64,000 bases of DNA from an uncultured Candidatus Rokubacteria bacterium. GTDB lineage: Bacteria; Methylomirabilota; Methylomirabilia; Rokubacteriales; DASRDR01. Of this stretch, positions 1 to 64,000 are shown piece after piece. The DNA lies in the NCBI GenBank assembly GCA_963749975.1, contig CAVVOZ010000031.1, forward strand, positions 1,270 through 65,269, in the 5' to 3' direction. Under the pieces are notes generated by a model, which ran no database searches, had not been told where the DNA came from, and worked only from the letters and a program-made list of their open reading frames with translations. The first letter of the stretch is position 1. The number at the start of each line of letters is the position of its first letter. The position numbers and the translations under genes were made by a program.

Positions 1-600
1 AGTAGAACCGCTGCCGCTCGGACTTTGGGTACGTCTTGGACGCCTCGAGGAGCGTGCCGACGCGTGTCTCCGTCAGGCGGATCTCGAACAAGGTGTCCTG
101 GATCTGGTTCTGCAGGAAGGCCACGGCGTCGAGGTTCCGCCGCCGGGCCAGCTCCGCCTCGGCCCGCGCGTTCGGGTCGGCCGCGAACTCGCCGGTCGCC
201 GCGAAGGTGCCGACGACCGCCTGCGCATAGGCGCGCGTCTGCTCCCGGAGCCGGGCAATCGAGTCGTCGAGGCGCTTGGCCTCGAGGTCCATGATCCCGA
301 GGTACACGCGCGGCATCGTCGTGGGCAGCCGCTCCACCGGGCACGGAGCGGGTGGGATCGGCGCCCCGCCACGCTCGACCCGCTGGACCCGGTCGCAGCC
401 CACGGCAAACACGTACTGGCTGTCGTCGTCCCGGAAGAAGATCCAGGGCGGCTCCTCGGCGTAGAAGCTCGCCTTCACGGGCACGGTGTGGCCGTGAAGG
501 TGGATCGTGTACTCCTGGGCGAGCGCGGGCGACACCGCGGCGGCAAGCAAGGCGAAACCGACCGCCGCCCCGACCGCGAGCCTCTGCACCGCCCGCATGT
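1..600 (-). CDS. Hypothetical secreted protein, partial (runs off window start). Sec-type signal peptide MRAVQRLAVGAAVGFALLAAAVSPALAQE.
   Basis: Own translation of the minus frame downstream of pilQ. Signal peptide, non-repetitive composition, ATG near 600; no family recognised. Confidence 0.4.
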
Positions 601-649
601 CCATCATCGCTCTCCCGCCTGATCGGCCGGCGCCGTGGGCCGGACGACG

Positions 650-2465
650 GGGGCGGAAACGGGCGCCGGCACCAGCGCCGCCGCCGAGACCGTCTTCGGG
701 ATGGTCGTCGGAGCCTGGCCGCTCGGTCCCGGAGGGTGCCAGCACGCCGGGCGCGGCCGGTAGCGCTGGCGGAGCCACGCCCGCCTGGCCGGGGTTCGAC
801 ACGACCTTCGCCGTGAGGAACACCACCAGCTCCCGTCGCTCCGTCTCCGTCAGGTCGTTCTTGAACAGCCAGCCGAGCACCGGGATCTTCGAGAGCCAGG
901 GAATCCCGCGCTCGTCGTTGTTGAAGCGCTCCTGGCGGAGGCCCGCGATCACGACCGTGCCGCCGTCAACGATCTCAGCCTGGGTGATGGTGTTGCGGGT
1001 GCTCACGACCGGAGCGGTGAGCCCCGCGCCGGTCACTGGCTGGAGGAAGACGTCGTCCTTCACGGCGATCGTCATGAGGATCCGGCCATCGCCGACCACG
1101 CGCGGCGTGACCTGGAGCCGGGTCGTCACGTCCGTGTAGGTGACCGACGCCTGCTGGGCGCCGCCCACCACCGTCACGCTGATGATCGGGAACTTCTGGC
1201 CGCTGGCCACGGTCGCGGGCTGATTGTCGACCGTCATCAGACTGGGCGAGGACAGGGTCCGGGCCCGCTTTTGCCCTTCCAGGGCCTGGAGCTGGATGTC
1301 GAGCGCAAAGTTCGACGCGAGCCAGCCGAGCCCCAGACCGAAGGGGGTCGCGCCGGCCAGCAAGCCGCCAATCGTGCCCAGCGACGGCGGGGAAGTTGGC
1401 GGCGGTCGTGGGCGTCGCGGCCCCCGCCGTCTCGCCGGAGACCGGTCCGCCCGGGGGGGCGCCCCGCACGTCGACGATGGGCCCGTTGGACGAGGTGCGC
1501 GGAGTCCACGCGCCGCCCCAGATGATACCGAGGGACCGCGCGTCCTGCCTGGCCATCTCCACCAGCCGGGCCTCGATGTGGATCGATGGCGCCGCACGGT
1601 CGACCTTGTCGACGAACTCCTTGATCTTTCCGAGGTTGTCGGGAACGTCGCGCACGATCAGGGAGTTGGTCCGCTGATCGACGGTCAGCGAGCCCCGCGG
1701 CGAGAGCATGCCGGCCGGCTTGCCCTCCTCCTTCTTGATCCCGCCCGTGATCGCGTCCTCGACCCCCTTCTCCTCCTGGGTGGAGACGACATCCGTGAAG
1801 AAGTCGATGGTCTGGACGCGCTTGATGCCGACGTGCCCGTACTTGAGCTTGACGACTTCCTCGACCAGCGGGGCCAGCAAGCCTTCCAGCTGTAGCCGCT
1901 TGACCTCGAATTCCTGGCGGGCCAGCGCGGCCGCCCGCTCCTGCTCGGCGAGCCGGAGGTCCCCCTCCTTGCGCCGCTGCGAGATCTCCACCTCACGCTG
2001 CTCGGCCCTGAAGGCCGCTTCGGCCTCCTTCGTGAGGTTCTCGAGCTTGTCGACCCGGATGATGTTGCCTTCCTGCACGTAGGCGAGCTTGGCCGCCCGC
2101 ACGACCGAGTCCAGGGCCTGCTGCCAGGGAACGTTCTGGAGCTTGACCGTCACCTTGCCCTTGACGTCCTCGCTCGTCACGATGTTGAGCCCGCTGAACT
2201 CGGCAAGGATGCGGAGGATGTTGTTGATGTCCGCGTCCTTGAAGTCCAGCGAGATGAGGCGGGGTCGCTGCAGCCCGCCGGCCGCCTGGGCGACGATCGG
2301 CGCGCGAAGCTGGGCCAGCAGCACGGGGCTGCCCACCACCTCGCCGCCCCTCGCCGCCCCCGCGAGGGCAAACGTCCAGGCAAAGCCCAGGAGGACCAGG
2401 ACTCCTCGTCTAGCCACGCCGCTCCCCCCCATCCTCGACCGTCGCGATCGGGCCGCGATAGCCAC
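650..2465 (-). CDS. pilQ: Type IV pilus secretin PilQ. N-terminal AMIN/N domains lie in ORF 975..2465 and the C-terminal secretin domain (GIPWLSKIPVLGWLFKNDLTETERRELVVFLTAKVV) is in a different frame.
   Basis: ORF-track N-terminal part plus own translation of rc(780-960) showing the secretin C-terminal motif. A frame change lies somewhere between the N-terminal part (975..2465) and the secretin domain (~780-960). No stop is visible after the secretin motif before the next signal peptide. Confidence 0.8.
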
Positions 2466-2474
2466 AGGCTTTCC

Positions 2475-3016
2475 TTACTGTCCGTCCGGCTTCGGCAGCC
2501 GGAGCTCGACGGTCCGCTCTCGCGTGCCGACCCCCGGGACTTCCTCCCGGACCACGAACCGGACGCGATCCCGCTCCAACGCCACGACCTTCCCGCCGAA
2601 CTTCTCCTCGTTGAGGCGCAGGTAGTAGCCGAGACCATCGGGCGTTTCCACGAGCGCCCGGATTGCCTCGGAATCCTTCACGTCCCAGACGATGCCCACG
2701 AGCTTGAGGTTCGCGACCTCCTGAACCTTTCGCTCCTCCCCCGGATCGAGCTTCCGCACCAGGGGCTCGAACGGGTCCCGGGGGCCGGTGGGCGCCGGGG
2801 CGCCGGCCGCCGGGGCTGCGGGGGCTGCGGCGCCGGGGCCGCCGACGGCGCGGCACTCGGCGCGGGCGCCTTCGGCACCGGCAGCGGCGTCGGGAACTTC
2901 GGCTGGGACTGAGCCCACGCCGCGGCCGTCAGGAGGCTCGCGGCGACGACTGTCACCAGCCGGAGCCCACCCAACCCCGACCGGGACAAGCCTGGAAGGT
3001 GCATCATCCCCTCCAT
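2475..3016 (-). CDS. pilP: Pilus assembly lipoprotein PilP. The N-terminal signal peptide/Ala-Pro linker (ORF 2678..3016) and the C-terminal PilP domain (ORF 2475..2918) are in different frames.
   Basis: Signal peptide MMHLPGLSRSGLGGLRLVTVVAASLL and a PilP-like beta domain. Position in the pilMNOPQ order. Frame discontinuity around 2800-2900. Confidence 0.65.
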
Positions 3017-3025
3017 CGTGGCCCG

Positions 3026-3679
3026 CTAGCGCTTGGCTGGCTGCTGGGCCGCTGCCGGCCCGGGCGTCGCCGCCGCAGCAGGAATGGGAACCGCCTGGAA
3101 GACCACCGCGACGAGATCGGCGCGCATGGTCCCCGGCGCCAGATCGGTGCCGCGGCCGCCGGGAGGGGCGGCCGGAGCCCCCGCGCGCTGCCGGGCCTGG
3201 ACCTTCACCTCGTTGAGCGTGACGAGGCGCGGCAGCTGCGCGAGCTGATCCGCGAACTTCAGCAGCTCGTGGTAGCCCCCGCCCACCCCGACTTCCATCG
3301 GGATCTCCACGTAGAGCTCCTGCTGGCGGTTTGGCCGGCGCCGCACCTGGCCGACGGTCAAACCGGACTTGCCGGCCAGCGTCTCCACACTCCGGAGCAC
3401 CGCCGCCGATTCGTGCTCGGTCGGCAGCCGGCGAGACAGCTCGCGCAGCTGAACCTCGAGGGCTTCCCGCTCACGCTTGATGCGCCCGAGGTTGGCGACC
3501 ATCTGCTGGGCGTTGCTGACTTCCCTCTGCAGGCCGTCCCGCTCCACCGCGAGCTTTGCGGTCTCGTCGCGCAGGCCCTTCACACCAGCGAAGCCGGCGA
3601 TGCCAGACCAGGCGAAGTAGCCGACACCGAGGATGAGGAGGCAGATCAGGATGATCTGCTGCCGTTCCGCGCGGTCCAT
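3026..3679 (-). CDS. pilO: Pilus assembly protein PilO
   Basis: 217-aa ORF with an N-terminal TM helix plus coiled coil and periplasmic domain. Position between pilN and pilP. Confidence 0.75.
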   Translation of the reverse strand: MDRAERQQIILICLLILGVGYFAWSGIAGFAGVKGLRDETAKLAVERDGLQREVSNAQQMVANLGRIKREREALEVQLRELSRRLPTEHESAAVLRSVETLAGKSGLTVGQVRRRPNRQQELYVEIPMEVGVGGGYHELLKFADQLAQLPRLVTLNEVKVQARQRAGAPAAPPGGRGTDLAPGTMRADLVAVVFQAVPIPAAAATPGPAAAQQPAKR

Positions 3680-3699
3680 CGTCCTCTAACCCTCTCCGA

Positions 3700-4438
3700 T
3701 CAGAGCTTGACCGTCGCCGTGACCTCGAAGGACACGACGCGCGTCTGATCGACCCGTTCAGCCTCGGTCACCACGAAGTCCACGTCCGCGAAGATGCCAA
3801 CCTTGCGCAGGTTGTCCATGAAGTCGGCGATCTGGAAGTTGTTGAACGCCCCGCCCTTGATGACCACGGAGTACCCCGCGAGCTGCGAGACCTCTCTCGT
3901 GGCCGGCCTGGCCCCGCTGCGGCGGGCGCGCCGCCTGACCCTCGACCTCCGTGCGCTTGGCCTCGAGCCGCCCCAGCGTCTCGCTCATCGTGGCGGCGGT
4001 CTGCTCCTCGACACGGACCTTGATTTCCTGGGGCTTCATGTCGACCCCGTAGAGCCAGACGCCCTGCGGCACCGCCCGGAGCACACCGTTGAGCATCGCC
4101 AGCGGCACGCCCTGGCTCTTGGCGACCTTGCCGATCACCTCGATCCGCCGCTGGATCTCGACCTTCGCCTTCTCGGCCTGGTCGAGCTCGTTGAGCTGAC
4201 CCTTCAGCTGCTCGTTCTGGGCCTTGAGGCTCGTGATCTGGGTCTGGTAGTCGCGCTTCGTGGACCACGCGCGATACCCGAGCAGGCTCATGGCCAGCAG
4301 CATCAGCACGAAGACGCCGCCCAGGATCTTGGTGAGGAGCCCGGCGCTGACCCCGGCGCGGGGGGAGGTTGGAGCCGCCGCGCGCCCGGTTCGGGCCGCG
4401 CGCGCTTCCCGTGGGAGCAGGTTGATTTTGATCGCCAC
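3700..4438 (-). CDS. pilN: Pilus assembly protein PilN. The C-terminal segment is recovered in the +1 frame (…GGAFNNFQIADFMDNLRKVGIFADVDFVVTEAERVDQTRVVSFEVTATVKL*).
   Basis: INLLP N-terminal motif of PilN. Own retranslation shows a frame change near 3940 and the true stop at ~3700. Confidence 0.75.
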
Positions 4439-4450
4439 GGTATCCCGTCC

Positions 4451-5506
4451 TTACTTCCGGTCGTCCGGATAGCGCATCGCCAGCCCGGTCGCGACGCTCG
4501 CGAGCGGCGCCAGCTTCTCGACCATGCCCGCATCGGTCCCGGTGCCCACGTCGACCCGCTTGAAGGGGTTCGCCCGGATCACTTCGATCCCCCACTGCCC
4601 GGCCAGGAACTCCTGGAGACCCGGGATCAGGGCGCAGCCGCCCGAGAGGAAGATCCGCTGGATACGCTCGTGCTCGGCAGTGGTGCCGAAGTAGTCGAGC
4701 GTTCGCTGGATCTCCTGGCCGATCTCCTGGGAGACCAGGTCCAGGACCGGCTCCACCTCGACCCAGCTCACCGACCCCTGCTCGCCCCGCACGATGGCCT
4801 CGGCCTCGGCCGGGGCCAGGTCGAACCGCTGGGCGATCGTCGAGGCGTACTGCCGGCCCCCGACGAAGATGTCGCGGGCGTACACGTTCACCCCGCCCTG
4901 CAGGATGTTCGTGTTCGTGGTCTCGTGCCCGATGTTCACGAGCGCCACGACCTCGTTGCCCTGGCCAGGCTCGTTGTGCTGGTACTGCGTCTCGAGCGCG
5001 AAGACGTCGACGTCCACCACCACGACGTTGAGCCCGCACGCCTCCACGACGTCCGCGTAGCTCTGGACCTTGCCCTTCTTCACCGCCACCAGCATGACTT
5101 CCAGCTGAGGTCCGTCCTGCCGCAGGATCTGGAAATCGATGTTGACGTCGTCGATGTCGAAGGGGATGTGCTGCTCGGCCTCCCAGCGGATGGACTCGCC
5201 GAGCTCGCTCTCCGACATCTTGGGGAGATTGACGCGCTTGGCGATGACGGAGCCTCCCGACACACCGATGACGGCCTCGGTCGCCTGGACCCCGCCCTGC
5301 ACGAGGGCCTGCCGGATCGCCTGCTGCACCGCGTCCGGCTGCTTCACCTCGCCGCCCTGAATCGCGCCGGCGGGCACGTGGGCGATGCCGAATCCGCTCA
5401 GCTCGTAGGCCGACCCCTTCGGCTTGAGCTCGACCACCTTGACCGCGCTCGTGCCGATGTCCAGGCCGACTACTTCGGGTCGCTTCTTCTTCTTCCAGAA
5501 CGTCAT
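4451..5506 (-). CDS. pilM: Pilus assembly ATPase-fold protein PilM (actin-like)
   Basis: 351-aa ORF; the N-terminal motif VVGLDIGTSAVKVVELKPKG is typical of PilM/FtsA-like proteins. First gene of the pilMNOPQ order. Confidence 0.9.
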   Translation of the reverse strand: MTFWKKKKRPEVVGLDIGTSAVKVVELKPKGSAYELSGFGIAHVPAGAIQGGEVKQPDAVQQAIRQALVQGGVQATEAVIGVSGGSVIAKRVNLPKMSESELGESIRWEAEQHIPFDIDDVNIDFQILRQDGPQLEVMLVAVKKGKVQSYADVVEACGLNVVVVDVDVFALETQYQHNEPGQGNEVVALVNIGHETTNTNILQGGVNVYARDIFVGGRQYASTIAQRFDLAPAEAEAIVRGEQGSVSWVEVEPVLDLVSQEIGQEIQRTLDYFGTTAEHERIQRIFLSGGCALIPGLQEFLAGQWGIEVIRANPFKRVDVGTGTDAGMVEKLAPLASVATGLAMRYPDDRK

Positions 5507-5620
5507 GGGTTATTCCTCACTGCCCGCGAGTCTCGCGCAGCACCCGCGAAACCCCAAAACTATTTTTTTTCGCTCTTCCATCGTTCTGTTTACAGGTCTT
5601 TGTAGTAATTACTGGTTGGT

Positions 5621-5650
5621 GAGTATGACTCTCGCGCAATTGTGAGTCAA
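5621..5650 (-). promoter_or_regulatory. Candidate sigma70-type promoter for pilMNOPQ (TTGACT-N17-CATACT on the minus strand), with an inverted repeat TGACTC-N12-GAGTCA spanning the spacer
   Basis: AT-richer 180-bp intergenic region upstream of pilM; hexamers read directly from the sequence. Confidence 0.3.
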
Positions 5651-5690
5651 CATTTTAAAACGCCAACGATTACGCTGACTTAGAAGTGGC

Positions 5691-8463
5691 CTAGCCGCGT
5701 TTGCGGCCGGCCAGAAGCCCGCGGACGGTCGTGAGGAACTCCTGAATGTCGAACGGCTTGGAGATCACGAGATCGACGCCCAGCTCGCGCGCGCGGCGTG
5801 TCGCGCGCGCCCGATCGAACCCGGAGAGGATCACGACTGGCGTGGTCGCGTCGACTTGCTTCACTGCCTCGACGACCTCCCATCCGGGAACGTCCGGCAT
5901 GCCGAGATCGGTGATGACGAGATCGTACGCGCCCTCGCGTTCACGCACCTTGGCGATGCCCTCGAGGCCCGAGCCCGCGAGCGTGACGGAGTAGGCGGCG
6001 CCGCGCAGCATGTCGCCGACGGCCGTGCGGACGGTCTCGTCATCGTCGACCAGCAGCACCTGCGGGCGATCCGTCTCGGCGACGGCGAGCGGAGGGGGCG
6101 CGCCCTCGCCAGCAGTCGGCAGGCGCAGCGTGACCGTCGTGCCACGCCCTTCCTCGCTGTCGATCGTGGAATCGCCTCCGTGGCGGGCCATGACTCCGTA
6201 GACCATCGAGAGCCCGAGGCCCAGGCCGGTCTCACCCTTGGTCGAGAAGAACGGCTCGAACGCCCGCCGGCGGACCGCCTCGGACATGCCGACGCCCGTG
6301 TCCGACACCGACACCGTGCCACGACCGGCGTCGAGCCCGGTGCGAATCGTGATCGTGCCGCCCCGCGGCATGGCGTCCACGGCGTTGTGGAGCAACTGCA
6401 CGGTGGCTTCGAGGAGCTCCGACTCGGCCCCGATGAGCTGCGCGTGCGGCCCGAAGTGGGTGATCAGCTCGATTGGCGCGCCACGCGCCGTGGGCTCGTC
6501 CCGCCACTTCGCCCGCGTCTGCTCGACCGCACGCTGGACGATGTCGTTCAGGTCGACGGGGCCGAACGGCTCGGCCGGCCGGGAGCGGCTGAACTCCTGG
6601 ATCCGCGAGAGGGCGTCGATCCCGGTGCGAGTGGCGGACTCGATCTCGTGCAGGCCCGAGGCGATCTCCCGGGACTTTTCCCGCGAGGCTCGCTTCACCA
6701 GGAGCTGGGTGCGGCCGAGAATGCCCGCCAGCACGTTGTTGAAGACGTGCCCTACCCCGCCGGCCATGTTGAGGAGGGCCTGCATCTTCTCGTCGACGGG
6801 GATCCGGCCGGCCCGCGCGGTCAGCTGGTCCTGCGTCGTCTCCAGCTCCTCGAGCCGCCGGCGCAGCCGCCGAAACTCCTCCTCGTCGATCCGAGTGGTG
6901 TCACGGACGACCTCGCGCACGACCTCGCGGTCGACGGGCACCTCTCGGATGATCTCCACCGGGACGTCCCGGACGATCTCCTTCACCACTTCGACCGGGA
7001 CCTCCCGGACGACCTCGCGGTCGACCGGCACTTCCCGCACGACCTCCACGGGCACTTCGCGGATGACCTCGCGCTCGACCGGGACTTCTCGCACGACCTC
7101 CTTCAGAAACTCCACGGGAACCTGAACCGGGACCTCCCGGATGACCTCCACCTCGCGGATCACCTCGACCGGGACTTCCCGCACCACCTCGCGCACGACC
7201 TCGCGATCGACCGGCACCTCCCGCACGATCTCCACCGGCACTTCCCGGATGATCTCCCGGTCGACCGGCACTTCCCGCACGACCTCCTTCACGACCTCCG
7301 ACCGGCACCTCCCGGACGACCTCCCGGTCGACCGGCACCTCCCGCACGACCTCCTTCAGGAACTCCACGGGAACCTGAACCGGGACCTCCCGGACGACCT
7401 CCACCTCGCGGATCACCTCGACCGGGACTTCCCGCACCACCTCGCGCACGACCTCGCGGTCGACGGGCACCTCCCGGACGATCTCCTTCACGACCTCCAC
7501 CGGCACTTCCCGGACGACCTCCCGGTCGACCGGCACCTCCCGGATGACCTCCACCTCGCGGACGACCTCGACGGGCACCTCTCGCACGACTTCCTTCACG
7601 ACCTCGACCGGAGAGGCCGCGGCGGCGGGCTGGGCGGCCCGCAGGGAGGAGGACACCACGCCCGCCGCGAGCTGGGAGGCGAGGAGCTCCGCCGGCGTCG
7701 CGGCGCTGTCACCCGATCGACCCACCAGCAGGAGGCCCACCAGATCATCGCCCGCGCGTAGCGGAAGAACCCCGGCGGTCCCGACACCCTTGCTCGGCCG
7801 CGTCAGCCAGAGGGGCTCGCCCCGCCCGAGAACCTGCCGGACCTTGTCGGCCGGCAGTCGGGACAGCGCCATGCTCTCCGGGGCGGCGACGATCCACGAG
7901 AGGGCACCCCCCGTGCCCGGCATGGCGAGCGCCGCCCATTCCATCCCCGTGGCGCGGGCAACTCCCGGGAGCATCGCCTTGGCCGCGTCACCCCGGGCGC
8001 CCCCGTGTGGCGGAGCGGCGTCCTCGAGTGCCGCGGTCAGGGGCTCGAGCAGGTGGATGCCGTCGTGGGAGACCACGGGTCCGGCCGCCGCAGCGCCTCC
8101 GGCCTCCCCCCCACCCGGCACGACCTCGGCCTTCTTGAGGAGATCCATGAGGAGGCGAGCGCCGCGAACGCTCATCACCTCGACGCCCGGGGGCTTGATC
8201 GACAGGAGACGCTCGTACTGGCGCTCGTCGCCGCTGACCTCGAGGACCAGGTTGGCCTCGGTCTTGAACACCTCCATGGCGTTCTTGACGACCTGAAGGT
8301 GGAGGCTCTTCGCGAGCTTGCCCCCCTCGGAGCGGTCACTCGCGTCGGCGACGATGGCGATCGTGACTCCCGGGACGGCCCGGAGCGCCTCGATCGCCTG
8401 GACGAGGTGGATCCCCGTCCCGACCAGCCCTACCTTGTACGTGCTGCTCGAGGGCGGTGGCAT
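5691..8463 (-). CDS. Hybrid sensor histidine kinase / response regulator of ~920 aa. N-terminal Rossmann-like and GAF-like region, then a ~250-aa array of (V/I)REVPV-type octapeptide repeats, a coiled coil, HisKA, HATPase_c and a C-terminal REC.
   Basis: ORFs 6901..8463 and 5691..7292 overlap in the repeat array. A single extra G near 7301 (relative to the homologous repeat copy at ~7495) separates the frames. H-box GHVFNNVLAGILG, G-boxes and a REC with DDD...D...K. Confidence 0.8.
6900..7650. repeat. Coding tandem-repeat array encoding REVPV(D/E)xEVV octapeptides. Higher-order ~240-bp units at ~7100-7290 and ~7340-7530 are nearly identical.
   Basis: Direct comparison of the plus-strand sequence at 7101-7290 and 7342-7530, and the protein repeats in the ORF track. 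Confidence 0.85.
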
Positions 8464-8499
8464 GGCGCCATTATACGCAGGGGAGCGTAGACTCCGAGA

Positions 8500-10160
8500 T
8501 GTTGTGAAACATTCGGCATCTGCCGCGCCAGAGGCCTCGAAGGCCTACCGACAGGAGGTGCCGCCCCCCGTGTCGGCGGCGTAGTCCACGCAAACGAGGA
8601 ACGACTTCCGGACGAGGACCACCGTGTTGCCCGACCCCTACCGGGAAGCCCGGCGGCGGGGCGGCGTTGCCGTACGTGGGGTTGTAGCCGTAGCTCGAGG
8701 CAGTGGACTGGGTCTGGATCTCGAAGGCCACGACGCCCCCGTCCATGATGATGGGGTTGAACTCCACGTGGCCGCCCGAGTAGACGAGCCCGTGGATCTC
8801 CGTCCCGGAGGCGCTCCCCATGTCCGCGCAAACCCCCTGTGGGTTGAGGGGATTGGCGGTCGGCTGCGGCGCGAGGTTCACGGCGTCAACCGGATCGAAC
8901 AAGAGGTAAGCCAACGGATACCCGTATAGTGGCGGCTGTCGTCCAGATTCTCGAGCCGTTCTTGTGCCAGATGTCCCGGCTGCCCGCCACACCCCGACGA
9001 GCCGTTCCCTTCCACCACGACCACTCCATGGAGGTCCTGGCTCTGTATGGTGAAATCACAGCAACCGCTGCCCGTCCAGGATGGCCGCGTCCCGCGCATG
9101 ACATAGACCACGACGCCAGTTCCGGCCGGGGTGTAGTCCACGTTCCAGGTCAGACTGGATCCCCGGATCACCATTCCCGTGTTCGTGCCACAGCCACTGA
9201 GATTCGACGCATAGAGAGTTGGAGTGGTGGTCCGGCGCGAGTCAGCGTCCTTCACGCAAGCCTTCCGCACGAGGAGCCGCCGCAAATGGCGTTGGAGAAC
9301 ACCGCGGGATCGCACGGCGTGCTGAGGGCGCAATCGAAGTATCCCTGGTATGCTTGCCCGCCCCCGTCACAGTTCATCTTGCTCCGGTCGCCCGCGACGA
9401 CCAGCCGCTTGCCGCCCGGATAGGGGTAGCCGTAGTTCTGACCAGGGGGCAGTTGCCGACCGTTTCACCGTGCAGGGTCACGTCGATTGCAGAGCAGCCC
9501 AGCTGGGGCCGGGGCAGCTCGTCGTACGCAGCGGGGCCGCCAGGGTACTCGTTCGGGTCCGCCGGCACGATCGTGGGGTTTCCGTTCCGGTTCGCCGGCT
9601 CGTTGCAGTAGCCGGGCGGATTGTCCTGGCTCGAGTTCGAGCAGACGTGCTTCCAGGGGTTGTCGATCCCGAGAACCGCTCGCACCCGGGCCCGTCCCAG
9701 CCCGTTCGCCGCCGTCCCCCAGGCCGTAAGGACCGCCGTCTCGTTCGTGTCGCGGCCCGCCGACCCCCCGCCGCAGCTCGGGTCCTGGATCGACACGGGC
9801 ACCAGAGGGCTGCAGTCGTTGTCGATGACCGCCGAGTAGTCTCCCGGCCCCCAAGCCGACCCCGTTGAAGAGCAGCTTGGCGAGGCCGGCACCACACCCG
9901 TAGGAGGACGAGTTGCCGGGGTCGGTCCACTTCGTGAACCCGCATCCTTCGTCGGCCGCGGTGCGCACCTCGTCCCGCCCCCGTTCGAGCCCGGCCTCGG
10001 CCAGGGCTTCGGCCTGCGCCTGAAACTTGTAGTTGACTCCGGTCGTCATCTCGATCCTCGACAGGAGGGCGAACGAGAAGCTCAGGATGCCGAGGATGAG
10101 CATCGCGATGACGGCAATGATGAGGACCGATCCGCGCTGGCTGTGCAGGGTTGGTCTCAT
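8500..10160 (-). CDS. PilX-like minor pilin N-terminus (MRPTLHSQRGSVLIIAVIAMLILGILS) followed by a large Cys-rich beta-rich domain (PilX/PilY1-like tip-associated protein?). The reading frame is broken several times.
   Basis: PilX_N-type prepilin-like N-terminus at 10160. Plausible protein-like segments appear in ORFs 9374..9895, 8878..9333 and 8471..8992, in different frames. Confidence 0.45.
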
Positions 10161-10186
10161 GGTTCGCTTTCGTGCTGCTTCCTCGG

Positions 10187-11019
10187 CTACGAGCGGTTTC
10201 GGAGTGTGACTTCGGTGATAAGCGTGCGGCTCACCGTCTGGCCCGCGATCTGCTGCTGCGCCTGGACCGAGATGCGGACCCGCCCGATGTTGTCCGCTTG
10301 GGACTGGCTCGACAGCGGCAGCGCGAAGGCGATGTTGCATGGGTTGGGCTGGCCGGCGCAGGGGCCGAAGTTCGCCCGAGGGTAGTAGGTAAACGTCAGG
10401 CCATTGATGTCCACCGCCACCATCGCCACAGGTCCCGTCCCGTCGTCCCGTGTGATGCACTGGGGCACCCCCGGCGGGCAGTTCAGAGTCGAGAGCGCGT
10501 AGAGCACGTCCTCCTCGCCGCGGTCGGCCGCCGATGCCGGTGAGGTGATGGCATTGCCCAGCCCGGCGATCCGCCCGTTGTGGTTGCGGTCCGAGCGGAT
10601 GCGCAGGGTGGTCGCCGTCGCCTGCCCGAAGGGGATCGCATAGAGCCCGGTGCACCCGGGACCGCCGAGCGCCGTTGCCGGTCTGCCAGGTCGGAGTGCC
10701 CGTCCCGGCGAGCCTGGCGGTGCAGTTCGCCACCTTGACCCCATCACAGTCCGACGGTCGAGGACGTCGCATAGTCGAACGCGCAGACGGTGGCGTCCCG
10801 GCCTCCCGATCGGATCTCGCGGACCATGAAGTCCATGGCGGCGCGCACGTTCTGCTGCACCTCGGCCGACTCCGACCCGATGAAGTAGGCTTCCTGCGCC
10901 TTGCCCCAGGTGCCAACGACACCGACCATCACCAGGGCGAAGAGCGCGAGGGTGACGACCAGCTCGGTCAGGCTGAGTCCACGCCCGTCGCGCAGCAAGG
11001 ACGTCGCCTTGCGGGACAT
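10187..11019 (-). CDS. PilW-like minor pilin/pseudopilin (leader MSRKATSLLRDGRG|LSLTELVVTLALFALV); C-terminal part lies in ORF 10187..10747
   Basis: Prepilin N-terminus with G|LxxxE. The second ORF overlaps the first stop by GTGATGA, and its own N-terminus lacks a TM helix, so I read them as one gene with a frame change near 10700. Confidence 0.5.
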
Positions 11020-11030
11020 GTCCGGCCCCT

Positions 11031-11451
11031 TCAATTCGCCCGGATGGTCACGACCGTGGTCCTGTAGATCGGGTTCGGAACCGACCCGCTGAACTCCACG
11101 ACCGCAGTGATCGTCGTCGTGGTGCTCGTCGGCGTGCCCGGCTGGACGGCCACGCAGCGACCGAACCCGGCGAACGCCGTCACCGGGCGCAAAGTGCCGC
11201 TGCAGTTGGTGGGCAGGGTCCCCGACGACCCGTCGAAGCTCAGGCTCGGGATGCTTCCATAGTCCGCCGCCTTGGCGCGCTCGATCGCCTCCTGAGCCAG
11301 CAGGGTCGCCGTGGTCTGGAATCCACTTGCGACCACGCCGTACAAGGCATAGGGGATCGACGCCGCAAGGGCGAGAAGGGCGACGGCCATGAGGACCATC
11401 GCCACCATCAGCTCGACCATGGTGACGCCGCGCTGATCCGGTTCGTTGCAT
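11031..11451 (-). CDS. Minor pilin (PilV/FimU-like). The mature N-terminus is VTMVELMVAMVLMAVALLAL; the leader ATG with a GGAGG RBS is in a neighbouring frame.
   Basis: ORF 11031..11420 plus own translation of the upstream leader (MQRTG.. / ..DQRG|VTMVE). Confidence 0.6.
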
Positions 11452-11465
11452 CGGGGCCTCCGTTC

Positions 11466-11925
11466 TCAACAGCCCGCCACCCGGACGCCTCCGTAGAGCG
11501 TCACGGTGATGGTATTCAGGCAGGACGCGGGAGAGGTGTCGACGGTGAAGGTCGTGGCGGACACGCCGCCCGGAAGGATCCGATTCCCGATCGGGATCGA
11601 AGGCAAGGGTCGGCGCTGTCGACACGACCGTTCCGCTCTCGGACAAGTTCTGCCAGTCGTAGCCGGAGACGACCGCCCCGGTGCACGCCGGGGTCGTAGT
11701 CCGCCTGGCGAATCCGATACTGGCCCAGCCCGAACTCGATGCAGTGGTTCGAGCCCTGGGTGATGGCGAGCTGTCGAGCCATTCGGATCGCGCCCGCAAC
11801 GTCTCTCGGCAGCGCCCTTCACCATCAGCACCTCGCGCACGTTGGAGAGCCAGGGGTATACCGCGAAGCCAAGGATCGCAATGATAGCCAGAACGACCAT
11901 CAGCTCCACGGCGGTCAGCCCGCGT
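11466..11925 (-). CDS. FimT/GspH-like minor pilin (leader …AQRG|LTAVELMVVLAIIAILG; downstream segment IEFGLGQYRIRQADYDPGV in another frame)
   Basis: Prepilin cleavage motif; segments in ORFs 11466..11909 and 11516..11782; AGGAGG upstream. Confidence 0.5.
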
Positions 11926-12043
11926 TGAGCTCCGCTGCCGAGGCCACGCCCTCCTATCGAACACCGTCAAGCCGACCTCTCGATTGCCACACGCGACATG
12001 GTCGTGCTCATCGTCTCTCCCCGTTGGCTCGAAGTGCTCGGCG

Positions 12044-12877
12044 TCAGCCGGCCGCGACCTCGTCGCTCTTGCGCGGGTAGGCGGTCACCCGGTTCCGACC
12101 GGCTCGCTTCGACTCGTACAGCGCCTCGTCGGCCGCCCACACGATCTCGTCCGGGTTCCGGCCGTCCTGGGGAAACGCCGCCAGCCCGATGCTCACCGTG
12201 ATCGGATTCAGGCTGTCGGGCGCCATCACGCTCGACTCCACCCGCCGGCGGAACCGCTCGGCGAACACCAGCCCGTCGGGCTTGCCCGTCTCGGGCAGGA
12301 TGAACGCGAACTCCTCGCCGCCAACCCGGCAGGGCACGTCGCCCTCGCGCGAAGCCGAGCGCATGAGCGCGCCGAGGGCGCGCAGCACCGCGTCTCCCTT
12401 CGGGTGGCCGAACTCGTCGTTGAACTTCTTGAACCCGTCGATGTCGATCATCAGCAGGCTGAACGCGTGCCCGAACCGGCTGGACCGGCTGATCTCTTCC
12501 CGGACCCGCAAGTCGAAGCTCCGCCGGTTGCCGACCTCCGTGAGCTCGTCCGTGTGCGACATCTCCCGGAGGCGGAAGTTGGCCAGCCGGAGCTCCTCCA
12601 CGATCCCGTCGGCCTTCGCCCCGCTCGCCCTCAGCCGATCCAGCTCGTCGTCCAGGTTCCGCTGCATGTGACCCAGGACGTCGCTGTAGATCATGTAGAA
12701 GCCTGCCAGCTCGAGGAACGCCAGGAACGCGAGGAGCAAGAAGAAGACGGGCGCACCCTTCGGGTAGAGGGGAGCCGTCACCGTGCTGGGAAGCAGGACC
12801 GGCAATCCCAGGTAGACCAGGAACAGCAGCGGAAGCAGCCCCGCCATGAGGAAGGCGAGCAGGAACTTCTTCCGGAC
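12044..12877 (-). CDS. Membrane-anchored diguanylate cyclase (GGDEF; GGEEF active-site motif)
   Basis: ORF 12044..13018. Two N-terminal TM helices, then RSFD...GGEEF...KxxGR; the true start is probably internal (~12877 or 12847). Confidence 0.85.
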   Translation of the reverse strand, partial: VRKKFLLAFLMAGLLPLLFLVYLGLPVLLPSTVTAPLYPKGAPVFFLLLAFLAFLELAGFYMIYSDVLGHMQRNLDDELDRLRASGAKADGIVEELRLANFRLREMSHTDELTEVGNRRSFDLRVREEISRSSRFGHAFSLLMIDIDGFKKFNDEFGHPKGDAVLRALGALMRSASREGDVPCRVGGEEFAFILPETGKPDGLVFAERFRRRVESSVMAPDSLNPITVSIGLAAFPQDGRNPDEIVWAADEALYESKRAGRNRVTAYPRKSDEVAAG

Positions 12878-12923
12878 ACCTCGCCCCGGCAGGAAGGAGC
12901 CGCGTCGGGCGGTCTTGATCGGC

Positions 12924-13955
12924 TCAGCCAAGGTACCACTCCATGATGGGGCGGCCCCAAACGGCCGCCACGATCCCTCCGACGGCCAAGAAGGGCCCGA
13001 AGGGCAGGTACTCGCCAAACCGCCGGCGACCCGAGACGAGCAGGGCCGCGGCCACCACGCCCCCGAGCATGATCCCCACGAACGCCGCGACCATCCCGCC
13101 GCCCGCGCCGAGCGCGGCCCCGATGAGCCCCGCCAGCTTGATGTCCCCTCCGCCCAGGCCCGTGCGCCCGAGCGCGGCGTGGCTCACCCAGGCCACGAGA
13201 AAGAAGAGGCCCCCCGTGACGATGCAGCCGGCCACCGGGAGGTCGACCTGGTTCAGGACGCGAAAGGTGAGCGGCCAGCCCGGCGCCGTCAACGCCGCGA
13301 GGTTCACGACCGCGAGCTGCCGTCCGATCAGCGCGCCCCACGTCGCCGCCCAGTAGACGTCGAGCCGCCGTCGCTCGGCGGGATCCACCTCGTCCTCCCC
13401 CTCGACGACGGGCGGGGGCGGCGCCCCGCGGGACGCCGCGCCCCGGGCGCGCGCCATCGAGATCGCGGCGAAGATCGCCGCGCCAATCACCGCCCCGACA
13501 CTTCCCCGGCCGAGCCCCTCGGGGGCGAGGATGCAGGCGGCGACCACGCCGGGCAGCGTGATCCGGTCCGGGATCCGCCGCGTCTCGAGGTCGGTGAACG
13601 CGGTCGCCACCATCGCCAGGCAGAGGAGGAATGCGCGCACCGCGTCCCAGGTCGGCCCGAGCTGCCACAGGACCAGGACCCCGAGCACGACGGCGAGCGC
13701 CTCGACCAGGGGGTACCGCCAGGAGATGGCCACGCCGCACGCCCGGCAACGCCCGCCCAGGACGAGGTAGGACACGAGGGGGATGTTGTCCACCGGTCGG
13801 ATGGGATTCTGGCAGTTCGGGCAGTGCGATGCGGGCAGGACGATGCTCTCCCCGCGCGGCAGCCGGGAGATGCAGACGTTGAGGAAGCTGCCGAGGAGCG
13901 CGGCCAGGATCACCCCGGCGGGCCAGGCCACGACGGGCGGGAGCGCGGTGGTCAT
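12924..13955 (-). CDS. pilD: Prepilin peptidase PilD (A24 family)
   Basis: N-terminal CPNCQ...C..C zinc motif, GGGDIKL motif and multiple TM helices. Start assigned at MTTALPP. Confidence 0.9.
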   Translation of the reverse strand: MTTALPPVVAWPAGVILAALLGSFLNVCISRLPRGESIVLPASHCPNCQNPIRPVDNIPLVSYLVLGGRCRACGVAISWRYPLVEALAVVLGVLVLWQLGPTWDAVRAFLLCLAMVATAFTDLETRRIPDRITLPGVVAACILAPEGLGRGSVGAVIGAAIFAAISMARARGAASRGAPPPPVVEGEDEVDPAERRRLDVYWAATWGALIGRQLAVVNLAALTAPGWPLTFRVLNQVDLPVAGCIVTGGLFFLVAWVSHAALGRTGLGGGDIKLAGLIGAALGAGGGMVAAFVGIMLGGVVAAALLVSGRRRFGEYLPFGPFLAVGGIVAAVWGRPIMEWYLG

Positions 13956-14270
13956 GCCCCGCCCTCGGCATGGGCTGCGGCGTACCGCTGGACGGCGCGC
14001 GCCAGCACCTGGGGCCACCGGCTCCGCTCGCGGAGCGCCGCGAAGCCCTCCGGAGCGAGCAGCCGCTCGACGTCGCCGCGCGTCACCGTCACCTCGCCAT
14101 CCGATCCCGCCAGAACCAGGCCGTCGAGCGCCTGGAAGCGCTCGAACACGCGGATGGCAGTCGCCACGGCCAGCGTGCCCTGCTCGGCCGGCAGGGGGCC
14201 CGGCGCGGTCACCCGGAGGGTCGAGCCCGCGAGGCTGACGGCGTCGACCCAGGCCTTCACGCAGGCACCT
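13952..14270 (-). CDS. Small hypothetical protein (~105 aa)
   Basis: C-terminal part of ORF 13952..14614; a GTG start overlaps the HD-GYP stop. No family recognised; could be a GC-driven artefact. Confidence 0.25.
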
Positions 14271-15417
14271 GCTCGGGGACTCGATCCCGCATCATCCGCA
14301 GCGTCCGGTCCAGCACCTTCACCAGCCGCGGATCGAAGGTGCGGCCCGCTTCGTCGCGCACGAACGTCCGCACCTGATCCAGCGGGATCGCCTTCTTGTA
14401 GGCGCGGCGCGACGTCATCGCGTCGAAGACGTCGGCGAGGCACGCGAGGCGGCTCACCGGGTGCTGCCGCCAGCCCTCCCGGACGAACGGGTAGCCCTTG
14501 CCGTCGTAGCGCATGTGATGCTCGAAGGCCACGATCAACGGGAGCCGGTTCGACCCCGGGAGCCGCGCGAGGAGGTCGGCCCCGAGCACGGGATGGCGGC
14601 ACATGATCCGCCACTCCTCCGCATCGAGCAGGCCGGGCTTCCGCAGCACCTCGAGCGGGATCGCGATCTTCCCCAGGTCGTGGAGCATCCCGGCCATCCC
14701 GAACTCCCGCAGGAGCTCGTGTGGAAGACCAAGCGCGAGACCGATGCCCATGGAGATCACCGCGACGTTGACGGAATGATACAGCGTGTACTCATCGTAC
14801 GACTTGATGCTGGCCAGTCTCAACACGAGCCCAGGAGCCTGCAGCATCTGTTCCAACATCGTGGAGGTGTACACGCGGAGCGTTCCGACGTGCTCGAGGC
14901 TGAGGGCCCGGCGGTCTCGGATCGTCGATTCGACGTCGCGCAGCACCTCGATCGACCCGTAATAGGCCCGCCGGGCGACGCCCTCGCCGCTCTGCCGGTC
15001 AGGTTGGCTCGGCGGAGCCAGCTGGAGATGGGTGAGCCGACGGCGGGCGGTCCACTCGCCGATCGACGCGCCCACCCCCTCGGTCAGCGCCTCGAGGAGG
15101 GCGTCGATCTCTCGATCCTCGAGACCCGCCGTGAACGCGATGGCGCCGAGACCGCGCTCGCGCTGGCAGGTCTCCAGGAAGCGCCGGTACAGGAGACTCT
15201 CGCGCGGCAGGATGCGGTCGTTGGCCACGAGGAGATCGCCCATGAAGCGATAGGTCAGCCGTCCCTGCCCGGCCAGATAGGCGGTCAGCGCCTCGAAGAG
15301 CGTCTGCTTGGCCCGGTGCGTCTGAGGATGGGTCGGCAGGTAGAGTCCGGCGGCACGCAACATGCCGTGAAGATAGGTGAAGATGAGCTGGGGATCGGGT
15401 CGCAGGGCGTCACTCAT
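14257..15417 (-). CDS. HD-GYP domain c-di-GMP phosphodiesterase
   Basis: HDLGK and HHMRYDGKGYP motifs in ORF 14257..15606; start assigned at MSDALRPDP. Confidence 0.85.
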   Translation of the reverse strand: MSDALRPDPQLIFTYLHGMLRAAGLYLPTHPQTHRAKQTLFEALTAYLAGQGRLTYRFMGDLLVANDRILPRESLLYRRFLETCQRERGLGAIAFTAGLEDREIDALLEALTEGVGASIGEWTARRRLTHLQLAPPSQPDRQSGEGVARRAYYGSIEVLRDVESTIRDRRALSLEHVGTLRVYTSTMLEQMLQAPGLVLRLASIKSYDEYTLYHSVNVAVISMGIGLALGLPHELLREFGMAGMLHDLGKIAIPLEVLRKPGLLDAEEWRIMCRHPVLGADLLARLPGSNRLPLIVAFEHHMRYDGKGYPFVREGWRQHPVSRLACLADVFDAMTSRRAYKKAIPLDQVRTFVRDEAGRTFDPRLVKVLDRTLRMMRDRVPEQVPA

Positions 15418-17449
15418 CGGGAGTATCCTGGTCTTCCGTCCGCGCCGCCAGCGCGGCCGCGGCGATCTCACGAAGCCGGCGCTCGGTCCGCTTCCAGGGC
15501 CAGACGCGGCGCCGAGCCAGACCCGCCAGCGCCTCGCAGGAGCCGGCGGTCCCGATCGCCGCCAGCGCCTCGACGGCCTCTCGGCGCAGGGGGACGTCGG
15601 CCACACCCGCCGCCCCGGCTGCGACGTCGCGCAGGACCGGTACGGCCTCGTCCCGCCGGAGCGCTCCGAGGGCGCGGACGGCTTCCAGCCGAACCTCCGG
15701 GTCGACGTCCCCCGACAACGGAAGGATCGGCGGCGCGGCGCGGGTCGGGGCGATCAGGGCCAGCGCCCGCACCGCCTCGATGCGCACCCGGACGTGGGGA
15801 TGGCCGAGAAGCGTCACCACCGGACCGAATGCGGCCTCGTCTCCGATCTTGCCCAGGACGTGGACGAGATTGCGCACCAGGAACCACCGCGGATCCTCGA
15901 GCCACTCCACGAGCGTCGGCACGATGGACGGCCCCACCTTGGCGAGGACCTGGCACATCCTCGCCCGAACCTGGCGGTCGCGCTCCTCGGCCAGGAGCGA
16001 GGTGAACTCCTGGATCGCCTCGCGGGCGACCAGGCCGAGGTACTGGGCGACCAGGGCCAGTTGCCGCTCGTTGCCGCCGTGCTGACGCAGCAGTCCACCC
16101 AGAAGGGCGACGTGCGTGCGCCCCCCCAGGCGCTGCTGGAGGACGGTGAGGTGCTGGACGCGCTCGGGGCTGCGGGCTCCGCCTGCCTGGACGGACTCCT
16201 CGAGGGTCGACAGCACCTGCGTGGCCAGCTCGATCCGCCCCCGGGCGAGGGCTTCGCCCAGAATCTCCTCGAGGGCATCCGCGGCGGAGGTCCCGTGCTC
16301 CTCGCCGTCGACGTGCAGCAGCAGGGCGAGCAGGATCTGGGCGCTGCGCTCGAGCAGGACGTCCGGCTGGCACGATGCCAGGATCTCCTCGCGGAGCTCC
16401 ACGACGAGGGGATCGTCGGCTTCGAGCACGACGCCCTCGTCCCCCAGGAGGCTCGGCGAGTCGTCCGCCTGGACCGCGGACGTGATCGCCTCGACCAGGC
16501 GGCGGCGCTGCACTTCCTCCCATGGAAACTCGAGGAGCTCCGAGCTCAGCGCCAGGAGGGACTCCTGCGGCACGAGGCGCGCCGCCACGTGACGGATCTC
16601 GTCCTCGGTCATCTGGCTGAGGAGGTTGAGGGCGAGGACATCGCGCCCGGCCAGCGGGATGAGGTGGTCGGCGAAGAAGGGCCGGAGGAGCTCTTCGGGG
16701 AGGCCCAGCAGCGCCTCGACCAGCGTCCGGGTCCTCACCTCTCGATCCGGCGCCTGCTCGACCAGACCGTGGATCATCCGCGTCGCCGCGTAGAGGCGGT
16801 CGGGGCCCACGGTGGCCGTGTCCCGGAGCCAGGCGATCAGCGCGGTCCGGTCATAGGTGAGGTCCGCGAACCGGGCCTCGACGAGCCCCACGACCGTCTC
16901 GACGAACAGGTCCACGGCGTCCCGGCCGGTCTGGAGGGCCTGCCGGGTGACCTCGCTCGTGTCGGCCTCGGCCTCCTCGCCATCGCCGGGAGCGCCGATG
17001 CGCACCCGCAAGACTCCGCGGGTGGACAGGAAGCCGCTGGCTCCCCCGAGCTGCCGGAGCTCCCCGCCCGGCATGTTCAGGAGCTCGAGGAAGGCCTGGA
17101 GCTCCCACTCCTCGACGGCGCTATCGATCTCGAGCTCGCGGATCCCGCGGCTCTCCAGGTCGAACCGGAAGGCCTCCAGCGCGGGCTCGACGGTGCGGAT
17201 GTCCGGCCCTGCCCAGACGAAGCGGTCCGGCTCCACGCGAAGGGGGAAGGAGAGCCCCTGCTGGAAGAAGTCCGCCAGCGAGCGGTGGAGCCGCCGGACC
17301 CAGGTCGAGGCGATCTCGCTTCCGGCCGGGTACAGGCTGAGCGACTTCCGGGCCGCCATCAGGGCGCGCAGGAACAGCTCCAGCACGCGCTCGCCGCCGG
17401 CGCTCGCGGCCCCCGCCTGGACGGCGTCGACCGCGCCGCGCGCGGTCAT
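15410..17449 (-). CDS. HEAT/PBS-lyase-repeat protein (~680 aa) with an N-terminal domain of unknown function
   Basis: C-terminal repeats (…VRNLVHVLGKIGDEAAFGPVVTLLGHPHVRVRIEAVRALALIA…). ATGA-type overlaps with both neighbours. Confidence 0.7.
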   Translation of the reverse strand: MTARGAVDAVQAGAASAGGERVLELFLRALMAARKSLSLYPAGSEIASTWVRRLHRSLADFFQQGLSFPLRVEPDRFVWAGPDIRTVEPALEAFRFDLESRGIRELEIDSAVEEWELQAFLELLNMPGGELRQLGGASGFLSTRGVLRVRIGAPGDGEEAEADTSEVTRQALQTGRDAVDLFVETVVGLVEARFADLTYDRTALIAWLRDTATVGPDRLYAATRMIHGLVEQAPDREVRTRTLVEALLGLPEELLRPFFADHLIPLAGRDVLALNLLSQMTEDEIRHVAARLVPQESLLALSSELLEFPWEEVQRRRLVEAITSAVQADDSPSLLGDEGVVLEADDPLVVELREEILASCQPDVLLERSAQILLALLLHVDGEEHGTSAADALEEILGEALARGRIELATQVLSTLEESVQAGGARSPERVQHLTVLQQRLGGRTHVALLGGLLRQHGGNERQLALVAQYLGLVAREAIQEFTSLLAEERDRQVRARMCQVLAKVGPSIVPTLVEWLEDPRWFLVRNLVHVLGKIGDEAAFGPVVTLLGHPHVRVRIEAVRALALIAPTRAAPPILPLSGDVDPEVRLEAVRALGALRRDEAVPVLRDVAAGAAGVADVPLRREAVEALAAIGTAGSCEALAGLARRRVWPWKRTERRLREIAAAALAARTEDQDTPDE

Positions 17450-19104
17450 CGGATCCCCTCCACGCGGGGCGCCCAGGCCAGGACCCCCGCATCCGCGGCG
17501 GCGGGCCGGGCGCCATGGCCGGTGGCCGCCACCCGATCGTCGGAGACGTCCTCGCGGGACAGCCGGGCGAGGCGCGCCAGGAGCGGCCGGTTCGCGTCGG
17601 TCTCGCGGACGAAGACGACGGCCTCGCGCTCGGTGAAGACCAGCCGCCAGCCGCCCTGGGCCAGGAGCGTCTCGCTGAGCGGCGACGAGCGCAGCGCCAG
17701 GATGGTCTGTACCTGCCACTTGTCCAGCACGACCTGCCAGCGCGGGCTGACGTTGACGACGTCCAGGAACTCCTTGAGCACGTCGGGCCCGTACACGTGC
17801 GTGCGGCCGTCCATGAACATCCGGTACTCGGGATACAGTCGCCAGAGCTCGTATCCGCCCCACGCGTAGACGCTGAAGAGCTGATGAGGCAGGCGGTTCT
17901 CCCTGATGAAGGTCATGGTCCGCTCCGGGTACCGGCTCTCCTCGAGGTCGAGGCGAAGCGGGTTCGTGGGCACCCGGGCGATGCCGGCCCAGTGCGCCGA
18001 CACCGCGGTCAGCAGGAGCACGGCGCCGGCCACCACCGGCATGTCGGGCGCCGTCAGCGCGGGCGCGAGCGAGGGCAGGCGTCCCCGCACGGCGTCACGG
18101 ATCCGGGCCCAGTCGACCCGACGCCATTCGGCCATGGCCGCCCCGAGCGCCGCCGCGAGCGGTGGCGCCGCCACGATGGCGAACAGGGGCACGTGCCGCA
18201 CCGACGTGAGCCCGAGGTTCGCGAAGACGAGGACCAGCCCGACGTCGGCGGCGCTGAGCCGACCCCGACCCCACGCGAACGCCGGGAACAGGAGGAGCAG
18301 CATGAGCTCGAGCGGCCGGAAGCCCGCGTGGTGGAAGTTCGGGGGGAACCACTCGATCGTCGAGGTCATGAAGGGCACGCTGCGGACGACCTCGAGCGGG
18401 AACAGGATCGCCCGCACGCCGAACGGGTTCAGCAGGCTGGCGGCGGCCGCCGCCACCCCCAAGCACGCCGTGAGCCCGACCACGCGCCACCCGGCGGGGC
18501 GGCGCTCGGGGTCGACGAGCAGCGGGAGCGCGGTGCCCAGCCCGGCGATCCCGATCACCAGGAACGCCATCACGAAGCCGGCGTGGAGGTTGACCCAGGG
18601 GACCACCAGCGCGGGCACGAGGACCAGCGTGGCGGGGCGGCGCTCCCAGCCCGGGCGCAGGAGCCAGATCAGGATCGCCACGAACAGGTACGTGAAGGTC
18701 TGGGGCCGCGCGTGCCAGAACTCGGCGCCGGTCCACGCCGCCAGAAGCGTCACCGCCGACGCCAGGAGCGGGTGCACGCCGCGGGCGCGCATCGTCCTCA
18801 GGACCACCCAGAACGTGGCCACCACGGTCGCGGTCTTGAGGCCGATCAGCGCGAGCCGCCCCCAGCGCTCCCAGAGGAGCGTGAACAGCACCTGCGTGGC
18901 CCACATGTGGTTGATCCACGGCCGGCCCTCGGCCGTGTAGGAGAAGGGATCCGTCGCCGGCACCGAGCGCGTCTCGAGGATGCGCTGACCGGAGGCCAGA
19001 TACCACCAGAAGTCGAAGACCGTCAGCGAGGACAGGGCGATCGTCGCCACGGCCAGGAGAGTGACGACGAGGAGCGCGCCGCGGGCGGCCCGCCCGGCGC
19101 TCAT
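17446..19104 (-). CDS. Polytopic membrane protein (~550 aa), putative GT-C-fold glycosyltransferase; paralog of the next gene
   Basis: At least 10 predicted TM helices. Conserved N-terminal block FDFWWYL…DPFSYTA.G.PW.NH.W shared with 19101..20564. Confidence 0.7.
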   Translation of the reverse strand: MSAGRAARGALLVVTLLAVATIALSSLTVFDFWWYLASGQRILETRSVPATDPFSYTAEGRPWINHMWATQVLFTLLWERWGRLALIGLKTATVVATFWVVLRTMRARGVHPLLASAVTLLAAWTGAEFWHARPQTFTYLFVAILIWLLRPGWERRPATLVLVPALVVPWVNLHAGFVMAFLVIGIAGLGTALPLLVDPERRPAGWRVVGLTACLGVAAAAASLLNPFGVRAILFPLEVVRSVPFMTSTIEWFPPNFHHAGFRPLELMLLLLFPAFAWGRGRLSAADVGLVLVFANLGLTSVRHVPLFAIVAAPPLAAALGAAMAEWRRVDWARIRDAVRGRLPSLAPALTAPDMPVVAGAVLLLTAVSAHWAGIARVPTNPLRLDLEESRYPERTMTFIRENRLPHQLFSVYAWGGYELWRLYPEYRMFMDGRTHVYGPDVLKEFLDVVNVSPRWQVVLDKWQVQTILALRSSPLSETLLAQGGWRLVFTEREAVVFVRETDANRPLLARLARLSREDVSDDRVAATGHGARPAAADAGVLAWAPRVEGIR

Positions 19105-20564
19105 CCGGTCCGCCCCGGAGGGTCGAGCACGGTCGCGACCCGGTCCTCGTAGCGCACCACCCAGCCCGCGGCGCGGAGCGCCGACACCAAGGGAGACCCG
19201 CTCCGCACGACCGCCGCGTTGACGTCGAGCCGCGCCAGGACGTCCTGCCACCCCGGCTCCAGCTCGGACACCATCAGGTGCTCCCGGAAGCGTGCCGGGC
19301 CGTAGACGGCCATCCGGCCGTCGATCGACACCCGAAGGTCCGGATAGAGGTGCCAGATCAGGTAGCCCCCCCAGACATACTCGTTCCAGAGCGTACCCCG
19401 GCGACCCTCTCGGCGAAGAAAGTCCACTGCGCCGGCCGGAAGGGTGTCGGCGACGCCGAAGGCCGGGCGGAACACGCTCCACACCTGTGCGGGCTGGCGC
19501 GAGCCCGCCACCAGGCTGCACGCGGAGAGGACGAGGCCGAGCGCCCCCGCCGCGACCGCGCGCCGGCCGAGACCCGGCAGGCGCGCCCAGTGGGCCCCGG
19601 CGCACGAGGCGAGCGCCCGGCCCAGGATCGGCGTCGCGACGATCACCAGGAGCGGCGTGTTGCGAGTCGCCTGGAAGGCGAGGTGCACGAGCGGCACCAG
19701 CACGACGAGATCGCGCCACGGTATCGGCCGCGCGGTCCCCAGGGCGAGGACCAGCATCAGGCCCAGCATCAGCTCGAGGACGAGCACCTGCGGGTGCCCG
19801 AACGGCGGCGAAGCCCACTCGATGATCCACGCCTGGGACAGCCGTTCCCCCATCACCTGGAAGGGGAACAGGACGGCGTGGTAGTGGAAGGGGTTCACCA
19901 GCGAGGCCGCGACGCTCGCCGCGGACCAGGACGCGAGCACCCGCGCGCGGCCGAGGCCGCCGGCCCGCCCGGTGTCGTCGCCCAGCGTCCACCCGACGAG
20001 CTCGCCGGCCGCGCACAGGGCCACGAGCGCGGGCCCGGCCAGGAACCCTGCGTGCAGGTTCGCCCACACGGCCGTCAGGATCGGGAGCCACCACAGGCGG
20101 TTCCGCCGCCCGGCCTGGTAGTCGGCGAGGACCCGCACGAAGAGGGCCAGGATGAGGTAGGTGACCAGCTGCGGGCGCGGCGACCAGAAGCCGTGGGTCG
20201 CCAGGGTGCCGAGGCTCAAGAGGCCGAGAGACCATCCCCGCCCCACGCCCTCCCGCCGGAGGAGACCGTAGAGCACCCCGAAGGTCGCCGACGCGGCGAG
20301 CCCCTGGAGGAGAATGACTCCCGTCGTGCCGGCGAGGGCGTAGAGGCCGTACACGAGGAGCTCGAAGCCCCAGGCATGGTTGAGCCACTCCGCGCCCTGC
20401 GCCGTCGCCGAGAACGGGTCGGCGGTGAGGAAGCTCCGGGTCTCGACCATGTAGCGCCCGGCCCGGAGCAGCCACCAGAAGTCGGCGTCGTCGATCGGCC
20501 GCAGCGCGGTCAGTCCCACCGCCGCCAGGAACGCGGCCGGAATCGCGCGCCCGGACCCGATCAT
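19101..20564 (-). CDS. Polytopic membrane protein (~490 aa), putative GT-C-fold glycosyltransferase; paralog of 17446..19104
   Basis: Same architecture and motifs (DADFWWLL…DPFSATAQGAEWLNHAW). ATGA overlaps with both neighbours. Confidence 0.7.
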   Translation of the reverse strand: MIGSGRAIPAAFLAAVGLTALRPIDDADFWWLLRAGRYMVETRSFLTADPFSATAQGAEWLNHAWGFELLVYGLYALAGTTGVILLQGLAASATFGVLYGLLRREGVGRGWSLGLLSLGTLATHGFWSPRPQLVTYLILALFVRVLADYQAGRRNRLWWLPILTAVWANLHAGFLAGPALVALCAAGELVGWTLGDDTGRAGGLGRARVLASWSAASVAASLVNPFHYHAVLFPFQVMGERLSQAWIIEWASPPFGHPQVLVLELMLGLMLVLALGTARPIPWRDLVVLVPLVHLAFQATRNTPLLVIVATPILGRALASCAGAHWARLPGLGRRAVAAGALGLVLSACSLVAGSRQPAQVWSVFRPAFGVADTLPAGAVDFLRREGRRGTLWNEYVWGGYLIWHLYPDLRVSIDGRMAVYGPARFREHLMVSELEPGWQDVLARLDVNAAVVRSGSPLVSALRAAGWVVRYEDRVATVLDPPGRTG

Positions 20565-29852: not shown

Positions 29853-31556
29853 TCAGTCGGCGAACGTCACGCGGAGGACCTCATCGATCGTGGTCAGCCC
29901 GTTCGCCACCTTCCGGAGCCCGGTCTGACGCAGGGTCCGCATCCCGGCCTTCACCGCGATGTCCTTGAGCTCGTTGGCGGGCCGCTGGCGGACGATGGCT
30001 TCCTGGAGCTCCGGAATCATCCACATGATCTCGTGGATGGAGATCCGGCCCTTGTACCCGGTGTTGGCGCAGGTGGCACATCCCTTCCCCGCATAGACGC
30101 GCACGCCCTCGGCCTCCTCGGGACGGAACCCGATGTCGATCAAGGCGGACACCGGCACCTGGACGGGCTCGCGGCACTCGAGGCAGGTCCGGCGCACCAG
30201 GCGCTGCGCGATGACCAGGAGCAGCGACGAGGAGATCAGGAAGGGCGGGATGCCCATGTCCTGGAGCCGCGTGACCGTGCTGGGGGCGTCGTTGGTGTGC
30301 AGCGTGGAGAACACCAGATGCCCGGTGAGGGCGGCGCGGATCGCGATCTGCGCCGTCTCCAGGTCGCGCATCTCGCCGACCAGGATCACGTCCGGGTCCT
30401 GCCGCAGGAACGCCCGCAGGGCGGCGGAGAAGTTGTAGCCGATGTCCTCGCGCACGAGCACCTGATTGACCCCGGCGATGCTGAACTCGACGGGATCCTC
30501 CGCCGTGATGATGTTGATGTCGGGGTTGTTGATGGTCGCGATGGCCGCGTAGAGCGTCGTGCTCTTGCCGCTGCCGGTGGGCCCCGTGCACAGGATCATG
30601 CCGTAGGGCGTCGTGATGGTCTTCTTGAACCGATTGAGGTCGTCCTCCTCGAACCCGAGGCGGGTGAGGTCGAGGACGACGCTCCCCTTGTCCAGGACCC
30701 GCATGACGATCTTCTCGCCGAAGGTCGTGGGGAGCGACGAGACGCGCAGGTCGATCTCGCGGTTCTGGAACTTCACGGACAGCCGGCCGTCCTGCGGCAG
30801 GCGCCGCTCCGCGATGTCCAGGTTCGACATGATCTTGACCCGCGACAGGATGGCCGGCTCCATCTGCTTGGGCGGGTTCATCATGTCGTGGAGCACGCCG
30901 TCGATCCGGTACCGGACGCGGAAGACCTTCTCGTACGGCTCCAGATGGATGTCCGAGGCCCGCTTCCGGATGGCATCGGCGATGATCAGGTTGACGAAGC
31001 GGATCGTCGGGGCCTCTTCGGCCTCCCGCCCCAGCTCCGCGATGTCGACCTTCGCGCCCTTGTCCACCAGCTCGAGGTTGGTGTCGATGCCGCTGGACTC
31101 CTGGTCGATGAGCTTCTTGATGTCGTCGACACCCGAGCTGTAGTTGTGGTCGATCGCGCCCCGGATGGCGCTCTCGGCCGCCAGCACGGGGATGACGTGG
31201 AGCCCGGTGGCGAACTGCACGTCGTCGATCGCGAGCACCACGGTCGGGTCCGACAGGGCGAGCGTCAGCGTGTTCCCGACCTTCCGGACGGGGAACACCT
31301 GGTACTTCTGGACGATCTCCTTGCGGACGAGCCGCAGGATGTCGGGGTCGGCCTCCACGCGGCCGAGGTTGATCACCGGGATGCCGTACTTCCGGCTGAG
31401 GAAGTCGAGCAGCTCGTCCTCGGTGATGAAGGCGAGCCGCGTCAGGACCGTCGCCAGCCGCTCCCCCGACCGCCGCTGGTCGGTCACGGCCTTCTGCGCC
31501 TGATCCGGGGTGAGCAGGTTCTCCTTGACCAGCAGATCGAGCAGCCGCGGGTTCAC
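29853..31556 (-). CDS. pilB: Type IV pilus extension ATPase PilB (GspE family)
   Basis: 567 aa; GPTGSGKSTTL Walker A, tetracysteine motif CLECR…CATC. Confidence 0.95.
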   Translation of the reverse strand: MNPRLLDLLVKENLLTPDQAQKAVTDQRRSGERLATVLTRLAFITEDELLDFLSRKYGIPVINLGRVEADPDILRLVRKEIVQKYQVFPVRKVGNTLTLALSDPTVVLAIDDVQFATGLHVIPVLAAESAIRGAIDHNYSSGVDDIKKLIDQESSGIDTNLELVDKGAKVDIAELGREAEEAPTIRFVNLIIADAIRKRASDIHLEPYEKVFRVRYRIDGVLHDMMNPPKQMEPAILSRVKIMSNLDIAERRLPQDGRLSVKFQNREIDLRVSSLPTTFGEKIVMRVLDKGSVVLDLTRLGFEEDDLNRFKKTITTPYGMILCTGPTGSGKSTTLYAAIATINNPDINIITAEDPVEFSIAGVNQVLVREDIGYNFSAALRAFLRQDPDVILVGEMRDLETAQIAIRAALTGHLVFSTLHTNDAPSTVTRLQDMGIPPFLISSSLLLVIAQRLVRRTCLECREPVQVPVSALIDIGFRPEEAEGVRVYAGKGCATCANTGYKGRISIHEIMWMIPELQEAIVRQRPANELKDIAVKAGMRTLRQTGLRKVANGLTTIDEVLRVTFAD

Positions 31557-31584
31557 GATGGTGTGTCCTGTCGACCGAGCGCGC

Positions 31585-31956
31585 TCACGCTTCCGCCTTC
31601 CGGCCCAGCGTCTCGTTGACCAGCTCGATGAAGCGATCGAGCCCCGAGCCTTTTTCGAAGAAGGAGACTGCCTTGTGGTGCGCGACCTTCCTGGCGAGGG
31701 AATCCCCCACGAGCCCCGTGATCAGAATCACGGGCAGGTCGCCACTCGTGCGCCGGATCGCGTCCAGCACGACCAGACCGTCCATGTCGGGCATCATGAT
31801 GTCGAGCACCGCCAGCTCGGGAGGAGACTCCTCGAACTTCCGGAGGGCTTCCTGGCCGGAAGTCGCCCGGATCACTTGATGGCCCTCGAGTGTCAGGATG
31901 TCATCGAGGACATCCAGAACAGCCGGGGCGTCGTCGGCAACGAGGATGCGTGCCAT
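31585..31956 (-). CDS. Single-domain response regulator (REC only)
   Basis: VADD…DIMMPDMDG…K pattern, 123 aa. Confidence 0.85.
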   Translation of the reverse strand: MARILVADDAPAVLDVLDDILTLEGHQVIRATSGQEALRKFEESPPELAVLDIMMPDMDGLVVLDAIRRTSGDLPVILITGLVGDSLARKVAHHKAVSFFEKGSGLDRFIELVNETLGRKAEA

Positions 31957-32071
31957 CTCAGGTTTGGATGGGTGGATTCTGGCAGCCTCGAGGCCAAAAC
32001 GAGCAAATGTTTGTCATCGGCGGCCAATAGGAGCAAAGGCCGTACCAGCCGAGGCTGCTCGGCTGGCGCGG

Positions 32072-32617
32072 TCAGCTCGCCCGCCGTGCCTTCGCCACTC
32101 CTAGCAAAGAGCCAAACGCCTGATAAGTGTCCTCTTGGAACAGAACCAGGTGGATCCGCCGGATACTGGACTCCGCCACCTCCGCGAAGTGGGACCGGAG
32201 CGCGCCCACCATGGCATCCGCCGAGTCCTTGGGCGCCAGCCGCCCGACCCCGGTGCCGAACGCGGGGAACGCGATGCTGTGGAGTCGAAGCTCCTCGGCG
32301 CGCCGGAGGGAGTTGAGCGTCGCCCGCCGCACGAGGTCGGCGCTCGACCGGAGGTCGACTCCCATGACCGCGGCGTGGATCACGTAATTCGCGGGCAGGT
32401 TGCCGGCCGTGGTCACGACCGCATCCCCGCCCTCGACGGGACCCTGGCGGGCCGCTTCCTCCTCGACGATCGTCCCGCCCTTTCGCTTGATCGCCGAGGC
32501 AACGCCCGTGCCCATGGAGAGGTCGCTGTTGGCGGCGTTGACGATGGCATCGACCTCGTACTCGGTGATGTCACCGCGCTCGAGATAGATGTCGGCTGGG
32601 CCCACCCGAACCCTCAT
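32072..32617 (-). CDS. Macro-domain protein (ADP-ribose / O-acetyl-ADP-ribose processing)
   Basis: AIVNAANSDL…GGTIVEE…NYVIHAAV… pattern in the C-terminal part of ORF 32072..33052. Confidence 0.75.
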   Translation of the reverse strand: MRVRVGPADIYLERGDITEYEVDAIVNAANSDLSMGTGVASAIKRKGGTIVEEEAARQGPVEGGDAVVTTAGNLPANYVIHAAVMGVDLRSSADLVRRATLNSLRRAEELRLHSIAFPAFGTGVGRLAPKDSADAMVGALRSHFAEVAESSIRRIHLVLFQEDTYQAFGSLLGVAKARRAS

Positions 32618-32639
32618 CGCAGTCTCCCCTTGCTCCTGC

Positions 32640-33440
32640 TCAGGCCGGTCTTTCCAGGGACTTCGCCCGGGACCAGAGCTGTTCCAGCTCGTCGAGGGAC
32701 AGGCCGGCCAGCTCCCGGCCCTCGCCCCGGGCGGTTTCTTCCATCGACGCGAAGCGCCGGCTGAACCGATCGACGGCCACCTGCAGCGCGCCTTCGGGAT
32801 CCACGCTCGCGAGCCGGGCCACGTTGACGACGGAGAAGAGAAGGTCCCCCAGCTCCTCCCGGAGGGCCTCTCCGCCGCCCTGGTGCAGCGCCTCGGTGAC
32901 CTCCCCGAGCTCCTCGCGGACCTTCTCCAGCGCCCCCGCGGCGTCGGCCCAGTCGAAGCCGACGCGCGCGGCCTTGTGCTGGACGCGCTGGGCGCGGTGG
33001 AGCGCCGGCAGCGCGCGCGGCACGCCCGCGAGCGCCGACCGCGGCGATCCATGGCTCTCCGAGTCCTTGATGGCTTCCCACTGGGCCAGCGCCTCCCGAG
33101 CGGAGCCGACCGGACGATCCCCGAAGACGTGCGGATGCCGGCGTGTCATCTTGGCGACAAGGGCTTCGAGGAGATCGGCCATCGAGAACTCTCCCCGCTC
33201 GCGAGCGATCTCCGCGTGAAAGACGACCTGGAACAGCAGATCGCCCAGCTCTTCGCGGATGTGCCGCGGGTCGCCAGTGTCGAGGGCGTCCAGGACCTCG
33301 TACGTCTCCTCGACGAGGAATGGGCGGAGGGAATCGCGGGTCTGCTCTCGGTCCCAGGGGCAGCCGCCGTCGCCACGCAGGCGGGTCATCATCGTCAACA
33401 ACTCGACGAAACGCTGGCCGGCGTCCGGGCTCGACATCGG
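32640..33440 (-). CDS. mazG: MazG-family nucleoside triphosphate pyrophosphohydrolase
   Basis: Duplicated EExxE(A/V)xD…EELGDLLF motifs in the C-terminal ~265 aa of ORF 32640..33908. Confidence 0.8.
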   Translation of the reverse strand, partial: PMSSPDAGQRFVELLTMMTRLRGDGGCPWDREQTRDSLRPFLVEETYEVLDALDTGDPRHIREELGDLLFQVVFHAEIARERGEFSMADLLEALVAKMTRRHPHVFGDRPVGSAREALAQWEAIKDSESHGSPRSALAGVPRALPALHRAQRVQHKAARVGFDWADAAGALEKVREELGEVTEALHQGGGEALREELGDLLFSVVNVARLASVDPEGALQVAVDRFSRRFASMEETARGEGRELAGLSLDELEQLWSRAKSLERPA

Positions 33441-33617
33441 GGGGCCTTCTGCAGGCTCGTCAACACGCGATCCCCGCAGGGCGCGGCCAGTATAGCATGG
33501 GCGTCTCTCTGCCCCTGGCGGCTTGTCCGCGCTGGCCCGGTGTGCTAGCGTCACGGTACTTCCGCGGGCTCGGCCCCGAGCCCCGCACCCGAGTCCGGCA
33601 CCCGAGGAGGAGCATCC

Positions 33618-34073
33618 GTGTCCGAGCGCGAGCCCGAACCTGGCTTCAGTGTGGTGGACCGTCGCCGGCGAGGCGAGGAGGACGAGGCGCCGCCGTCCCG
33701 GCCCGCGCCATCGCCCCCATCGCCAATAGTGGAACCCCCGCGGTCGCCGGCGCCGCCAGCTCAGTCGGCCATCGTCGGACCCGGCCCGGCCGCTGGCGGG
33801 CCGGCCGGCGCCCCCAAGGCCGATCTGACGGCGCTCCTGGTCATGCTCTACAGCGATGCCATGGCCAACCTCGGTCAGGCTCCCGATCCGACGACCGGGC
33901 GGCCACACGTGGATCTCGACCAGGCGCGCTTCGCGATCGACCTCCTGGCGATGCTGCAGGAGAAGACTCGGAGCAACCGGACGCCCGACGAGAGCGCCGT
34001 CCTGGAGGAGATGCTGTCCACCCTCCGGATGGGCTACGTGCAGCTCAGTCAGGGGCGGCGCGGGAACCGCTGA
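33618..34073 (+). CDS. DUF1844-like small protein
   Basis: GTG start with a GAGGAGG RBS; conserved C-terminal block LTALLVMLYSDAMANLG…FAIDLLAMLQEKT. Confidence 0.6.
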   Translation: MSEREPEPGFSVVDRRRRGEEDEAPPSRPAPSPPSPIVEPPRSPAPPAQSAIVGPGPAAGGPAGAPKADLTALLVMLYSDAMANLGQAPDPTTGRPHVDLDQARFAIDLLAMLQEKTRSNRTPDESAVLEEMLSTLRMGYVQLSQGRRGNR

Positions 34074-34085
34074 GCCCGGTGACGT

Positions 34086-34742
34086 CTAGCCCGGGGAGGC
34101 TCGGCTCGCCCCGGGGCGCCGGGTGTGGATGACGAGTCGCCCTGGCTCGATGTCGACCCGGTCGACGACCCGCGGCATCCGCCAGACCAGCGCCGGCGGG
34201 CGGCCCCCCACCACTCGCCACAGCAGCGCCAACGGCACCGCCTGACGCCCGATCGTCCCGGCGTGGGCCCGGAACTCCGTCCGGCCCCCGGCTGACACCA
34301 CGATCCGGCCCCGCGCGGCGACCCAGATGGGGTGCCCGCCGACCGGCCCGGGCACCAGACCTCCCAGCCCCGATCCCACCGCCGACGTGATCAGCTGCGT
34401 GAGGGTCGTGGCGCCGCCCAGCTCGACCCCATCCGGCTCGATCTGGACCCGGACCGGCCAGACCGGAGCATCCCGTATCTGCACATGCTCGAGCAGGAAC
34501 GCGTTGACCTCGGCGGCCGTCAGAACGAGGGGATCCTGGCGGGAGCTCAGGCCCGCCTCCCGGAGCAGGAGCTGGGCTAGGACGCTCTGAACGCGAAGGC
34601 CCGCCTGGGGGTCGGAGGCAGGGCGGCCGGCCTCGCTCGGCCAGGCGAGGGTCCGGACCAGGACGAGCCCCCCGCCCACTCCGACGAGCAGGGCTCCCAG
34701 GACGAGGATCAGCAGCCCCCGCCGGGGGCCGAGTCGGTCCAT
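34086..34742 (-). CDS. Hypothetical membrane-anchored protein
   Basis: ORF 34086..34787 with an N-terminal TM helix; no family recognised. Confidence 0.4.
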   Translation of the reverse strand: MDRLGPRRGLLILVLGALLVGVGGGLVLVRTLAWPSEAGRPASDPQAGLRVQSVLAQLLLREAGLSSRQDPLVLTAAEVNAFLLEHVQIRDAPVWPVRVQIEPDGVELGGATTLTQLITSAVGSGLGGLVPGPVGGHPIWVAARGRIVVSAGGRTEFRAHAGTIGRQAVPLALLWRVVGGRPPALVWRMPRVVDRVDIEPGRLVIHTRRPGASRASPG

Positions 34743-34779
34743 GGCCGTCACCATACGGGCTCCATCGGCCATGGGCAAG

Positions 34780-34808
34780 CTTGACAACAGTCATATCAGC
34801 TTGTATAT
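34780..34808 (+). promoter_or_regulatory. Sigma70-type promoter TTGACA-N17-TATATG upstream of hsp20/dnaK
   Basis: Read directly from the sequence; it lies 39 nt upstream of the hsp20 ATG, and a GGAGGA RBS follows. Confidence 0.45.
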
Positions 34809-34846
34809 GAACTAGCGACTCAATCACCTTCTGGAGGACGGCTTCC

Positions 34847-35299
34847 ATGGATCGATGGCGGATTCAGCGGTTCGATCCCTTCCGTCAGCTGACGGACATC
34901 GAGACCGAGATCAACCGGGCCTTCGACGCCTACTTCGGCGTCCGGCCCCGGGCCGGATCGCCCGAGCGCGCCTGGGCTCCCCCGATCGACGTCTACGAGA
35001 CCCGCGACGACCTCGTCGTGGCGGTCGAGCTCCCCGGGACGCGGGAGAAGGACATCCACCTCTCCATGACCGGCGACGTCCTGAGCCTCCGCGGGCAGCG
35101 CGGCATCGCGGCGGAGGCTCGCGAGGAGAACTACCACCGGATCGAGCGCTGGTCCGGCACGTTCGAGCGTCACGTCCAGCTGCCGATCCCCGTCCAGGCG
35201 GACAAGATCCGGGCCAGCTACCGCGACGGCGTCCTCGAGATCCGGCTCCCGAAGCTGGACGAGGTCAAGCCGCGCGAGATCAAGATCGAGGTCGGCTAG
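34847..35299 (+). CDS. Small heat-shock protein (Hsp20/alpha-crystallin)
   Basis: 150 aa; alpha-crystallin domain with a C-terminal I-x-I-like motif. Confidence 0.9.
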   Translation: MDRWRIQRFDPFRQLTDIETEINRAFDAYFGVRPRAGSPERAWAPPIDVYETRDDLVVAVELPGTREKDIHLSMTGDVLSLRGQRGIAAEAREENYHRIERWSGTFERHVQLPIPVQADKIRASYRDGVLEIRLPKLDEVKPREIKIEVG

Positions 35300-35356
35300 G
35301 AAGGAACCAACGGGGGCCCGGCGGGGCGCGCCCGACATTCAAGGAGACAACAAGCA

Positions 35357-37273
<1,917 letters not shown>

Positions 37274-37309
37274 CGACAGCCGGGCGAGCGCGCGGACGAG
37301 GGATCAGCG

Positions 37310-38350
37310 GTGAGCAAGCGCGACTACTACGAGGTGCTCGGGGTCTCGCGAGAGGCCCCGGTCTCGGAGATCCGCCGGGCCTACCGGCGGCTCGCCCGGC
37401 GCTATTCACCGGACGTGAATCTGTGGGACGGGCGGGCCGAATCGCTGTTCGAGGAGATCCGGGAGGCGTACCGCGTGGTCGGCGATCCGACGGCGCGCCC
37501 CCTCTACGACCGGCTCGGGCACCAGGCCTTCGAGCCGGCCCGAGACGGACCGGGTGTCGGCCCCGCCCCGCGCGGCGAGGACATTCACTACGCGATGGAG
37601 CTCGAGCTCGACGAGGCGCTCCGAGGCGTGCGGGTCGAGATCGAGGTCACCCGACTGGAGCCGTGTGAGGCCTGTGGCGGGTCCGGGGGCAGCGGCGGCC
37701 AGGCGGCGGAGCACTGCCCCGCATGCCAGGGGCGCCCCGTCCGCGTCACTCTCCACCGGGACCGGCCGGTGGCCACCCGGTGCGGGGCTTGCGGCGGCAC
37801 GGGCTGGCGCCTGCCGCCGCCCTGCCCCGGCTGTGGCGGCCGGGGCACGCGAGCCCGGCCGTGCCGGATCGAGGTGACGATCCCGCCGGGCGTCGACACG
37901 GGGGCCCAGGTGCACGCCGTCGGGGAGGGCCACGCCGCCCCGGCCCCGGGGCGCCGGGGCGACCTGATCGTCATCACGCGCGTGAGACCGCACCCGCTCT
38001 TCAGCCGGAAGGGCGATCACCTCCATTGCGAGGTGCCCCTCACGGTGCCCGAGGCGGCCCTCGGGACGCGGATCCAGATCCCCACGCCCGACGGGCCGGT
38101 CGTGGTGCGGATCCCGGCCGGGACCCAGACGGGCCAGACGTTGCGGATTCGCGGGAAGGGCTGCCCCCGGCTGGACCGCGAGGGGCGGGGCGATCTCCTC
38201 GTGGAGACGCGGGTCGTGATCCCGCGAAATCCCGATCCGGCGCTGGAGGAGGTGCTGCAGGCGCTGCGGCGGCTCCTCCCCGAGAATCCGCGGGCGGAGC
38301 TCTGGGGGCCCCCGGGCCGGCGGGGCGCCCGTGCGGAGGGCGCGCGTTGA
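37310..38350 (+). CDS. dnaJ: DnaJ/CbpA-type J-domain co-chaperone with a Cys-rich zinc finger
   Basis: The J-domain HPD tripeptide appears as SPD (RYSPDVN); CxxCxGxG repeats; C-terminal substrate-binding domains. Confidence 0.9.
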   Translation: MSKRDYYEVLGVSREAPVSEIRRAYRRLARRYSPDVNLWDGRAESLFEEIREAYRVVGDPTARPLYDRLGHQAFEPARDGPGVGPAPRGEDIHYAMELELDEALRGVRVEIEVTRLEPCEACGGSGGSGGQAAEHCPACQGRPVRVTLHRDRPVATRCGACGGTGWRLPPPCPGCGGRGTRARPCRIEVTIPPGVDTGAQVHAVGEGHAAPAPGRRGDLIVITRVRPHPLFSRKGDHLHCEVPLTVPEAALGTRIQIPTPDGPVVVRIPAGTQTGQTLRIRGKGCPRLDREGRGDLLVETRVVIPRNPDPALEEVLQALRRLLPENPRAELWGPPGRRGARAEGAR

Positions 38351-38733
38351 GCGATCGCGGGCGGCCCCTGTACCGCATCAGCGTGGTCGCCGAGATGCTG
38401 GCGCTCCATCCGCAGACGCTCCGGCTCTACGAGAAGAAGGGCCTCATCCGGCCCAGCCGGACGACGGGGCGGACCCGCGTCTATTCCGCGGAGGACGTGG
38501 AGGAGATCCGGCTGATCCTGCGGCTCGGGCGAGAGCTCGGCGTGAATCTTGCCGGGATCGAGATCATCTTAAAGATGCGGCGCCAGATGCAGGCGATGCA
38601 GCAAGAGCTGGAGGCAGCGGCCTCCCCCCTGCGCCACGAACCCGGCAGCCCCGTCCCTGACGGAGCGGCCGCGGCGCGCGGCGGCCTGGTCCGGGTCGCG
38701 GACCGGCAACTTCGCAAACTCGATGTCTGCTAG
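38347..38733 (+). CDS. hspR: MerR-family heat-shock repressor HspR
   Basis: TTG start overlapping the dnaJ stop (TTGA); MerR HTH YRISVVAEMLALHPQTLRLYEKKGLIRP. Confidence 0.75.
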   Translation: MSDRGRPLYRISVVAEMLALHPQTLRLYEKKGLIRPSRTTGRTRVYSAEDVEEIRLILRLGRELGVNLAGIEIILKMRRQMQAMQQELEAAASPLRHEPGSPVPDGAAAARGGLVRVADRQLRKLDVC

Positions 38734-38745
38734 ACGGGAGCGAGA

Positions 38746-39186
38746 ATGGCACGTTCACGATCGAGCAAGCGACCCGCCAACGTGCAGGCGGAGCTGAAGG
38801 CGCTGCTCCTGCAGAAACGCGCCGACCTCGTGGCGAAGCTCCGAGAGGAGCGCGAGGGTCGCATCGAGGCGACGGCGCGCCGCGAGAAGGTCGAGGGCAT
38901 GCCGTTCGGCGACCGCCCCGCTCTGTCGCCCGACGACGAGATGGGCTTTGCGGTGGCCGACCGGCGGGCCGGCATGCTCGCGCAGGTGGATCTGGCCCTC
39001 AAGAAGATGGACGAAGGAAGCTACGGGCGCTGCGAGGCGTGCGAGGAGGAGATCGCCCCGGCCCGGCTGCGGGCCCATCCCTTCGCGGTTCGCTGCACGC
39101 GGTGCCAGGAGATATGGGAGCGCGACCAGTCGCGCGCGGAGGCGGGAGGAGCCCGGAGTCGGGCGATCCCCGAAGAGACCACATGA
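38746..39186 (+). CDS. DksA/TraR-family C4 zinc-finger protein
   Basis: CEACEEEI…C.RCQ four-cysteine finger and coiled coil; its stop overlaps the lon ATG (ATGA). Confidence 0.8.
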   Translation: MARSRSSKRPANVQAELKALLLQKRADLVAKLREEREGRIEATARREKVEGMPFGDRPALSPDDEMGFAVADRRAGMLAQVDLALKKMDEGSYGRCEACEEEIAPARLRAHPFAVRCTRCQEIWERDQSRAEAGGARSRAIPEETT

Positions 39187-41723
39187 CCGAACAGGGCATC
39201 ACAGACCGAAGGCTGTCCCATGACCCGAACAATCCTGGTGCGGATCGAGGAAGCGCAGTGAGCGACAACGACATCCGAATCGAAACGAGCCCGGCCGGCC
39301 CGGGCCCGGCGAACGCCGTCCGTCCTGACGGCGAGAAGCCGGACGAGCTCGCCATCCTGCCGCTCCGGGAATCCGTGCTCTTCCCGCAGGCGGTCATCCC
39401 GCTGGCGGTCGCGCGGCCGTCGTCCGTGCGCGCGGTGGACGAGGCCGTCCTCGGCCACCGGCTGATCGGCGTCCTGACCCAGCACGACGCCGCGCAGGAG
39501 GCGCCCGCCCCCCACGACCTTCACCGGACGGGCACGGTCGCGATGATCCACCGGATGCTCAAGCAGTCCGACGGCACGATCCGCCTGGTCGTCCAGGGAC
39601 TCGAGCGGTTCCGGGTGGTGGAATTCACGCAGACCACGCCGCACCTCCGGGCCCGGATCGAGCGCGTGCCGGACATCATGCCGGCGGCCGACGACCTGGA
39701 AGCCCAGGCGCTCGGGCGCCAGGCCCACACGCTCTTCGAGCGCATCGTCGAGCTGTCCCCGGCGCTGTCCGACGATCTCCTGCCCCTCGTCTCCGGAGCC
39801 GGCGACGCGGGCCGGATGATCGACCTCATCGCCGCCACCCTGCCCTCCTTGACCACGGTCGAGCGCCAGACGCTCCTCGAGACGCCCGACGTCAAGGCGC
39901 GGCTCAAGACGCTGGTCGAGTCGCTCACGAAGGAGGCGGAGGTCCTCGAGCTCGGGTCGAAGATCCACTCGCAGATCCAGAGCGAGATGACCAAGACCCA
40001 GCGGGAGTACTACCTGCGGGAGCAGCTGAAGGCGATCCAGAAGGAGCTCGGCGAGGGCGACGACCGGGGTCAGGAGCTGACCGAGCTTCGCGAGAAGATC
40101 GAGGCGGCCGGCATGTCCGAGGAGGCGCACCGGGAGGCCATCCGCGAGCTCGACCGGCTCACGAAGATGCCGCCGGCGGCCGCCGAGTACTCGGTCGCCC
40201 GGACGTATCTCGAGTGGCTCACGGCGCTGCCGTGGCGCAAGGAGACGCCGGACGACATCGACCTGGTCCGCGCCCGCGCGGTGCTCGACGAGGATCACTG
40301 GGGGCTCGGCAAGATCAAGGAGCGGCTCCTCGAGCACCTCGCGGTCCGGAAGATCCGGCCCGAGGGCAAGTCGCCGATCCTCTGCTTCGTGGGCCCCCCC
40401 GGCGTGGGCAAGACGTCGCTCGGCCGGTCGATCGCGCGCGCGCTCGGGCGGAAGTTCCACCGGATCGCGCTCGGCGGGATGCGGGACGAGGCCGAGATCC
40501 GCGGTCACCGGCGGACGTACATCGGCGCTCTGCCCGGGCAGATCGTCCAGGGACTGCGGCGGGCCGAGTCCAAGAACCCCGTGTTCATGCTGGACGAGAT
40601 CGACAAGCTCGGCTTCGACTTCCGCGGGGACCCGGCCTCGGCGCTCCTCGAGGTGCTCGACCCGGAGCAGAACTCGACGTTCCGGGACCACTACCTCGAC
40701 GTGCCCTTCGATCTCTCGCGGGTCCTGTTCATCACCACCGCGAACATGCTCGATCCGGTTCCGGCGCCGCTCCGCGACCGGATGGAGATCATCGAGCTGC
40801 CCGGGTACACCGAGGACGAGAAGGTCGAGATCGCCCGGCGCCACCTCGCGCCGAAGCAGGCCGCCGAGCACGGGCTCGGGCTCGACGGGGACATCACGTT
40901 CACGGAGCCGGCGCTCCGGCTCCTCGTCCGGAGCTACACGCGCGAGGCCGGCGTGCGGAGCCTCGAGCGGGAGATCGCCGCGCTCTGCCGGAAGGTCGCG
41001 CGGCGGCGCGCCGAGGGCGACGTCCAGCCGGTGACCGTGGATCCCGAGCGCGTGATGGCGCTCCTCGGGTCGCCCCGCTTCCTCCTCGAGGAGGAGATCG
41101 CCGAGCGCACCCGCACCCCCGGCGTGGCCGTGGGGCTCGCGTGGACGCCGGCCGGCGGAGACGTCCTCTTCGTCGAGGCCTCGAGGATGGCCGGGGGCAA
41201 GTCACTCACGCTGACGGGCCAGCTGGGCGACGTGATGAAGGAGTCCGCCCAGGCCGCGGTCTCGTGGGTGCGGGCTCACGCGGCCGAGCTCGGCATCGCC
41301 CCGGACTTCTGGATGCGCTCCGACCTCCATCTCCACGTTCCGGCCGGCGCCATCCCGAAGGACGGCCCGTCGGCGGGCGTGACGCTGGCCACGGCGCTGG
41401 TCTCCCTGCTCCGGGGCCAGTCGATCCGGCCGGGGCTGGCGATGACCGGGGAGATCACGCTGTCCGGCCGGGTCCTCCCGGTCGGCGGCATCAAGGAGAA
41501 GGTCCTGGCCGCCCATCGGTCCGGGCTCACGACCTTGATCCTGCCCCGGCAGAACGAGCGCCAGCTCCTCGAGGACGTCCCGGCGGAGGTCCGGGCGCAG
41601 CTCGAGGTCCATCTGGTCAGGGACGTGGCCGAGGTCTTGCACATTGCTCTGCCCGATGCGTCGCGCTGGAGCCCCCTCGACGGGGAACTGGAGCTGGAGC
41701 TGGTCGGGAAAGGTACGTCCTGA
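39183..41723 (+). CDS. lon: ATP-dependent Lon protease
   Basis: LON N domain, GPPGVGKTS Walker A, catalytic S/K dyad region PKDGPSAGVT. Confidence 0.95.
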   Translation: MTEQGITDRRLSHDPNNPGADRGSAVSDNDIRIETSPAGPGPANAVRPDGEKPDELAILPLRESVLFPQAVIPLAVARPSSVRAVDEAVLGHRLIGVLTQHDAAQEAPAPHDLHRTGTVAMIHRMLKQSDGTIRLVVQGLERFRVVEFTQTTPHLRARIERVPDIMPAADDLEAQALGRQAHTLFERIVELSPALSDDLLPLVSGAGDAGRMIDLIAATLPSLTTVERQTLLETPDVKARLKTLVESLTKEAEVLELGSKIHSQIQSEMTKTQREYYLREQLKAIQKELGEGDDRGQELTELREKIEAAGMSEEAHREAIRELDRLTKMPPAAAEYSVARTYLEWLTALPWRKETPDDIDLVRARAVLDEDHWGLGKIKERLLEHLAVRKIRPEGKSPILCFVGPPGVGKTSLGRSIARALGRKFHRIALGGMRDEAEIRGHRRTYIGALPGQIVQGLRRAESKNPVFMLDEIDKLGFDFRGDPASALLEVLDPEQNSTFRDHYLDVPFDLSRVLFITTANMLDPVPAPLRDRMEIIELPGYTEDEKVEIARRHLAPKQAAEHGLGLDGDITFTEPALRLLVRSYTREAGVRSLEREIAALCRKVARRRAEGDVQPVTVDPERVMALLGSPRFLLEEEIAERTRTPGVAVGLAWTPAGGDVLFVEASRMAGGKSLTLTGQLGDVMKESAQAAVSWVRAHAAELGIAPDFWMRSDLHLHVPAGAIPKDGPSAGVTLATALVSLLRGQSIRPGLAMTGEITLSGRVLPVGGIKEKVLAAHRSGLTTLILPRQNERQLLEDVPAEVRAQLEVHLVRDVAEVLHIALPDASRWSPLDGELELELVGKGTS

Positions 41724-41790
41724 CGGGCAGATCGGCGTTGGATTGACAGGCCGGAGGCGGCTCCGTAGACTGGCCCCCGGTTCAGCGCCC

Positions 41791-42516
41791 ATGGCTCGTC
41801 TCGTGCCACTCTGCGTCAGCCTTCTGTCCCTGGCCGTCGTGGCCACCCCTGCGGGGGCTGGCTCGATGTACCAGTTCGTGGATGACCAGGGGGTCATCCA
41901 CTACACCAACGTGCCCGGGGACCCGCGGTACAGCTTCGTCCGAAAGGACCCGGAGCCGGCCGTCGCCAGACCGGCCGCCGAGGGGGGGAGCCTCTCGCGC
42001 GGGCTCCGCGCATTCGCCCACATCATCCGCGCCGCCGCCGAGCGCTACGGCGTCGACACGCGGCTCGTCGAGGCGATCGTGCAGACGGAATCGGCCGGCA
42101 ACCCGACGGCCGTGTCACCGAAGGGCGCGCGCGGCCTGATGCAGCTCATGCCGGAGCGCGCCGCCGAGCTGGGGGTGCGGGACTCCTTCGACCCGACCCA
42201 GAACGTGGACGGCGGAGTCCGGCACATGCGGGACCTCCTCCAGCGCTTCGGGGGCGACGTGACCCTGGCCCTGGCGGCCTACAACGCCGGCGAGGCCGCG
42301 GTCCGGAGCTACGGAGGCGTTCCTCCGTTCGCCGAGACCCGCGATTACGTCCGACGGGTGCGCGCGATGTACGACGGCGGCACGTCCCTGGCGCCGCGGA
42401 CCCTCGCCCTGGTGACGGCGCCCCAGCGCATCTACCGCGCCGTCGCGGAAGACGGCACGCTCACCTTCACGAACCTGCCGCCCCGTACCGCCACGCCCGC
42501 CGCCGGGCGCTTCTAG
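41791..42516 (+). CDS. Lytic transglycosylase (SLT domain) with N-terminal DUF4124
   Basis: Signal peptide, YQFVDDQGVIHYTN (DUF4124), ESAGNPTAVSPKGARGLMQLMP (SLT). Confidence 0.8.
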   Translation: MARLVPLCVSLLSLAVVATPAGAGSMYQFVDDQGVIHYTNVPGDPRYSFVRKDPEPAVARPAAEGGSLSRGLRAFAHIIRAAAERYGVDTRLVEAIVQTESAGNPTAVSPKGARGLMQLMPERAAELGVRDSFDPTQNVDGGVRHMRDLLQRFGGDVTLALAAYNAGEAAVRSYGGVPPFAETRDYVRRVRAMYDGGTSLAPRTLALVTAPQRIYRAVAEDGTLTFTNLPPRTATPAAGRF

Positions 42517-42598
42517 CCCGACCGCGGCCTCGGGCCGCACCCGGGGTTGCCCGGGCGCCGGCCATCGCTCGCGTCGCTCCCGTCGCCGCGCGACGGGA

Positions 42599-43109
42599 TC
42601 ACTCGAAAGCCTGGCCGTATCGCTCCCGGTGGGCGACCGTCCCGAGCGGCTTCCGGTCCTTCTTGCCGCGCCCCACGGGTCCGACGGGATAGCCGAGCGG
42701 CAGGATCGCCAGGACGTCGAGCTTGGCCGGGATGCCGAGGAGCGCCTTGACCTCCTCCAGCCCTCCGAAGCCAACCCAGTTCGACCCCACCCCATCCGCC
42801 CACGCGGCGAGCAGCATGGACTGGATCGCCCGGCTCGCATCCGAGACGGCGAACGGGCGTCTTGTCGACCAGGACGACGACCGCGGCTCCCGCCTGGGCG
42901 ACGTGCGCTCCGGTCCGCGCGAGCGCGCCGAGCTTCTGGAGGGTCTTCCGATCCTCGACCACGATGAAGTGCCACGGCTGGAGGTTCTTGGCGCTGCCGG
43001 TCAGCCGCCCCGCCTCGACGACGCGCCGGAGCGTCGCCTCGGGAACGGGCTTGTCCTGGTAGCGCCGGACCGCCAGCATCGTGCGGATCGTCTCGAAGAC
43101 GTCCATCAA
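42599..43109 (-). CDS. Nitroreductase-family protein; N- and C-terminal halves are in different frames
   Basis: ORF 42513..43109 N-terminus (…PWHFIVVEDRKTLQKL…) plus ORF 42599..42817 C-terminus; frame change near 42820. Confidence 0.7.
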
Positions 43110-43178
43110 GGCTCCCCTTCCGCGCCTCGCGCGTGACTGACCCCGCGGCTCACCGGCGTCCCAACCCTGCCCTGCCCG

Positions 43179-43674
43179 TCACAGATCCCGCATCATCTCG
43201 AGCTCCAGCAGGGAGGGCGTGTGATCGAGGGGCTGGCTCCTGCCGGTCGTCCTGAAGCCACAGCGATGATACAGCGCGAGCGCCGCCTCGTTCGTCGAGG
43301 TCACCCAGAGGTATAGACGCGCCGCGCCATGCCCCCGGGCCCACGCAGCCACGGCCTCGACCAGCGCGACCGCCGACCCTCCGACCACGCGCTGCCGGCT
43401 CGACGAACATCCCGACGAGGTCGAGCCGAGGCCCATCGGCCACGAGACCGGTCGCCATGCCGATCCAGCGGTCGCCGTCTTCGGCGACGTACGTCACCCT
43501 GCCCTCCCCCGCGGCGCCCCGCGCGGCCCGTTCCTGCCAGACCGATTCGGCGAACGCCTCTTCCCTCGCGAGCGTGGACCCGAACGCCCAGGGCGCATCC
43601 GCCAGGGCCCGCAGGCGGAGCGCTCGCAGGCGAAGGCCCTCGTCAGGTCGGACCCGTCGGACGATGGGGCTCAT
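43179..43674 (-). CDS. GNAT-family N-acetyltransferase; frame change near 43390
   Basis: ORF 43150..43674 N-terminus plus ORF 43179..43436 C-terminus (…LYHRCGFRTTG…). Confidence 0.65.
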
Positions 43675-43742
43675 GTCGCATCTCTCACACCCGCATCAGC
43701 GGCGCGGGCACGCGTCTCGGCCGCACGGGAGATGCGACCGGT

Positions 43743-44241
43743 TCAGGTCCGCAGGGCGCCTTCCACCTGTGCCAGGTGCTCCTCGGCGTGGCTGACGATG
43801 AACGACTCGATGACGTCGGCCACGCTCATCTCACCCCGCCCGGGGTTGATGCCTCGCTTGCTGCGTTCGGCCTTCGATAGGCCCCGGATCGTGCCGGCTG
43901 CTCGCCGAACCTCCTCCTGGAGCTGAGCCAGCATCTCGTCGGGCTGGGCGGCGGCGCCGCGCGCCACCCCGGCGAGTCGTTCGGGCGATCCGGGCGTGCG
44001 CCCAAACGTGGGAACCTCTCCCGTCGGCTGCGATCAGAACGCGACAATGGTGCAGCCAGTACGGGATCATCTCCGTCATGTGTCCCAGAGTCTGCATCGC
44101 CGACCACTCGCTCTCGCCCGGCGACGCGCGGAGGCGCGAGGCCACCTTGGGCTCTCGCAGCAGCTTCGCCACTTCGTCCGAGACTCGCTCGAGTCGCTTC
44201 GCCTGCGTCTCTCCGGGGCTCTCCGTTGGATGTGCTGTCAC
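43743..44241 (-). CDS. DinB/YfiT-like (DinB_2) metal-dependent protein; frame change near 43960
   Basis: ORF 43831..44241 N-terminus plus ORF 43743..43967 C-terminus. Confidence 0.5.
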
Positions 44242-44334
44242 GTCTGGCCTCCCGATTGGGATTGCACCGCAGGGGTTCGTCGACGCCGCCCCCCGAACCT
44301 CGGACGCGGCGACGCGTCGCGGCTCTTTCTCGCC

Positions 44335-44760
44335 TCAGCGCGCCCGGCGCTTCTTCGTGAGGTACGCGCGCCAGGGCTTCCAGTAGTACTTCCTCCAGCC
44401 TTCGGTCACCCCCCGCGCGTCGCGGTCCGCCACGTTGACGTGGACGAGCCGGATGCGGCCCGACTTGCCGCGGGGCCAGAAGGTGAGGACGAGCGTCGAG
44501 TCGATGTCCTTCGCGCCGAAGCCCGTCGAGCGCCAGGTCTGGACGATCATCCGCCCGGGCCGCGTGAGGAGCATCTTCCCCGAGAGCGCGCCGTTGAAGG
44601 CGCGGAAGGGAGAGCCCGGCCGCGCCCCGATCCTCACCGGCGCGCCGGTGATCGCCGCGTGGCGCTTCGGATCGAGATACATGCGGTAGAGATCGGCCGC
44701 CGGCGCCGGCAGCGTCACGCTCTGCTGGATCGTCTTCGGCATGCTCCGATTACCTCCACT
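44335..44760 (-). CDS. SRPBCC/AHSA1-like small protein
   Basis: C-terminal ~140 aa of ORF 44335..45648 (MPKTIQQSVTLPAPAADLYRMYLDPKRHAAITGAPV…). Confidence 0.6.
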   Translation of the reverse strand, partial: SGGNRSMPKTIQQSVTLPAPAADLYRMYLDPKRHAAITGAPVRIGARPGSPFRAFNGALSGKMLLTRPGRMIVQTWRSTGFGAKDIDSTLVLTFWPRGKSGRIRLVHVNVADRDARGVTEGWRKYYWKPWRAYLTKKRRAR

Positions 44761-44879
44761 GTGGCTATCGATGGGAACGACGAGATGCGCTCGGGGCGCG
44801 GCTGACCAGTCTCGCGCGATCGCGGGTGCAGTTGGTGGCCGGCGAAGGCGCGCCGCACCGGTCGGCCGCCTCGCATGCG

Positions 44880-45539
44880 TCAGTTCGGCTCGAGCGTGAC
44901 GATGCTCGCGCGCGTGTCGATCGTCACCGAGAAGAGCGAGAGGAAATCCCGGCCCAGCAGACCGTCGGCCTGTGGAAGGCCGGCATCGTGGGCCACGATC
45001 GCGAGGGGGCCCGCGCGAGCGCCGCCCACGTCGAGCGACTCGATCCACAGCACGTCCGCCCGGGTCACGCCGGTCACGCCCCGGACCTCGGCCCCATACG
45101 TGTTCGGCGTGACGATGCCCAGGCGGGCGAGGGCCGCCGGGGCCACCATCGTCCGGTCGGCCCCCGTATCGAGGATCAGCGTGACCGGGCCGGCCTCGTT
45201 GATCCGAGCGGCGACCAGGATCGGCGCGCCCGCCACGAAGGGAATGGTGGTCGTCCCGGCCCGCGCGGCGGCCGGCGCCCCGGGCGGCGGCGGCTCGACG
45301 GAGGACACCGCCATCGCGCGGGCGGCGGCCCGGTAGCGCTCCGGCACGCTCTCGATCCCGGTCGTGTAGTGAACGACTCCCTGGTCGTCGACCCAGTGGT
45401 AGACCTGGGCCCCGACGCTCGTGACGAGGACGCCGATCACGAGCATCGCGGTCACGATCACGCGCCCCGCGCGGGCACGGCAGTCCATCGCGTGGCGCCA
45501 CGCACGTCGGCCGGACGGTGCCGGGATCATCTCGGCCAC
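44880..45539 (-). CDS. Retropepsin-like (clan AA) aspartic protease with N-terminal TM helix and DUF4124
   Basis: YHWVDDQGVVHYTT (DUF4124) and LILDTGADRTMV (D-T/S-G active site). Confidence 0.7.
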   Translation of the reverse strand: MAEMIPAPSGRRAWRHAMDCRARAGRVIVTAMLVIGVLVTSVGAQVYHWVDDQGVVHYTTGIESVPERYRAAARAMAVSSVEPPPPGAPAAARAGTTTIPFVAGAPILVAARINEAGPVTLILDTGADRTMVAPAALARLGIVTPNTYGAEVRGVTGVTRADVLWIESLDVGGARAGPLAIVAHDAGLPQADGLLGRDFLSLFSVTIDTRASIVTLEPN

Positions 45540-45697
45540 CCACAGAGATCGTTACCATGCGCTCACCGACGCCCGCCGATCGGCCTCGAGGACCGGTGAG
45601 CCGCGCCGCGCTCATGAGCCCCGGCGACCCGAGCGCCGACATCCGCACGGGTCCCGCGATCGAGCCGGTAGGCGGCGCTCCGCGTCCCTCGCTCCGC

Positions 45698-46706
45698 TCA
45701 GCGGAAGAGGGCGCTGTAGGCGTTGAGCGCCGGCTGACCGCCCAGGTGGGCGTAGAGGACCGTCGCGCGCTTCTCGATCTCGGCCCGGGACACGAGATCG
45801 ATGAGCCCCGCCATCGACTTCCCCTCGTAGACGGGGTCCGTCAGCATGCCCTCGAGCCTCGCCGCCAGCCGTATGGCCTCCAGCGTTCGCTCATCCGGAA
45901 TCCCGTACGTCCCCGCGTGGTAGCGGTCATCCAGGACGATCTCCTCGTCGCGCAGGTCCCGTCCCAGGTCGATGAGGTCGGCCGTCCGGCGCGCGATGCG
46001 CGTCACCTGCTCGAGGGTCTCCTTGGCCTTGGCCGAGGCGTCGATCCCGATGACCCGGCGGGGCCGCTTCTGCGCCGCGAAGCCCGCGATCATCCCGGCC
46101 TGCGTGCTCCCCGTGACCGAGCACACGATGACCGTGTCGAAGAACACGCCGAGCTCACGCTCCTGGTGCTCGACCTCCCGGGCCCACTGCGCGAAGCCGA
46201 GGCCGCCCAGGCGGTGGTCCGACGCGCCGGCCGGGAATCGCGTACGGCCGCCCGCCGGACGCCTCGATCTCCGCGAGCGCCTGCTCCCAGCTCTCCTTGA
46301 ACCCGATCCCGAACCCGGCCTGCACCAGGCGGACGTCCGCGCCGAGAATCCGGCTGAGCAGGATGTTGCCCACGCGGTCGTAGACGGCATCGGGCCAGTC
46401 CACCCAGCTCTCCTGGATCAGCACGCACCGCATCCCCACCCGAGCCGCGGCCGCCGCCACCTGGCGCGTGTGGTTGGACTGGACCCCGCCGATGGAGACG
46501 AGCGTGTCGCATCCTTGCGCGATCGCGTCCGCCACCAGGTACTCGAGCTTCCGGATCTTGTTGCCTCCGAAGGCGAGCCCGCTGTTGCAGTCGTCGCGCT
46601 TCGCCCAGATGCGGGCTCCGCCGAGGTGGGCGCTCAGCCGCTCCAGCGGATGCACGGGAGACGGACCGAAGAGGAACGGATACCGGGCAAACGAGTCGAG
46701 CTTCAT
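45698..46706 (-). CDS. PLP-dependent ACC deaminase / D-cysteine desulfhydrase family enzyme; frame change near 46250
   Basis: ORF 46155..46979 N-terminus ([11 protein letters not shown]…[11 protein letters not shown]) plus ORF 45698..46390 C-terminus. Confidence 0.8.
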
Positions 46707-46739
46707 GCGGGCTCCCCGATCCACCCGCGTGGGCCGCCT

Positions 46740-48230
46740 AGCTATAGAAGCGGTGTCGAGACGCTTCGTCGCCCGAACGCCAGGAGGCTCGATGGCTACA
46801 GACTGTATAGCGCAGGTGACGTTCGAATGCCAAGGGCTGTCGCAGCCCATCGTCGCGCGGTTCGACCAGGCCCACGCGAGTTCGGATGGCGGGGCCGTCT
46901 TGCTCAAAGCCCTCGACGACCACCTGGGCCTGACGCGGCGGGTGGCGGCCAGCCTGACCGACCGGAGGCAGCCCGGCAAGGTCCAGCACGCGCTGCTCGA
47001 GTTGGTGCAGCAGCGCGTCTTCGGGATCGCCTGCGGCTACGCCGACTGCAACGACAGCGCGCGGCTGGCCGAGGACCCGGTCTACAAGCTCCTGCTCGAC
47101 CGCGATCCGCTGACCGGGCCGGCCTTGGCCTCCCAGCCGACGCTCTCCCGCTTCGAGAACGGCGTGGGCTGGCACGCGCTGTATCTGGCGAGCGTCGCCC
47201 TCGCGGACCTGGTCATCGCGCAGCATCGCGCACGGCTCCAGGGGCGGGCCCGGCGGATCACGATCGATCTCGACCCGACCGACGACCCCACGCACGGCCA
47301 GCAGGAGCTCAGCTTCTTCAATGGCCACTACGACACCTGGTGCTACCTCCCACTGGTGGCGACGCTGACGTTCAACGCCGAGCCGCGGCAGTACCTGGTC
47401 GCCGCCGTGCTGCGGCCGGGCAACAGCCCGGCCAAGCGGGGCGCGCTCGGCCTGCTGACGCGCCTGTGTCGGCGGCTGCGCGCCGCCTTCCCGGGGGCCC
47501 TCCTCCGGGTCCGGCTGGACGGGGGCTTTGCCAGCCCCGAGGTCTTGGACGGCTTGGACGCCGGGGGGGTCGAGTACGTCGTGGCGATGGCCAGCAATGC
47601 GCGCCTGGTCAAGCGCAGCCGCCGCTTGATGGGGCGGGCCCGGATGCTCTCCAAGGCCAGTGGCGCGACCGAGCACCTCTACGGCGAGACTCGGTACGCG
47701 GCCCGGAAGTGGAAGCGGAAGCGACGCATCATCATGAAGGCCGAGGTCGTGCGCCATCCTGGGCGCACGCCCAAAAACAACCCGCGCTTCGTGGTCACCA
47801 ACCTCCTCGACCCGCCCGAGGCGGTCTACCACGTCTACTGCGGGCGGGGCGATATGGAGAACCGGTTGAAGGAGTTGCATCACGGCCTCGAACTGGATCG
47901 CACGAGCTGCGAACGGTTCACGGCGAACCAGTTCCGGGTGCTCCTGACGGCCGCGGCGTACATCTTGTTCCAGACCCTCCAGGCCCACGCTCAGGGGACG
48001 GCGTGTGCCGACGCCCAGGTCAGCACGCTGCGCGAGCGGCTGCTCAAGCTGGCGGCCTGGGTCGAGCGCTCGGTGCGGCGGATCGTGTTGCATCTGCCCA
48101 CCACCTATCCCTGGCTTTCCACCTGGCGCCAGATCGCCGTCGCCGTCGGCGCGGCCCCGGCGTAGTCGCCGCGCCGCCACCGCCCGCCCGACCCCCCGGG
48201 AGACGTGTCTCTCCGCGGTCCGTGGAGAAT
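46740..48230 (+). mobile_element. IS4-family insertion sequence (one transposase gene); boundaries approximate and no clean terminal inverted repeats resolved
   Basis: DDE transposase ORF with an AGGAGG RBS, inserted ~35-80 bp upstream of the ACC-deaminase-like start codon. Confidence 0.55.
46789..48165 (+). CDS. IS4-family DDE transposase (~458 aa)
   Basis: DDE_Tnp_1-like sequence with Y-x2-R-x3-E-x6-K signature ([16 protein letters not shown]). The ORF-track N-terminal extension back to 46468 is rejected. Confidence 0.8.
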
Positions 48231-48374
48231 CCGCCGTGAACGCGTGCCGCCGGGTCGCGAGCGTCCGCGCGTCGCTCTCGTGGCGGCGCGACCATTCGAT
48301 GGCCTCCCCAACGCGGCTCTCGGATGCGCCCAGGACCTTGTGTTCCACTTCACGTGCGTTCACGCATAAACGGG

Positions 48375-48785
48375 CTAGGGGGTATTCTCCTCCGGATACT
48401 CGAAGGAGTAGAGGCGCACCTCGAACCGCTGCTCCCCTCCTCGAGGCCGGAGCGGGATCGTGAACGACTCCACGTCCGACTCGGACCTCCAGCGGACCCA
48501 CGTCGGGGTCGTGAAGCTCACGATGCGGCCGGTCGCGTCGAGGCCCAGCAGCTGGAGCCAGGCGCCCGCGATGAGGTGGTTGCGCCGCTCGACGAGCCCG
48601 TCAGCCTGGACGGCGTTCGGGGTCACGCTCAAGCGCCAGTGGAAGTCGACCGGGGGCGCCTCGCTGTGGAGCGGGAAGTCGGCGGGCCGCGCGGCGGCAA
48701 CCGATGCCGCACACCCCGCCAGGAGAGCGGTGGTCACCAGCAGCGCCGCCAGACCGCGGCTCGAGATCCGGAACCCTCGAATGCT
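48375..48785 (-). CDS. Hypothetical lipoprotein (lipobox LLAGC)
   Basis: ORF 48375..48815 with signal peptide plus Cys. Confidence 0.5.
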   Translation of the reverse strand, partial: SIRGFRISSRGLAALLVTTALLAGCAASVAAARPADFPLHSEAPPVDFHWRLSVTPNAVQADGLVERRNHLIAGAWLQLLGLDATGRIVSFTTPTWVRWRSESDVESFTIPLRPRGGEQRFEVRLYSFEYPEENTP

Positions 48786-49067
48786 CACGCCTACCTCCGA
48801 CCTCGCGGTCCGCAACCGACGCTCTCCTAGACGTTCTCACCGGGGTGCTCTCGACACAAGGGGCGCCGAGACGGCAAGGATGTCGTCCGGCCCCCGTCCT
48901 CGGGCCCCATGGTGAGAGTCCGGTTCGATCAGCTACGCGGACTCAGCCCGGCGGCCCGGGGCCTCCACGCTGGCGTCGGCCGCGTCCGCCGTGTCTCGGC
49001 GAGCGGCCCGTCGAGCGTCCGACCGGCGCTCCAGAAGCGGCCAGGCGGCTATCGCGAGGTTGGACGG

Positions 49068-49262
49068 CTATCGGGCCAGCGCCTCGATCGCGGCGGCGTC
49101 GCGGTGACGCGCCTCCGGCAGGTGGATGTCCCAGCAACGCACACTGCAGAACGTGAGCTTCAGCCGTCCGGAGTTACAGGTCGACACGGAGCACCGGTAG
49201 TACTTCGTCCCCATCGGGATCGGCTTCTTGCACACGGAGCACACTCCGAACTGTGCCGGCAT
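49068..49262 (-). CDS. Small (64 aa) Cys-rich zinc-ribbon-like protein
   Basis: CSVC…C…C…CSVRC pattern, a GAGGGG RBS 8 nt upstream, non-GC-biased composition; it overlaps the expected 3' end of the SDR gene. Confidence 0.4.
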   Translation of the reverse strand: MPAQFGVCSVCKKPIPMGTKYYRCSVSTCNSGRLKLTFCSVRCWDIHLPEARHRDAAAIEALAR

Positions 49263-49297
49263 CCTAGCCCCTCACTCTCCACTGGGGGGAGCGTTTC

Positions 49298-49880
49298 TCA
49301 GTTGCCCACGTGCAGGTTCTGGACATCGATTCCGCGCGCCCTCGAGGCCGACGCGCATCTGCCGGAATCCCGCCTGCCGGCCGCGCACTCAGCGCGTGAC
49401 GCCTTCGAAGGCCTCCACGGGCTGGCCGCCCGGTCGAGGCGCCGCGGCGTCTCCATGGTCGCAGCTGCGCGTACTCGGGTGACGAGCGCGGTCCCGATCA
49501 CGTTGACGCCGAGGCTCCGCGGCCAGTCGTCGACCGTGGCGTCCAGGCCCTTGAGCACGAAGACCGCGGCGTTGTTGACGAGGACGTCCACGCCTCCGAA
49601 GCGGGCGACGGTCTCCTCGGTCAGGCGCCGGGCGTCGGCCTCGTGCGCGATGTCGGCCCGGACGAAAGCAGCCTGGCCGCCCTGAGCCACGATGGCGGCA
49701 GCGGCCTCCACCCCCGCCAGGACATCCACGTCCGCCACAACTCTGCGCGCGCCTTCATGGGCGAACAGCTCGCACGTCGCACGCCCGATGCCGGCCGCGC
49801 CGCCGGTCACGATTGCGACCTTGCCGCTGAGGCGCTCGCCCACGAGCTTGCCCGCGATCAGGCCACGCGCCCGCCGGGGT
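49298..49880 (-). CDS. SDR-family oxidoreductase, probably frame-disrupted or truncated
   Basis: GKVAIVTGGAAGIGRA…NNAAV motifs; the catalytic YxxxK is not recovered in frame. Confidence 0.5.
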
Positions 49881-50631
49881 GGCGCCGCCAGACCTCGGGC
49901 TCGTACAGAGGGATGAAGAGCGTCGACTCCCGCTTGATGCGGGCGCATGCGCGGTGGAACTCCTCCAGGCTCTCCTGTGCACCGAGGGGCTCGCCGGCCT
50001 CCAGATTCCGATACGTGAACACGCGAGTCGCTGATCGCCACCGGGCCTCGCGCCGTGTCGACGAGGTAACACATCGACGAGCGGTGGTGCACCCCGACCC
50101 AGAAGGCGCGTAGACCAGGACGACTTCGTCCTCGTCCTCCAGCAGGTGCACCCGCTCCCATCCCTCGAACATGAGGTACTGGAGCGTGTCGCGCGGAATG
50201 CGGTGCCACCGTGAGACATGCATCGGGAATTTCTCCGCGTGAAAATCCTCGATCCAGTCCCGCTTGGACAGGCAGACCCGCGCGTTCGGAAAGAGCTGAA
50301 TGTTGGCGGTGGCGTACGACTGCAGCGGCGTGACCAGGACATGCGTCACGTCTTCGGGACGGACGCCCAGGCCCGCCAGCGCGTTCAGGGGCCGCTCGCG
50401 CTCCTCCCGGCGCATCTCGCCGCGCGCGCCGAAGGCTGCGTGCCAGCGCGCATTGAGATCCGCCAGATCCGACGGCGGCCCGGTGTTGACGATCGCCGTG
50501 ACGCCGGGGCCGCGGATGACGACCATCCAGAAGTGGAGGGTCACCCACTCGTGCCAGTGGCTCATCCAGAAGACCTCCGGACCGGCCACGTCGCACTCGC
50601 CCATCTTGAGGACCTGCAAGGAAAAGGTCAT
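49858..50631 (-). CDS. MBL-fold-like hydrolase (quorum-quenching lactonase-like?); two local frame changes
   Basis: ORF 49858..50631 with an internal segment recovered from the frame of ORF 49298..50596 (…HHRSSMCYLVDTARGPVAISDSRV…). Confidence 0.45.
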   Translation of the reverse strand: MTFSLQVLKMGECDVAGPEVFWMSHWHEWVTLHFWMVVIRGPGVTAIVNTGPPSDLADLNARWHAAFGARGEMRREERERPLNALAGLGVRPEDVTHVLVTPLQSYATANIQLFPNARVCLSKRDWIEDFHAEKFPMHVSRWHRIPRDTLQYLMFEGWERVHLLEDEDEVVLVYAPSGSGCTTARRCVTSSTRREARWRSATRVFTYRNLEAGEPLGAQESLEEFHRACARIKRESTLFIPLYEPEVWRRHPGGRVA

Positions 50632-51050
50632 GGTCTCGGGTCTCGCCTCGGCACAGCGCCCGCCACGAGAGAGCGTGCTGGCGAGCTCGTCAGCGCCACG
50701 TCCCCAGGTGGAAGCTCTTGGGACGCGTCAGATGCTGGAAGCCGAGGTGCGGGGGCGTGCATCCCTTCCCGCCCTCCTCCCCCGCGGTGATCAGCGTGAT
50801 CTCCCGGAACATCGCGCGGTCGCCGGGTCGACGAAGGTCCGGGTGCGGCTCACCGGGCGAGAGCGTACCCCGCCGCCGCCGGGCGCGGCAAGATACCCGC
50901 CGCGGGCGCCGGGCGCCATGGTGGCCGATACGCGGCCGGCGGCCTCGATGTCGCACCGCCGCCCCGGGTGTCACCGTCGATCGAGCCTCGATTGGCGGGA
51001 CCGGCAACGACCGAGTCGAGCTGTCGGGCCACCGGGCCTGGCCGGCGGGC

Positions 51051-52574
51051 TCAGAGGATCCCGCGGTCGAGCGTGCGGTAGGCGAGCGCTTCCGCGAGGT
51101 GCTCGACCGCGATCGCATCGGCCCCGGCCAGGTCGGCGATCGTCCGCGCCACCTTGAGCACGCGGTCGTGGGCGCGCGCCGAGAAGCCGAGCCGCGCCGC
51201 CGCCCGCGCGAGGAGGGCCCGGCCCGCCGGCGGCAGCGGGCAGTGGCGCAGGAGCTGGCGCGGCGTCAGCCGCGCGTTCACGCGCACGGGCCCGCGCCCG
51301 AGCCGCGCCCGCTGGCGCTCGCGCGCGCGGGTGACCCGCTGCTGGACCGCCGCCGATTCCGGCGGCGCGCCGTCGCCTGACATGGACGTCTCCGGCATCA
51401 CCGGCCCCACGTCGACGTGGAGGTCGATCCGGTCGAGCAGCGGCGCCGACAGCCGTCCCAGATAGCGCGCCCGCTCGCCCGGCGTGCACGCGCACCCGTC
51501 CACGCTCCGGCAGCCCCGCCGGCACGGGTTCATCGCCCCCACCAGCTGGACCTCCGCCGGCAGCCGCACCGCCCCGCCGACCCGGGCGATCGTCACCGCG
51601 CCGTCCTCCAGCGGCTGGCGGAGCGTGTCGAGCGCGTGCGGAGCGAACTCGGGCAGCTCGTCCAGGAACAGCACGCCCAGGTGGGCCAGGCTCACCTCGC
51701 CCGGATGCGGCACGCGGCCCCCGCCGACCAACCCGGCCGGCGAGACGGTGTGGTGGGGCGCGCGAAAGGGCCGGCGCGTCACGAGGCCCTCCGGCGGAAG
51801 CAGCCCCGCCACGCTCCAGATCCGGCTCGCCTCGATCGCCTCCGCCAGCGTGAGGGGCGGCAGGATCGTCGGCAGCCGCCGCGCGAGGAGCGTCTTGCCC
51901 GTCCCCGGCGGGCCGATCAGCAGCACGTGGTGGCCGCCGGCCGCCGCGATCTCCAGCGCGCGCTTCGCGTGCGCCTGACCGCGCACGTCGCCGAGGTCGA
52001 CGTCGTCGGGCGGCGCGACCGCCAGGAGCTGCCCCGGATCCCCACGAGTCCGGGCGATCGGATGCTCCTCGTTGAGGAACGCCGCCGCCTCCGCGAGCGA
52101 GGTCACCGGGTACACGGCGAGGGCCTCCAGCACCGAGGCCTCCGAGGTGTTGCCGGCGGCGAGAAGGCAGCCGTCGAGACCCGCATGGCTCGCCCGGAGC
52201 GCCATCGGGAGCACCCCGCGCACGGGATGGATCGCCCCGTCGAGGGCCAGCTCCCCCACCACAAGGAGGCGCTCCAGCCGCTCGGGCTTGACCGCGCCCG
52301 TCGCCGCCAGGAGGCCGAGCGCGATCGGCAGGTCGAAGCTGACGCCTTCCTTCCGCACGTCCGCCGGCGCGAGGTTGACGGTCACGCGCTCGAGGGGGAA
52401 CGCGAAGCCGGAGTTCCGGATCGCCGTGCGGACGCGCTCCCGGCTCTCACGCACCGCCGGATCCGGCAGGCCCACCGTCGCAAACGTGGGCAACCCCTGG
52501 CTCACGTCGACCTCGACGCGGACCAGCGCCGCGTCGACGCCGGCCAGGCAGGCGGAGAAGACCCGGGCGAGCAT
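51051..52574 (-). CDS. comM: YifB/ComM Mg-chelatase-like AAA+ ATPase
   Basis: 507 aa; ChlI-type GPPGTGKT Walker A, C-terminal Mg_chelatase_C. Confidence 0.92.
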   Translation of the reverse strand: MLARVFSACLAGVDAALVRVEVDVSQGLPTFATVGLPDPAVRESRERVRTAIRNSGFAFPLERVTVNLAPADVRKEGVSFDLPIALGLLAATGAVKPERLERLLVVGELALDGAIHPVRGVLPMALRASHAGLDGCLLAAGNTSEASVLEALAVYPVTSLAEAAAFLNEEHPIARTRGDPGQLLAVAPPDDVDLGDVRGQAHAKRALEIAAAGGHHVLLIGPPGTGKTLLARRLPTILPPLTLAEAIEASRIWSVAGLLPPEGLVTRRPFRAPHHTVSPAGLVGGGRVPHPGEVSLAHLGVLFLDELPEFAPHALDTLRQPLEDGAVTIARVGGAVRLPAEVQLVGAMNPCRRGCRSVDGCACTPGERARYLGRLSAPLLDRIDLHVDVGPVMPETSMSGDGAPPESAAVQQRVTRARERQRARLGRGPVRVNARLTPRQLLRHCPLPPAGRALLARAAARLGFSARAHDRVLKVARTIADLAGADAIAVEHLAEALAYRTLDRGIL

Positions 52575-52699
52575 TACCCGCCTCGCCGGAACGGCGACCT
52601 CGACGCTCGGGCCCCCGCGGTCCCCTGATCCGTCCGGCCCATGCGCGAAGGCACTGCAAGCCGCGCTCCCAGAGGTGCCGCACGGCCGGGCGTCGAGTG

Positions 52700-53058
52700 A
52701 CGGGCGGTTCGCTCAGGCGGACAGCCGGCCTGGCGGCGTCGACGTCATACAGGGCGTATCCGTCAGGATGTCCAGCCGTCGAGGCCGAAGGCGTGCTTGA
52801 GATGCCGCACGCCGGTCACCCCGCCCGCCTCGTCGAGCGACACCCCCACCACGTCGAAGCGGCAGGACTGCTCGCCGAGCCGCCGCGCCGCGAGGTAGCC
52901 GAGCGCGAGCCGGCCAAGCCGCGCGCGCTTCCGGATATCCACCCCGGCTTCGGGCGGATCGCCGGACAGGCCCCGCCGGGCCTTCACCTCGACGAACACG
53001 AGCGTCGACCCGTCGCGGGCGAGAAGGTCGATCTTGCCGAGCCGCGACCGGAGCTATC
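52700..53058. repeat. Direct repeat copy 1 (~360 bp); partner at ~59375..59720
   Basis: Direct alignment of the two regions read from the sequence. Confidence 0.8.
52763..53058 (-). pseudogene. yraN: yraN (UPF0102 endonuclease) 3' fragment; homology to the full copy starts abruptly at 53058, right after in-frame TGA TAG
   Basis: About 88% nt identity to 59434..59720; the N-terminal ~40 codons are missing. Confidence 0.7.
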
Positions 53059-53291
53059 AGAACTCGTCTCTTGTCTGAGTTCTTGGCGGTATCCGAGGTC
53101 GAACACATCTTTGACGCGGTCGCCCGCCCGTCGCGCCGCGGGCCGCATCCAGCGCTACGCCAAGCAAGGCCGCCAGCCCGCTCGCCGAACGGGCACGCAC
53201 CGCCGCGTGCGGCGACCCCTGGCGAAGAGGCCGGTGACGAAGCGCCGACTGTGTCGTACCCAACACAAGGCGCACCTGTGGGTGATCAGCG

Positions 53292-53321
53292 ACAGTTGAC
53301 TGACGTGGAGCGCCCTCCCTA
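53292..53321 (+). promoter_or_regulatory. Sigma70-type promoter TTGACT-N18-TATAGT upstream of the GT-C/discoidin gene
   Basis: Read directly; lower-GC 300-bp intergenic region; gene GTG start at 53373. Confidence 0.4.
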
Positions 53322-53372
53322 TAGTGACGCGGTGTCGGCGAGCCAAGAGCATTCGAGCAACTGAGGCGCGCA

Positions 53373-56109
53373 GTGACCAGCCGCCGTGGCGCTCGGCGAG
53401 GTCTGTGGCTACCTATCGCGATCCTCGCCGTGGCGGCGGCGGTTCGCGGTCTGCGGTTCTGGGCGGAGTTCGTGACGTTCGCGCACGTCGACGAGGCGCG
53501 CGTCGCCATCCCGGCCCTGCAGATTCTGGCGGGTACGTTTCCAGTCCACCATGTGGGGGTCGAATACCACGGCGCGGCTCCGGCCTATCCTCTCGCTGCT
53601 TGGTTCGCGCTGGTCGGCGTATCCTCGGGGAGCCTCGATGTCTTCGCCTACCTGATAGGGCTGGCGGGCGCGGCGACTGGGTACTGGCTCGCGTGTCGCC
53701 TGCTGCAGCCGCCGGCCGCGATCCTGGCCGGCCTGGCCATCGCCGTGCCGCCATTGCTCGTCGCGCGGTGGTCACTCAGTGCCAACCTGAACTATCCGCT
53801 CACGTTCCTGCTCGGCCATGTGATCTTGCTCGGTACCCATCGGCTGTACCGCGGAGACCCCATGCGGGGGACAACGATCCTGGCGGTGTCGCTCGTGGCC
53901 GGCCTCGGCTGGTGGACCAACCCCCTCATCGTCGCCTACTGCTTTCCGCTCGCCGTCCTGGCGCTCCGGAGAGGCCTCGTGTTCGAGCCGACGTTCTGGC
54001 TCGTCCCGCTGGGCGTTCTCCTCGGCGGGCTACCGGACTGGCTTTACGAGGTCACGCACTTTCCCACGATGCGGTTCATGCTCCACGAGGCGGGTTCGTT
54101 GCCGGCCCAGTCGGTCGGCGCGCGAGCAGCAGAGCTTATAGGGTATCTTGCGTTCGAGCTGCTCGGCGCAAGGCCCGAAGGGCTCCGATCCGTCCCGCCG
54201 TTGTTGGTCCAGGTCTTGGTTGTGGCGATTGGCGGATTCGCCGTTCTGCGCGCGGTCGTACGGGACCGGGACGAGTTGCGGTGGCTCGTTGGGGCGGGCG
54301 GCCAGCCGAGATCGGGACTCGGGCTCCTCTGGGCGATGGTCGTCGGCCACATCGGCCTCATGCTCTTCACGCACCGGACGCTTGGAGCGACGTACTGCGT
54401 GCCGCTCTACGCGGCGCTCTCGATCTGGACGGGGGAGGCCCTGGCCTGGCTCTGGCTCCGTCGCCGATGGCTCGGGGGCGGAGCGGTCACCGTCCTAGTC
54501 GCGTGGCACCTTTGGGCAAACTTTGGGGCATCGCTGGGGAGCCCCGCCGCGTCGGCACCGCGCTGGACACGGCTCGAGGCCACCGCACGGCCTCTCATCG
54601 ACTGGCTCCTGGCCCGCAACATCCGCCATGTTCAGTGGACCGCGGAGGACGAGAGCCTCGCATCCTTCGAGCTCACATTCCTGTCAGGATACCGGGTGAT
54701 CGCCAGTCAGCTTTGGCATGAAGCGGTGGTGCAGCACGGATGGGCAGTCGATGCGGAGGAGATGCCGCTCATCGTGACTGGGGAGCGGGAGCTTGGTCCC
54801 CTACGCGCGAGCCTTGCCGCCCTGGGACTGGGGGTTCGGGAAACCCGGGTAGGTCGCTTCGTCGTGGTCGAGCCCACGGCTGCGTCGAGGGGCTTTGCCC
54901 CGCTCGCGCCCGACGGATGGACGGTGACGGCCAGTCATCGGACGCACGAAGCCGGGAACCTGCTGGACCGGGACGTCGCCACGGGCTGGAGCACAGGGGA
55001 CCGGCAGCGGTCCGGCGAATGGTTGACTGTCGATCTGGGAAGGGCGGAAACGGTCGGGCGCGTCGACCTGCTCGCGATTGACTGGCAAGAAGTGCCCGCG
55101 GCGTTTCGGGTGGAATCGTCCCTGGACGGCCGGCAGTGGCACGAGGCGGTGACGGTCACGGAATACTGGGGTCCGCTCTTCCTGTCGGAGGGCCGGCCGT
55201 TTCTGAGAGCCCGGCACGGCCGGGTGCAGGCGATCTTTTCGCCAGTGCAGTGCCGCTTCCTGCGGATCGTTCAACTCGGCGAATCGGGCCATGCGTGGGC
55301 TGCGCGAGAGCTCTTCGTCTACCGACCCGCCGCGCCTCGTCCGTCGTCGACCGACCCTTCGCCTGAAGGGCTCGCATGGTCGCTGCACCGCGCCGGGATA
55401 CGGATGGTCTACGCTGGGCCGTGGCTCTCGGCCCGCGTCCTAGCGGGATCCCGGGGTACCCTGGGAGCGCTCGATTCGAACATCAACGTGAACTCGTACG
55501 GGCGGACGCGGCCCGAGCCGACCACGCTCGAGCGGTTCCGGCTGGAGGAGGGGCGCGGCCTCCTGCTGGGCGGGGACACCGACTTCACCGGAATACGGGA
55601 GGTGCTTGCCGGGCGCGGCGTCCCGATGCACGAGACGGGAATCGGCCCGTATCGGCTGTTGGCCTTGACCCGCCCCAAGACGACAACGCCCTCTGTCACC
55701 TCACGGGTGGCGCGCGTCCGCGGCCTTGCGGACGGATGAGGCGGGGCGGATGCTCGACGGGGACTTTCGGACACGGTGGAGCGCGGAACGCGCGGTCGAT
55801 CCTTCCGTCCACGTCACCGTCGATCTGGGTGTAGCGCGACGGATCGCAGGGGTGCGCATCCTGCCCGGCTCCCGCGAGGGCGGGCCCAGCAAGCTCACGA
55901 TCGAGGGATCGACGGATGGGGTGATCTGGATACGGCTGGAACCTCTGGAGTGGGCGGGTCAACTCTACTGGACGGGGTACGAGCTGCTCCGGAACAGCCT
56001 CCGGGAGTGGGCGGTCACGTTTCCGCCGACCACGGTGCGATACCTCCGGCTGCGCCCAGCGGCATCCGCACCAAGGTGGGACATCGAGGAAATCGCCGTG
56101 TTCGAGTGA
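53373..56109 (+). CDS. GT-C-fold (PMT/ArnT-like) membrane glycosyltransferase domain fused to two F5/8 type C (discoidin) domains (~910 aa); frame change near 55730
   Basis: ORF 53373..55739 (12+ TM N-terminus, first discoidin …WSTGDRQRSGEWLTVDLG…) plus ORF 55726..56109 (second discoidin). Confidence 0.7.
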
Positions 56110-56357
56110 CCGCCGCCACGGATCAATGATGATCGGGGCCGTGACATGGATCATCCTCACGCGTCCGAAGTGGCTCAGCACGCCGGTCCCGGTGCCCGGC
56201 TGCCCCCCTGGCGTCACGGGTACCATGACGGCGCGCCTTGCTGGTCCGCCCGGTGATCGAGGCGAACCCCGAGCGGCCACCGCGTGATGCCTCCCCAGTG
56301 TTCTCCGTCGGATCCGGTCAGCGGGCGCTCACCGTTCGCCCGAAGGTGTAGCGCACC

Positions 56358-59134
56358 GTGCGGACGGCACCTATCTTGATCGGCATGTTCGGGAGAGCCG
56401 CGCGCGACCGGCCGAATCGGGGCGCCCGATGGGCCTGGCTGCCGCTCGTCCTGCTCGTCGTGGCGGCCGGTGTCCGGGCGCTCCGCTTCGCCGCTCCGTT
56501 CCTGAAGCCGTACGAGTGGGACGAAGCCGCGACCGGCGTGTGGGGCATCCAGCTGCTCGCCGGGACGTTTCCGGTCTACTTCCTCGGCAACGAATACCAG
56601 GGCGTGCCCGCCGCCTACCCTCTCGCCGCATGGTTCGCGCTGGTCGGGTCGTCGACCCACGCATTGGACGCCTTTGCCTACGTCCTCGGGCTCGTGCTTC
56701 TCTGGACAGGCTGGCTCGTGATCCGGCGCTTCCTCCCCCCGGATGCGGCCATTGCCGCCCTCCTGGTCCTCGTCGCGCCGCCGCTCCCGTTGGCGTCGCG
56801 GAGCCTCAACGGCGGCCTGGACTACCCGACGTTGCTCGTGCTTGGCCAGCTCTTCATGCTCGGCACGCACTCGGTGTTCTACCGAAGAGTCCCGCTTCGA
56901 CGGGCTCTTCTCGGCCTCGGCCTCGTGGGGGGGCTTGGCTGCTGGAACAGCCCGCTGTTCGGCGTGTACCTGGCGCCATTCGTGTGGCTCGCGCTCCGAC
57001 ACGGCCTGGCCTGGCGGCGCGAGGTCGCCTGGTTCGCGGGGGGTGCGCTTCTCGGGAGCCTCCCAACAGCGGTATACGAGGCCGTGTACTTTCCGTCCAC
57101 GCGTTTCATCGTCCATGCGGGAGGGAGCATCCCCGTCGATCCGGTTCTCGTGCGCGCGGCGACGGTGTTCGGCACGCACGTCCCCGATCTGCTCGGCGTT
57201 CCGGAGTTCGGATCGCTCCAATCGAGCACGCTGGCCGTATCCGCATCGCTGGTCCTCCTCGGCATTGCCGTCGCGCTCTGCTGGGACCGTGCCGAGCTCC
57301 GGTGGCTCCTGGCGCTCGGCGACGCTCGAGGCTCGGGTCGCGTCATCCTGTGGATCGTGCTGGTCAGCAACCTGGTCGTGGTGATCGCGGCCCCGCAGGG
57401 CGCGGTCGGAAGCCGCTACCTCCACCCGCTCTACGCGGTGCTACCCGCCTTCGCCGGCATTGCGCTCGCGTGGCTGTGGCGCCGCCGCCGCTCCATCGCG
57501 GTCATCGTGGCTGGCGCGCTGATCGGCATCCATGCGCTGGCACAACTGGACGCATGGGCCGGGCGGCACCCCTTCCGCCCAATGGCGGTGGAGCCCGACC
57601 ACGCGCGCGCTCGAGCCGCTGCTGGTCTGGCTCGAGTCGCGCGGCATCGACCATGCGTACTGGGCGTTCCGCGGCCTGCCCCCCAGCTACGAGATGACCT
57701 ACCTCGCCGCAGGGCGCGTAGTCTTCGCGGACGCGTGGCGTGAGCTGGCGCTGCCCTATGCCCGCGAGGTCGATGCGAGCAAGGCGCCACCGTTCGTCGC
57801 CCCGGATGGGGCCGATGAGGTCGACGAACTCCGAGACACGCTTCCGGCACTCGGCCTCGAGGTTCGCGAGACGCGGGTCGGCCGGTACGCCGTCTTCGAA
57901 ACCAGCGCCCGGGGCCGATCCGGGTTCGTGGCCCTGCCTCCCGACGGCTGGCGCGTGAGCGCCGAGCCCGAACGGCCCCGCGATCACGAGCCTCACCGAT
58001 CGCGACGTAGCGACCGGCTGGTCGACCGGTCGCGGCCAGCAGCCCGGCCAGCAGATCGTCATCGATCTCGGGCGGGACGCGCTCGTCACGCGGGTCGATC
58101 TGCTCGTGGTCGACTGGCAGGAAGTCCCGGCCGGATTCCGCATCGATGTATCACGGGACGGCGAACGATGGGAGTCGGTCCTTACGGTGCCGCGCTACTG
58201 GGGTCCTCTGTTCTTCTCCGAACACCACGCGATGCTCAAGGTTCGGCACGGCCGCGTGCAGGCAGTGTTTCCGCCCACCACGACGCGGTGGCTCCGGATC
58301 GTGCAGACCGGGACGGTTTCCTACCGCTCGTGGAAGGCGCGCGAGCTCTTCGTCTACGCCCCAGGGCCGCCACCGAGCGATGACGTGCCGCCAATCGAGC
58401 CGCTGTTCCGGGATCGTCGTCCCGAGTTCGTCTACACCGGTCCCTGGCTCGCGGCGCGGCTCCACACGGAGCTCGGCGACCGAGTCCGGGTCCCCGAATC
58501 CAACTACTTCACCAACAACAACGGCCACCACCTGCCGGATCCCCGTTGGCTGGAACCGCTCCGGATCGAACCGGGGCGGGTGATCCTGCTGGGCCAGGAC
58601 GCGGACGCGGCTGGGGTCAGGGCCATGCTCGCGGCCCGCGGTGTGCCGGTGGACACGCGAGTCGATGGACCCTATCAGCTGCTGACTTTCAAGACCACGG
58701 AGAAGGCTCGCCTCCTCGACCGGGCTGGATGGCGGGCCACGGCCAGCGTCGATGCCGCCAACGCCCAGCGCGCGATCGACGGAAAGGCAGGGACGCACTG
58801 GATATCCGGTGGCCCGGCATCGCCGCAAGACCATCTCACAGTCGACCTGGGACGCATCCGAGAGATCTCCGGGATCCGCCTCACCCCTGGCTCGCAGGCG
58901 GGAGGACCGCTGGCGCTCGGCCTCGAGGGCTCGGACGACGGAATCACCTGGACCGCGCTCGGGCCGCCGACGTGGGCCGGGGCTCTCTACTGGACCGGGT
59001 CCGAGCTCCTGCGGAACAGCGAAGAGGGCTGGTCGTTCGTATTCCCGGCAGCACGCGTGCGGATCCTCCGGATCCGTCCCTCGCGTCCGTCGCCGACGCC
59101 CTGGATCGTGGCCGAGCTCGAGTGCTTCGACTGA
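56358..59134 (+). CDS. Paralog of 53373..56109 with the same GT-C + 2x discoidin architecture; frame changes near 57600 and 58100
   Basis: ORFs 56358..57743, 57532..58383 and 58106..59134 align colinearly to the upstream paralog. Confidence 0.65.
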
Positions 59135-59374
59135 CCGGAACGATGACCACGCCGCGACCCGCCCCACCGGGACAGCCGCCCGGCGTGATCACCTTCAGTG
59201 CCCGCTTCACGCCCGCGTGACACCGCATGTCCGCGAGATCGAGGTCGTCGGACCTCCCCGCCCGGCCCAGAACCAGAGGCGAAGCCCGGACCGGATCGTC
59301 TCGGGACGTCCGGCCGGCGGCGCCGCCGGGCGCTCGGCGTGCCCGCGAAACAGTCGCGGCCGGGGCGCCGAGTT

Positions 59375-59720
59375 GCGGGCGGTTCGCTCGGGCGGGCGGC
59401 CCGACCGCGTCAACGTCATACGGGGCGTATCCGTCAGGACGTCCAGCCGTCGAGGTCGAAGGCGTGCTTGAGGTGCCGCACGCCGGTCACCCGGCCCGCC
59501 TCGTCGAGCGACACCCCCACCACGTCGAAGCGGCAGGACTGCTCGCCGAGCCGCCGCGCCGCGAGGTAGCCGAGCGCGAGCCGGACGAGCCGCGCACGCT
59601 TCCGGCCATCCACCGCGGCCTCGGGCGGATCGCCCGACAGGCCGCGCCGTGATTTCACCTCGATGAAGACCAGCGTGGCGCCGTCTCGGGCCAGGAGGTC
59701 GATCTCGCCCAGCCGCGACC
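59375..59720. repeat. Direct repeat copy 2 (within full-length yraN and its 3' flank)
   Basis: See 52700..53058. Confidence 0.8.
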
Positions 59721-59838
59721 GGAGGTTCCGCGCGAGGATGACGAGACCGCGCCGCTTGAGATAGCGCACGGCCGCGGCTTCCCCCGCCTGGCCGACGGAC
59801 CGTGTCGTGGCGCGGGGCGGATCGCGCTGCCACCGCAT
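59434..59838 (-). CDS. yraN: YraN-family (UPF0102) endonuclease, full length
   Basis: ORF 59434..59847; AAVRYLKRRGLVILARNLRSRLGEIDLLARDG…. Confidence 0.8.
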   Translation of the reverse strand: MRWQRDPPRATTRSVGQAGEAAAVRYLKRRGLVILARNLRSRLGEIDLLARDGATLVFIEVKSRRGLSGDPPEAAVDGRKRARLVRLALGYLAARRLGEQSCRFDVVGVSLDEAGRVTGVRHLKHAFDLDGWTS

Positions 59839-59954
59839 GCCGGTCACCGTGCAAGGACCCGACCAGGCGGCAAGCCCGCCGGATGTCGAGCCGGCACTCG
59901 CGGGCGCTCATCGCGGGCGGCTGCCCGCGGATGCGCGTCGTGTCCGGGCGGTCA

Positions 59955-60655
59955 GCGCCGGCTCGCGCCCTCCAGGATCCGCACCATCTCGGCGTAGCCG
60001 CGCGCCCGGGCGTGGGCGAGCGGCGTGACGCCCTGGCGGTCGGCGAGATCGATGGCGGCCCGCGCCTCGACGAGGAGGCGCGCGACGGCCACGTGGCGCG
60101 GCCCGCCGTCTCCGAGGATCACCGCCTCGAGGAGGGCCGTCCAGCCGAGGTTGTTGACGTGGTCGAGCGGGGCGCCGGCCGTCGACGAGGACCCGCACCA
60201 CCTCCACGTGGCCGAGATGCGCCGCCGCGATGAGGGCCGTGCCGTCGTAGGGGCTCGTGACGGTGCGCGGGCTCGCGCCGAGCGCGAGGGCAAGCTCGCA
60301 GCGTCGCCACGTCGTCACGCACCGCCGCGATCGTGACGACGTCGTAGCGCTGCGCGTCGAGGGCATCGGGGTCCGCGCCGCCAGCCACCAGGGCCCGCAT
60401 CGCCTCGGCCTGCGCGGCGAACGCGGCGACGTGAAGCGGCGTGCGTCCGTGGCCGTCCCGCGCGCCAGGATCCGCGCCGGTCGCGAGGAGCCGGCGGATC
60501 TCGATCGCGTCGCCGCGGGCCGCCGCCCCGTGGAGCCCCGTGTACGCGCGCATCTCGTCCGGGCCGGGCGGCACCTGAGGGAAGCCGGCGCGAGGCGCGA
60601 GCAGCGCCACGAGGCCGGCCAGGAGCAGCCCGACGAGACGGCTCACGGCCCGGAC
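59955..60655 (-). CDS. Secreted ankyrin-repeat protein; frame changes near 60180 and 60300
   Basis: Signal peptide VSRLVGLLLAGLVALLAP; ANK repeats spread over ORFs 60119..60994, 59908..60366 and 59952..60293. Confidence 0.6.
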
Positions 60656-60675
60656 GCGACGGCCGACCGGCGGCG

Positions 60676-61635
60676 TCAGGCCGGTTCCGGCGAGGGCAGC
60701 TCCACGCCCTCGAGGGGATCCGACGCCGGGTGGTAGTACATCCACTCGGCGGCGCCCTCGGCGACCGTGCGGTTGAGCGCGCGCGCCTGGCGCTCGCCCA
60801 GGTCGCGCACGATCTCGCCGGCCGGCGCGCGGCGCGCGACGATCAGGGCGTGGCGGGCATCGAGCGGGACCCGCACCTCGTGGGCGGATCCGAGCCCCAC
60901 CTGGTAGAGCTTCGCGGCGGCCGACGGCGCCCAGAGCACGACGGGCGTGTCGCTGGTCAGGAGCACCGGTGCCGGAAAGCGGACGACCTGCCACGTGCGG
61001 GCCGCCAGCTGACGCGCGAGCGCCGGCATCGACGCCAGCGACCGCCCGACCGGCGGTCGGCCCGGGAGCATCACGTCCGGCGCACTCGCGCCGCCGACTG
61101 CCTCCGGCTTGCGCGCCGCCCGGGCCTTCGGGGCAGCCGGGCCTTCCATGCCCGGGCTCTCGGGCTCGTCCACTTCGGCTTCCTCAGGGGCCTCCTCAGG
61201 GGCCTCCTCCGCCACCTCGGCCTCCTCCTCGTCTTCCTCGGACTCCTCGATGGTCGAGACGATGAGCTGGCCGACGAGGGTCGCCATCCGCCCGGCCTCG
61301 GCCCGGTGATACCGCCCGAGGAGGAGCTGCGCGGCGAGGACGAGGGCGAGGCTCGCCCGATCGGACTCGCGTGGCGGGAACGCGCCGGCCGTGATCCGCT
61401 GGACGGCCTCGGCCCCCCGTGCCTCCACCTCGGCGAGGAGGCGCGCGAGCGCCGGGGCATCGGTCCGGTCGGCCACGAGCGCATAGCGCCCGAGCTCCGC
61501 CACGGCGGCGTCCACCAGGACCAGCCGCCGGCGGGTGCGGTCCCGCCGCTCCGCGATGAGCTGGCCGGTGGCGTCGGCGAACCCCGCGAGGAGGAAGCGG
61601 GGGACGAGCGGGCGCTCGAGCGCGATCGGGCTCAC
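60676..61635 (-). CDS. Hypothetical protein with an acidic low-complexity insert (EESEEDEEEAEVAEEAPEEAPEEAEVDEPE)
   Basis: ORF 60676..61713; a likely GTG start just after the rnhB stop. Confidence 0.45.
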   Translation of the reverse strand: MSPIALERPLVPRFLLAGFADATGQLIAERRDRTRRRLVLVDAAVAELGRYALVADRTDAPALARLLAEVEARGAEAVQRITAGAFPPRESDRASLALVLAAQLLLGRYHRAEAGRMATLVGQLIVSTIEESEEDEEEAEVAEEAPEEAPEEAEVDEPESPGMEGPAAPKARAARKPEAVGGASAPDVMLPGRPPVGRSLASMPALARQLAARTWQVVRFPAPVLLTSDTPVVLWAPSAAAKLYQVGLGSAHEVRVPLDARHALIVARRAPAGEIVRDLGERQARALNRTVAEGAAEWMYYHPASDPLEGVELPSPEPA

Positions 61636-61636
61636 G

Positions 61637-62344
61637 TCAGAAGAGCCGAAGCTCGAGGGAGGGATCGCCGCGCTCGCTCCCGACGCCGTGATCAACCCCA
61701 TGGCCAACTCCATGAAAAGAGCGCCGGTGGAGCGGGCACGGGCCGAGCCGCGCGAGCGCCTCGAGGTGCGCGGCGGTCGCGTAGCCCTTGTGCTGCCGGA
61801 AGCCGTACTCGGGATAGCGCCGGTCGGCGCGCAGCATGAAGGAGTCGCGGGTGACCTTCGCGAGGATCGATGCGGCGGCGACCGAGGCCGAGCGACGATC
61901 GCCGGCGATGATCGCCCGCTGGGCGCAGGTCACGCCGGGGATCCGGAGGTTGCCGTCCACCAGGACGAGACCGGGCGCGAGGCGTAGCCGCTCGAGCGCG
62001 GCCCGCATGGCGCACCAGGTGGCCTGCAGCACGTTGACCGTGTCGATCCGCCGCGGGCCGACGCGTCCCACGGCGAAGGCGAGCGCCCGGACGCGGATCT
62101 CGCGCGCGAGTCGCCGCCGTTGCCGGGCGCTGAGGAGCTTCGAGTCACGGAGCCCGTCGACCGGCGCCGTCGGGTCGAGAATCACGGCCGCGGCGACCAC
62201 CGGTCCAGCCAGGGGCCCGCGCCCCACCTCGTCCACCCCCGCCACCCAGAGCCCCCGCGCCCAGGCGCCACGCTCCTGGGCGTAGAGATCTTCCTCGAGC
62301 TCGAACAGCCCTGTCTGGAGGGGACCGGAGCGGCGCTGGCGCAC
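61637..62344 (-). CDS. rnhB: Ribonuclease HII
   Basis: VAGVDEVGRGPLAGPVV N-terminal motif, DSK, 235 aa. Confidence 0.9.
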   Translation of the reverse strand: MRQRRSGPLQTGLFELEEDLYAQERGAWARGLWVAGVDEVGRGPLAGPVVAAAVILDPTAPVDGLRDSKLLSARQRRRLAREIRVRALAFAVGRVGPRRIDTVNVLQATWCAMRAALERLRLAPGLVLVDGNLRIPGVTCAQRAIIAGDRRSASVAAASILAKVTRDSFMLRADRRYPEYGFRQHKGYATAAHLEALARLGPCPLHRRSFHGVGHGVDHGVGSERGDPSLELRLF

Positions 62345-62407
62345 GCGGGGGGTCGCCCACGCGACCCGCCGGCGTGCCGCCGGCGGGTCTGGGAGCTCGT
62401 CGCGCGG

Positions 62408-62803
62408 CTACTCGTCGCTCGCGGCGGGCGCCGCGGGGGCCGCAGTCGGCCGCTCCTGCCGCTTCTCCCGCAGGCGCGCAGCCTTCCCGGTGCGCGCCCG
62501 GAGGTAGTAGAGCTTGGAGCGCCGGACGTGCGCGGACTTCACGACCTGGACCTGCTCGACCCGCGGGGAGTGGAGCGGGAAGGTCCGCTCGACGCCGACG
62601 CCGTAGGACACGCGCCGGACCGTGAAGGTCGCGCGCGCGCCCTCGCCGCGCTTGCGGATGATGGTCCCCTCGAAGATCTGCACCCGCTCCTTCTCGCCCT
62701 CGATCACCTTCACGTGGACCCGCACGCTGTCCCCGGGGGCAAAGGCGCCCCGGTCCCGCTTGAGGGCGCTTGCCTCCACCACCGCGATCGCATCCGTCGC
62801 CAT
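62408..62803 (-). CDS. rplS: 50S ribosomal protein L19
   Basis: 131 aa; [29 protein letters not shown]. Confidence 0.95.
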
Positions 62804-62840
62804 GTTCGTCTCCTCGGTGCGTCACTCGCCCGGCTGGGCG

Positions 62841-63590
62841 TCATTCACCCGTCCGCGTCAGCTCACCGCTGCGCGTCATCTCGTCCATCCACTCGCGCTC
62901 CTCGCGCGTCAACGGCACGGCGGCCAGCAGGTCCGGCCGGCGCGCGAGCGTGCGCCGGAGCGCCTCGCGGCGCCGCCACCGGGCGATGCGGCCGTGGTCC
63001 CCGGAAAGGAGGACCTCCGGCACCCGCCACCCGCGGAACTCGGCGGGTCGCGTGTACTGCGGGTAGTCGAGCCGGCCCGCGGCGAACGACTCCCGCGCCG
63101 CGCCGTCCGGATCCCCGAGCACCCCCGGCAGGAGCCGGACCACCGCGTCCAGCACGACCAGCGCCGGGAGCTCCCCGCCCGTCAGCACGTAGTCGCCGAT
63201 GGAGAGCTCCTCGTCGACGAGCTGCGCCCGGACGCGCTCGTCGACCCCCTCGTAGTGCCCGCAGAGCAGGACGAGGTGCGTCTCTTTCGCAAGACGCTCC
63301 GCGGCCGGCTGCGTGAACGTCGGGCCCTGCGGGCAGAGGAGCACGACGCGGCTCTCCGGCCCGCGCAGGGCGTCCACGGCGGCGAAGAGGGGCTCGGGCT
63401 TCAGCACCATGCCGCCGCCCCCGCCGAACGGGTAGTCGTCCGCGACCCGGTGCCGGCCCTCCGTGTAGTCGCGGAGGTCCACGACCCGGATGTCGACGGC
63501 GCCCCGCTCCCGGGCCACGCGGAGCATCGACTCGTCGAGCACCGCCGGGAGCATCCCCGGGAAGAGCGTCACCACGTCGATCCGCATCAC
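62841..63590 (-). CDS. trmD: tRNA (guanine37-N1)-methyltransferase TrmD
   Basis: [12 protein letters not shown]…[12 protein letters not shown]…. Confidence 0.93.
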
Positions 63591-64000
63591 GCGTCGAGCT
63601 CCACGAGCCCCTCGGGAGGCCGCGCCACCACGCGCCGCGCCGCCAGGTCCACCCGCTCGACGAGCGCCGTCACCGCGGGGAGGGACCACGCCCGATCGCC
63701 GCGCTGCACCGTCCAGTAGTCGTGCTCGGGGCCCGCGAGGACCTCCGTGATCGTGCCGAGGCTCGCGCCCTCCGGGGTCTCCACGACGCACCCCACCAGA
63801 TCGAACGCGTAGTAGCGGTCCGGCGGCAGCTGCCGCACCGACGCGCGCGGGATCGTGACGAGCCGGCCGACGAGCGCCTGGGCGTCCGTCATGGTGGCGC
63901 TCCCGGCGAACTTCACGACGGGGACCCGCCCCTGGAACCAGACGGCCTCCACGTCGTGCCGCTCCCCCGCAGCCGGCGGCACGAGCCAGCACTCCCGCAG
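63587..64000 (-). CDS. rimM: 16S rRNA processing protein RimM (partial; continues beyond the window end)
   Basis: RimM N-terminal pattern in ORF 63587..63982; position upstream of trmD. Confidence 0.8.

Follow-up and report, generated by a model that had tools for sequence, protein, structure and literature searches.

A valine-, glutamate- and proline-rich repeat array in a predicted hybrid histidine kinase of the Rokubacteriales type IVa pilus locus

Sensor kinases are thought to signal from the sensor to the DHp region through continuous helices. A locus from an uncultured Rokubacteria soil bacterium raises the question of how a kinase would signal when that joint is occupied by a long, proline-punctuated repeat. 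The locus lies within a 64,000-nucleotide stretch of contig CAVVOZ010000031.1 (assembly GCA_963749975.1), which is referred to here as the window, and it presents itself as two overlapping open reading frames on the minus strand (6901..8463, 520 aa, and 5691..7292, 533 aa). On balance, the best explanation of the whole is probably a single kinase belonging to a pilus locus, in which the frameshift is a likely consensus error and the repeat array is extended and two faced.

The two reading frames are real features of the sequence, and they fuse when one base is deleted at 7298-7300, giving the repaired translation listed in Table 1. Four intact full-length orthologs (P0001, P0003, P0004, and P0005) share 78-85% identity with it at 100% coverage, and orthologs encoded as a single reading frame range from 879 to 955 aa. 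This agrees with a previous sequence-only reading, which had proposed a hybrid kinase of ~920 aa split by an extra base near 7301. At 12 of 15 orthologous loci the gene is intact, with the N- and C-terminal motifs in one open frame, among them the locus of the Illumina-based relative L007 (95.4% identity). The idea of two independent genes was rejected because both halves are joined in the orthologs and the GTG at 7292 stands in a poor context, with a spacer of only 2 nt after GGAGG. Judged from sequence, positions 5691-8463 are one gene for a predicted soluble, cytoplasmic hybrid histidine kinase; hydropathy indicated no transmembrane (TM) segment. All 12 of the genome loci with the kinase come from Rokubacteria/Methylomirabilota metagenome-assembled genomes (MAGs).

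Table 1. Features of the kinase gene and its surroundings, in window coordinates
Feature	Position	Strand	Details
Hybrid histidine kinase gene	5691..8463	-	923 aa after one-base repair
Rossmann-like N-domain, (beta-alpha)5	8122..8439	-	aa 9-114; AF2 pLDDT 81-92
GAF-fold domain	7651..8061	-	aa 135-271
REVPV repeat array	6900..7608	-	aa 286-521, 236 aa
Higher-order repeat, promoter-proximal copy	7301..7486	-	92% identity to 7048-7233, spacing 253 nt
Frameshift site	7298..7300	-	one extra base: CCGGT(C/G)GAGG -> CCGGTCGGAGG
Higher-order repeat, promoter-distal copy	7048..7233	-	84-aa block around landmark PVQVPVEFLKEVV
Charged coiled-coil segment before DHp	6822..6884	-	EEEFRRLRRRLEELETTQDQL; AF2 helix 533-557 in P0001
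Predicted phospho-accepting His572 codon	6747..6749	-	H-box GGVGHVFNNVL (CckA-like)
HATPase_c	6114..6425	-	aa 680-783; N, G1, F, G2 boxes; Pfam PF02518, 80.3 bits
Receiver (REC)	5724..6059	-	aa 802-913; Pfam Response_reg PF00072, 80.6 bits
pilM	4451..5506	-	immediately downstream of kinase; Pfam PilM_2, 252.6 bits
pilN, pilO, pilP, pilQ	after pilM, down to about 776	-	Pfam PilN, PilO, STN/Secretin_N/Secretin; tblastn
Minor-pilin-like genes (N_methyl/GspH-type)	8471..11970	-	directly upstream; fragmented by several frameshifts

The predicted protein runs from a family-specific Rossmann-like N-domain through a GAF domain, the 236-residue REVPV array, and a coiled coil with the DHp region (His572) to the ATPase and a receiver (Asp852). 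The N-domain carries GLVGTG, then 20 aa and D40, together with GDERQYERLL..KPP..EVMS, which is invariant in the alignment columns. Searches of Pfam, NCBIfam, and PDB sequences returned no match for this domain, and no relatives were found outside its own kinase family; Foldseek gave weak matches to a REC-GAF structure (6oap) and to NAD-binding proteins (1nvm_F and 7z3s). The following domain has a GAF fold and scores under the Pfam gathering thresholds (17.6-18.8 versus 27 bits for GAF_3 and 13.7-14.3 versus 22.4 bits for GAF). The coiled-coil segment is nearly invariant in the alignment columns. The DHp region has no Pfam HisKA match but is covered by partial NCBIfam matches to CckA and EspC, is modeled by AF2 as a helical hairpin (562-631), and holds the H-box His, which is invariant in the orthologs (H578 in P0001 numbering). 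In the ATPase, for which the Pfam cut-off is 26.4 bits, the motifs HNAVDAMP, DTGVGM, FEPFFSTK, and GLGLGL are invariant in the orthologs. The receiver holds DDD at 807-809, the predicted acceptor Asp852, a conserved Ser, and Lys902; the DDD, the D of ITDLGMPD, the S, and the K of KPF are invariant in the orthologs (D813, D858, and K908 being among the invariant residues in P0001 numbering). Two marks of a hybrid histidine kinase, HATPase_c and a C-terminal receiver, are found in the sequence, and the protein would be expected to autophosphorylate and then pass the phosphate to its own receiver.

The kinase gene is embedded in pilus genes. Gene order in the window is pilB-T-C-S-R-A, followed after an interval by HEAT, HD-GYP, pilD, GGDEF, the minor pilins, the kinase, and pilMNOPQ. 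Pfam, tblastn, and the loci of relatives bear out the position originally proposed for the kinase, between the minor pilins and pilMNOPQ, and the order is the same in L001-L005. By conserved gene order, it is a fixed member of the Rokubacteriales type IVa pilus supercluster. A genuine PilS (6TM_PilS, PAS, HisKA, and HATPase) and a PilR are encoded at 24385-27475 of the window, which makes the REVPV kinase a second kinase tied to the pilus. Neither a cognate response regulator nor an HPt protein was found adjoining it. Profile searches detected no receiver domain in the neighboring GGDEF and HD-GYP proteins, which were rejected as phosphorylation partners on these grounds. Conservation of the gene order suggests that the kinase may modulate pilus assembly or expression together with these c-di-GMP enzymes.

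Two groups of known kinases invite comparison. As with the PilS/PilR and PilS2/PilR2 systems of Pseudomonas and Myxococcus xanthus, a histidine kinase gene sits inside a type IVa pilus cluster, and in M. xanthus pilS2, too, presumably sits between pilD and pilM. For M. xanthus, pilR2S2 has been placed inside the single T4aP cluster (PMC6060248). Unlike the PilS type, the REVPV kinase lacks a TM segment, a 6TM_PilS match, and an adjacent NtrC-type regulator, and as a hybrid it carries a receiver of its own. It resembles CckA and EspC in the H-box, (G/A)GVxH-x-FNNxL, and in the order DHp-CA-REC, and these two supply its best partial NCBIfam matches. However, those matches fall far below the cut-offs (e.g., 134 versus 1000 bits), and the REVPV kinase differs further in having no PAS or TM sensors, a unique N-domain, and a nonhelical 236-aa insert before the DHp.

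The break in the frame has to be accounted for before the array can be interpreted. At this site the minus strand reads CCGGTCGGAGGTCGTG, whereas the sister copies and the orthologs read CCGGT(C/G)GAGGTCGTG. The site is a junction where the copy number of repeat units varies among relatives: at this point L005 is longer by 29 nt (one base short of a DREVVREVPV unit) and L001 by 66. A scan combining a codon-usage Viterbi with a stop-codon distance test (a GC3 frame plot was too noisy) found ~25 frameshift-like switches across the window, and cases among them were checked with Pfam. Broken genes include pilN, pilQ, and the minor pilins. Pfam domains are split across frames in PALP (a PLP enzyme) at ~46236 and in a nitroreductase at ~42852, and the PilQ architecture is divided at ~1380 between STN/Secretin_N and Secretin; a further break, in a GNAT gene at ~43396, has no support beyond an Acetyltransf_1 fragment, C-terminal and confined to a single frame. 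The candidates are clustered at 1-10.7 kb and 42.8-60.3 kb, with none in 11-34 kb, and the error process must therefore be nonuniform.

Were the frameshift real, the strain would have a pseudogene or make two proteins, either through decay of the pilus locus or as an on/off switch. In the split form, an N-terminal sensor with half of the array would end in an out-of-frame tail rich in Gly and Arg, and the kinase part, at the C-terminal side, would start from the GTG at 7292, against which its spacing already speaks. The extra base is present in the sequence as given, the breaks in pilus genes next to a clean 11-34 kb can be read as locus decay, and two other assemblies (L011 and L016) are also frame-broken inside the kinase gene. 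Yet unrelated metabolic genes at 42-60 kb are also frameshifted, so the breaks are not specific to the pilus. The 95%-identical L005 and L007 lack every one of the breaks seen in the window, and those that L005 does have are different. Measured against L005, 44 of 54 indel events are single-base changes outside homopolymers, which is typical of consensus noise, while pilM is 100% identical to its L005 counterpart. A real frameshift is therefore judged improbable, and the extra base most probably arose as a consensus error, the metagenome assembly being noisy and probably built from long reads; the closest relatives are Nanopore MFD MAGs (PMC12313526). The caution raised earlier that the break might be an assembly error is upheld by the similar breaks in unrelated, nonrepetitive genes. 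The companion suggestion of phase variation by repeat slippage was rejected, as every repeat unit is a multiple of 6 nt in length and unit slippage cannot switch the frame, 12 of the 15 orthologs are in frame, and the window has many unrelated frameshifts. Programmed frameshifting was also rejected, given the orthologs in frame. There is a practical lesson here: the apparent split of this gene is most probably an artefact of assembly.

The array itself is of extreme composition (V 39%, E 23%, R 15%, P 9%, and I 5%), with a net charge of -24, 21 VPV modules, no A or G, and only two S or T residues. V and I together make up 44% and charged residues another 44%, with the charges well mixed and K at 2.5%; RE occurs 24 times, DRE 7 times, and KE 6 times. 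Where ~30 fixed octapeptides had been counted from the sequence alone, there are instead 19-21 units anchored on R(E/D)VPV, of 8, 10, 12, 14, or 16 residues (24-48 nt in the DNA), so that all unit lengths are even. Tandem Repeats Finder reports periods of 12, 18, 24, 30, 66, and 253 nt over 6904-7569, and its top score of 837 is far beyond chance; the longest period is 252 plus the extra base. Of the near-identical ~240-bp units proposed before, the higher-order repeat stands, with a period of 253, but the suggested register (7101-7290 versus 7342-7530) does not, matching at only 78%; the best pair (7048-7233 versus 7301-7486) is 92% identical, and 7126-7203 versus 7379-7456 reaches 99%. Nor is the plus strand strongly CT-rich as described, being C-rich instead (C 45%, T 14%, and C+T 59.5%).

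A strict parity rule runs through the array. Counting alternate residues, all 54 E, 8 D, and 21 P fall on one parity (62 acidic residues plus the prolines), and all 34 R and 6 K fall on the other (40 basic residues), together with most of the Val. Array length changes between strains by even residue numbers only. Among 121 unrelated arrays, 83 follow the parity rule, as do the orthologs. This parity of acidic and basic residues, kept through each gain or loss of a unit, offers a simple and testable structural signature. The array has a dN/dS of 0.08-0.19 against 0.05-0.12 for the core, an estimate that repeats may bias because the aligner selects the best-matching units, and on these values it shows purifying selection as strong as that on the folded domains. 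Array length varies across the kinase family between about 15 and 258 aa, and some members have arrays of only ~15-45 residues, so kinase function does not depend on a long array.

Repeats of this kind are prone to error in assembly, which raises the question of whether the array, or its size, could have arisen by assembly wrongly expanding or collapsing a short repeat. Short-read assemblers are able to merge the copies, long-read consensus is noisy, and the copy number of close relatives differs exactly at the frameshift junction. Against this, arrays of 17-23 units occur in dozens of independent assemblies (MEGAHIT, SPAdes, and Flye). Two higher-order landmarks are kept in nine genomes, with even distances between them in all nine, and the units differ at synonymous sites, with third-position identity among unit cores of 0.54. 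An artefactual array is thus exceedingly improbable, and the uncertainty is confined to the exact unit count in the window, plus or minus one or two.

The array had been taken for an unrecognized domain, but its composition and motif are those of the VPV/acid-base-dyad repeats of the articulin/alveolin/epiplastin type, and about 250 other clusters carry the like. Articulins, alveolins (IMCp), and epiplastins are likewise V/I-rich, E-rich, P-containing, and nearly without A, G, S, and T, with V- or I-flanked acid-base dyads and multiple VPV modules. Articulins have been defined by more than three VPV modules within an acid-base-dyad (ABD) domain (PMC6212826), and the array far exceeds this number. 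The ABD domains of epiplastin-like proteins, a name used by those authors for such proteins outside organisms that build an epiplast, have V+I of about 33+/-7%, charged residues of about 35+/-6%, near-exclusion of G, A, S, and T, and K>R; their net charge is neutral to negative, and they are predicted to be beta-strand or coil with no alpha-helix (PMC6212826). The array departs in the same direction but further, exceeding the epiplastin means for both V+I and charged residues, and its excess of R over K is the opposite of K>R. Its dyads begin with the base (RE), unlike those of the articulin type. The alveolin motif EKIVEVP(V) and EVVREVPV are the same at five of eight positions, with charges in matching parity classes, and the parity rule holds in the dinoflagellate alveolin-like protein P0111. 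No Pfam or NCBIfam family was found for the array, with only noise (SBE2_C and HU-CCDC81); Pfam IMCp did not match it at E<=10, and the dinoflagellate alveolin-like controls P0111, P0096, and P0120 were also unmatched. Composition and motif show it to be an articulin/alveolin-like low-complexity domain, although it sits in a bacterial cytoplasmic signaling enzyme and not in a head-medial-tail skeletal protein. The resemblance may reflect either homology or convergence.

The parity signature links bacterial arrays to the poorly understood alveolin and articulin repeats of protists, malaria parasites included, and a small soluble bacterial model could help to solve the structure of these repeats. 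Articulin p60 has 30% beta-sheet and forms filaments (PMC2120578), and AlphaFold monomers of alveolin are disordered while AF-Multimer gives a twisted beta-ribbon (PMC12465100). The array behaves like the alveolins in that helix is not predicted and AF2 leaves it unstructured as a monomer (pLDDT 31-40 in the P0001 ortholog, with no helix and no strand by DSSP).

How the array is folded has to be judged from periodicity and analogy. The sequence-only reading had favored an extended or beta-solenoid form and not a coiled coil. The extended, beta-like form is supported, since a two-residue parity this strict would fit a beta structure and the AF2 model has no helix there; the solenoid was rejected, as AF2 gives no confident fold. 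A coiled coil or a single alpha-helix was rejected as well, because 39% Val and a Pro every 8-16 residues speak against a helix. Long, highly charged, repetitive spacers with a length set by unit number are familiar from ER/K single alpha-helices and the PEVK region of titin. The array's high Val content, regular Pro, and strict parity set it apart from both, as ER/K helices lack Val and Pro and rely on i/i+4 charge pairing and PEVK has no strict two-residue parity. The array may adopt an extended, beta-type conformation with an acidic face and a Val/Arg face. It would be unable to relay a signal as a continuous helix, and would thus form a long, length-tunable tether or stalk between a sensing or anchoring module and the kinase core. 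It would probably zip with the second chain of the obligate kinase dimer, or with further copies of itself.

It is rather unlikely, though the leading objection to this picture, that the array is an intrinsically disordered, entropic polyampholyte linker with no defined conformation or self-association, for which only length and charge matter. The low AF2 confidence and absent secondary structure are what such a linker would give, as are the abundance of well-mixed charges and the wide range of ortholog array lengths. A structureless coil, however, gives no reason for perfect parity over 236 residues or for indels of even length only. The dN/dS as low as that of folded domains also speaks against it, 44% beta-branched V+I is atypical of such linkers, and alveolin domains, which look equally disordered to AF2 as monomers, give beta-ribbons in multimer models and assemble into filaments in cells. 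The array is thus probably a constrained, extended, two-faced spacer, a reading drawn from sequence and from analogy with these proteins, and it probably pairs in the kinase dimer. A more ambitious version, which we regard as unlikely, holds that the array is an unannotated bacterial counterpart of the alveolin/articulin assembly module, whether homologous or convergent, forming a dimeric beta-ribbon stalk or a polymer that clusters or positions the kinase at the cytoplasmic base of the pilus. Such an array would be unstructured alone and zip up in the dimer into a ribbon that could reach about 75 nm at full extension, and the signal would pass from sensor to kinase by tethering or assembly and not by a helical linker. 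More generally, a conserved nonhelical, proline-punctuated array at the joint between sensor and DHp suggests that this family couples sensing in some other way: by tethering, assembly, or localization.

Arrays of this type are not confined to kinases. A database search over representative proteins found REVPV-like arrays in 247 other clusters, where the array joins other modules, including DUF2760, CarboxypepD_reg, a PadR regulator, and two-TM membrane proteins; among the matches examined, no histidine kinase outside the REVPV-kinase family was found. If the assembly-module reading is true, the ~250 clusters would represent a general structural element so far unrecognized in bacteria. Bacterial EV(I/V)(K/R)EVPV arrays have the same repeat type and parity rule. 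The articulin-like proteins of Caulobacter are bacterial examples of the repeat type (PMC6212826), described with VYV modules, which the present array lacks. On similar arrays of other proteins, Pfam MgtE_N matches proved to be spurious.

The gene is read from two overlapping long ORFs on the minus strand, 6901..8463 (520 aa) and 5691..7292 (533 aa), with VREVPV-type repeats forming the end of the first and the start of the second. Deletion of one base at 7298-7300 gives an uninterrupted 923-aa protein. Pfam detects a HATPase_c domain at 80 bits and a Response_reg domain at 81 bits, together with a GAF_3 match below threshold, and hydropathy indicates no membrane segment. H572, the N, G1, F and G2 boxes, and the receiver DDD, D852 and K902 are invariant in orthologs; the protein is a hybrid kinase of an intact family with all catalytic residues present. 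The GAF domain is optional across the wider family.

An AlphaFold2 model was built on the intact ortholog P0001 (84% identical) from a 107-sequence alignment. It places a (beta-alpha)5 N-domain at residues 9-113 (pLDDT about 80) and a GAF-like domain at 130-270 (pLDDT about 90), followed by the repeat at 272-530, which lacks secondary structure (pLDDT 31-40). Confidence is high from the coiled coil (533-557) and the DHp hairpin (562-631) through the ATPase to the receiver. Residues 1-272 of the protein encoded in the window, modeled separately, reached pLDDT 83. Two sequence features mark the N-domain: a GLVGTG...D40 pattern and an invariant GDERQYERLL..KPP..EVMS motif. Pfam, NCBIfam and PDB sequence searches returned zero matches to it, no relatives beyond the repeat-kinase family were detectable, and Foldseek gave weak matches to the receiver-GAF kinase 6oap and the NAD-binding domains 1nvm_F and 7z3s.

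Within the array, at aa 286-521 (6900-7608), there are 19 R(E/D)VPV cores as well as 21 VPV modules. In Tandem Repeats Finder, the DNA over 6904-7569 shows nested repeats with periods of 12, 18, 24, 30, 66 and 253 nt. The repeat far exceeds chance, and the sequence-only reading of a repeat-bearing gene was correct; its fixed octapeptide gives way to units of 8, 10, 12, 14 or 16 residues, and its CT-rich plus strand proves to be C-rich (C 45%, G 24%, T 14%). The array contains 39% V, 23% E, 15% R, 9% P and 5% I, lacks A and G, and carries a net charge of -24. In the array mRNA, Shine-Dalgarno-like GGAGG pentamers occur 19 times (26.8 per kb vs 2.5 per kb for the window). They are a by-product of CGG-GAG-GTx (R-E-V) codons and could make ribosomes pause or lead to false start sites being predicted inside the gene.

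The most telling feature of the array is a perfect two-residue register over its whole length. All 54 E, 8 D and 21 P occupy parity A and all 34 R and 6 K occupy parity B, while V is found 23 times in A and 70 times in B. The rule also holds in six orthologs (P0001, P0004, P0009, P0012, P0014 and P0023), in unrelated bacterial array proteins and in one dinoflagellate protein. Among 121 arrays drawn from the representative search, 83 have a parity purity of at least 90% for acids and bases, with a median purity of 1.0. The spacing of the two conserved PVQVPVE landmarks in nine genomes is always an even number of residues (42, 66, 66, 80, 82, 84, 84, 88 and 96); outside the window, the same two landmarks were located in the orthologous loci L001, L006-L010, L015 and L017.

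The array is old, and selection has acted on its protein sequence. Its cores diverge at synonymous sites (third-position identity 0.54), and against eight orthologs dN/dS is 0.08-0.19 for the array vs 0.05-0.12 for the kinase core and 0.12-0.55 for the GAF domain. Array length in the wider family ranges from about 15-45 residues (P0024, P0027, P0029, P0033 and P0035) up to about 258. An 84-aa higher-order block is present twice, at 7048-7233 and 7301-7486 (92% identical), with a copy spacing of 253 nt, i.e., 252 plus the extra base. This two-copy structure is found in all close relatives, with within-genome identity from 64% to 94%. The copies are 93-94% identical in the window and in L007, and only 64-75% identical within L001, L006, L008, L009 and L017. 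Because the duplication is common to all, yet within-genome identity differs, the sequences suggest occasional lineage-specific homogenization (gene conversion).

No curated Pfam or NCBIfam family matches the array, and the sequence-only reading had not recognized it as a known domain. By motif and composition, however, it appears to belong with the articulin, alveolin and epiplastin repeats, a class that is recognizable though structurally unsolved. In articulins, the VPV motif is 12 residues long and its charges alternate in step with V and P; recombinant articulin p60 assembles into filaments and has a beta-sheet content of about 30% (PMC2120578). The operational definition of an articulin is >3 VPV modules, Caulobacter has been noted to have articulin-like proteins, and epiplastin "ABD" domains are rich in V/I and E and almost without G, A, S and T (PMC6212826). 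The alveolin core is EKIVEVP (PMC3402405), and the array octamer EVVREVPV agrees with EKIVEVPV at 5/8 positions and in every parity class. Alveolin domains are unstructured as AlphaFold monomers and form twisted beta-ribbons in AlphaFold-Multimer (PMC12465100); the unstructured monomer is mirrored by the P0001 array. Given such low-complexity sequence, homology and convergence cannot be separated. What is new is the presence, conservation and strict parity of an already recognizable repeat class inside a sensor kinase.

An array-only phmmer search found 247 clusters at E <= 1e-3 among 1.84 billion representatives, in which the array joins other modules; they include DUF2760 proteins, CarboxypepD_reg proteins, a PadR regulator, 2-TM membrane proteins, fungal Mcp5_PH proteins and dinoflagellate proteins. 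Pfam MgtE_N (PF03448) matches EV(I/V)(K/R)EVPV arrays in P0121 (42.4 bits vs a gathering score of 25.9), P0123, P0124, P0126 and P0127, and is among the precomputed domains of P0012, P0016, P0019, P0021 and P0022. Low complexity is almost certainly the cause of these artefactual matches, and proteins of this kind will be mis-annotated as a result.

A type IVa pilus supercluster, complete in the window, takes up the minus strand of 1-31.6 kb. The kinase lies between the minor pilins and pilMNOPQ, as had been proposed, and the order from the HEAT protein through pilMNOPQ to an aroB-like gene is repeated in L001-L005. All 12 orthologous genome loci come from Rokubacteria/Methylomirabilota MAGs. 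The contig L014 (DASZOP010000170.1), labeled Gemmatimonadota, has 85% DNA identity to the Rokubacteria pilus locus over 6.7 kb, and its label is probably a binning mis-assignment. About 16 kb separates the kinase from the canonical pilB-to-pilin set upstream. Because a genuine PilS is encoded in the same cluster, the repeat kinase is a second kinase of the cluster, separate from PilS. The likeness to M. xanthus is a second kinase inside the T4aP cluster, where pilS2 presumably sits immediately upstream of pilM. That cluster includes a second pair, pilR2S2 (PMC6060248); unlike this pair, the repeat kinase has no adjoining regulator gene in the window. The GGDEF and HD-GYP genes flanking pilD are retained beside it in all related loci, and neither product has a detectable receiver domain. 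A diguanylate cyclase and an HD-GYP phosphodiesterase conserved beside pilD suggest c-di-GMP control of the pilus system. The tandem paralogs upstream of the HEAT-repeat protein are 34% identical (tblastn), are kept in L001 and had zero matches in a Pfam search.

Features of the pilus supercluster, other paralogs and frameshift-like switches
Feature	Position	Strand	Detail
pilB	29853-31556	minus	
pilT	28741-29832	minus	
pilC	27492-28721	minus	
PilS	25802-27475	minus	6TM_PilS+PAS+HisKA+HATPase
PilR	24385-25797	minus	REC+sigma54+HTH_8
pilin	within 23798-24388	minus	
glycosyl- and methyltransferases	between pilin and HEAT protein	minus	along with two ~500-aa paralogs, the tandem pair below
tandem paralogs	17497-19104, 19125-20528	minus	about 470-540 aa
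HEAT protein	~15416-17449	minus	
HD-GYP	14260-15417	minus	
pilD	~12927-13955	minus	
GGDEF	12056-12916	minus	
minor pilins	~8471-11970	minus	
repeat kinase	5691-8463	minus	
pilM	4451-5506	minus	
pilN	3703-4438	minus	frame-broken
pilO	3026-3679	minus	
pilP	between pilO and pilQ	minus	
pilQ	~776-2300	minus	frame-broken
tandem membrane-protein paralogs	53413-56050, 56371-59130	plus	
switches	~735, 8627-10754 (several), ~44017, ~59795-60296		
switch, PilQ	~1380		STN/Secretin_N vs Secretin split between frames (Pfam)
switch, pilN	~3900		
switch, nitroreductase	~42852		profile 6-73 / 117-167 split between frames (Pfam)
switch, GNAT	~43396		C-terminal Acetyltransf_1 fragment in one frame only; other half without Pfam match
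switch, PALP	~46236		profile 5-123 / 136-293 split between frames (Pfam)
switches, membrane-protein paralogs	~55681, ~57604, ~57968		

The kinase has a conserved place in the pilus locus, and between its sensor module and the DHp lies an array that is non-helical, strict in parity and under strong constraint. Sensor kinases typically signal through a continuous helical linker, a role for which the array would be unfit because it has a Pro every 8-16 residues. The chain may instead be extended in a beta-type conformation, with acidic residues and Pro on one face and Val/Arg on the other, and would then work as a tether or stalk of tunable length. In the obligate dimer that histidine kinases form, two arrays would lie side by side, and they would probably pair or build larger assemblies of the kind proposed for alveolins. 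The N-domain and the GAF domain would recognize a small ligand. Typical ligands of GAF domains are cyclic nucleotides, and the GxxGxG...D pattern of the N-domain suggests a ligand of dinucleotide type. Alternatively, the two domains may fix the protein to the pilus machine. Phosphate would pass from the kinase to its own receiver, and the output would act on pilus assembly or expression, beside the adjacent c-di-GMP enzymes.

The extra base is most probably a consensus or assembly error, given intact orthologs, comparable breaks in the window, and the pattern and site of the indels. At 7298-7300 the minus strand reads CCGGTCGGAGGTCGTGAAGG, where sister repeat copies read CCGGT(C/G)GAGGTCGTGAAGG. 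Orthologs are single ORFs of 879-955 aa, and at 12 of the 15 loci the N- and C-terminal motifs lie in a single open frame. These loci include L007, an Illumina/MEGAHIT MAG contig 95.4% identical to the window. A codon-usage Viterbi screen with a stop-distance test flagged about 25 frameshift-like switches window-wide, in otherwise good genes. They fall within 1-10.7 kb or 42.8-60.3 kb, and the stretch at 11-34 kb is free of them. In tblastn with ortholog proteins, the frame changes in pilN, pilQ and the minor-pilin genes were found in the window alone, compared with L005 and L007. The window and L005 (ENA contig_31339) differ by 54 indel events in 15.4 kb, 44 of them single-base and mostly outside homopolymers, and L005 has its own, different breaks within the repeat-kinase gene. 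Most relatives of the window are MFD MAGs, which derive from Nanopore sequencing (PMC12313526). The site is also a junction of differing unit copy number (one additional 10-aa unit in L005, 22 additional residues in L001), and the window reads GT[CG]GAG there, as though GTC and GTG variants were both retained.

The frame break attributed to an extra G near 7301 stands, and its two ORFs are best read as an assembly artefact, not as separate genes; a biological split runs against the intact orthologs, the window-wide breaks and the noise-like indel pattern. Phase variation is likewise unsupported, since every unit is a multiple of 6 nt and unit slippage cannot switch the frame. Two short N-terminal fragments, P0263 (154 aa, on a 96-kb ENA contig) and P0264 (142 aa, on a 942-kb ENA contig), are 96% identical to the window. 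Their short gene calls imply that the gene is broken at other positions in those assemblies, which would fit assembly noise, not a site-specific switch. The window assembly is indel-noisy in patches, so ORF-level readings need care. The plus-strand tandem paralogs encode large membrane proteins that are multi-pass and have "DRDVATGWSTG...VDLG" modules repeated toward the C terminus; frameshifts interrupt both genes.

Follow-up and report, generated by a model that had tools for sequence, protein, structure and literature searches.

Organization of the yraN-comM interval

The DNA analyzed here, a stretch of 64,000 nucleotides referred to below as the window, comes from an uncultivated soil bacterium (Rokubacteria/Methylomirabilota) and carries a 6.3-kb block between yraN and comM (Table 1). 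Direct repeats of the yraN 3' end bracket the block, as an earlier note on this DNA had claimed, and the layout is also the one described there, with a truncated yraN copy adjoining comM, an intact yraN on the other side and the insert between them. Both repeat copies lie on the minus strand; over the extents listed in Table 1 they were aligned by BLASTN at 88.7% identity (372 columns, 37 mismatches, 5 gap columns, E = 2e-138), with an ungapped 300-nt pair (52718-53017 and 59389-59688) at 90%. The repeat extends ~80 nt past the yraN stop codon into the downstream spacer.

Table 1. Features of the yraN-comM interval (positions in the window).
Feature	Position	Strand	Description
comM	51051..52574	-	507 aa; ChlI / Mg_chelatase / Mg_chelatase_C; identified by Pfam and by synteny in L081-L086 and L181
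Native yraN-comM spacer	52575..52762	-	~190 nt; alignable over its whole length to the spacers of insert-free relatives
Repeat copy 1	52683..53053	-	Truncated yraN (codons 38-134 plus stop, 52763-53053) and ~80 nt of spacer
Conserved palindrome GGATACGCCCTGTAT	52743-52764	.	At the yraN end of the spacer; motif search
Left junction, non-coding	53054..53372	.	In-frame stops, hairpin, promoter-like site
Cargo gene 1	53373..56109	+	Predicted GT-C-fold membrane glycosyltransferase with two F5/8C (CBM32) domains
Cargo gene 2	56358..59134	+	Paralogue of gene 1, 43% identical
Tentative relics	59175..59298	-	YraN residues ~5-19-like, then ComM residues ~187-214-like, in a single reading frame
Repeat copy 2	59357..59724	-	3' 97 codons of the intact yraN and ~80 nt of spacer-like sequence
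Intact yraN	59434..59838	-	UPF0102, 134 aa, identical to P0001

The intact yraN is the last gene of a conserved rpsP-rimM-trmD-rplS-rnhB-DUF4238-ank-yraN row, whose order is the same in L081, L084-L087, L176 and L181. An exact look-up of the window YraN sequence returned no record. Copy 2 (59434-59847) matched the Pfam UPF0102 profile, PF02021, over its full length (positions 1-80 of 80, E = 1.9e-25), and the match of copy 1 (52766-53053) covered only positions 22-80 of 80 (E = 4.9e-14), identifying copy 1 as a 5'-truncated fragment. Its homology begins at codon 38 (LRSRLG...), its first start codon is an internal GTG, and it carries an E to K change in the conserved GEIDL motif. As stated previously, this homology ends inside the yraN frame next to in-frame stops, which are TGA TAG at 53054-53059 on the minus strand, directly upstream of copy 1.

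Two further features reported for the left junction are present, namely the hairpin AGAACTC-N11-GAGTTCT (53059-53083) and the promoter-like TTGACT-18-TATAGT upstream of gene 1 (53296-53325, plus strand). The predicted stability of the hairpin was no better than that of shuffled sequence (z -0.7 and -0.15), and Rfam and tRNA scans of the region gave no match. The segment 53059-53259 was found only in the closest relatives, L087 and L089. On the yraN side, the insert junction was placed at ~59357-59365 by comparison with the empty site of L181. Close to this junction, putative yraN- and comM-like relics matched by BLASTN at 81% over 43 nt and at 74-77% over 61-77 nt, and none of 200 shuffles gave an equally good match; a default BLASTX of the whole insert did not recover them, and we list them tentatively.

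Cargo genes

The insert had been said to hold only two GT-C/discoidin genes and neither an integrase nor a transposase; both statements hold, with the two genes leaving no room for an integrase and the non-coding remainder amounting to 314, 248 and 230 nt. A +1 frameshift near 55692, common to the window and L089, splits gene 1 into two ORFs (53373-55739 and 55726-56109), and the gene 1 orthologue in L088 (P0121, 911 aa) is intact. In the window, single-base insertions at 57536 and 57965 spread gene 2 over three frames; L089, which shows no other difference there, has the gene intact (924 aa). The related assemblies are for the most part long-read assemblies with frameshift errors, and the cargo frameshifts in the window may be sequencing errors. 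A unit spanning 56130-59287 is missing from L088 and L182.

The AlphaFold model of P0121 (pLDDT 84.5, pTM 0.81) was compared with known structures by Foldseek, which returned AftD (6w98, E = 8e-12) as well as AglB and OST; against ArnT (5f15/5ezm), TM scores normalized to the target were 0.59-0.61, at an rmsd of 6 A. The predicted structure is that of a multi-helix membrane GT-C fold. With this fold and two CBM32/F5-8C domains, the cargo proteins resemble the AftD/ArnT-type GT-C enzymes that bear carbohydrate-binding modules; however, sequence identity to the AftD and ArnT structures is just 12-16%, the Pfam PMT_2 match falls under the gathering cut-off, and both window genes are frameshifted, possibly through sequencing errors.

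Empty sites, alternative contents and breakpoints in relatives

The earlier note had proposed looking for relatives in which yraN and comM adjoin without the block. Such empty sites, consisting of a single yraN, a spacer of ~190 nt and comM, were found in L081-L086 and L181, and in L081-L083 DNA identity is 92-93% on both sides of the site. Since yraN is followed directly by comM in these relatives, the block is an insertion. A scan of a genome collection with ComM gave no close relatives, the best matches being only 62-64% identical, and a metagenome scan with YraN returned mostly distant homologues, L091 being the only informative one.

The insertion is polymorphic, and the cargo varies. Six states of the interval were seen, the empty one and five different contents: gene 2 with gene 1 (window, L087 and L089); gene 1 without gene 2 (L088); a gene 1-like gene with a sulfatase-domain protein (L182); a UDP-sugar dehydrogenase, an epimerase, a methyltransferase, a GT2 and a PMT_2 protein (L091); and 8.8 kb of unrelated genes (L176-L180). 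Additionally, L175 diverges from position +18 after yraN and has no comM within ~9 kb downstream. Breakpoints on the yraN side fall at the stop codon (L176), +18 (L175), +80 (window, L088 and L182) and ~+150 (L091), and the truncated copy starts at codon 38 in the window and codon 63 in L091, is cut further by deletion in L088, and is absent in L182 and L176. Because the breakpoints differ between lineages, there is no shared att core.

Divergence along the locus is mosaic. Between the window and L087 the difference is 0-4% in the flanks, rises to 12-21% in comM and reaches as much as 25% within the cargo; the window is L081-like to the right of 60500 and L181/L182-like at 59300-60500 and in comM. 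The interval has the features of a variable locus, with conserved flanks, several alternative contents among its six states, and mosaic similarity, and on comparison of these sequences recombination is pervasive here.

The truncated copy is also present in L087 and L089. In L088 it is shortened and frameshifted by a 2-nt deletion, with many other changes, and in L091 it has lost its stop codon, so that by their sequences the relic copies of these two genomes are behaving as pseudogenes. At the secondary deletions in L088, microhomology at the joints is limited to 2-3 nt. That the window and L087 have nearly identical truncated copies was considered as a sign of constraint and rejected, because the two genomes differ by just 0-4% across most of their flanks.

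Differences between the two repeat copies

The differences behind the divergence of ~12% previously given for the repeats are unevenly spread: the first 150 nt hold 23, the following 141 nt (which include an identical run of ~90 nt) only 4, and the spacer part has 10 together with an indel of 4-5 nt. Third codon positions account for most of the differences in the first 150 nt, and the two copies give a dN/dS of ~0.2. At 15 of the 23 sites it is the truncated copy that matches the outgroup and the intact gene that is derived, the derived changes numbering 15 in the intact gene and 5 in the truncated copy. Because the differences are concentrated, mostly synonymous and asymmetric, the 12% cannot serve as a clock, and the age that had been read from it (an old event) falls away. 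For the same reasons, the comparison, which rests on ~23 sites, indicates that the intact and truncated copies are two different alleles rather than products of the decay of one copy. Mixed yraN alleles are present in the population (P0186, P0177). We also considered, and rejected, a far outlier as the source of the 3' allele of the intact gene: the dS of this allele to L081 and L084 is 0.51-0.55, close to the value between L081 and L084 themselves (0.48).

Origin of the block

We regard the block, with slightly better than even confidence, as a strain-variable envelope-glycosylation islet in which the partial yraN is a passive relic of recombination that involved neither an integrase nor an att site. 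The partial copy most likely has no function of its own. We infer the recombination route and the direction of transfer as follows. Recombination would have brought together DNA of two different relatives, with one end anchored in a conserved flank (the rplS...yraN operon or comM) and the other joined illegitimately inside yraN at codon 38, leaving the partial copy. Homology-facilitated illegitimate recombination of a linear fragment is a possible route, and an equivalent topology would result if a circle with a 3' piece of yraN integrated by one homologous crossover of the Campbell type; neither would call for a dedicated integrase or att site. Later gene conversion or recombination may have homogenized the middle of the repeat, and the 370-bp direct repeats would now permit RecA-dependent loss of the block, restoring a single yraN. 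Some points sit less easily with flank-anchored recombination. The window and L091 would each have gained a partial yraN 3' duplication independently, which could instead mean a site preference or one ancient duplication with eroded edges; the truncated copy could have been overwritten later by recombination with insert-free relatives, which bears on the two-allele argument; and the derived yraN allele of the filled genomes also occurs at the empty site of L181, so that linkage of this allele to the insert is not strict.

An origin in situ, in which a 370-bp tandem duplication of the yraN 3' end and spacer was later split by insertion of the genes or an insertion occurred at a filled-in, long staggered break, is unlikely in our judgment. 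Both copies do share lineage-specific states (VTGVRHLKHAF) that are missing in L081 and L084, in the spacer part each L091 copy is closest to the other, and genes for end joining (Ku and LigD) lie a few kb upstream in L084, L087 and L176. However, in the first 150 nt the functional copy has three times the derived changes of the pseudogene copy, most of them synonymous, whereas a duplicate that then decayed should show the reverse; dN/dS is also not the ~0.5 or more that would go with this origin, and the shared states are explicable by gene conversion, as the ~90-nt identical run suggests.

One of two readings in the earlier note, the other being duplication followed by insertion, was that the arrangement marks an element integrating into the yraN 3' end, the insert being decayed if it had been a mobile island. 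A site-specific integrative element that inserted within the 3' part of this gene, supplied a replacement 3' end and has since lost its integrase would account for the layout (intact gene, cargo, displaced 3' copy), for the empty sites in relatives with the target gene intact, for the mostly synonymous derived changes in the 3' part of the intact gene beside a displaced copy that resembles relatives, and for the same architecture with other cargo in a second lineage, L091. We nevertheless hold this to be decidedly improbable. No integrase or transposase was present in the cargo of the window, L088, L091 or L182, and the junctions, which had been proposed as a place to search for att-like repeats, vary by lineage with no identical core reused by independent insertions. 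L182 has the +80 junction of the window, yet no displaced copy, and the supposed replacement allele sits at the empty site in L181. When the insert ends were compared, no inverted or direct repeats of at least 9 nt were shared, apart from one chance 9-mer, and the insert showed none of the terminal inverted repeats, target-site duplication and transposase expected of a transposon or insertion sequence. Composition, put forward earlier as a check for foreign origin, does not mark the insert either: its GC (0.694) is indeed lower than that of its unusually GC-rich flanks (comM 0.766, right flank 0.756), but it matches the average of the window (0.706), the flanks being the outliers, and GC or codon deviation was therefore rejected as a mark of foreign origin. 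Furthermore, homologues of the cargo sit in ordinary, non-mobile chromosomal contexts. A literature search for yraN as an integration site found none.

That the truncated copy has been kept by selection as a promoter or leader for comM, once comM was cut off from the yraN operon, appears very unlikely. The spacer, with its invariant palindrome right after the yraN stop, is always ~185 nt upstream of comM and stays with comM even where yraN is 6-9 kb away. However, what remains attached to comM begins at the yraN stop codon, L176 and L182 having retained none of the coding sequence of yraN; in L088 and L091 the coding part is in decay, there is no promoter-like site on the minus strand at 52400-53400, and consensus folding of the yraN-comM spacer gave no covariation support for an RNA structure.

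A reading that we consider highly speculative would make the yraN end, with the invariant palindrome GGATACGCCCCGTAT, a preferred entry site of a family of recombinase-less glycosylation cassettes, with the partial copy as a functional handle. The cassettes might then pass from strain to strain in Rokubacteria as circles that excise and re-integrate by way of the yraN-derived repeat, through RecA or through a host recombinase acting in trans.

Single-base indels are numerous in the related long-read assemblies; even so, it is extremely improbable that the duplication is an artefact of metagenome assembly (a chimeric join or a collapsed repeat), because four independent assemblies carry the insert and the truncated copy (the window, L087, L089 and, with one gene, L088 from NCBI GenBank), L087 coming from a different sample and being ~2-7% divergent from the window.

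Relation to known systems

Chromosomal hotspots of gain and loss between core genes are exemplified by the O-antigen and capsule loci, which are exchanged by recombination in their conserved flanks. The yraN-comM locus shares with them its conserved flanks (the rpsP...yraN row and comM), contents that vary among close relatives and include an empty state, cargo enriched in predicted envelope-glycan genes, mosaic divergence and the lack of a recombinase. Unlike them, it is small (0-9 kb), it has imprecise junctions at which partial copies of a flanking gene remain, and its host belongs to an uncultivated Methylomirabilota/Rokubacteria lineage.

In homology-facilitated illegitimate recombination, as outlined in PMC3240628, one end is joined by homology and the other illegitimately. 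An insertion of this kind, or one by Campbell-type integration, likewise lies beside a homologous anchor, can duplicate part of that anchor without a site-specific recombinase, and can leave copies that are different alleles; the difference is that here we infer the event from comparative sequence.

Phage 21 and e14 integrate at icd, where they replace the 3' end of a protein gene. The SGI1 family, by the account in PMC8409611, integrates at trmE and replaces the 3' end of that gene. Both have the layout seen here, an intact target, cargo, and a displaced 3' fragment as a direct repeat. In contrast to these elements as so described, the yraN block has no integrase, conserved core or compositional signal, its breakpoints vary by lineage, and its cargo consists of ordinary chromosomal genes. 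The layout of intact gene, insert and partial 3' copy is by itself no indication of an integrase-driven island, since in this case the relatives, when compared, favor recombination anchored in the flanks of a variable locus, and the block is most likely an ordinary recombination scar rather than a mobile island. Of modest interest for the population genomics of the phylum, uncultivated Rokubacteria appear to vary their envelope-glycosylation genes between close populations at a defined position beside comM.

The Repeat and the Insert

Alignment of 52683-53053 with 59357-59724 by BLASTN gave 88.7% identity over 372 columns (37 mismatches, 5 gap columns, E 2e-138), well above chance, so that the imperfect direct repeat of ~360 bp from the yraN 3' end described in an earlier note is genuine; an ungapped 300-nt pair within it (52718-53017 and 59389-59688) is 90% identical. 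The two copies are on the minus strand, copy 2 as part of the intact yraN gene (see table). Copy 1, beside comM, translates as LRSRLGKIDLL...DGWTS*, corresponding to yraN codons 38-134, covers UPF0102 profile positions 22-80 only, and is immediately preceded by the in-frame stops (TGA TAG) that had been reported. The repeat extends ~80 nt beyond the yraN stop codon, and its differences are unevenly distributed, with 23 in the first 150 nt, 4 in the following 141 nt (including a run of ~90 identical nt), and 10 plus a short indel in the spacer part.

The 6.3 kb separating the copies holds two plus-strand genes, gene 1 and gene 2, and its gene and domain content bears out the absence of any integrase or transposase; no tRNA or Rfam family was found in the insert region. 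The two genes are paralogues (43% identity) from a family whose members span ~911-924 aa and carry two F5/8C (CBM32) domains. The AlphaFold model of a gene 1 orthologue (P0121, pLDDT 84.5) has the GT-C enzymes AftD, ArnT, and AglB as its best structural matches. Homologues of these cargo genes (~55% identity) stand at other loci, either singly or within glycan gene clusters; none adjoins yraN. A +1 frameshift near 55692 interrupts gene 1 in both the window and the related contig L089. Gene 2 has single-base insertions at 57536 and 57965; L089 has neither, yet is identical to the window over the rest of the surrounding 2 kb. These three frameshifts may represent recent true inactivation or long-read consensus errors, the latter because related assemblies contain many indel errors. 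The insert had also been described as lower in GC; its value (0.694) is that of the window mean (0.706, sd 0.03 in 1-kb windows); the unusual, GC-rich parts are the flanks.

Coordinates of features in the window and in related contigs
Feature	Position	Strand	Remarks
yraN, intact	59434-59838	-	134 codons; copy 2 is its 3' part; full-profile match to Pfam UPF0102
Palindromic motif GACGGATACGCCC(C/T)GTATGACG	52743-52764, 59414-59435	-	
Tentative short yraN/comM relics	59175-59298	-	one reading frame, between gene 2 stop and copy 2
Divergence jumps, window vs L087	comM 51198-52197; cargo 54600-57800		
LigD/Ku/PMT_2-type GT-C region	L084:1-2091, L087:1-2104, L176:1-1852		outside window

The yraN-comM Interval in Related Genomes

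The source genome is Methylomirabilota/Rokubacteria-like: its YraN homologues are so named, and a search of the genome collection with ComM gave Rokubacteria MAGs as the top matches. Among its relatives the interval is polymorphic. Seven contigs (L081-L083, L084-L086, and L181) have an empty site consisting of yraN, a 190-nt spacer, and comM, which is the adjacency without the 6.3-kb block that the earlier note had proposed to look for; on either side, L081-L083 match the window at 92-93% identity. The insert and truncated copy occur as in the window in L087 and L089, which are collinear with it at 92.7 and 98.6% overall identity, respectively; an assembly artefact is a less likely explanation of the arrangement. 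A GenBank (NCBI) assembly (L088) has gene 1 without gene 2 and a shorter truncated copy with a 2-nt deletion, and L182 carries a gene 1-like gene and a sulfatase-domain protein without a truncated yraN; in both, as in the window, the yraN-side junction is at ~+80, counted in nt from the yraN stop codon.

Other contents were found in further relatives. L091, whose YraN is 82% identical, holds 6 kb of different cargo (UDP-sugar dehydrogenase, epimerase, methyltransferase, GT2, and PMT_2) and its own decayed partial yraN, starting at codon 63 and lacking the stop codon, with the duplication extending to ~+150. In L176-L180, 8.8 kb of other genes begin exactly at the yraN stop codon, without a partial copy, and in L175 divergence begins at +18. 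These differing contents and breakpoints between lineages argue for a variable locus, with behaviour unlike that of a single attachment site. Integrase-driven integration, which would give the footprint of an element targeting the yraN 3' end as first proposed, is therefore less likely, since the breakpoints vary by lineage and the insert has no integrase.

Variable loci between conserved genes are familiar, as are genes partly duplicated at the edges of such loci; the yraN-comM locus adds a new example from a phylum that has been little studied. Outside Rokubacteria the distance between the two genes is usually 12-23 nt (L024, L109, L123, and others). In a Thermoleophilia MAG (L061:5293-11515) they stand 4.3 kb apart, and the interval may therefore be interrupted in further phyla.

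Allele History and Origin of the Partial Copy

When polarity was set by six outgroup sequences, the truncated copy had the outgroup state, and the intact gene was derived, at 15 of the 23 differences within the repeat's first 150 nt; 11 of these 15 fall at third codon positions. The truncated copy was derived at only 5 of the 23, one being an E to K change in the GEIDL motif. Together with a dN/dS of ~0.2 between the copies, this asymmetry is the opposite of what is expected for in-situ duplication followed by pseudogene decay, making that origin less likely, and it indicates that the two copies are alleles which diverged while each was a functional gene. The allele of the intact gene (FIEVK type) is found also in L088, L182, and the empty-site L181, and mixed yraN alleles exist (protein P0186).

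Between the window and L087, divergence rises from 0-4% in the flanks to 12-21% in comM and to as much as 25% within the cargo; these jumps indicate allelic replacement by recombination. The window's nearest relative is L081 to the right of 60500, and L181/L182 for 59300-60500 and comM. The locus is strongly mosaic.

The partial yraN copy and the insert are best supported as a recombination scar. The duplication, the polymorphism, the shifting breakpoints, and the lack of integrases are direct observations, from which we infer the recombination route and its direction as follows. A fragment of a relative's DNA would have recombined homologously with a conserved flank and joined illegitimately, at its other end, at yraN codon 38, so that a partial second copy remained; a circle carrying a 3' piece of yraN could have produced the same topology by a single homologous crossover. 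Subsequent gene conversion would account for the identical middle stretch of the repeat, and subsequent deletions at 2-3-nt microhomology for the L088 form. The direct repeats could also mediate loss of the block.

Additional, older rearrangements of the same backbone are tentatively suggested by short relics between gene 2 and copy 2, namely RDDPVRASPLVLGRAG, resembling YraN residues 5-19, followed by DDLDLADMRCHAGVKRALKVITPGG, resembling ComM residues 187-214. An equally good BLASTN match arose in 0 of 200 shuffles; the relics were absent from the default BLASTX results with the whole insert as query.

Flanking Regions

To the left of copy 1, a 190-nt spacer is followed by comM. Immediately 3' of the yraN stop codon is an invariant palindromic motif, GACGGATACGCCC(C/T)GTATGACG, which occurs only twice in the window (expected 0), is identical in 7 relatives, and keeps its distance of ~185 nt from comM, on the upstream side, also in L176, where yraN lies 8.8 kb away. 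It may be a comM control element. That the truncated copy was kept by selection as a comM leader is less likely than the recombination scar.

Copy 2 is followed on the right by ank, DUF4238, rnhB, rplS, and trmD, a row that relatives keep, with rimM, rpsP, ffh, a PMT_2 gene, Ku, and LigD in front of it. In every relative examined, the genes for the non-homologous end joining proteins LigD and Ku and a PMT_2-type GT-C gene are located just upstream of the ffh-rpsP...yraN row. Within the DUF4238 coding region, imperfect 12-nt units (GGCCTCCTCAGG-like) form a run at 61177-61248 (minus strand), where 13 gap columns separate the window from L087. Downstream of comM, 49433-51042 and 46740-48375 are without counterpart in L084/L085; the former, of lower GC (0.66-0.70), holds a 432-aa ORF (49298-50596, minus strand) in which a short-chain dehydrogenase domain is confined to the C-terminal half.

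Follow-up and report, generated by a model that had tools for sequence, protein, structure and literature searches.

The window, that is, the whole stretch of 64,000 nucleotides of DNA from an uncultured soil bacterium (Rokubacteria/Methylomirabilota) that was analysed, contains two neighbouring genes on the plus strand at positions 53373-56109 (gene 1) and 56358-59134 (gene 2). Which kind of protein do these genes encode, and are they functional despite the breaks in their reading frames? From the sequence alone, they had been interpreted as GT-C glycosyltransferases fused to discoidin domains, and this interpretation is supported by the analysis presented here. We consider it rather likely that both genes encode inner-membrane GT-C glycosyltransferases that transfer sugars in the periplasm and hold their glycan acceptor with a CBM32 tail.

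Gene organisation and domain architecture

Gene 1 is read in two frames of the plus strand. The 5' frame (53373-55739; ORF list, Pfam, AlphaFold2 model and Foldseek) encodes 788 aa, and a second frame (55726-56109) continues the gene, as shown by its collinear alignment with P0001, an intact ortholog of 911 aa (85% identity). The two frames are separated by a single extra base at position 55692 (ACGCCC-T-CTGTCA in the window versus ...GCCCCTCTCACC in the intact ortholog on the related contig L002). Gene 2 is spread over three frames (56358-57535, 57537-57964 and 57966-59134), which are separated, as judged from contig L001, by an extra G at 57536 (CATGC[G]CTGG) and an extra A at 57965 (GCCG[A]GCCC). 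Removal of one inserted base from gene 1 and of two from gene 2 yields proteins of 911 and 924 aa, in line with the about 900 aa of the sequence-only reading. The frame changes flagged there near 55730, 57600 and 58100 are real sequence features and could be placed at 55692, 57536 and 57965. The quoted motifs were also found, WDEAATGVWGIQLLAGTFPVYFLGNEYQGVPAAYPLAAWF in gene 2, WSTGDRQRSGEWLTVDLG in gene 1 and RWSAERAVDPSVHVTVDLG in the ORF 55726-56109.

Both proteins share the same domain order. In gene 1, the GT-C membrane domain (about 53373-54560, residues 1-396) is followed by a small alpha/beta domain (54564-54908), a discoidin/CBM32 domain (54933-55310, residues 521-646), a second alpha/beta domain (about 55338-55690) and a second CBM32 domain (about 55741-56094). 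In gene 2, the first frame encodes the membrane domain and the second its end together with the first alpha/beta domain, while the third covers the two CBM32 domains (about 57968-58354 and about 58754-59089) with the second alpha/beta domain between them.

The membrane domain and its putative active site

The AlphaFold2 model (gene 1 numbering; pLDDT 82.8, pTM 0.82) was compared with solved structures using Foldseek. The top matches in the PDB were AftD (6w98, E 1.6e-9), ArnT (5ezm, 1.2e-8), EmbC (7bve) and STT3/AglB, and the superposition on ArnT gave a TM score of 0.59 on ArnT's length (TMt). The Pfam family PMT_2 was matched with 17.4 bits by gene 1 and 20.2 bits by gene 2, both below the cut-off of 26.1 bits. 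However, PMT_2 was significant in 25 of the 39 scanned relatives (best E 1.1e-7), and second-tier relatives, which share the architecture and have a length of about 900 aa, reached 33-35 bits, which is above the cut-off. One relative carries the IMG annotation 'ArnT-like glycosyltransferase'. Neither PF02366 (PMT) nor the MIR domain was matched by either window protein in the Pfam scan. The earlier assignment to GT39/PMT is too specific, as the sequence signal resembles PMT_2, below threshold, and is not that of GT39 proper. At the sequence level, the membrane domain did not match any solved GT-C chain, even when the family profile was used at E<=10.

The Asp residue directly after TM1 (D40 in gene 1) is invariant in 60 of 60 diverse relatives sharing 20-45% identity, and also in an alignment of the N-terminal part only. 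It belongs to an Asp-Glu pair, which is D40-E41 in gene 1 and D55-E56 in gene 2, the latter within 'YEWDEAATG'. The N-terminal domains of the two proteins are 43% identical, with the D/E pair and many Gly, Pro and Trp residues being conserved. Moreover, the loop 231-242 has a low pLDDT and yet contains conserved residues; such a combination is typical of the mobile catalytic loop of GT-C enzymes, as described for PglB and ArnT (cited in 10.1101/2019.12.22.885152). The N-terminal domain is thus a GT-C fold and not a transporter, since the best PDB matches of the model are GT-C enzymes and the Asp after TM1 is invariant. From the helices of the model and the positive-inside rule, we count about 11 TM helices, and not the 12 or more given before. 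With 11 TM helices and an N-in/C-out topology, every Arg-rich loop lies on the same side of the membrane, which would place the CBM32 modules in the periplasm.

The duplicated C-terminal modules

The tail of both proteins consists of a small alpha/beta domain and an F5/8 type C (CBM32) domain, and this unit is present twice. The two halves are 30% identical (E=7e-18), revealing an internal duplication. All four discoidin domains exceed the Pfam gathering threshold of PF00754 (F5_F8_type_C; 28.2), the gene 1 domains with 49.7 and 53.0 bits and those of gene 2 with 84.7 bits over two stretches. The same family was matched by 39 of 39 scanned family members, and 27 of the 39 weakly matched the Pfam family CBM_AftD. 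Solved CBM32 modules match the AlphaFold2 model in Foldseek (TM 0.6-0.79, TMt), and a profile search of PDB chains retrieved galactose oxidase and CBM32 proteins. The two discoidin domains per protein that had been proposed are therefore confirmed, and the modules were not assigned to another fold.

Distribution and genomic context of the family

The two proteins are 43% identical over 914 residues, i.e. over their full length, and belong to different deep clades of the same family. They are thus neighbouring paralogs, as had been noted, and old ones; a recent tandem duplication is ruled out by the same two observations. All 19 genomic loci found are located in MAGs of Rokubacteria/Methylomirabilota, to which the family is so far confined, and the genomes carry two to three or more paralogs. 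Most relatives are solitary in their genomic contexts. An ortholog of gene 2 adjoins GT4 genes. The members of one paralog clade belong to a conserved glycan cluster, which also encodes GT2 enzymes, an LPG_synthase_TM protein, a YfhO-like GT-C protein, a second PMT_2 plus discoidin protein, an AsnB-like enzyme and an epimerase. The latter two contexts are points in favour of a glycosyltransferase, as is the dN/dS ratio of 0.25 overall relative to the 85%-identical ortholog of gene 1 on L002.

In the window, the pair is set among the housekeeping genes comM, yraN, rnhB, rplS and trmD, and no gene for a polyprenyl-phosphate sugar synthase or a flippase adjoins it. As had been described, the segment is flanked by direct repeats (372 nt, 89% identity; 52683-53053 and 59357-59724), which span the 3' part of yraN. 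The left copy (minus strand) contains a 5'-truncated yraN (UPF0102) remnant with downstream sequence and adjoins comM (51051-52574). The right copy lies inside the full-length yraN/UPF0102 gene (59434-59847, minus strand; UPF0102 89 bits), the whole feature extending over 59357-59847. The other GT-C cluster mentioned before was also recovered next to pilA; it comprises a PMT_2/PMT gene (20561-22420), which is separate from the pair, and a GT2 gene (22826-23797). A co-occurrence of the family with pilA or the pilA-linked GT2 gene, which had been suggested for checking, was not observed in eight other genomic contexts.

Alternative explanations

The three frameshifts in 5.8 kb could be real mutations. 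In this case, the acquired segment would carry pseudogenes in decay, and a full-length enzyme would not be made in this genome. The pair lies on inserted DNA that is bordered by a truncated yraN copy on one side and by a full one on the other, and gene 2 is absent from L002 (84-87% related); both observations are in line with this idea. The break at 55692 is also present in L001, an independent assembly that is 98.6% identical (P0003 stops at the same stop codon). The window and L001 assemblies share this break and yet differ by substitutions, so that the truncation of gene 1 may be genuine in this lineage. However, gene 2 is intact in L001 (924 aa), where both window breaks are absent, and the corrected gene 2 differs from it in only 5 of 924 aa. 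The window and L001 are distinguished by nine single-base indels in 8.4 kb, some of which break genes of L001 instead. L001 has two further breaks in gene 1 and three insertions in a conserved motif of comM, all of which are absent from the window. In ENA, it is part of the series that also contains the Microflora Danica 'contig_N' assemblies. In the window, the unrelated conserved genes for a PALP enzyme, an SDR and an Ank protein are also broken, as would be expected if a long-read assembly retained some indels. Moreover, 138 codons without a stop codon follow the gene 1 break, and dN/dS relative to L002 is 0.19 in this part. Judged from these comparisons, the breaks in both genes are mostly sequencing noise. 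The two in gene 2 are assembly errors, while the one in gene 1 could reflect a genuine mutation as well as a systematic error. In the organism itself, the two genes are probably intact, and their decay is decidedly unlikely.

The proteins could also be protein O-glycosyltransferases like PMTs or bacterial pilin/S-layer O-oligosaccharyltransferases, with CBM32 modules in place of MIR recognising glycosylated proteins such as pilin or envelope proteins. PMTs carry a DE motif after TM1 and have about 11 TM helices, as do the window proteins, and PMT_2 is the only GT-C family matched in Pfam. The window also encodes a pilin with its own GT2 and PMT_2 pair, and PMTs possess a lectin-like luminal domain (PMC7759382). 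However, besides the lack of PF02366 and MIR matches, pilA is located at a distance of about 30 kb and is accompanied by a GT-C gene of its own, and a pilin gene was found in none of the eight other contexts. The best structural match is the polysaccharide-modifying AftD, CBM_AftD is detected in most relatives, and tandem CBMs are typical for polysaccharide-acting enzymes. We thus regard protein O-glycosylation as unlikely. A GT-C-derived but non-catalytic membrane domain, serving as an anchor or as an Agl23-like flippase-associated factor of a tethered lectin or sensor for extracellular glycan, is highly improbable. The sub-threshold PMT_2 score, the absence of donor-synthesis genes nearby and weak NCBIfam matches to TIGR03663 ('flippase activity-associated protein Agl23'; E 0.006-0.08, far below the cut-off) would be compatible with it. 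Yet 12-16 bits against a cut-off of 126 bits are no evidence of membership. The invariant Asp and the many loop residues kept at 20-45% identity argue for a retained active site, and the dN/dS ratio of the TM domain is 0.28.

Proposed function

As class A GT-C enzymes, the favoured glycosyltransferases would take a sugar from a polyprenyl-phosphate-linked donor at the periplasmic face of the membrane and pass it to a glycan acceptor outside the cytoplasm. The Asp-Glu pair after TM1 and the conserved mobile periplasmic loop (residues 230-247) would together form the site of catalysis and donor binding, and the duplicated modules would hold the polymeric acceptor or growing product near this site. 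The CBMs of mycobacterial AftD and EmbC are believed to act in this way, and by analogy such a role of the lectin modules is reasonable. Genes 1 and 2 represent different old paralog lineages, and each enzyme of the family may add a different linkage or branch of an envelope polysaccharide; several copies of old lineages per genome fit such an enzyme set. The PMT_2 scores, the lack of donor-synthesis or flippase neighbours and of a sequence-level GT-C match, the location among housekeeping genes, the solitary position of most relatives and the shared gene 1 break are points against this explanation.

Comparison with known glycosyltransferases

The design is uncharacterised and yet not unprecedented because GT-C domains with lectin modules are already known from AftD and EmbC. 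The eukaryotic and actinobacterial PMTs of GT39 resemble the window proteins in their GT-C fold and their 11 TM helices. They also share with them a DE motif, located in the first luminal loop, and an accessory domain of lectin-like character that faces the non-cytoplasmic side of the membrane (PMC7759382; PMC12705809). However, their beta-trefoil MIR domain is inserted in loop 5 and not C-terminal, and PMTs act on Ser/Thr of proteins. ArnT (GT83) gives the best overall superposition, covering the membrane domain and the first periplasmic domain, and shares the PMT_2 family (PF13231), the sole GT-C Pfam family matched. ArnT has about 550 aa and 13 TM helices, lacks lectin modules and modifies lipid A, whereas the window proteins have about 500 extra periplasmic residues with two CBM32 domains. 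ArnT is encoded in an arn operon, and no arn genes are located near the pair. The arabinosyltransferases EmbA/B/C (7bve, 7bvf; Foldseek E 7e-7) combine a GT-C domain with a C-terminal lectin-like CBM, which binds the polysaccharide acceptor (PMC3044687), but they differ in CBM type, 15 TM helices, AcpM binding and the lack of sequence similarity.

The mycobacterial arabinofuranosyltransferase AftD, the best structural match, has at its N-terminus a GT-C module of 11 TM helices, in which the essential D41 just after TM1 corresponds in position to D40 here. Its large periplasmic part contains several beta-sandwich CBMs, which presumably bind a long and branched glycan as the acceptor (10.1101/2019.12.22.885152). 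AftD has a length of about 1,400 aa and contains three CBMs, an extra beta-sandwich domain and five further TM helices that bind the acyl carrier protein (10.1101/2019.12.22.885152). None of these features occurs in the window proteins, and the membrane domains share no sequence-level similarity. Moreover, AftD is found only in Actinobacteria and acts on arabinan, whereas the window family occurs in Rokubacteria, and the twofold repeat of alpha/beta and CBM32 domains is specific to this family.

Gene structures and frame breaks

Both GT-C genes of the window, which has a G+C content of about 70%, are interrupted by frame changes. Gene 1 (53373-56109, +) appears in the ORF list as a 5' ORF of 788 aa (53373-55739, +) and, after a +1 frame change, a 3' ORF of 127 aa (55726-56109, +), and gene 2 (56358-59134, +) is spread over ORFs in three frames (56358-57743, 57532-58383 and 58106-59134, all +). 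Removal of a single surplus base near 55692 from gene 1 yields a 911-aa protein that is collinear with, and 85% identical to, its unbroken 911-aa ortholog P0001 (NCBI GCA_025450795.1). Gene 2 was compared with L001, contig_292452 of the ENA assembly ERZ25039502, which is 98.6% identical to the window over an alignment (51065-59423) that contains 104 mismatches and nine indels of one base each, and which carries gene 2 as a single unbroken 924-aa ORF. Relative to L001, the window has a surplus G at 57536 and a surplus A at 57965; without both bases, gene 2 encodes 924 aa and the product differs from the L001 protein by 5 amino acids.

The direction of the indels is mixed. Gene 1 has two breaks in L001, neither of which is present in the window, and comM of L001 contains three insertions inside 67 nt, where the window correctly reads the conserved HHTVSPAGLVGGG...LFLDELPEF motif. 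Genes unrelated to the GT-C pair are broken as well, namely those for a PALP-family (ACC-deaminase-like) enzyme (45698-46979, -), whose two frames match Pfam profile positions 5-131 and 130-293, a short-chain dehydrogenase (SDR; 49298-50596, -) ending at position 119 of the 195 of its profile, and an ankyrin (Ank) protein (59908-60994, -), which is split in the window and intact in L002, a contig related at 84-87%. L001 and the 'contig_N' Microflora Danica MAG assemblies belong to the same ENA series. The simplest reading is that the breaks stem from long-read assembly with roughly one leftover indel per few kb. In vivo, gene 2 is thus almost certainly unbroken, and frame breaks in the window should not be taken as pseudogenes without read-level support. 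The break near 55692 is common to the window and L001, with the related protein P0003 ending at the same stop, although substitutions separate the two assemblies; the surplus base therefore reflects either a systematic error specific to its context or a genuine mutation. To find a short-read copy of the strain, the JGI metagenome contigs were scanned twice with exact patterns around this frameshift, which returned no further copy.

Further irregularities were observed in the window. Pfam matched neither of two long ORFs (17446-20475, - and 19101-20741, -) that lie between a PMT_2 gene and the gene for a HEAT-repeat protein (15410-17863), and their overlapping frames suggest another frame-broken large gene. 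Moreover, a DUF4238 ORF (60676-61929, -) and the RNase HII ORF (61637-62407, -), which are on the same strand, share about 290 nt, due to either a mis-chosen start codon or another indel.

The predicted GT-C membrane domain

An AlphaFold2 model of the 788-aa ORF of gene 1, built from a 39-sequence alignment (pLDDT 82.8, pTM 0.82), contains the conserved helical core of GT-C enzymes of class GT-C_A in a multi-spanning membrane domain. Its best matches among solved structures by Foldseek were AftD (E 1.6e-9), ArnT (E 1.2e-8), EmbC, STT3 and AglB, and the GT-C matches had E values of 1e-9 to 1e-6 at a probability of 1.00, with a TM score of 0.59 on the length of ArnT. These matches rule out a transporter and agree with the sequence-only reading, which had assigned the N-terminal domain to the GT-C enzymes. 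In the N-terminal 400 residues, PMT_2 (PF13231) was the only Pfam match and lay below threshold (17.4 and 20.2 bits in the window proteins versus a cut-off of 26.1); it matched 25 of the 39 relatives at E<=0.01 (best 1.1e-7) and reached 33-35 bits in second-tier relatives of the same architecture. Searching the PDB with the full family profile returned discoidin/CBM32 matches and no solved GT-C chain, and a profile of the N-terminal domain only (18 diverse sequences) matched nothing at E<=10. The tie to solved GT-C enzymes therefore rests on the fold comparison and the Pfam PMT_2 model. GT39-like features had also been noted in the N-terminal domain; at E<=0.1, neither gene and none of the 39 relatives matched PF02366 (PMT) or MIR, and GT39/PMT membership was rejected. 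By sequence, both proteins appear to be divergent members of the PMT_2 type. The NCBIfam matches Agl23 and NADase_discoid were far below threshold and were discarded as evidence.

The acidic residue that GT-C enzymes carry in the first extracytoplasmic loop after TM1 is present. D40, with E41 next to it, shows no variation among 60 sequences sharing only 20-45% identity and opens the first loop helix of the AlphaFold2 model (H37-52) directly after TM1. The helices of the model, checked against the distribution of Arg, point to about 11 TM helices and would place the N-terminus on the inner and the tail on the outer side; under this topology, all Arg-rich loops (1-10, 109-113, 156-167, 198-205, 297-316 and 362-366) would be cytoplasmic. 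The loop 230-247 is of low model confidence yet conserved in sequence, a combination that would fit the mobile catalytic loop known from GT-C enzymes.

The discoidin/CBM32 tail

The C-terminal modules, which had been described as discoidin domains from sequence motifs that are all found in the window, are indeed of this type at both positions in both genes. PF00754 (F5/8 type C) scored 49.7 and 53.0 bits for the two domains of gene 1 and 84.7 bits across two stretches of gene 2, versus a gathering score of 28.2, and an F5/8 type C match was present in 39 of 39 relatives scanned. In the model, the discoidin part adopts the beta-sandwich (jelly-roll) galactose-binding-like fold, and Foldseek matched it to the CBM32 structures 4lks, 4a42, 2v72, 4zy9 and 4a44 with TM scores of 0.63-0.79 on target length. 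Likewise, PDB searches with the family profiles matched numerous CBM32 chains as well as galactose oxidase in its N-terminal domain. CBM32 domains typically bind carbohydrate, often with a structural Ca2+, and the modules of the window proteins would be predicted to do so. The tail as a whole consists of two (alpha/beta + discoidin) modules, the halves being 30% identical over 185 residues (E 7e-18). The first alpha/beta domain, modelled alone, reached a pLDDT of 93 and had no significant match in the PDB, the best (E 0.015) being to generic Rossmann-like methyltransferase halves. According to hydropathy and the AlphaFold2 model, C-terminal TM helices are absent from both proteins, which end with the second discoidin domain.

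Family and paralogy

A word-indexed search yielded about 53 relatives of full length (880-970 aa), which carry either no name or the name 'F5/8 type C domain'. A scan of one genome per species recovered 19 loci, each of which lies in a Candidatus Rokubacteria/Methylomirabilota MAG; three of the loci share a MAG whose title reads just 'uncultured bacterium'. A single MAG with multi-megabase contigs carries three dispersed first-tier copies and a more distant fourth of the same architecture. When 1.84 billion representatives were searched by HMMER with only the N-terminal domain, 28, 448 and 1665 matches were obtained at E<=1e-30, 1e-10 and 1e-3, respectively. These include second-tier proteins of about 890-946 aa that share the PMT_2 and double discoidin architecture, and many shorter proteins (500-680 aa) that lay outside the domain scan and are as long as ArnT-like proteins lacking the tail. 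The matches bear only the names 'hypothetical', 'discoidin domain-containing protein' (in a MAG labelled Deltaproteobacteria) and 'ArnT-like glycosyltransferase'.

Gene 1 and gene 2 share 43% identity. In a neighbour-joining tree, gene 1 groups with P0001 and its second ortholog P0002 inside a large core clade, and gene 2 with the relatives P0048 and P0056 in a different deep clade. Identity and tree rule out a recent tandem duplication, and the two genes are old paralogs set side by side. Tandem pairs of family paralogs recur in differing combinations: on the contig L028, the C-terminal 282 aa of another family member (3-851), 52% identical to gene 1, directly precede P0002 at a distance of 12 nt on the same strand. 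The clade of P0014 and P0029 has a second-tier paralog in its own gene cluster.

Genomic setting

The plus-strand pair sits within a minus-strand housekeeping run in the order trmD, rplS, rnhB, DUF4238, Ank, yraN / gene 2, gene 1 / truncated yraN, comM. The yraN direct repeats that had been proposed to flank the pair were recovered as two copies of 372 nt with 89% identity, the left one being a 5'-truncated yraN remnant beside comM (52683-53053) and the right one lying in the full yraN (59357-59724). This layout resembles an insertion that would have brought its own copy of the 3' end of the target gene; no integrase is present. In L002, the same flanks enclose gene 1 only, the stretch corresponding to 56130-59287 with gene 2 is missing, and the left yraN remnant is shorter by about 365 nt. 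An insertion sequence with an intact DDE transposase (DDE_Tnp_1_4, 402 bits; 565 aa; 46468-48165, +), head-to-head with the broken PALP gene and overlapping its start, lies about 5 kb upstream of the comM-yraN-GT-C segment.

No donor-synthesis genes and no GT2 or LPG_synthase_TM genes adjoin the window pair. One paralog clade adjoins GT2 enzymes and an LPG_synthase_TM protein in a conserved glycan cluster shared by two Rokubacteria MAGs (L023 6199-19103 and L026 7198-19254). This cluster encodes a fusion of GT2 and a methyltransferase, LPG_synthase_TM, a GT2 enzyme, a GDSL esterase and the GT-C+discoidin protein, together with a YfhO-like GT-C protein of about 880 aa, another GT2 enzyme, a second PMT_2+discoidin protein of 915-1000 aa, an NAD-epimerase and an AsnB-like amidotransferase. 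The gene 2 ortholog adjoins GT4 genes, and other family copies are solitary.

Proposed function

GT-C enzymes make or decorate envelope glycans outside the cytoplasm. To our knowledge, very few bacterial members have been characterised, and lectin modules fused to a GT-C catalytic domain are documented mainly in mycobacteria, where the AftD and Emb proteins that carry them are drug targets. In the literature searched, GT-C enzymes carrying discoidin domains were not described, nor were such glycosyltransferases of Rokubacteria. By analogy, the best-supported reading is a polyprenyl-phosphate-sugar-dependent GT-C enzyme with acceptor-holding CBM32 modules: the predicted transferase would use a polyprenyl-phosphate-linked sugar on the non-cytoplasmic face, to which the GT2 and LPG_synthase_TM neighbours of one clade of relatives point indirectly, and the tandem modules would hold a polymeric glycan acceptor in the periplasm. 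The overall observation of the sequence-only reading is confirmed and its interpretation supported.

Other readings are given lower weight. Both genes could be true pseudogenes, as the breaks in the window and the possibly real mutation near 55692 would have it. The window and L001 differ at 18 and 10 positions in the two genes, a divergence too low for dN/dS; against the 85% ortholog, dN/dS of gene 1 is 0.19 past the break and 0.25 overall, and the stretch past the break is under purifying selection like the remainder. The proteins might also be non-catalytic lectin anchors, a view against which the invariance of D40 speaks.

A protein-glycosylating role, likewise of lower weight, would find its setting in the pilin locus of the window. 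Downstream of pilB, pilT, pilC, pilS and pilR (24385-31721) lie a pilA-like pilin gene with a GLTLVELMVV... motif (about 23750-24100, -), a GT2 gene after pilA (22826-23797, -; 100.8 bits) and, as had been noticed earlier, a separate GT-C gene, which encodes a PMT_2/PMT protein of 619 aa (20561-22420, -; 52.7 and 35.6 bits). The latter two look like a candidate pilin-glycosylation pair. They have no sequence relation to the discoidin-bearing family, no pilin gene lies beside a family member among the relatives' contexts examined, and the suggested tie of the tandem genes to the pilA-adjacent genes finds no support there. A second prepilin-like N-terminus (GLSLTELVVTLALF...) at about 10977 (-) meets a stop after about 90 codons and may belong to a minor pilin or pseudopilin whose gene an indel has interrupted.

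The reading as acceptor-holding GT-C enzymes can be extended to a joint claim, which we regard as rather unlikely: Rokubacteria/Methylomirabilota would have expanded a GT-C family of their own that is marked by tandem (alpha/beta + CBM32) modules and whose members would jointly assemble a complex and branched envelope heteropolysaccharide extracytoplasmically. The lectin modules would fit each enzyme to a particular stage of the growing polymer, and the genes would spread as small cassettes, here between the full and the truncated yraN. The parallel would be the set of Aft/Emb arabinosyltransferases that builds mycobacterial arabinogalactan and LAM. The family adds a compact PMT_2-type GT-C protein, which carries two CBM32 modules and occurs in multiple copies per genome; its hosts belong to an abundant but uncultured phylum of soil bacteria with an essentially uncharted cell envelope. 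With about 900 aa, a confident predicted structure and a clear putative catalytic Asp, the protein offers a tractable model for CBM-guided extracytoplasmic glycan assembly, and the family is a possible marker for an unexplored Rokubacteria surface polysaccharide.

Comparison with known GT-C enzymes

Members of the AftD family of alpha-(1->3)-arabinofuranosyltransferases are about 1,400 aa long and carry three CBMs and, at the C-terminus, a 5-TM bundle binding ACP. By contrast, the window proteins are 500 aa shorter, lack the C-terminal TM bundle and have no sequence match to the family, so that membership was rejected; CBM_AftD matches were weak (16 bits). By its place after TM1, D40 would stand at the position of AftD D41, an essential Asp (10.1101/2019.12.22.885152). 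Furthermore, the CBMs of AftD have been proposed to bind long branched arabinan (10.1101/2019.12.22.885152), and a CBM holding the glycan acceptor has likewise been proposed for EmbC (PMC3044687).
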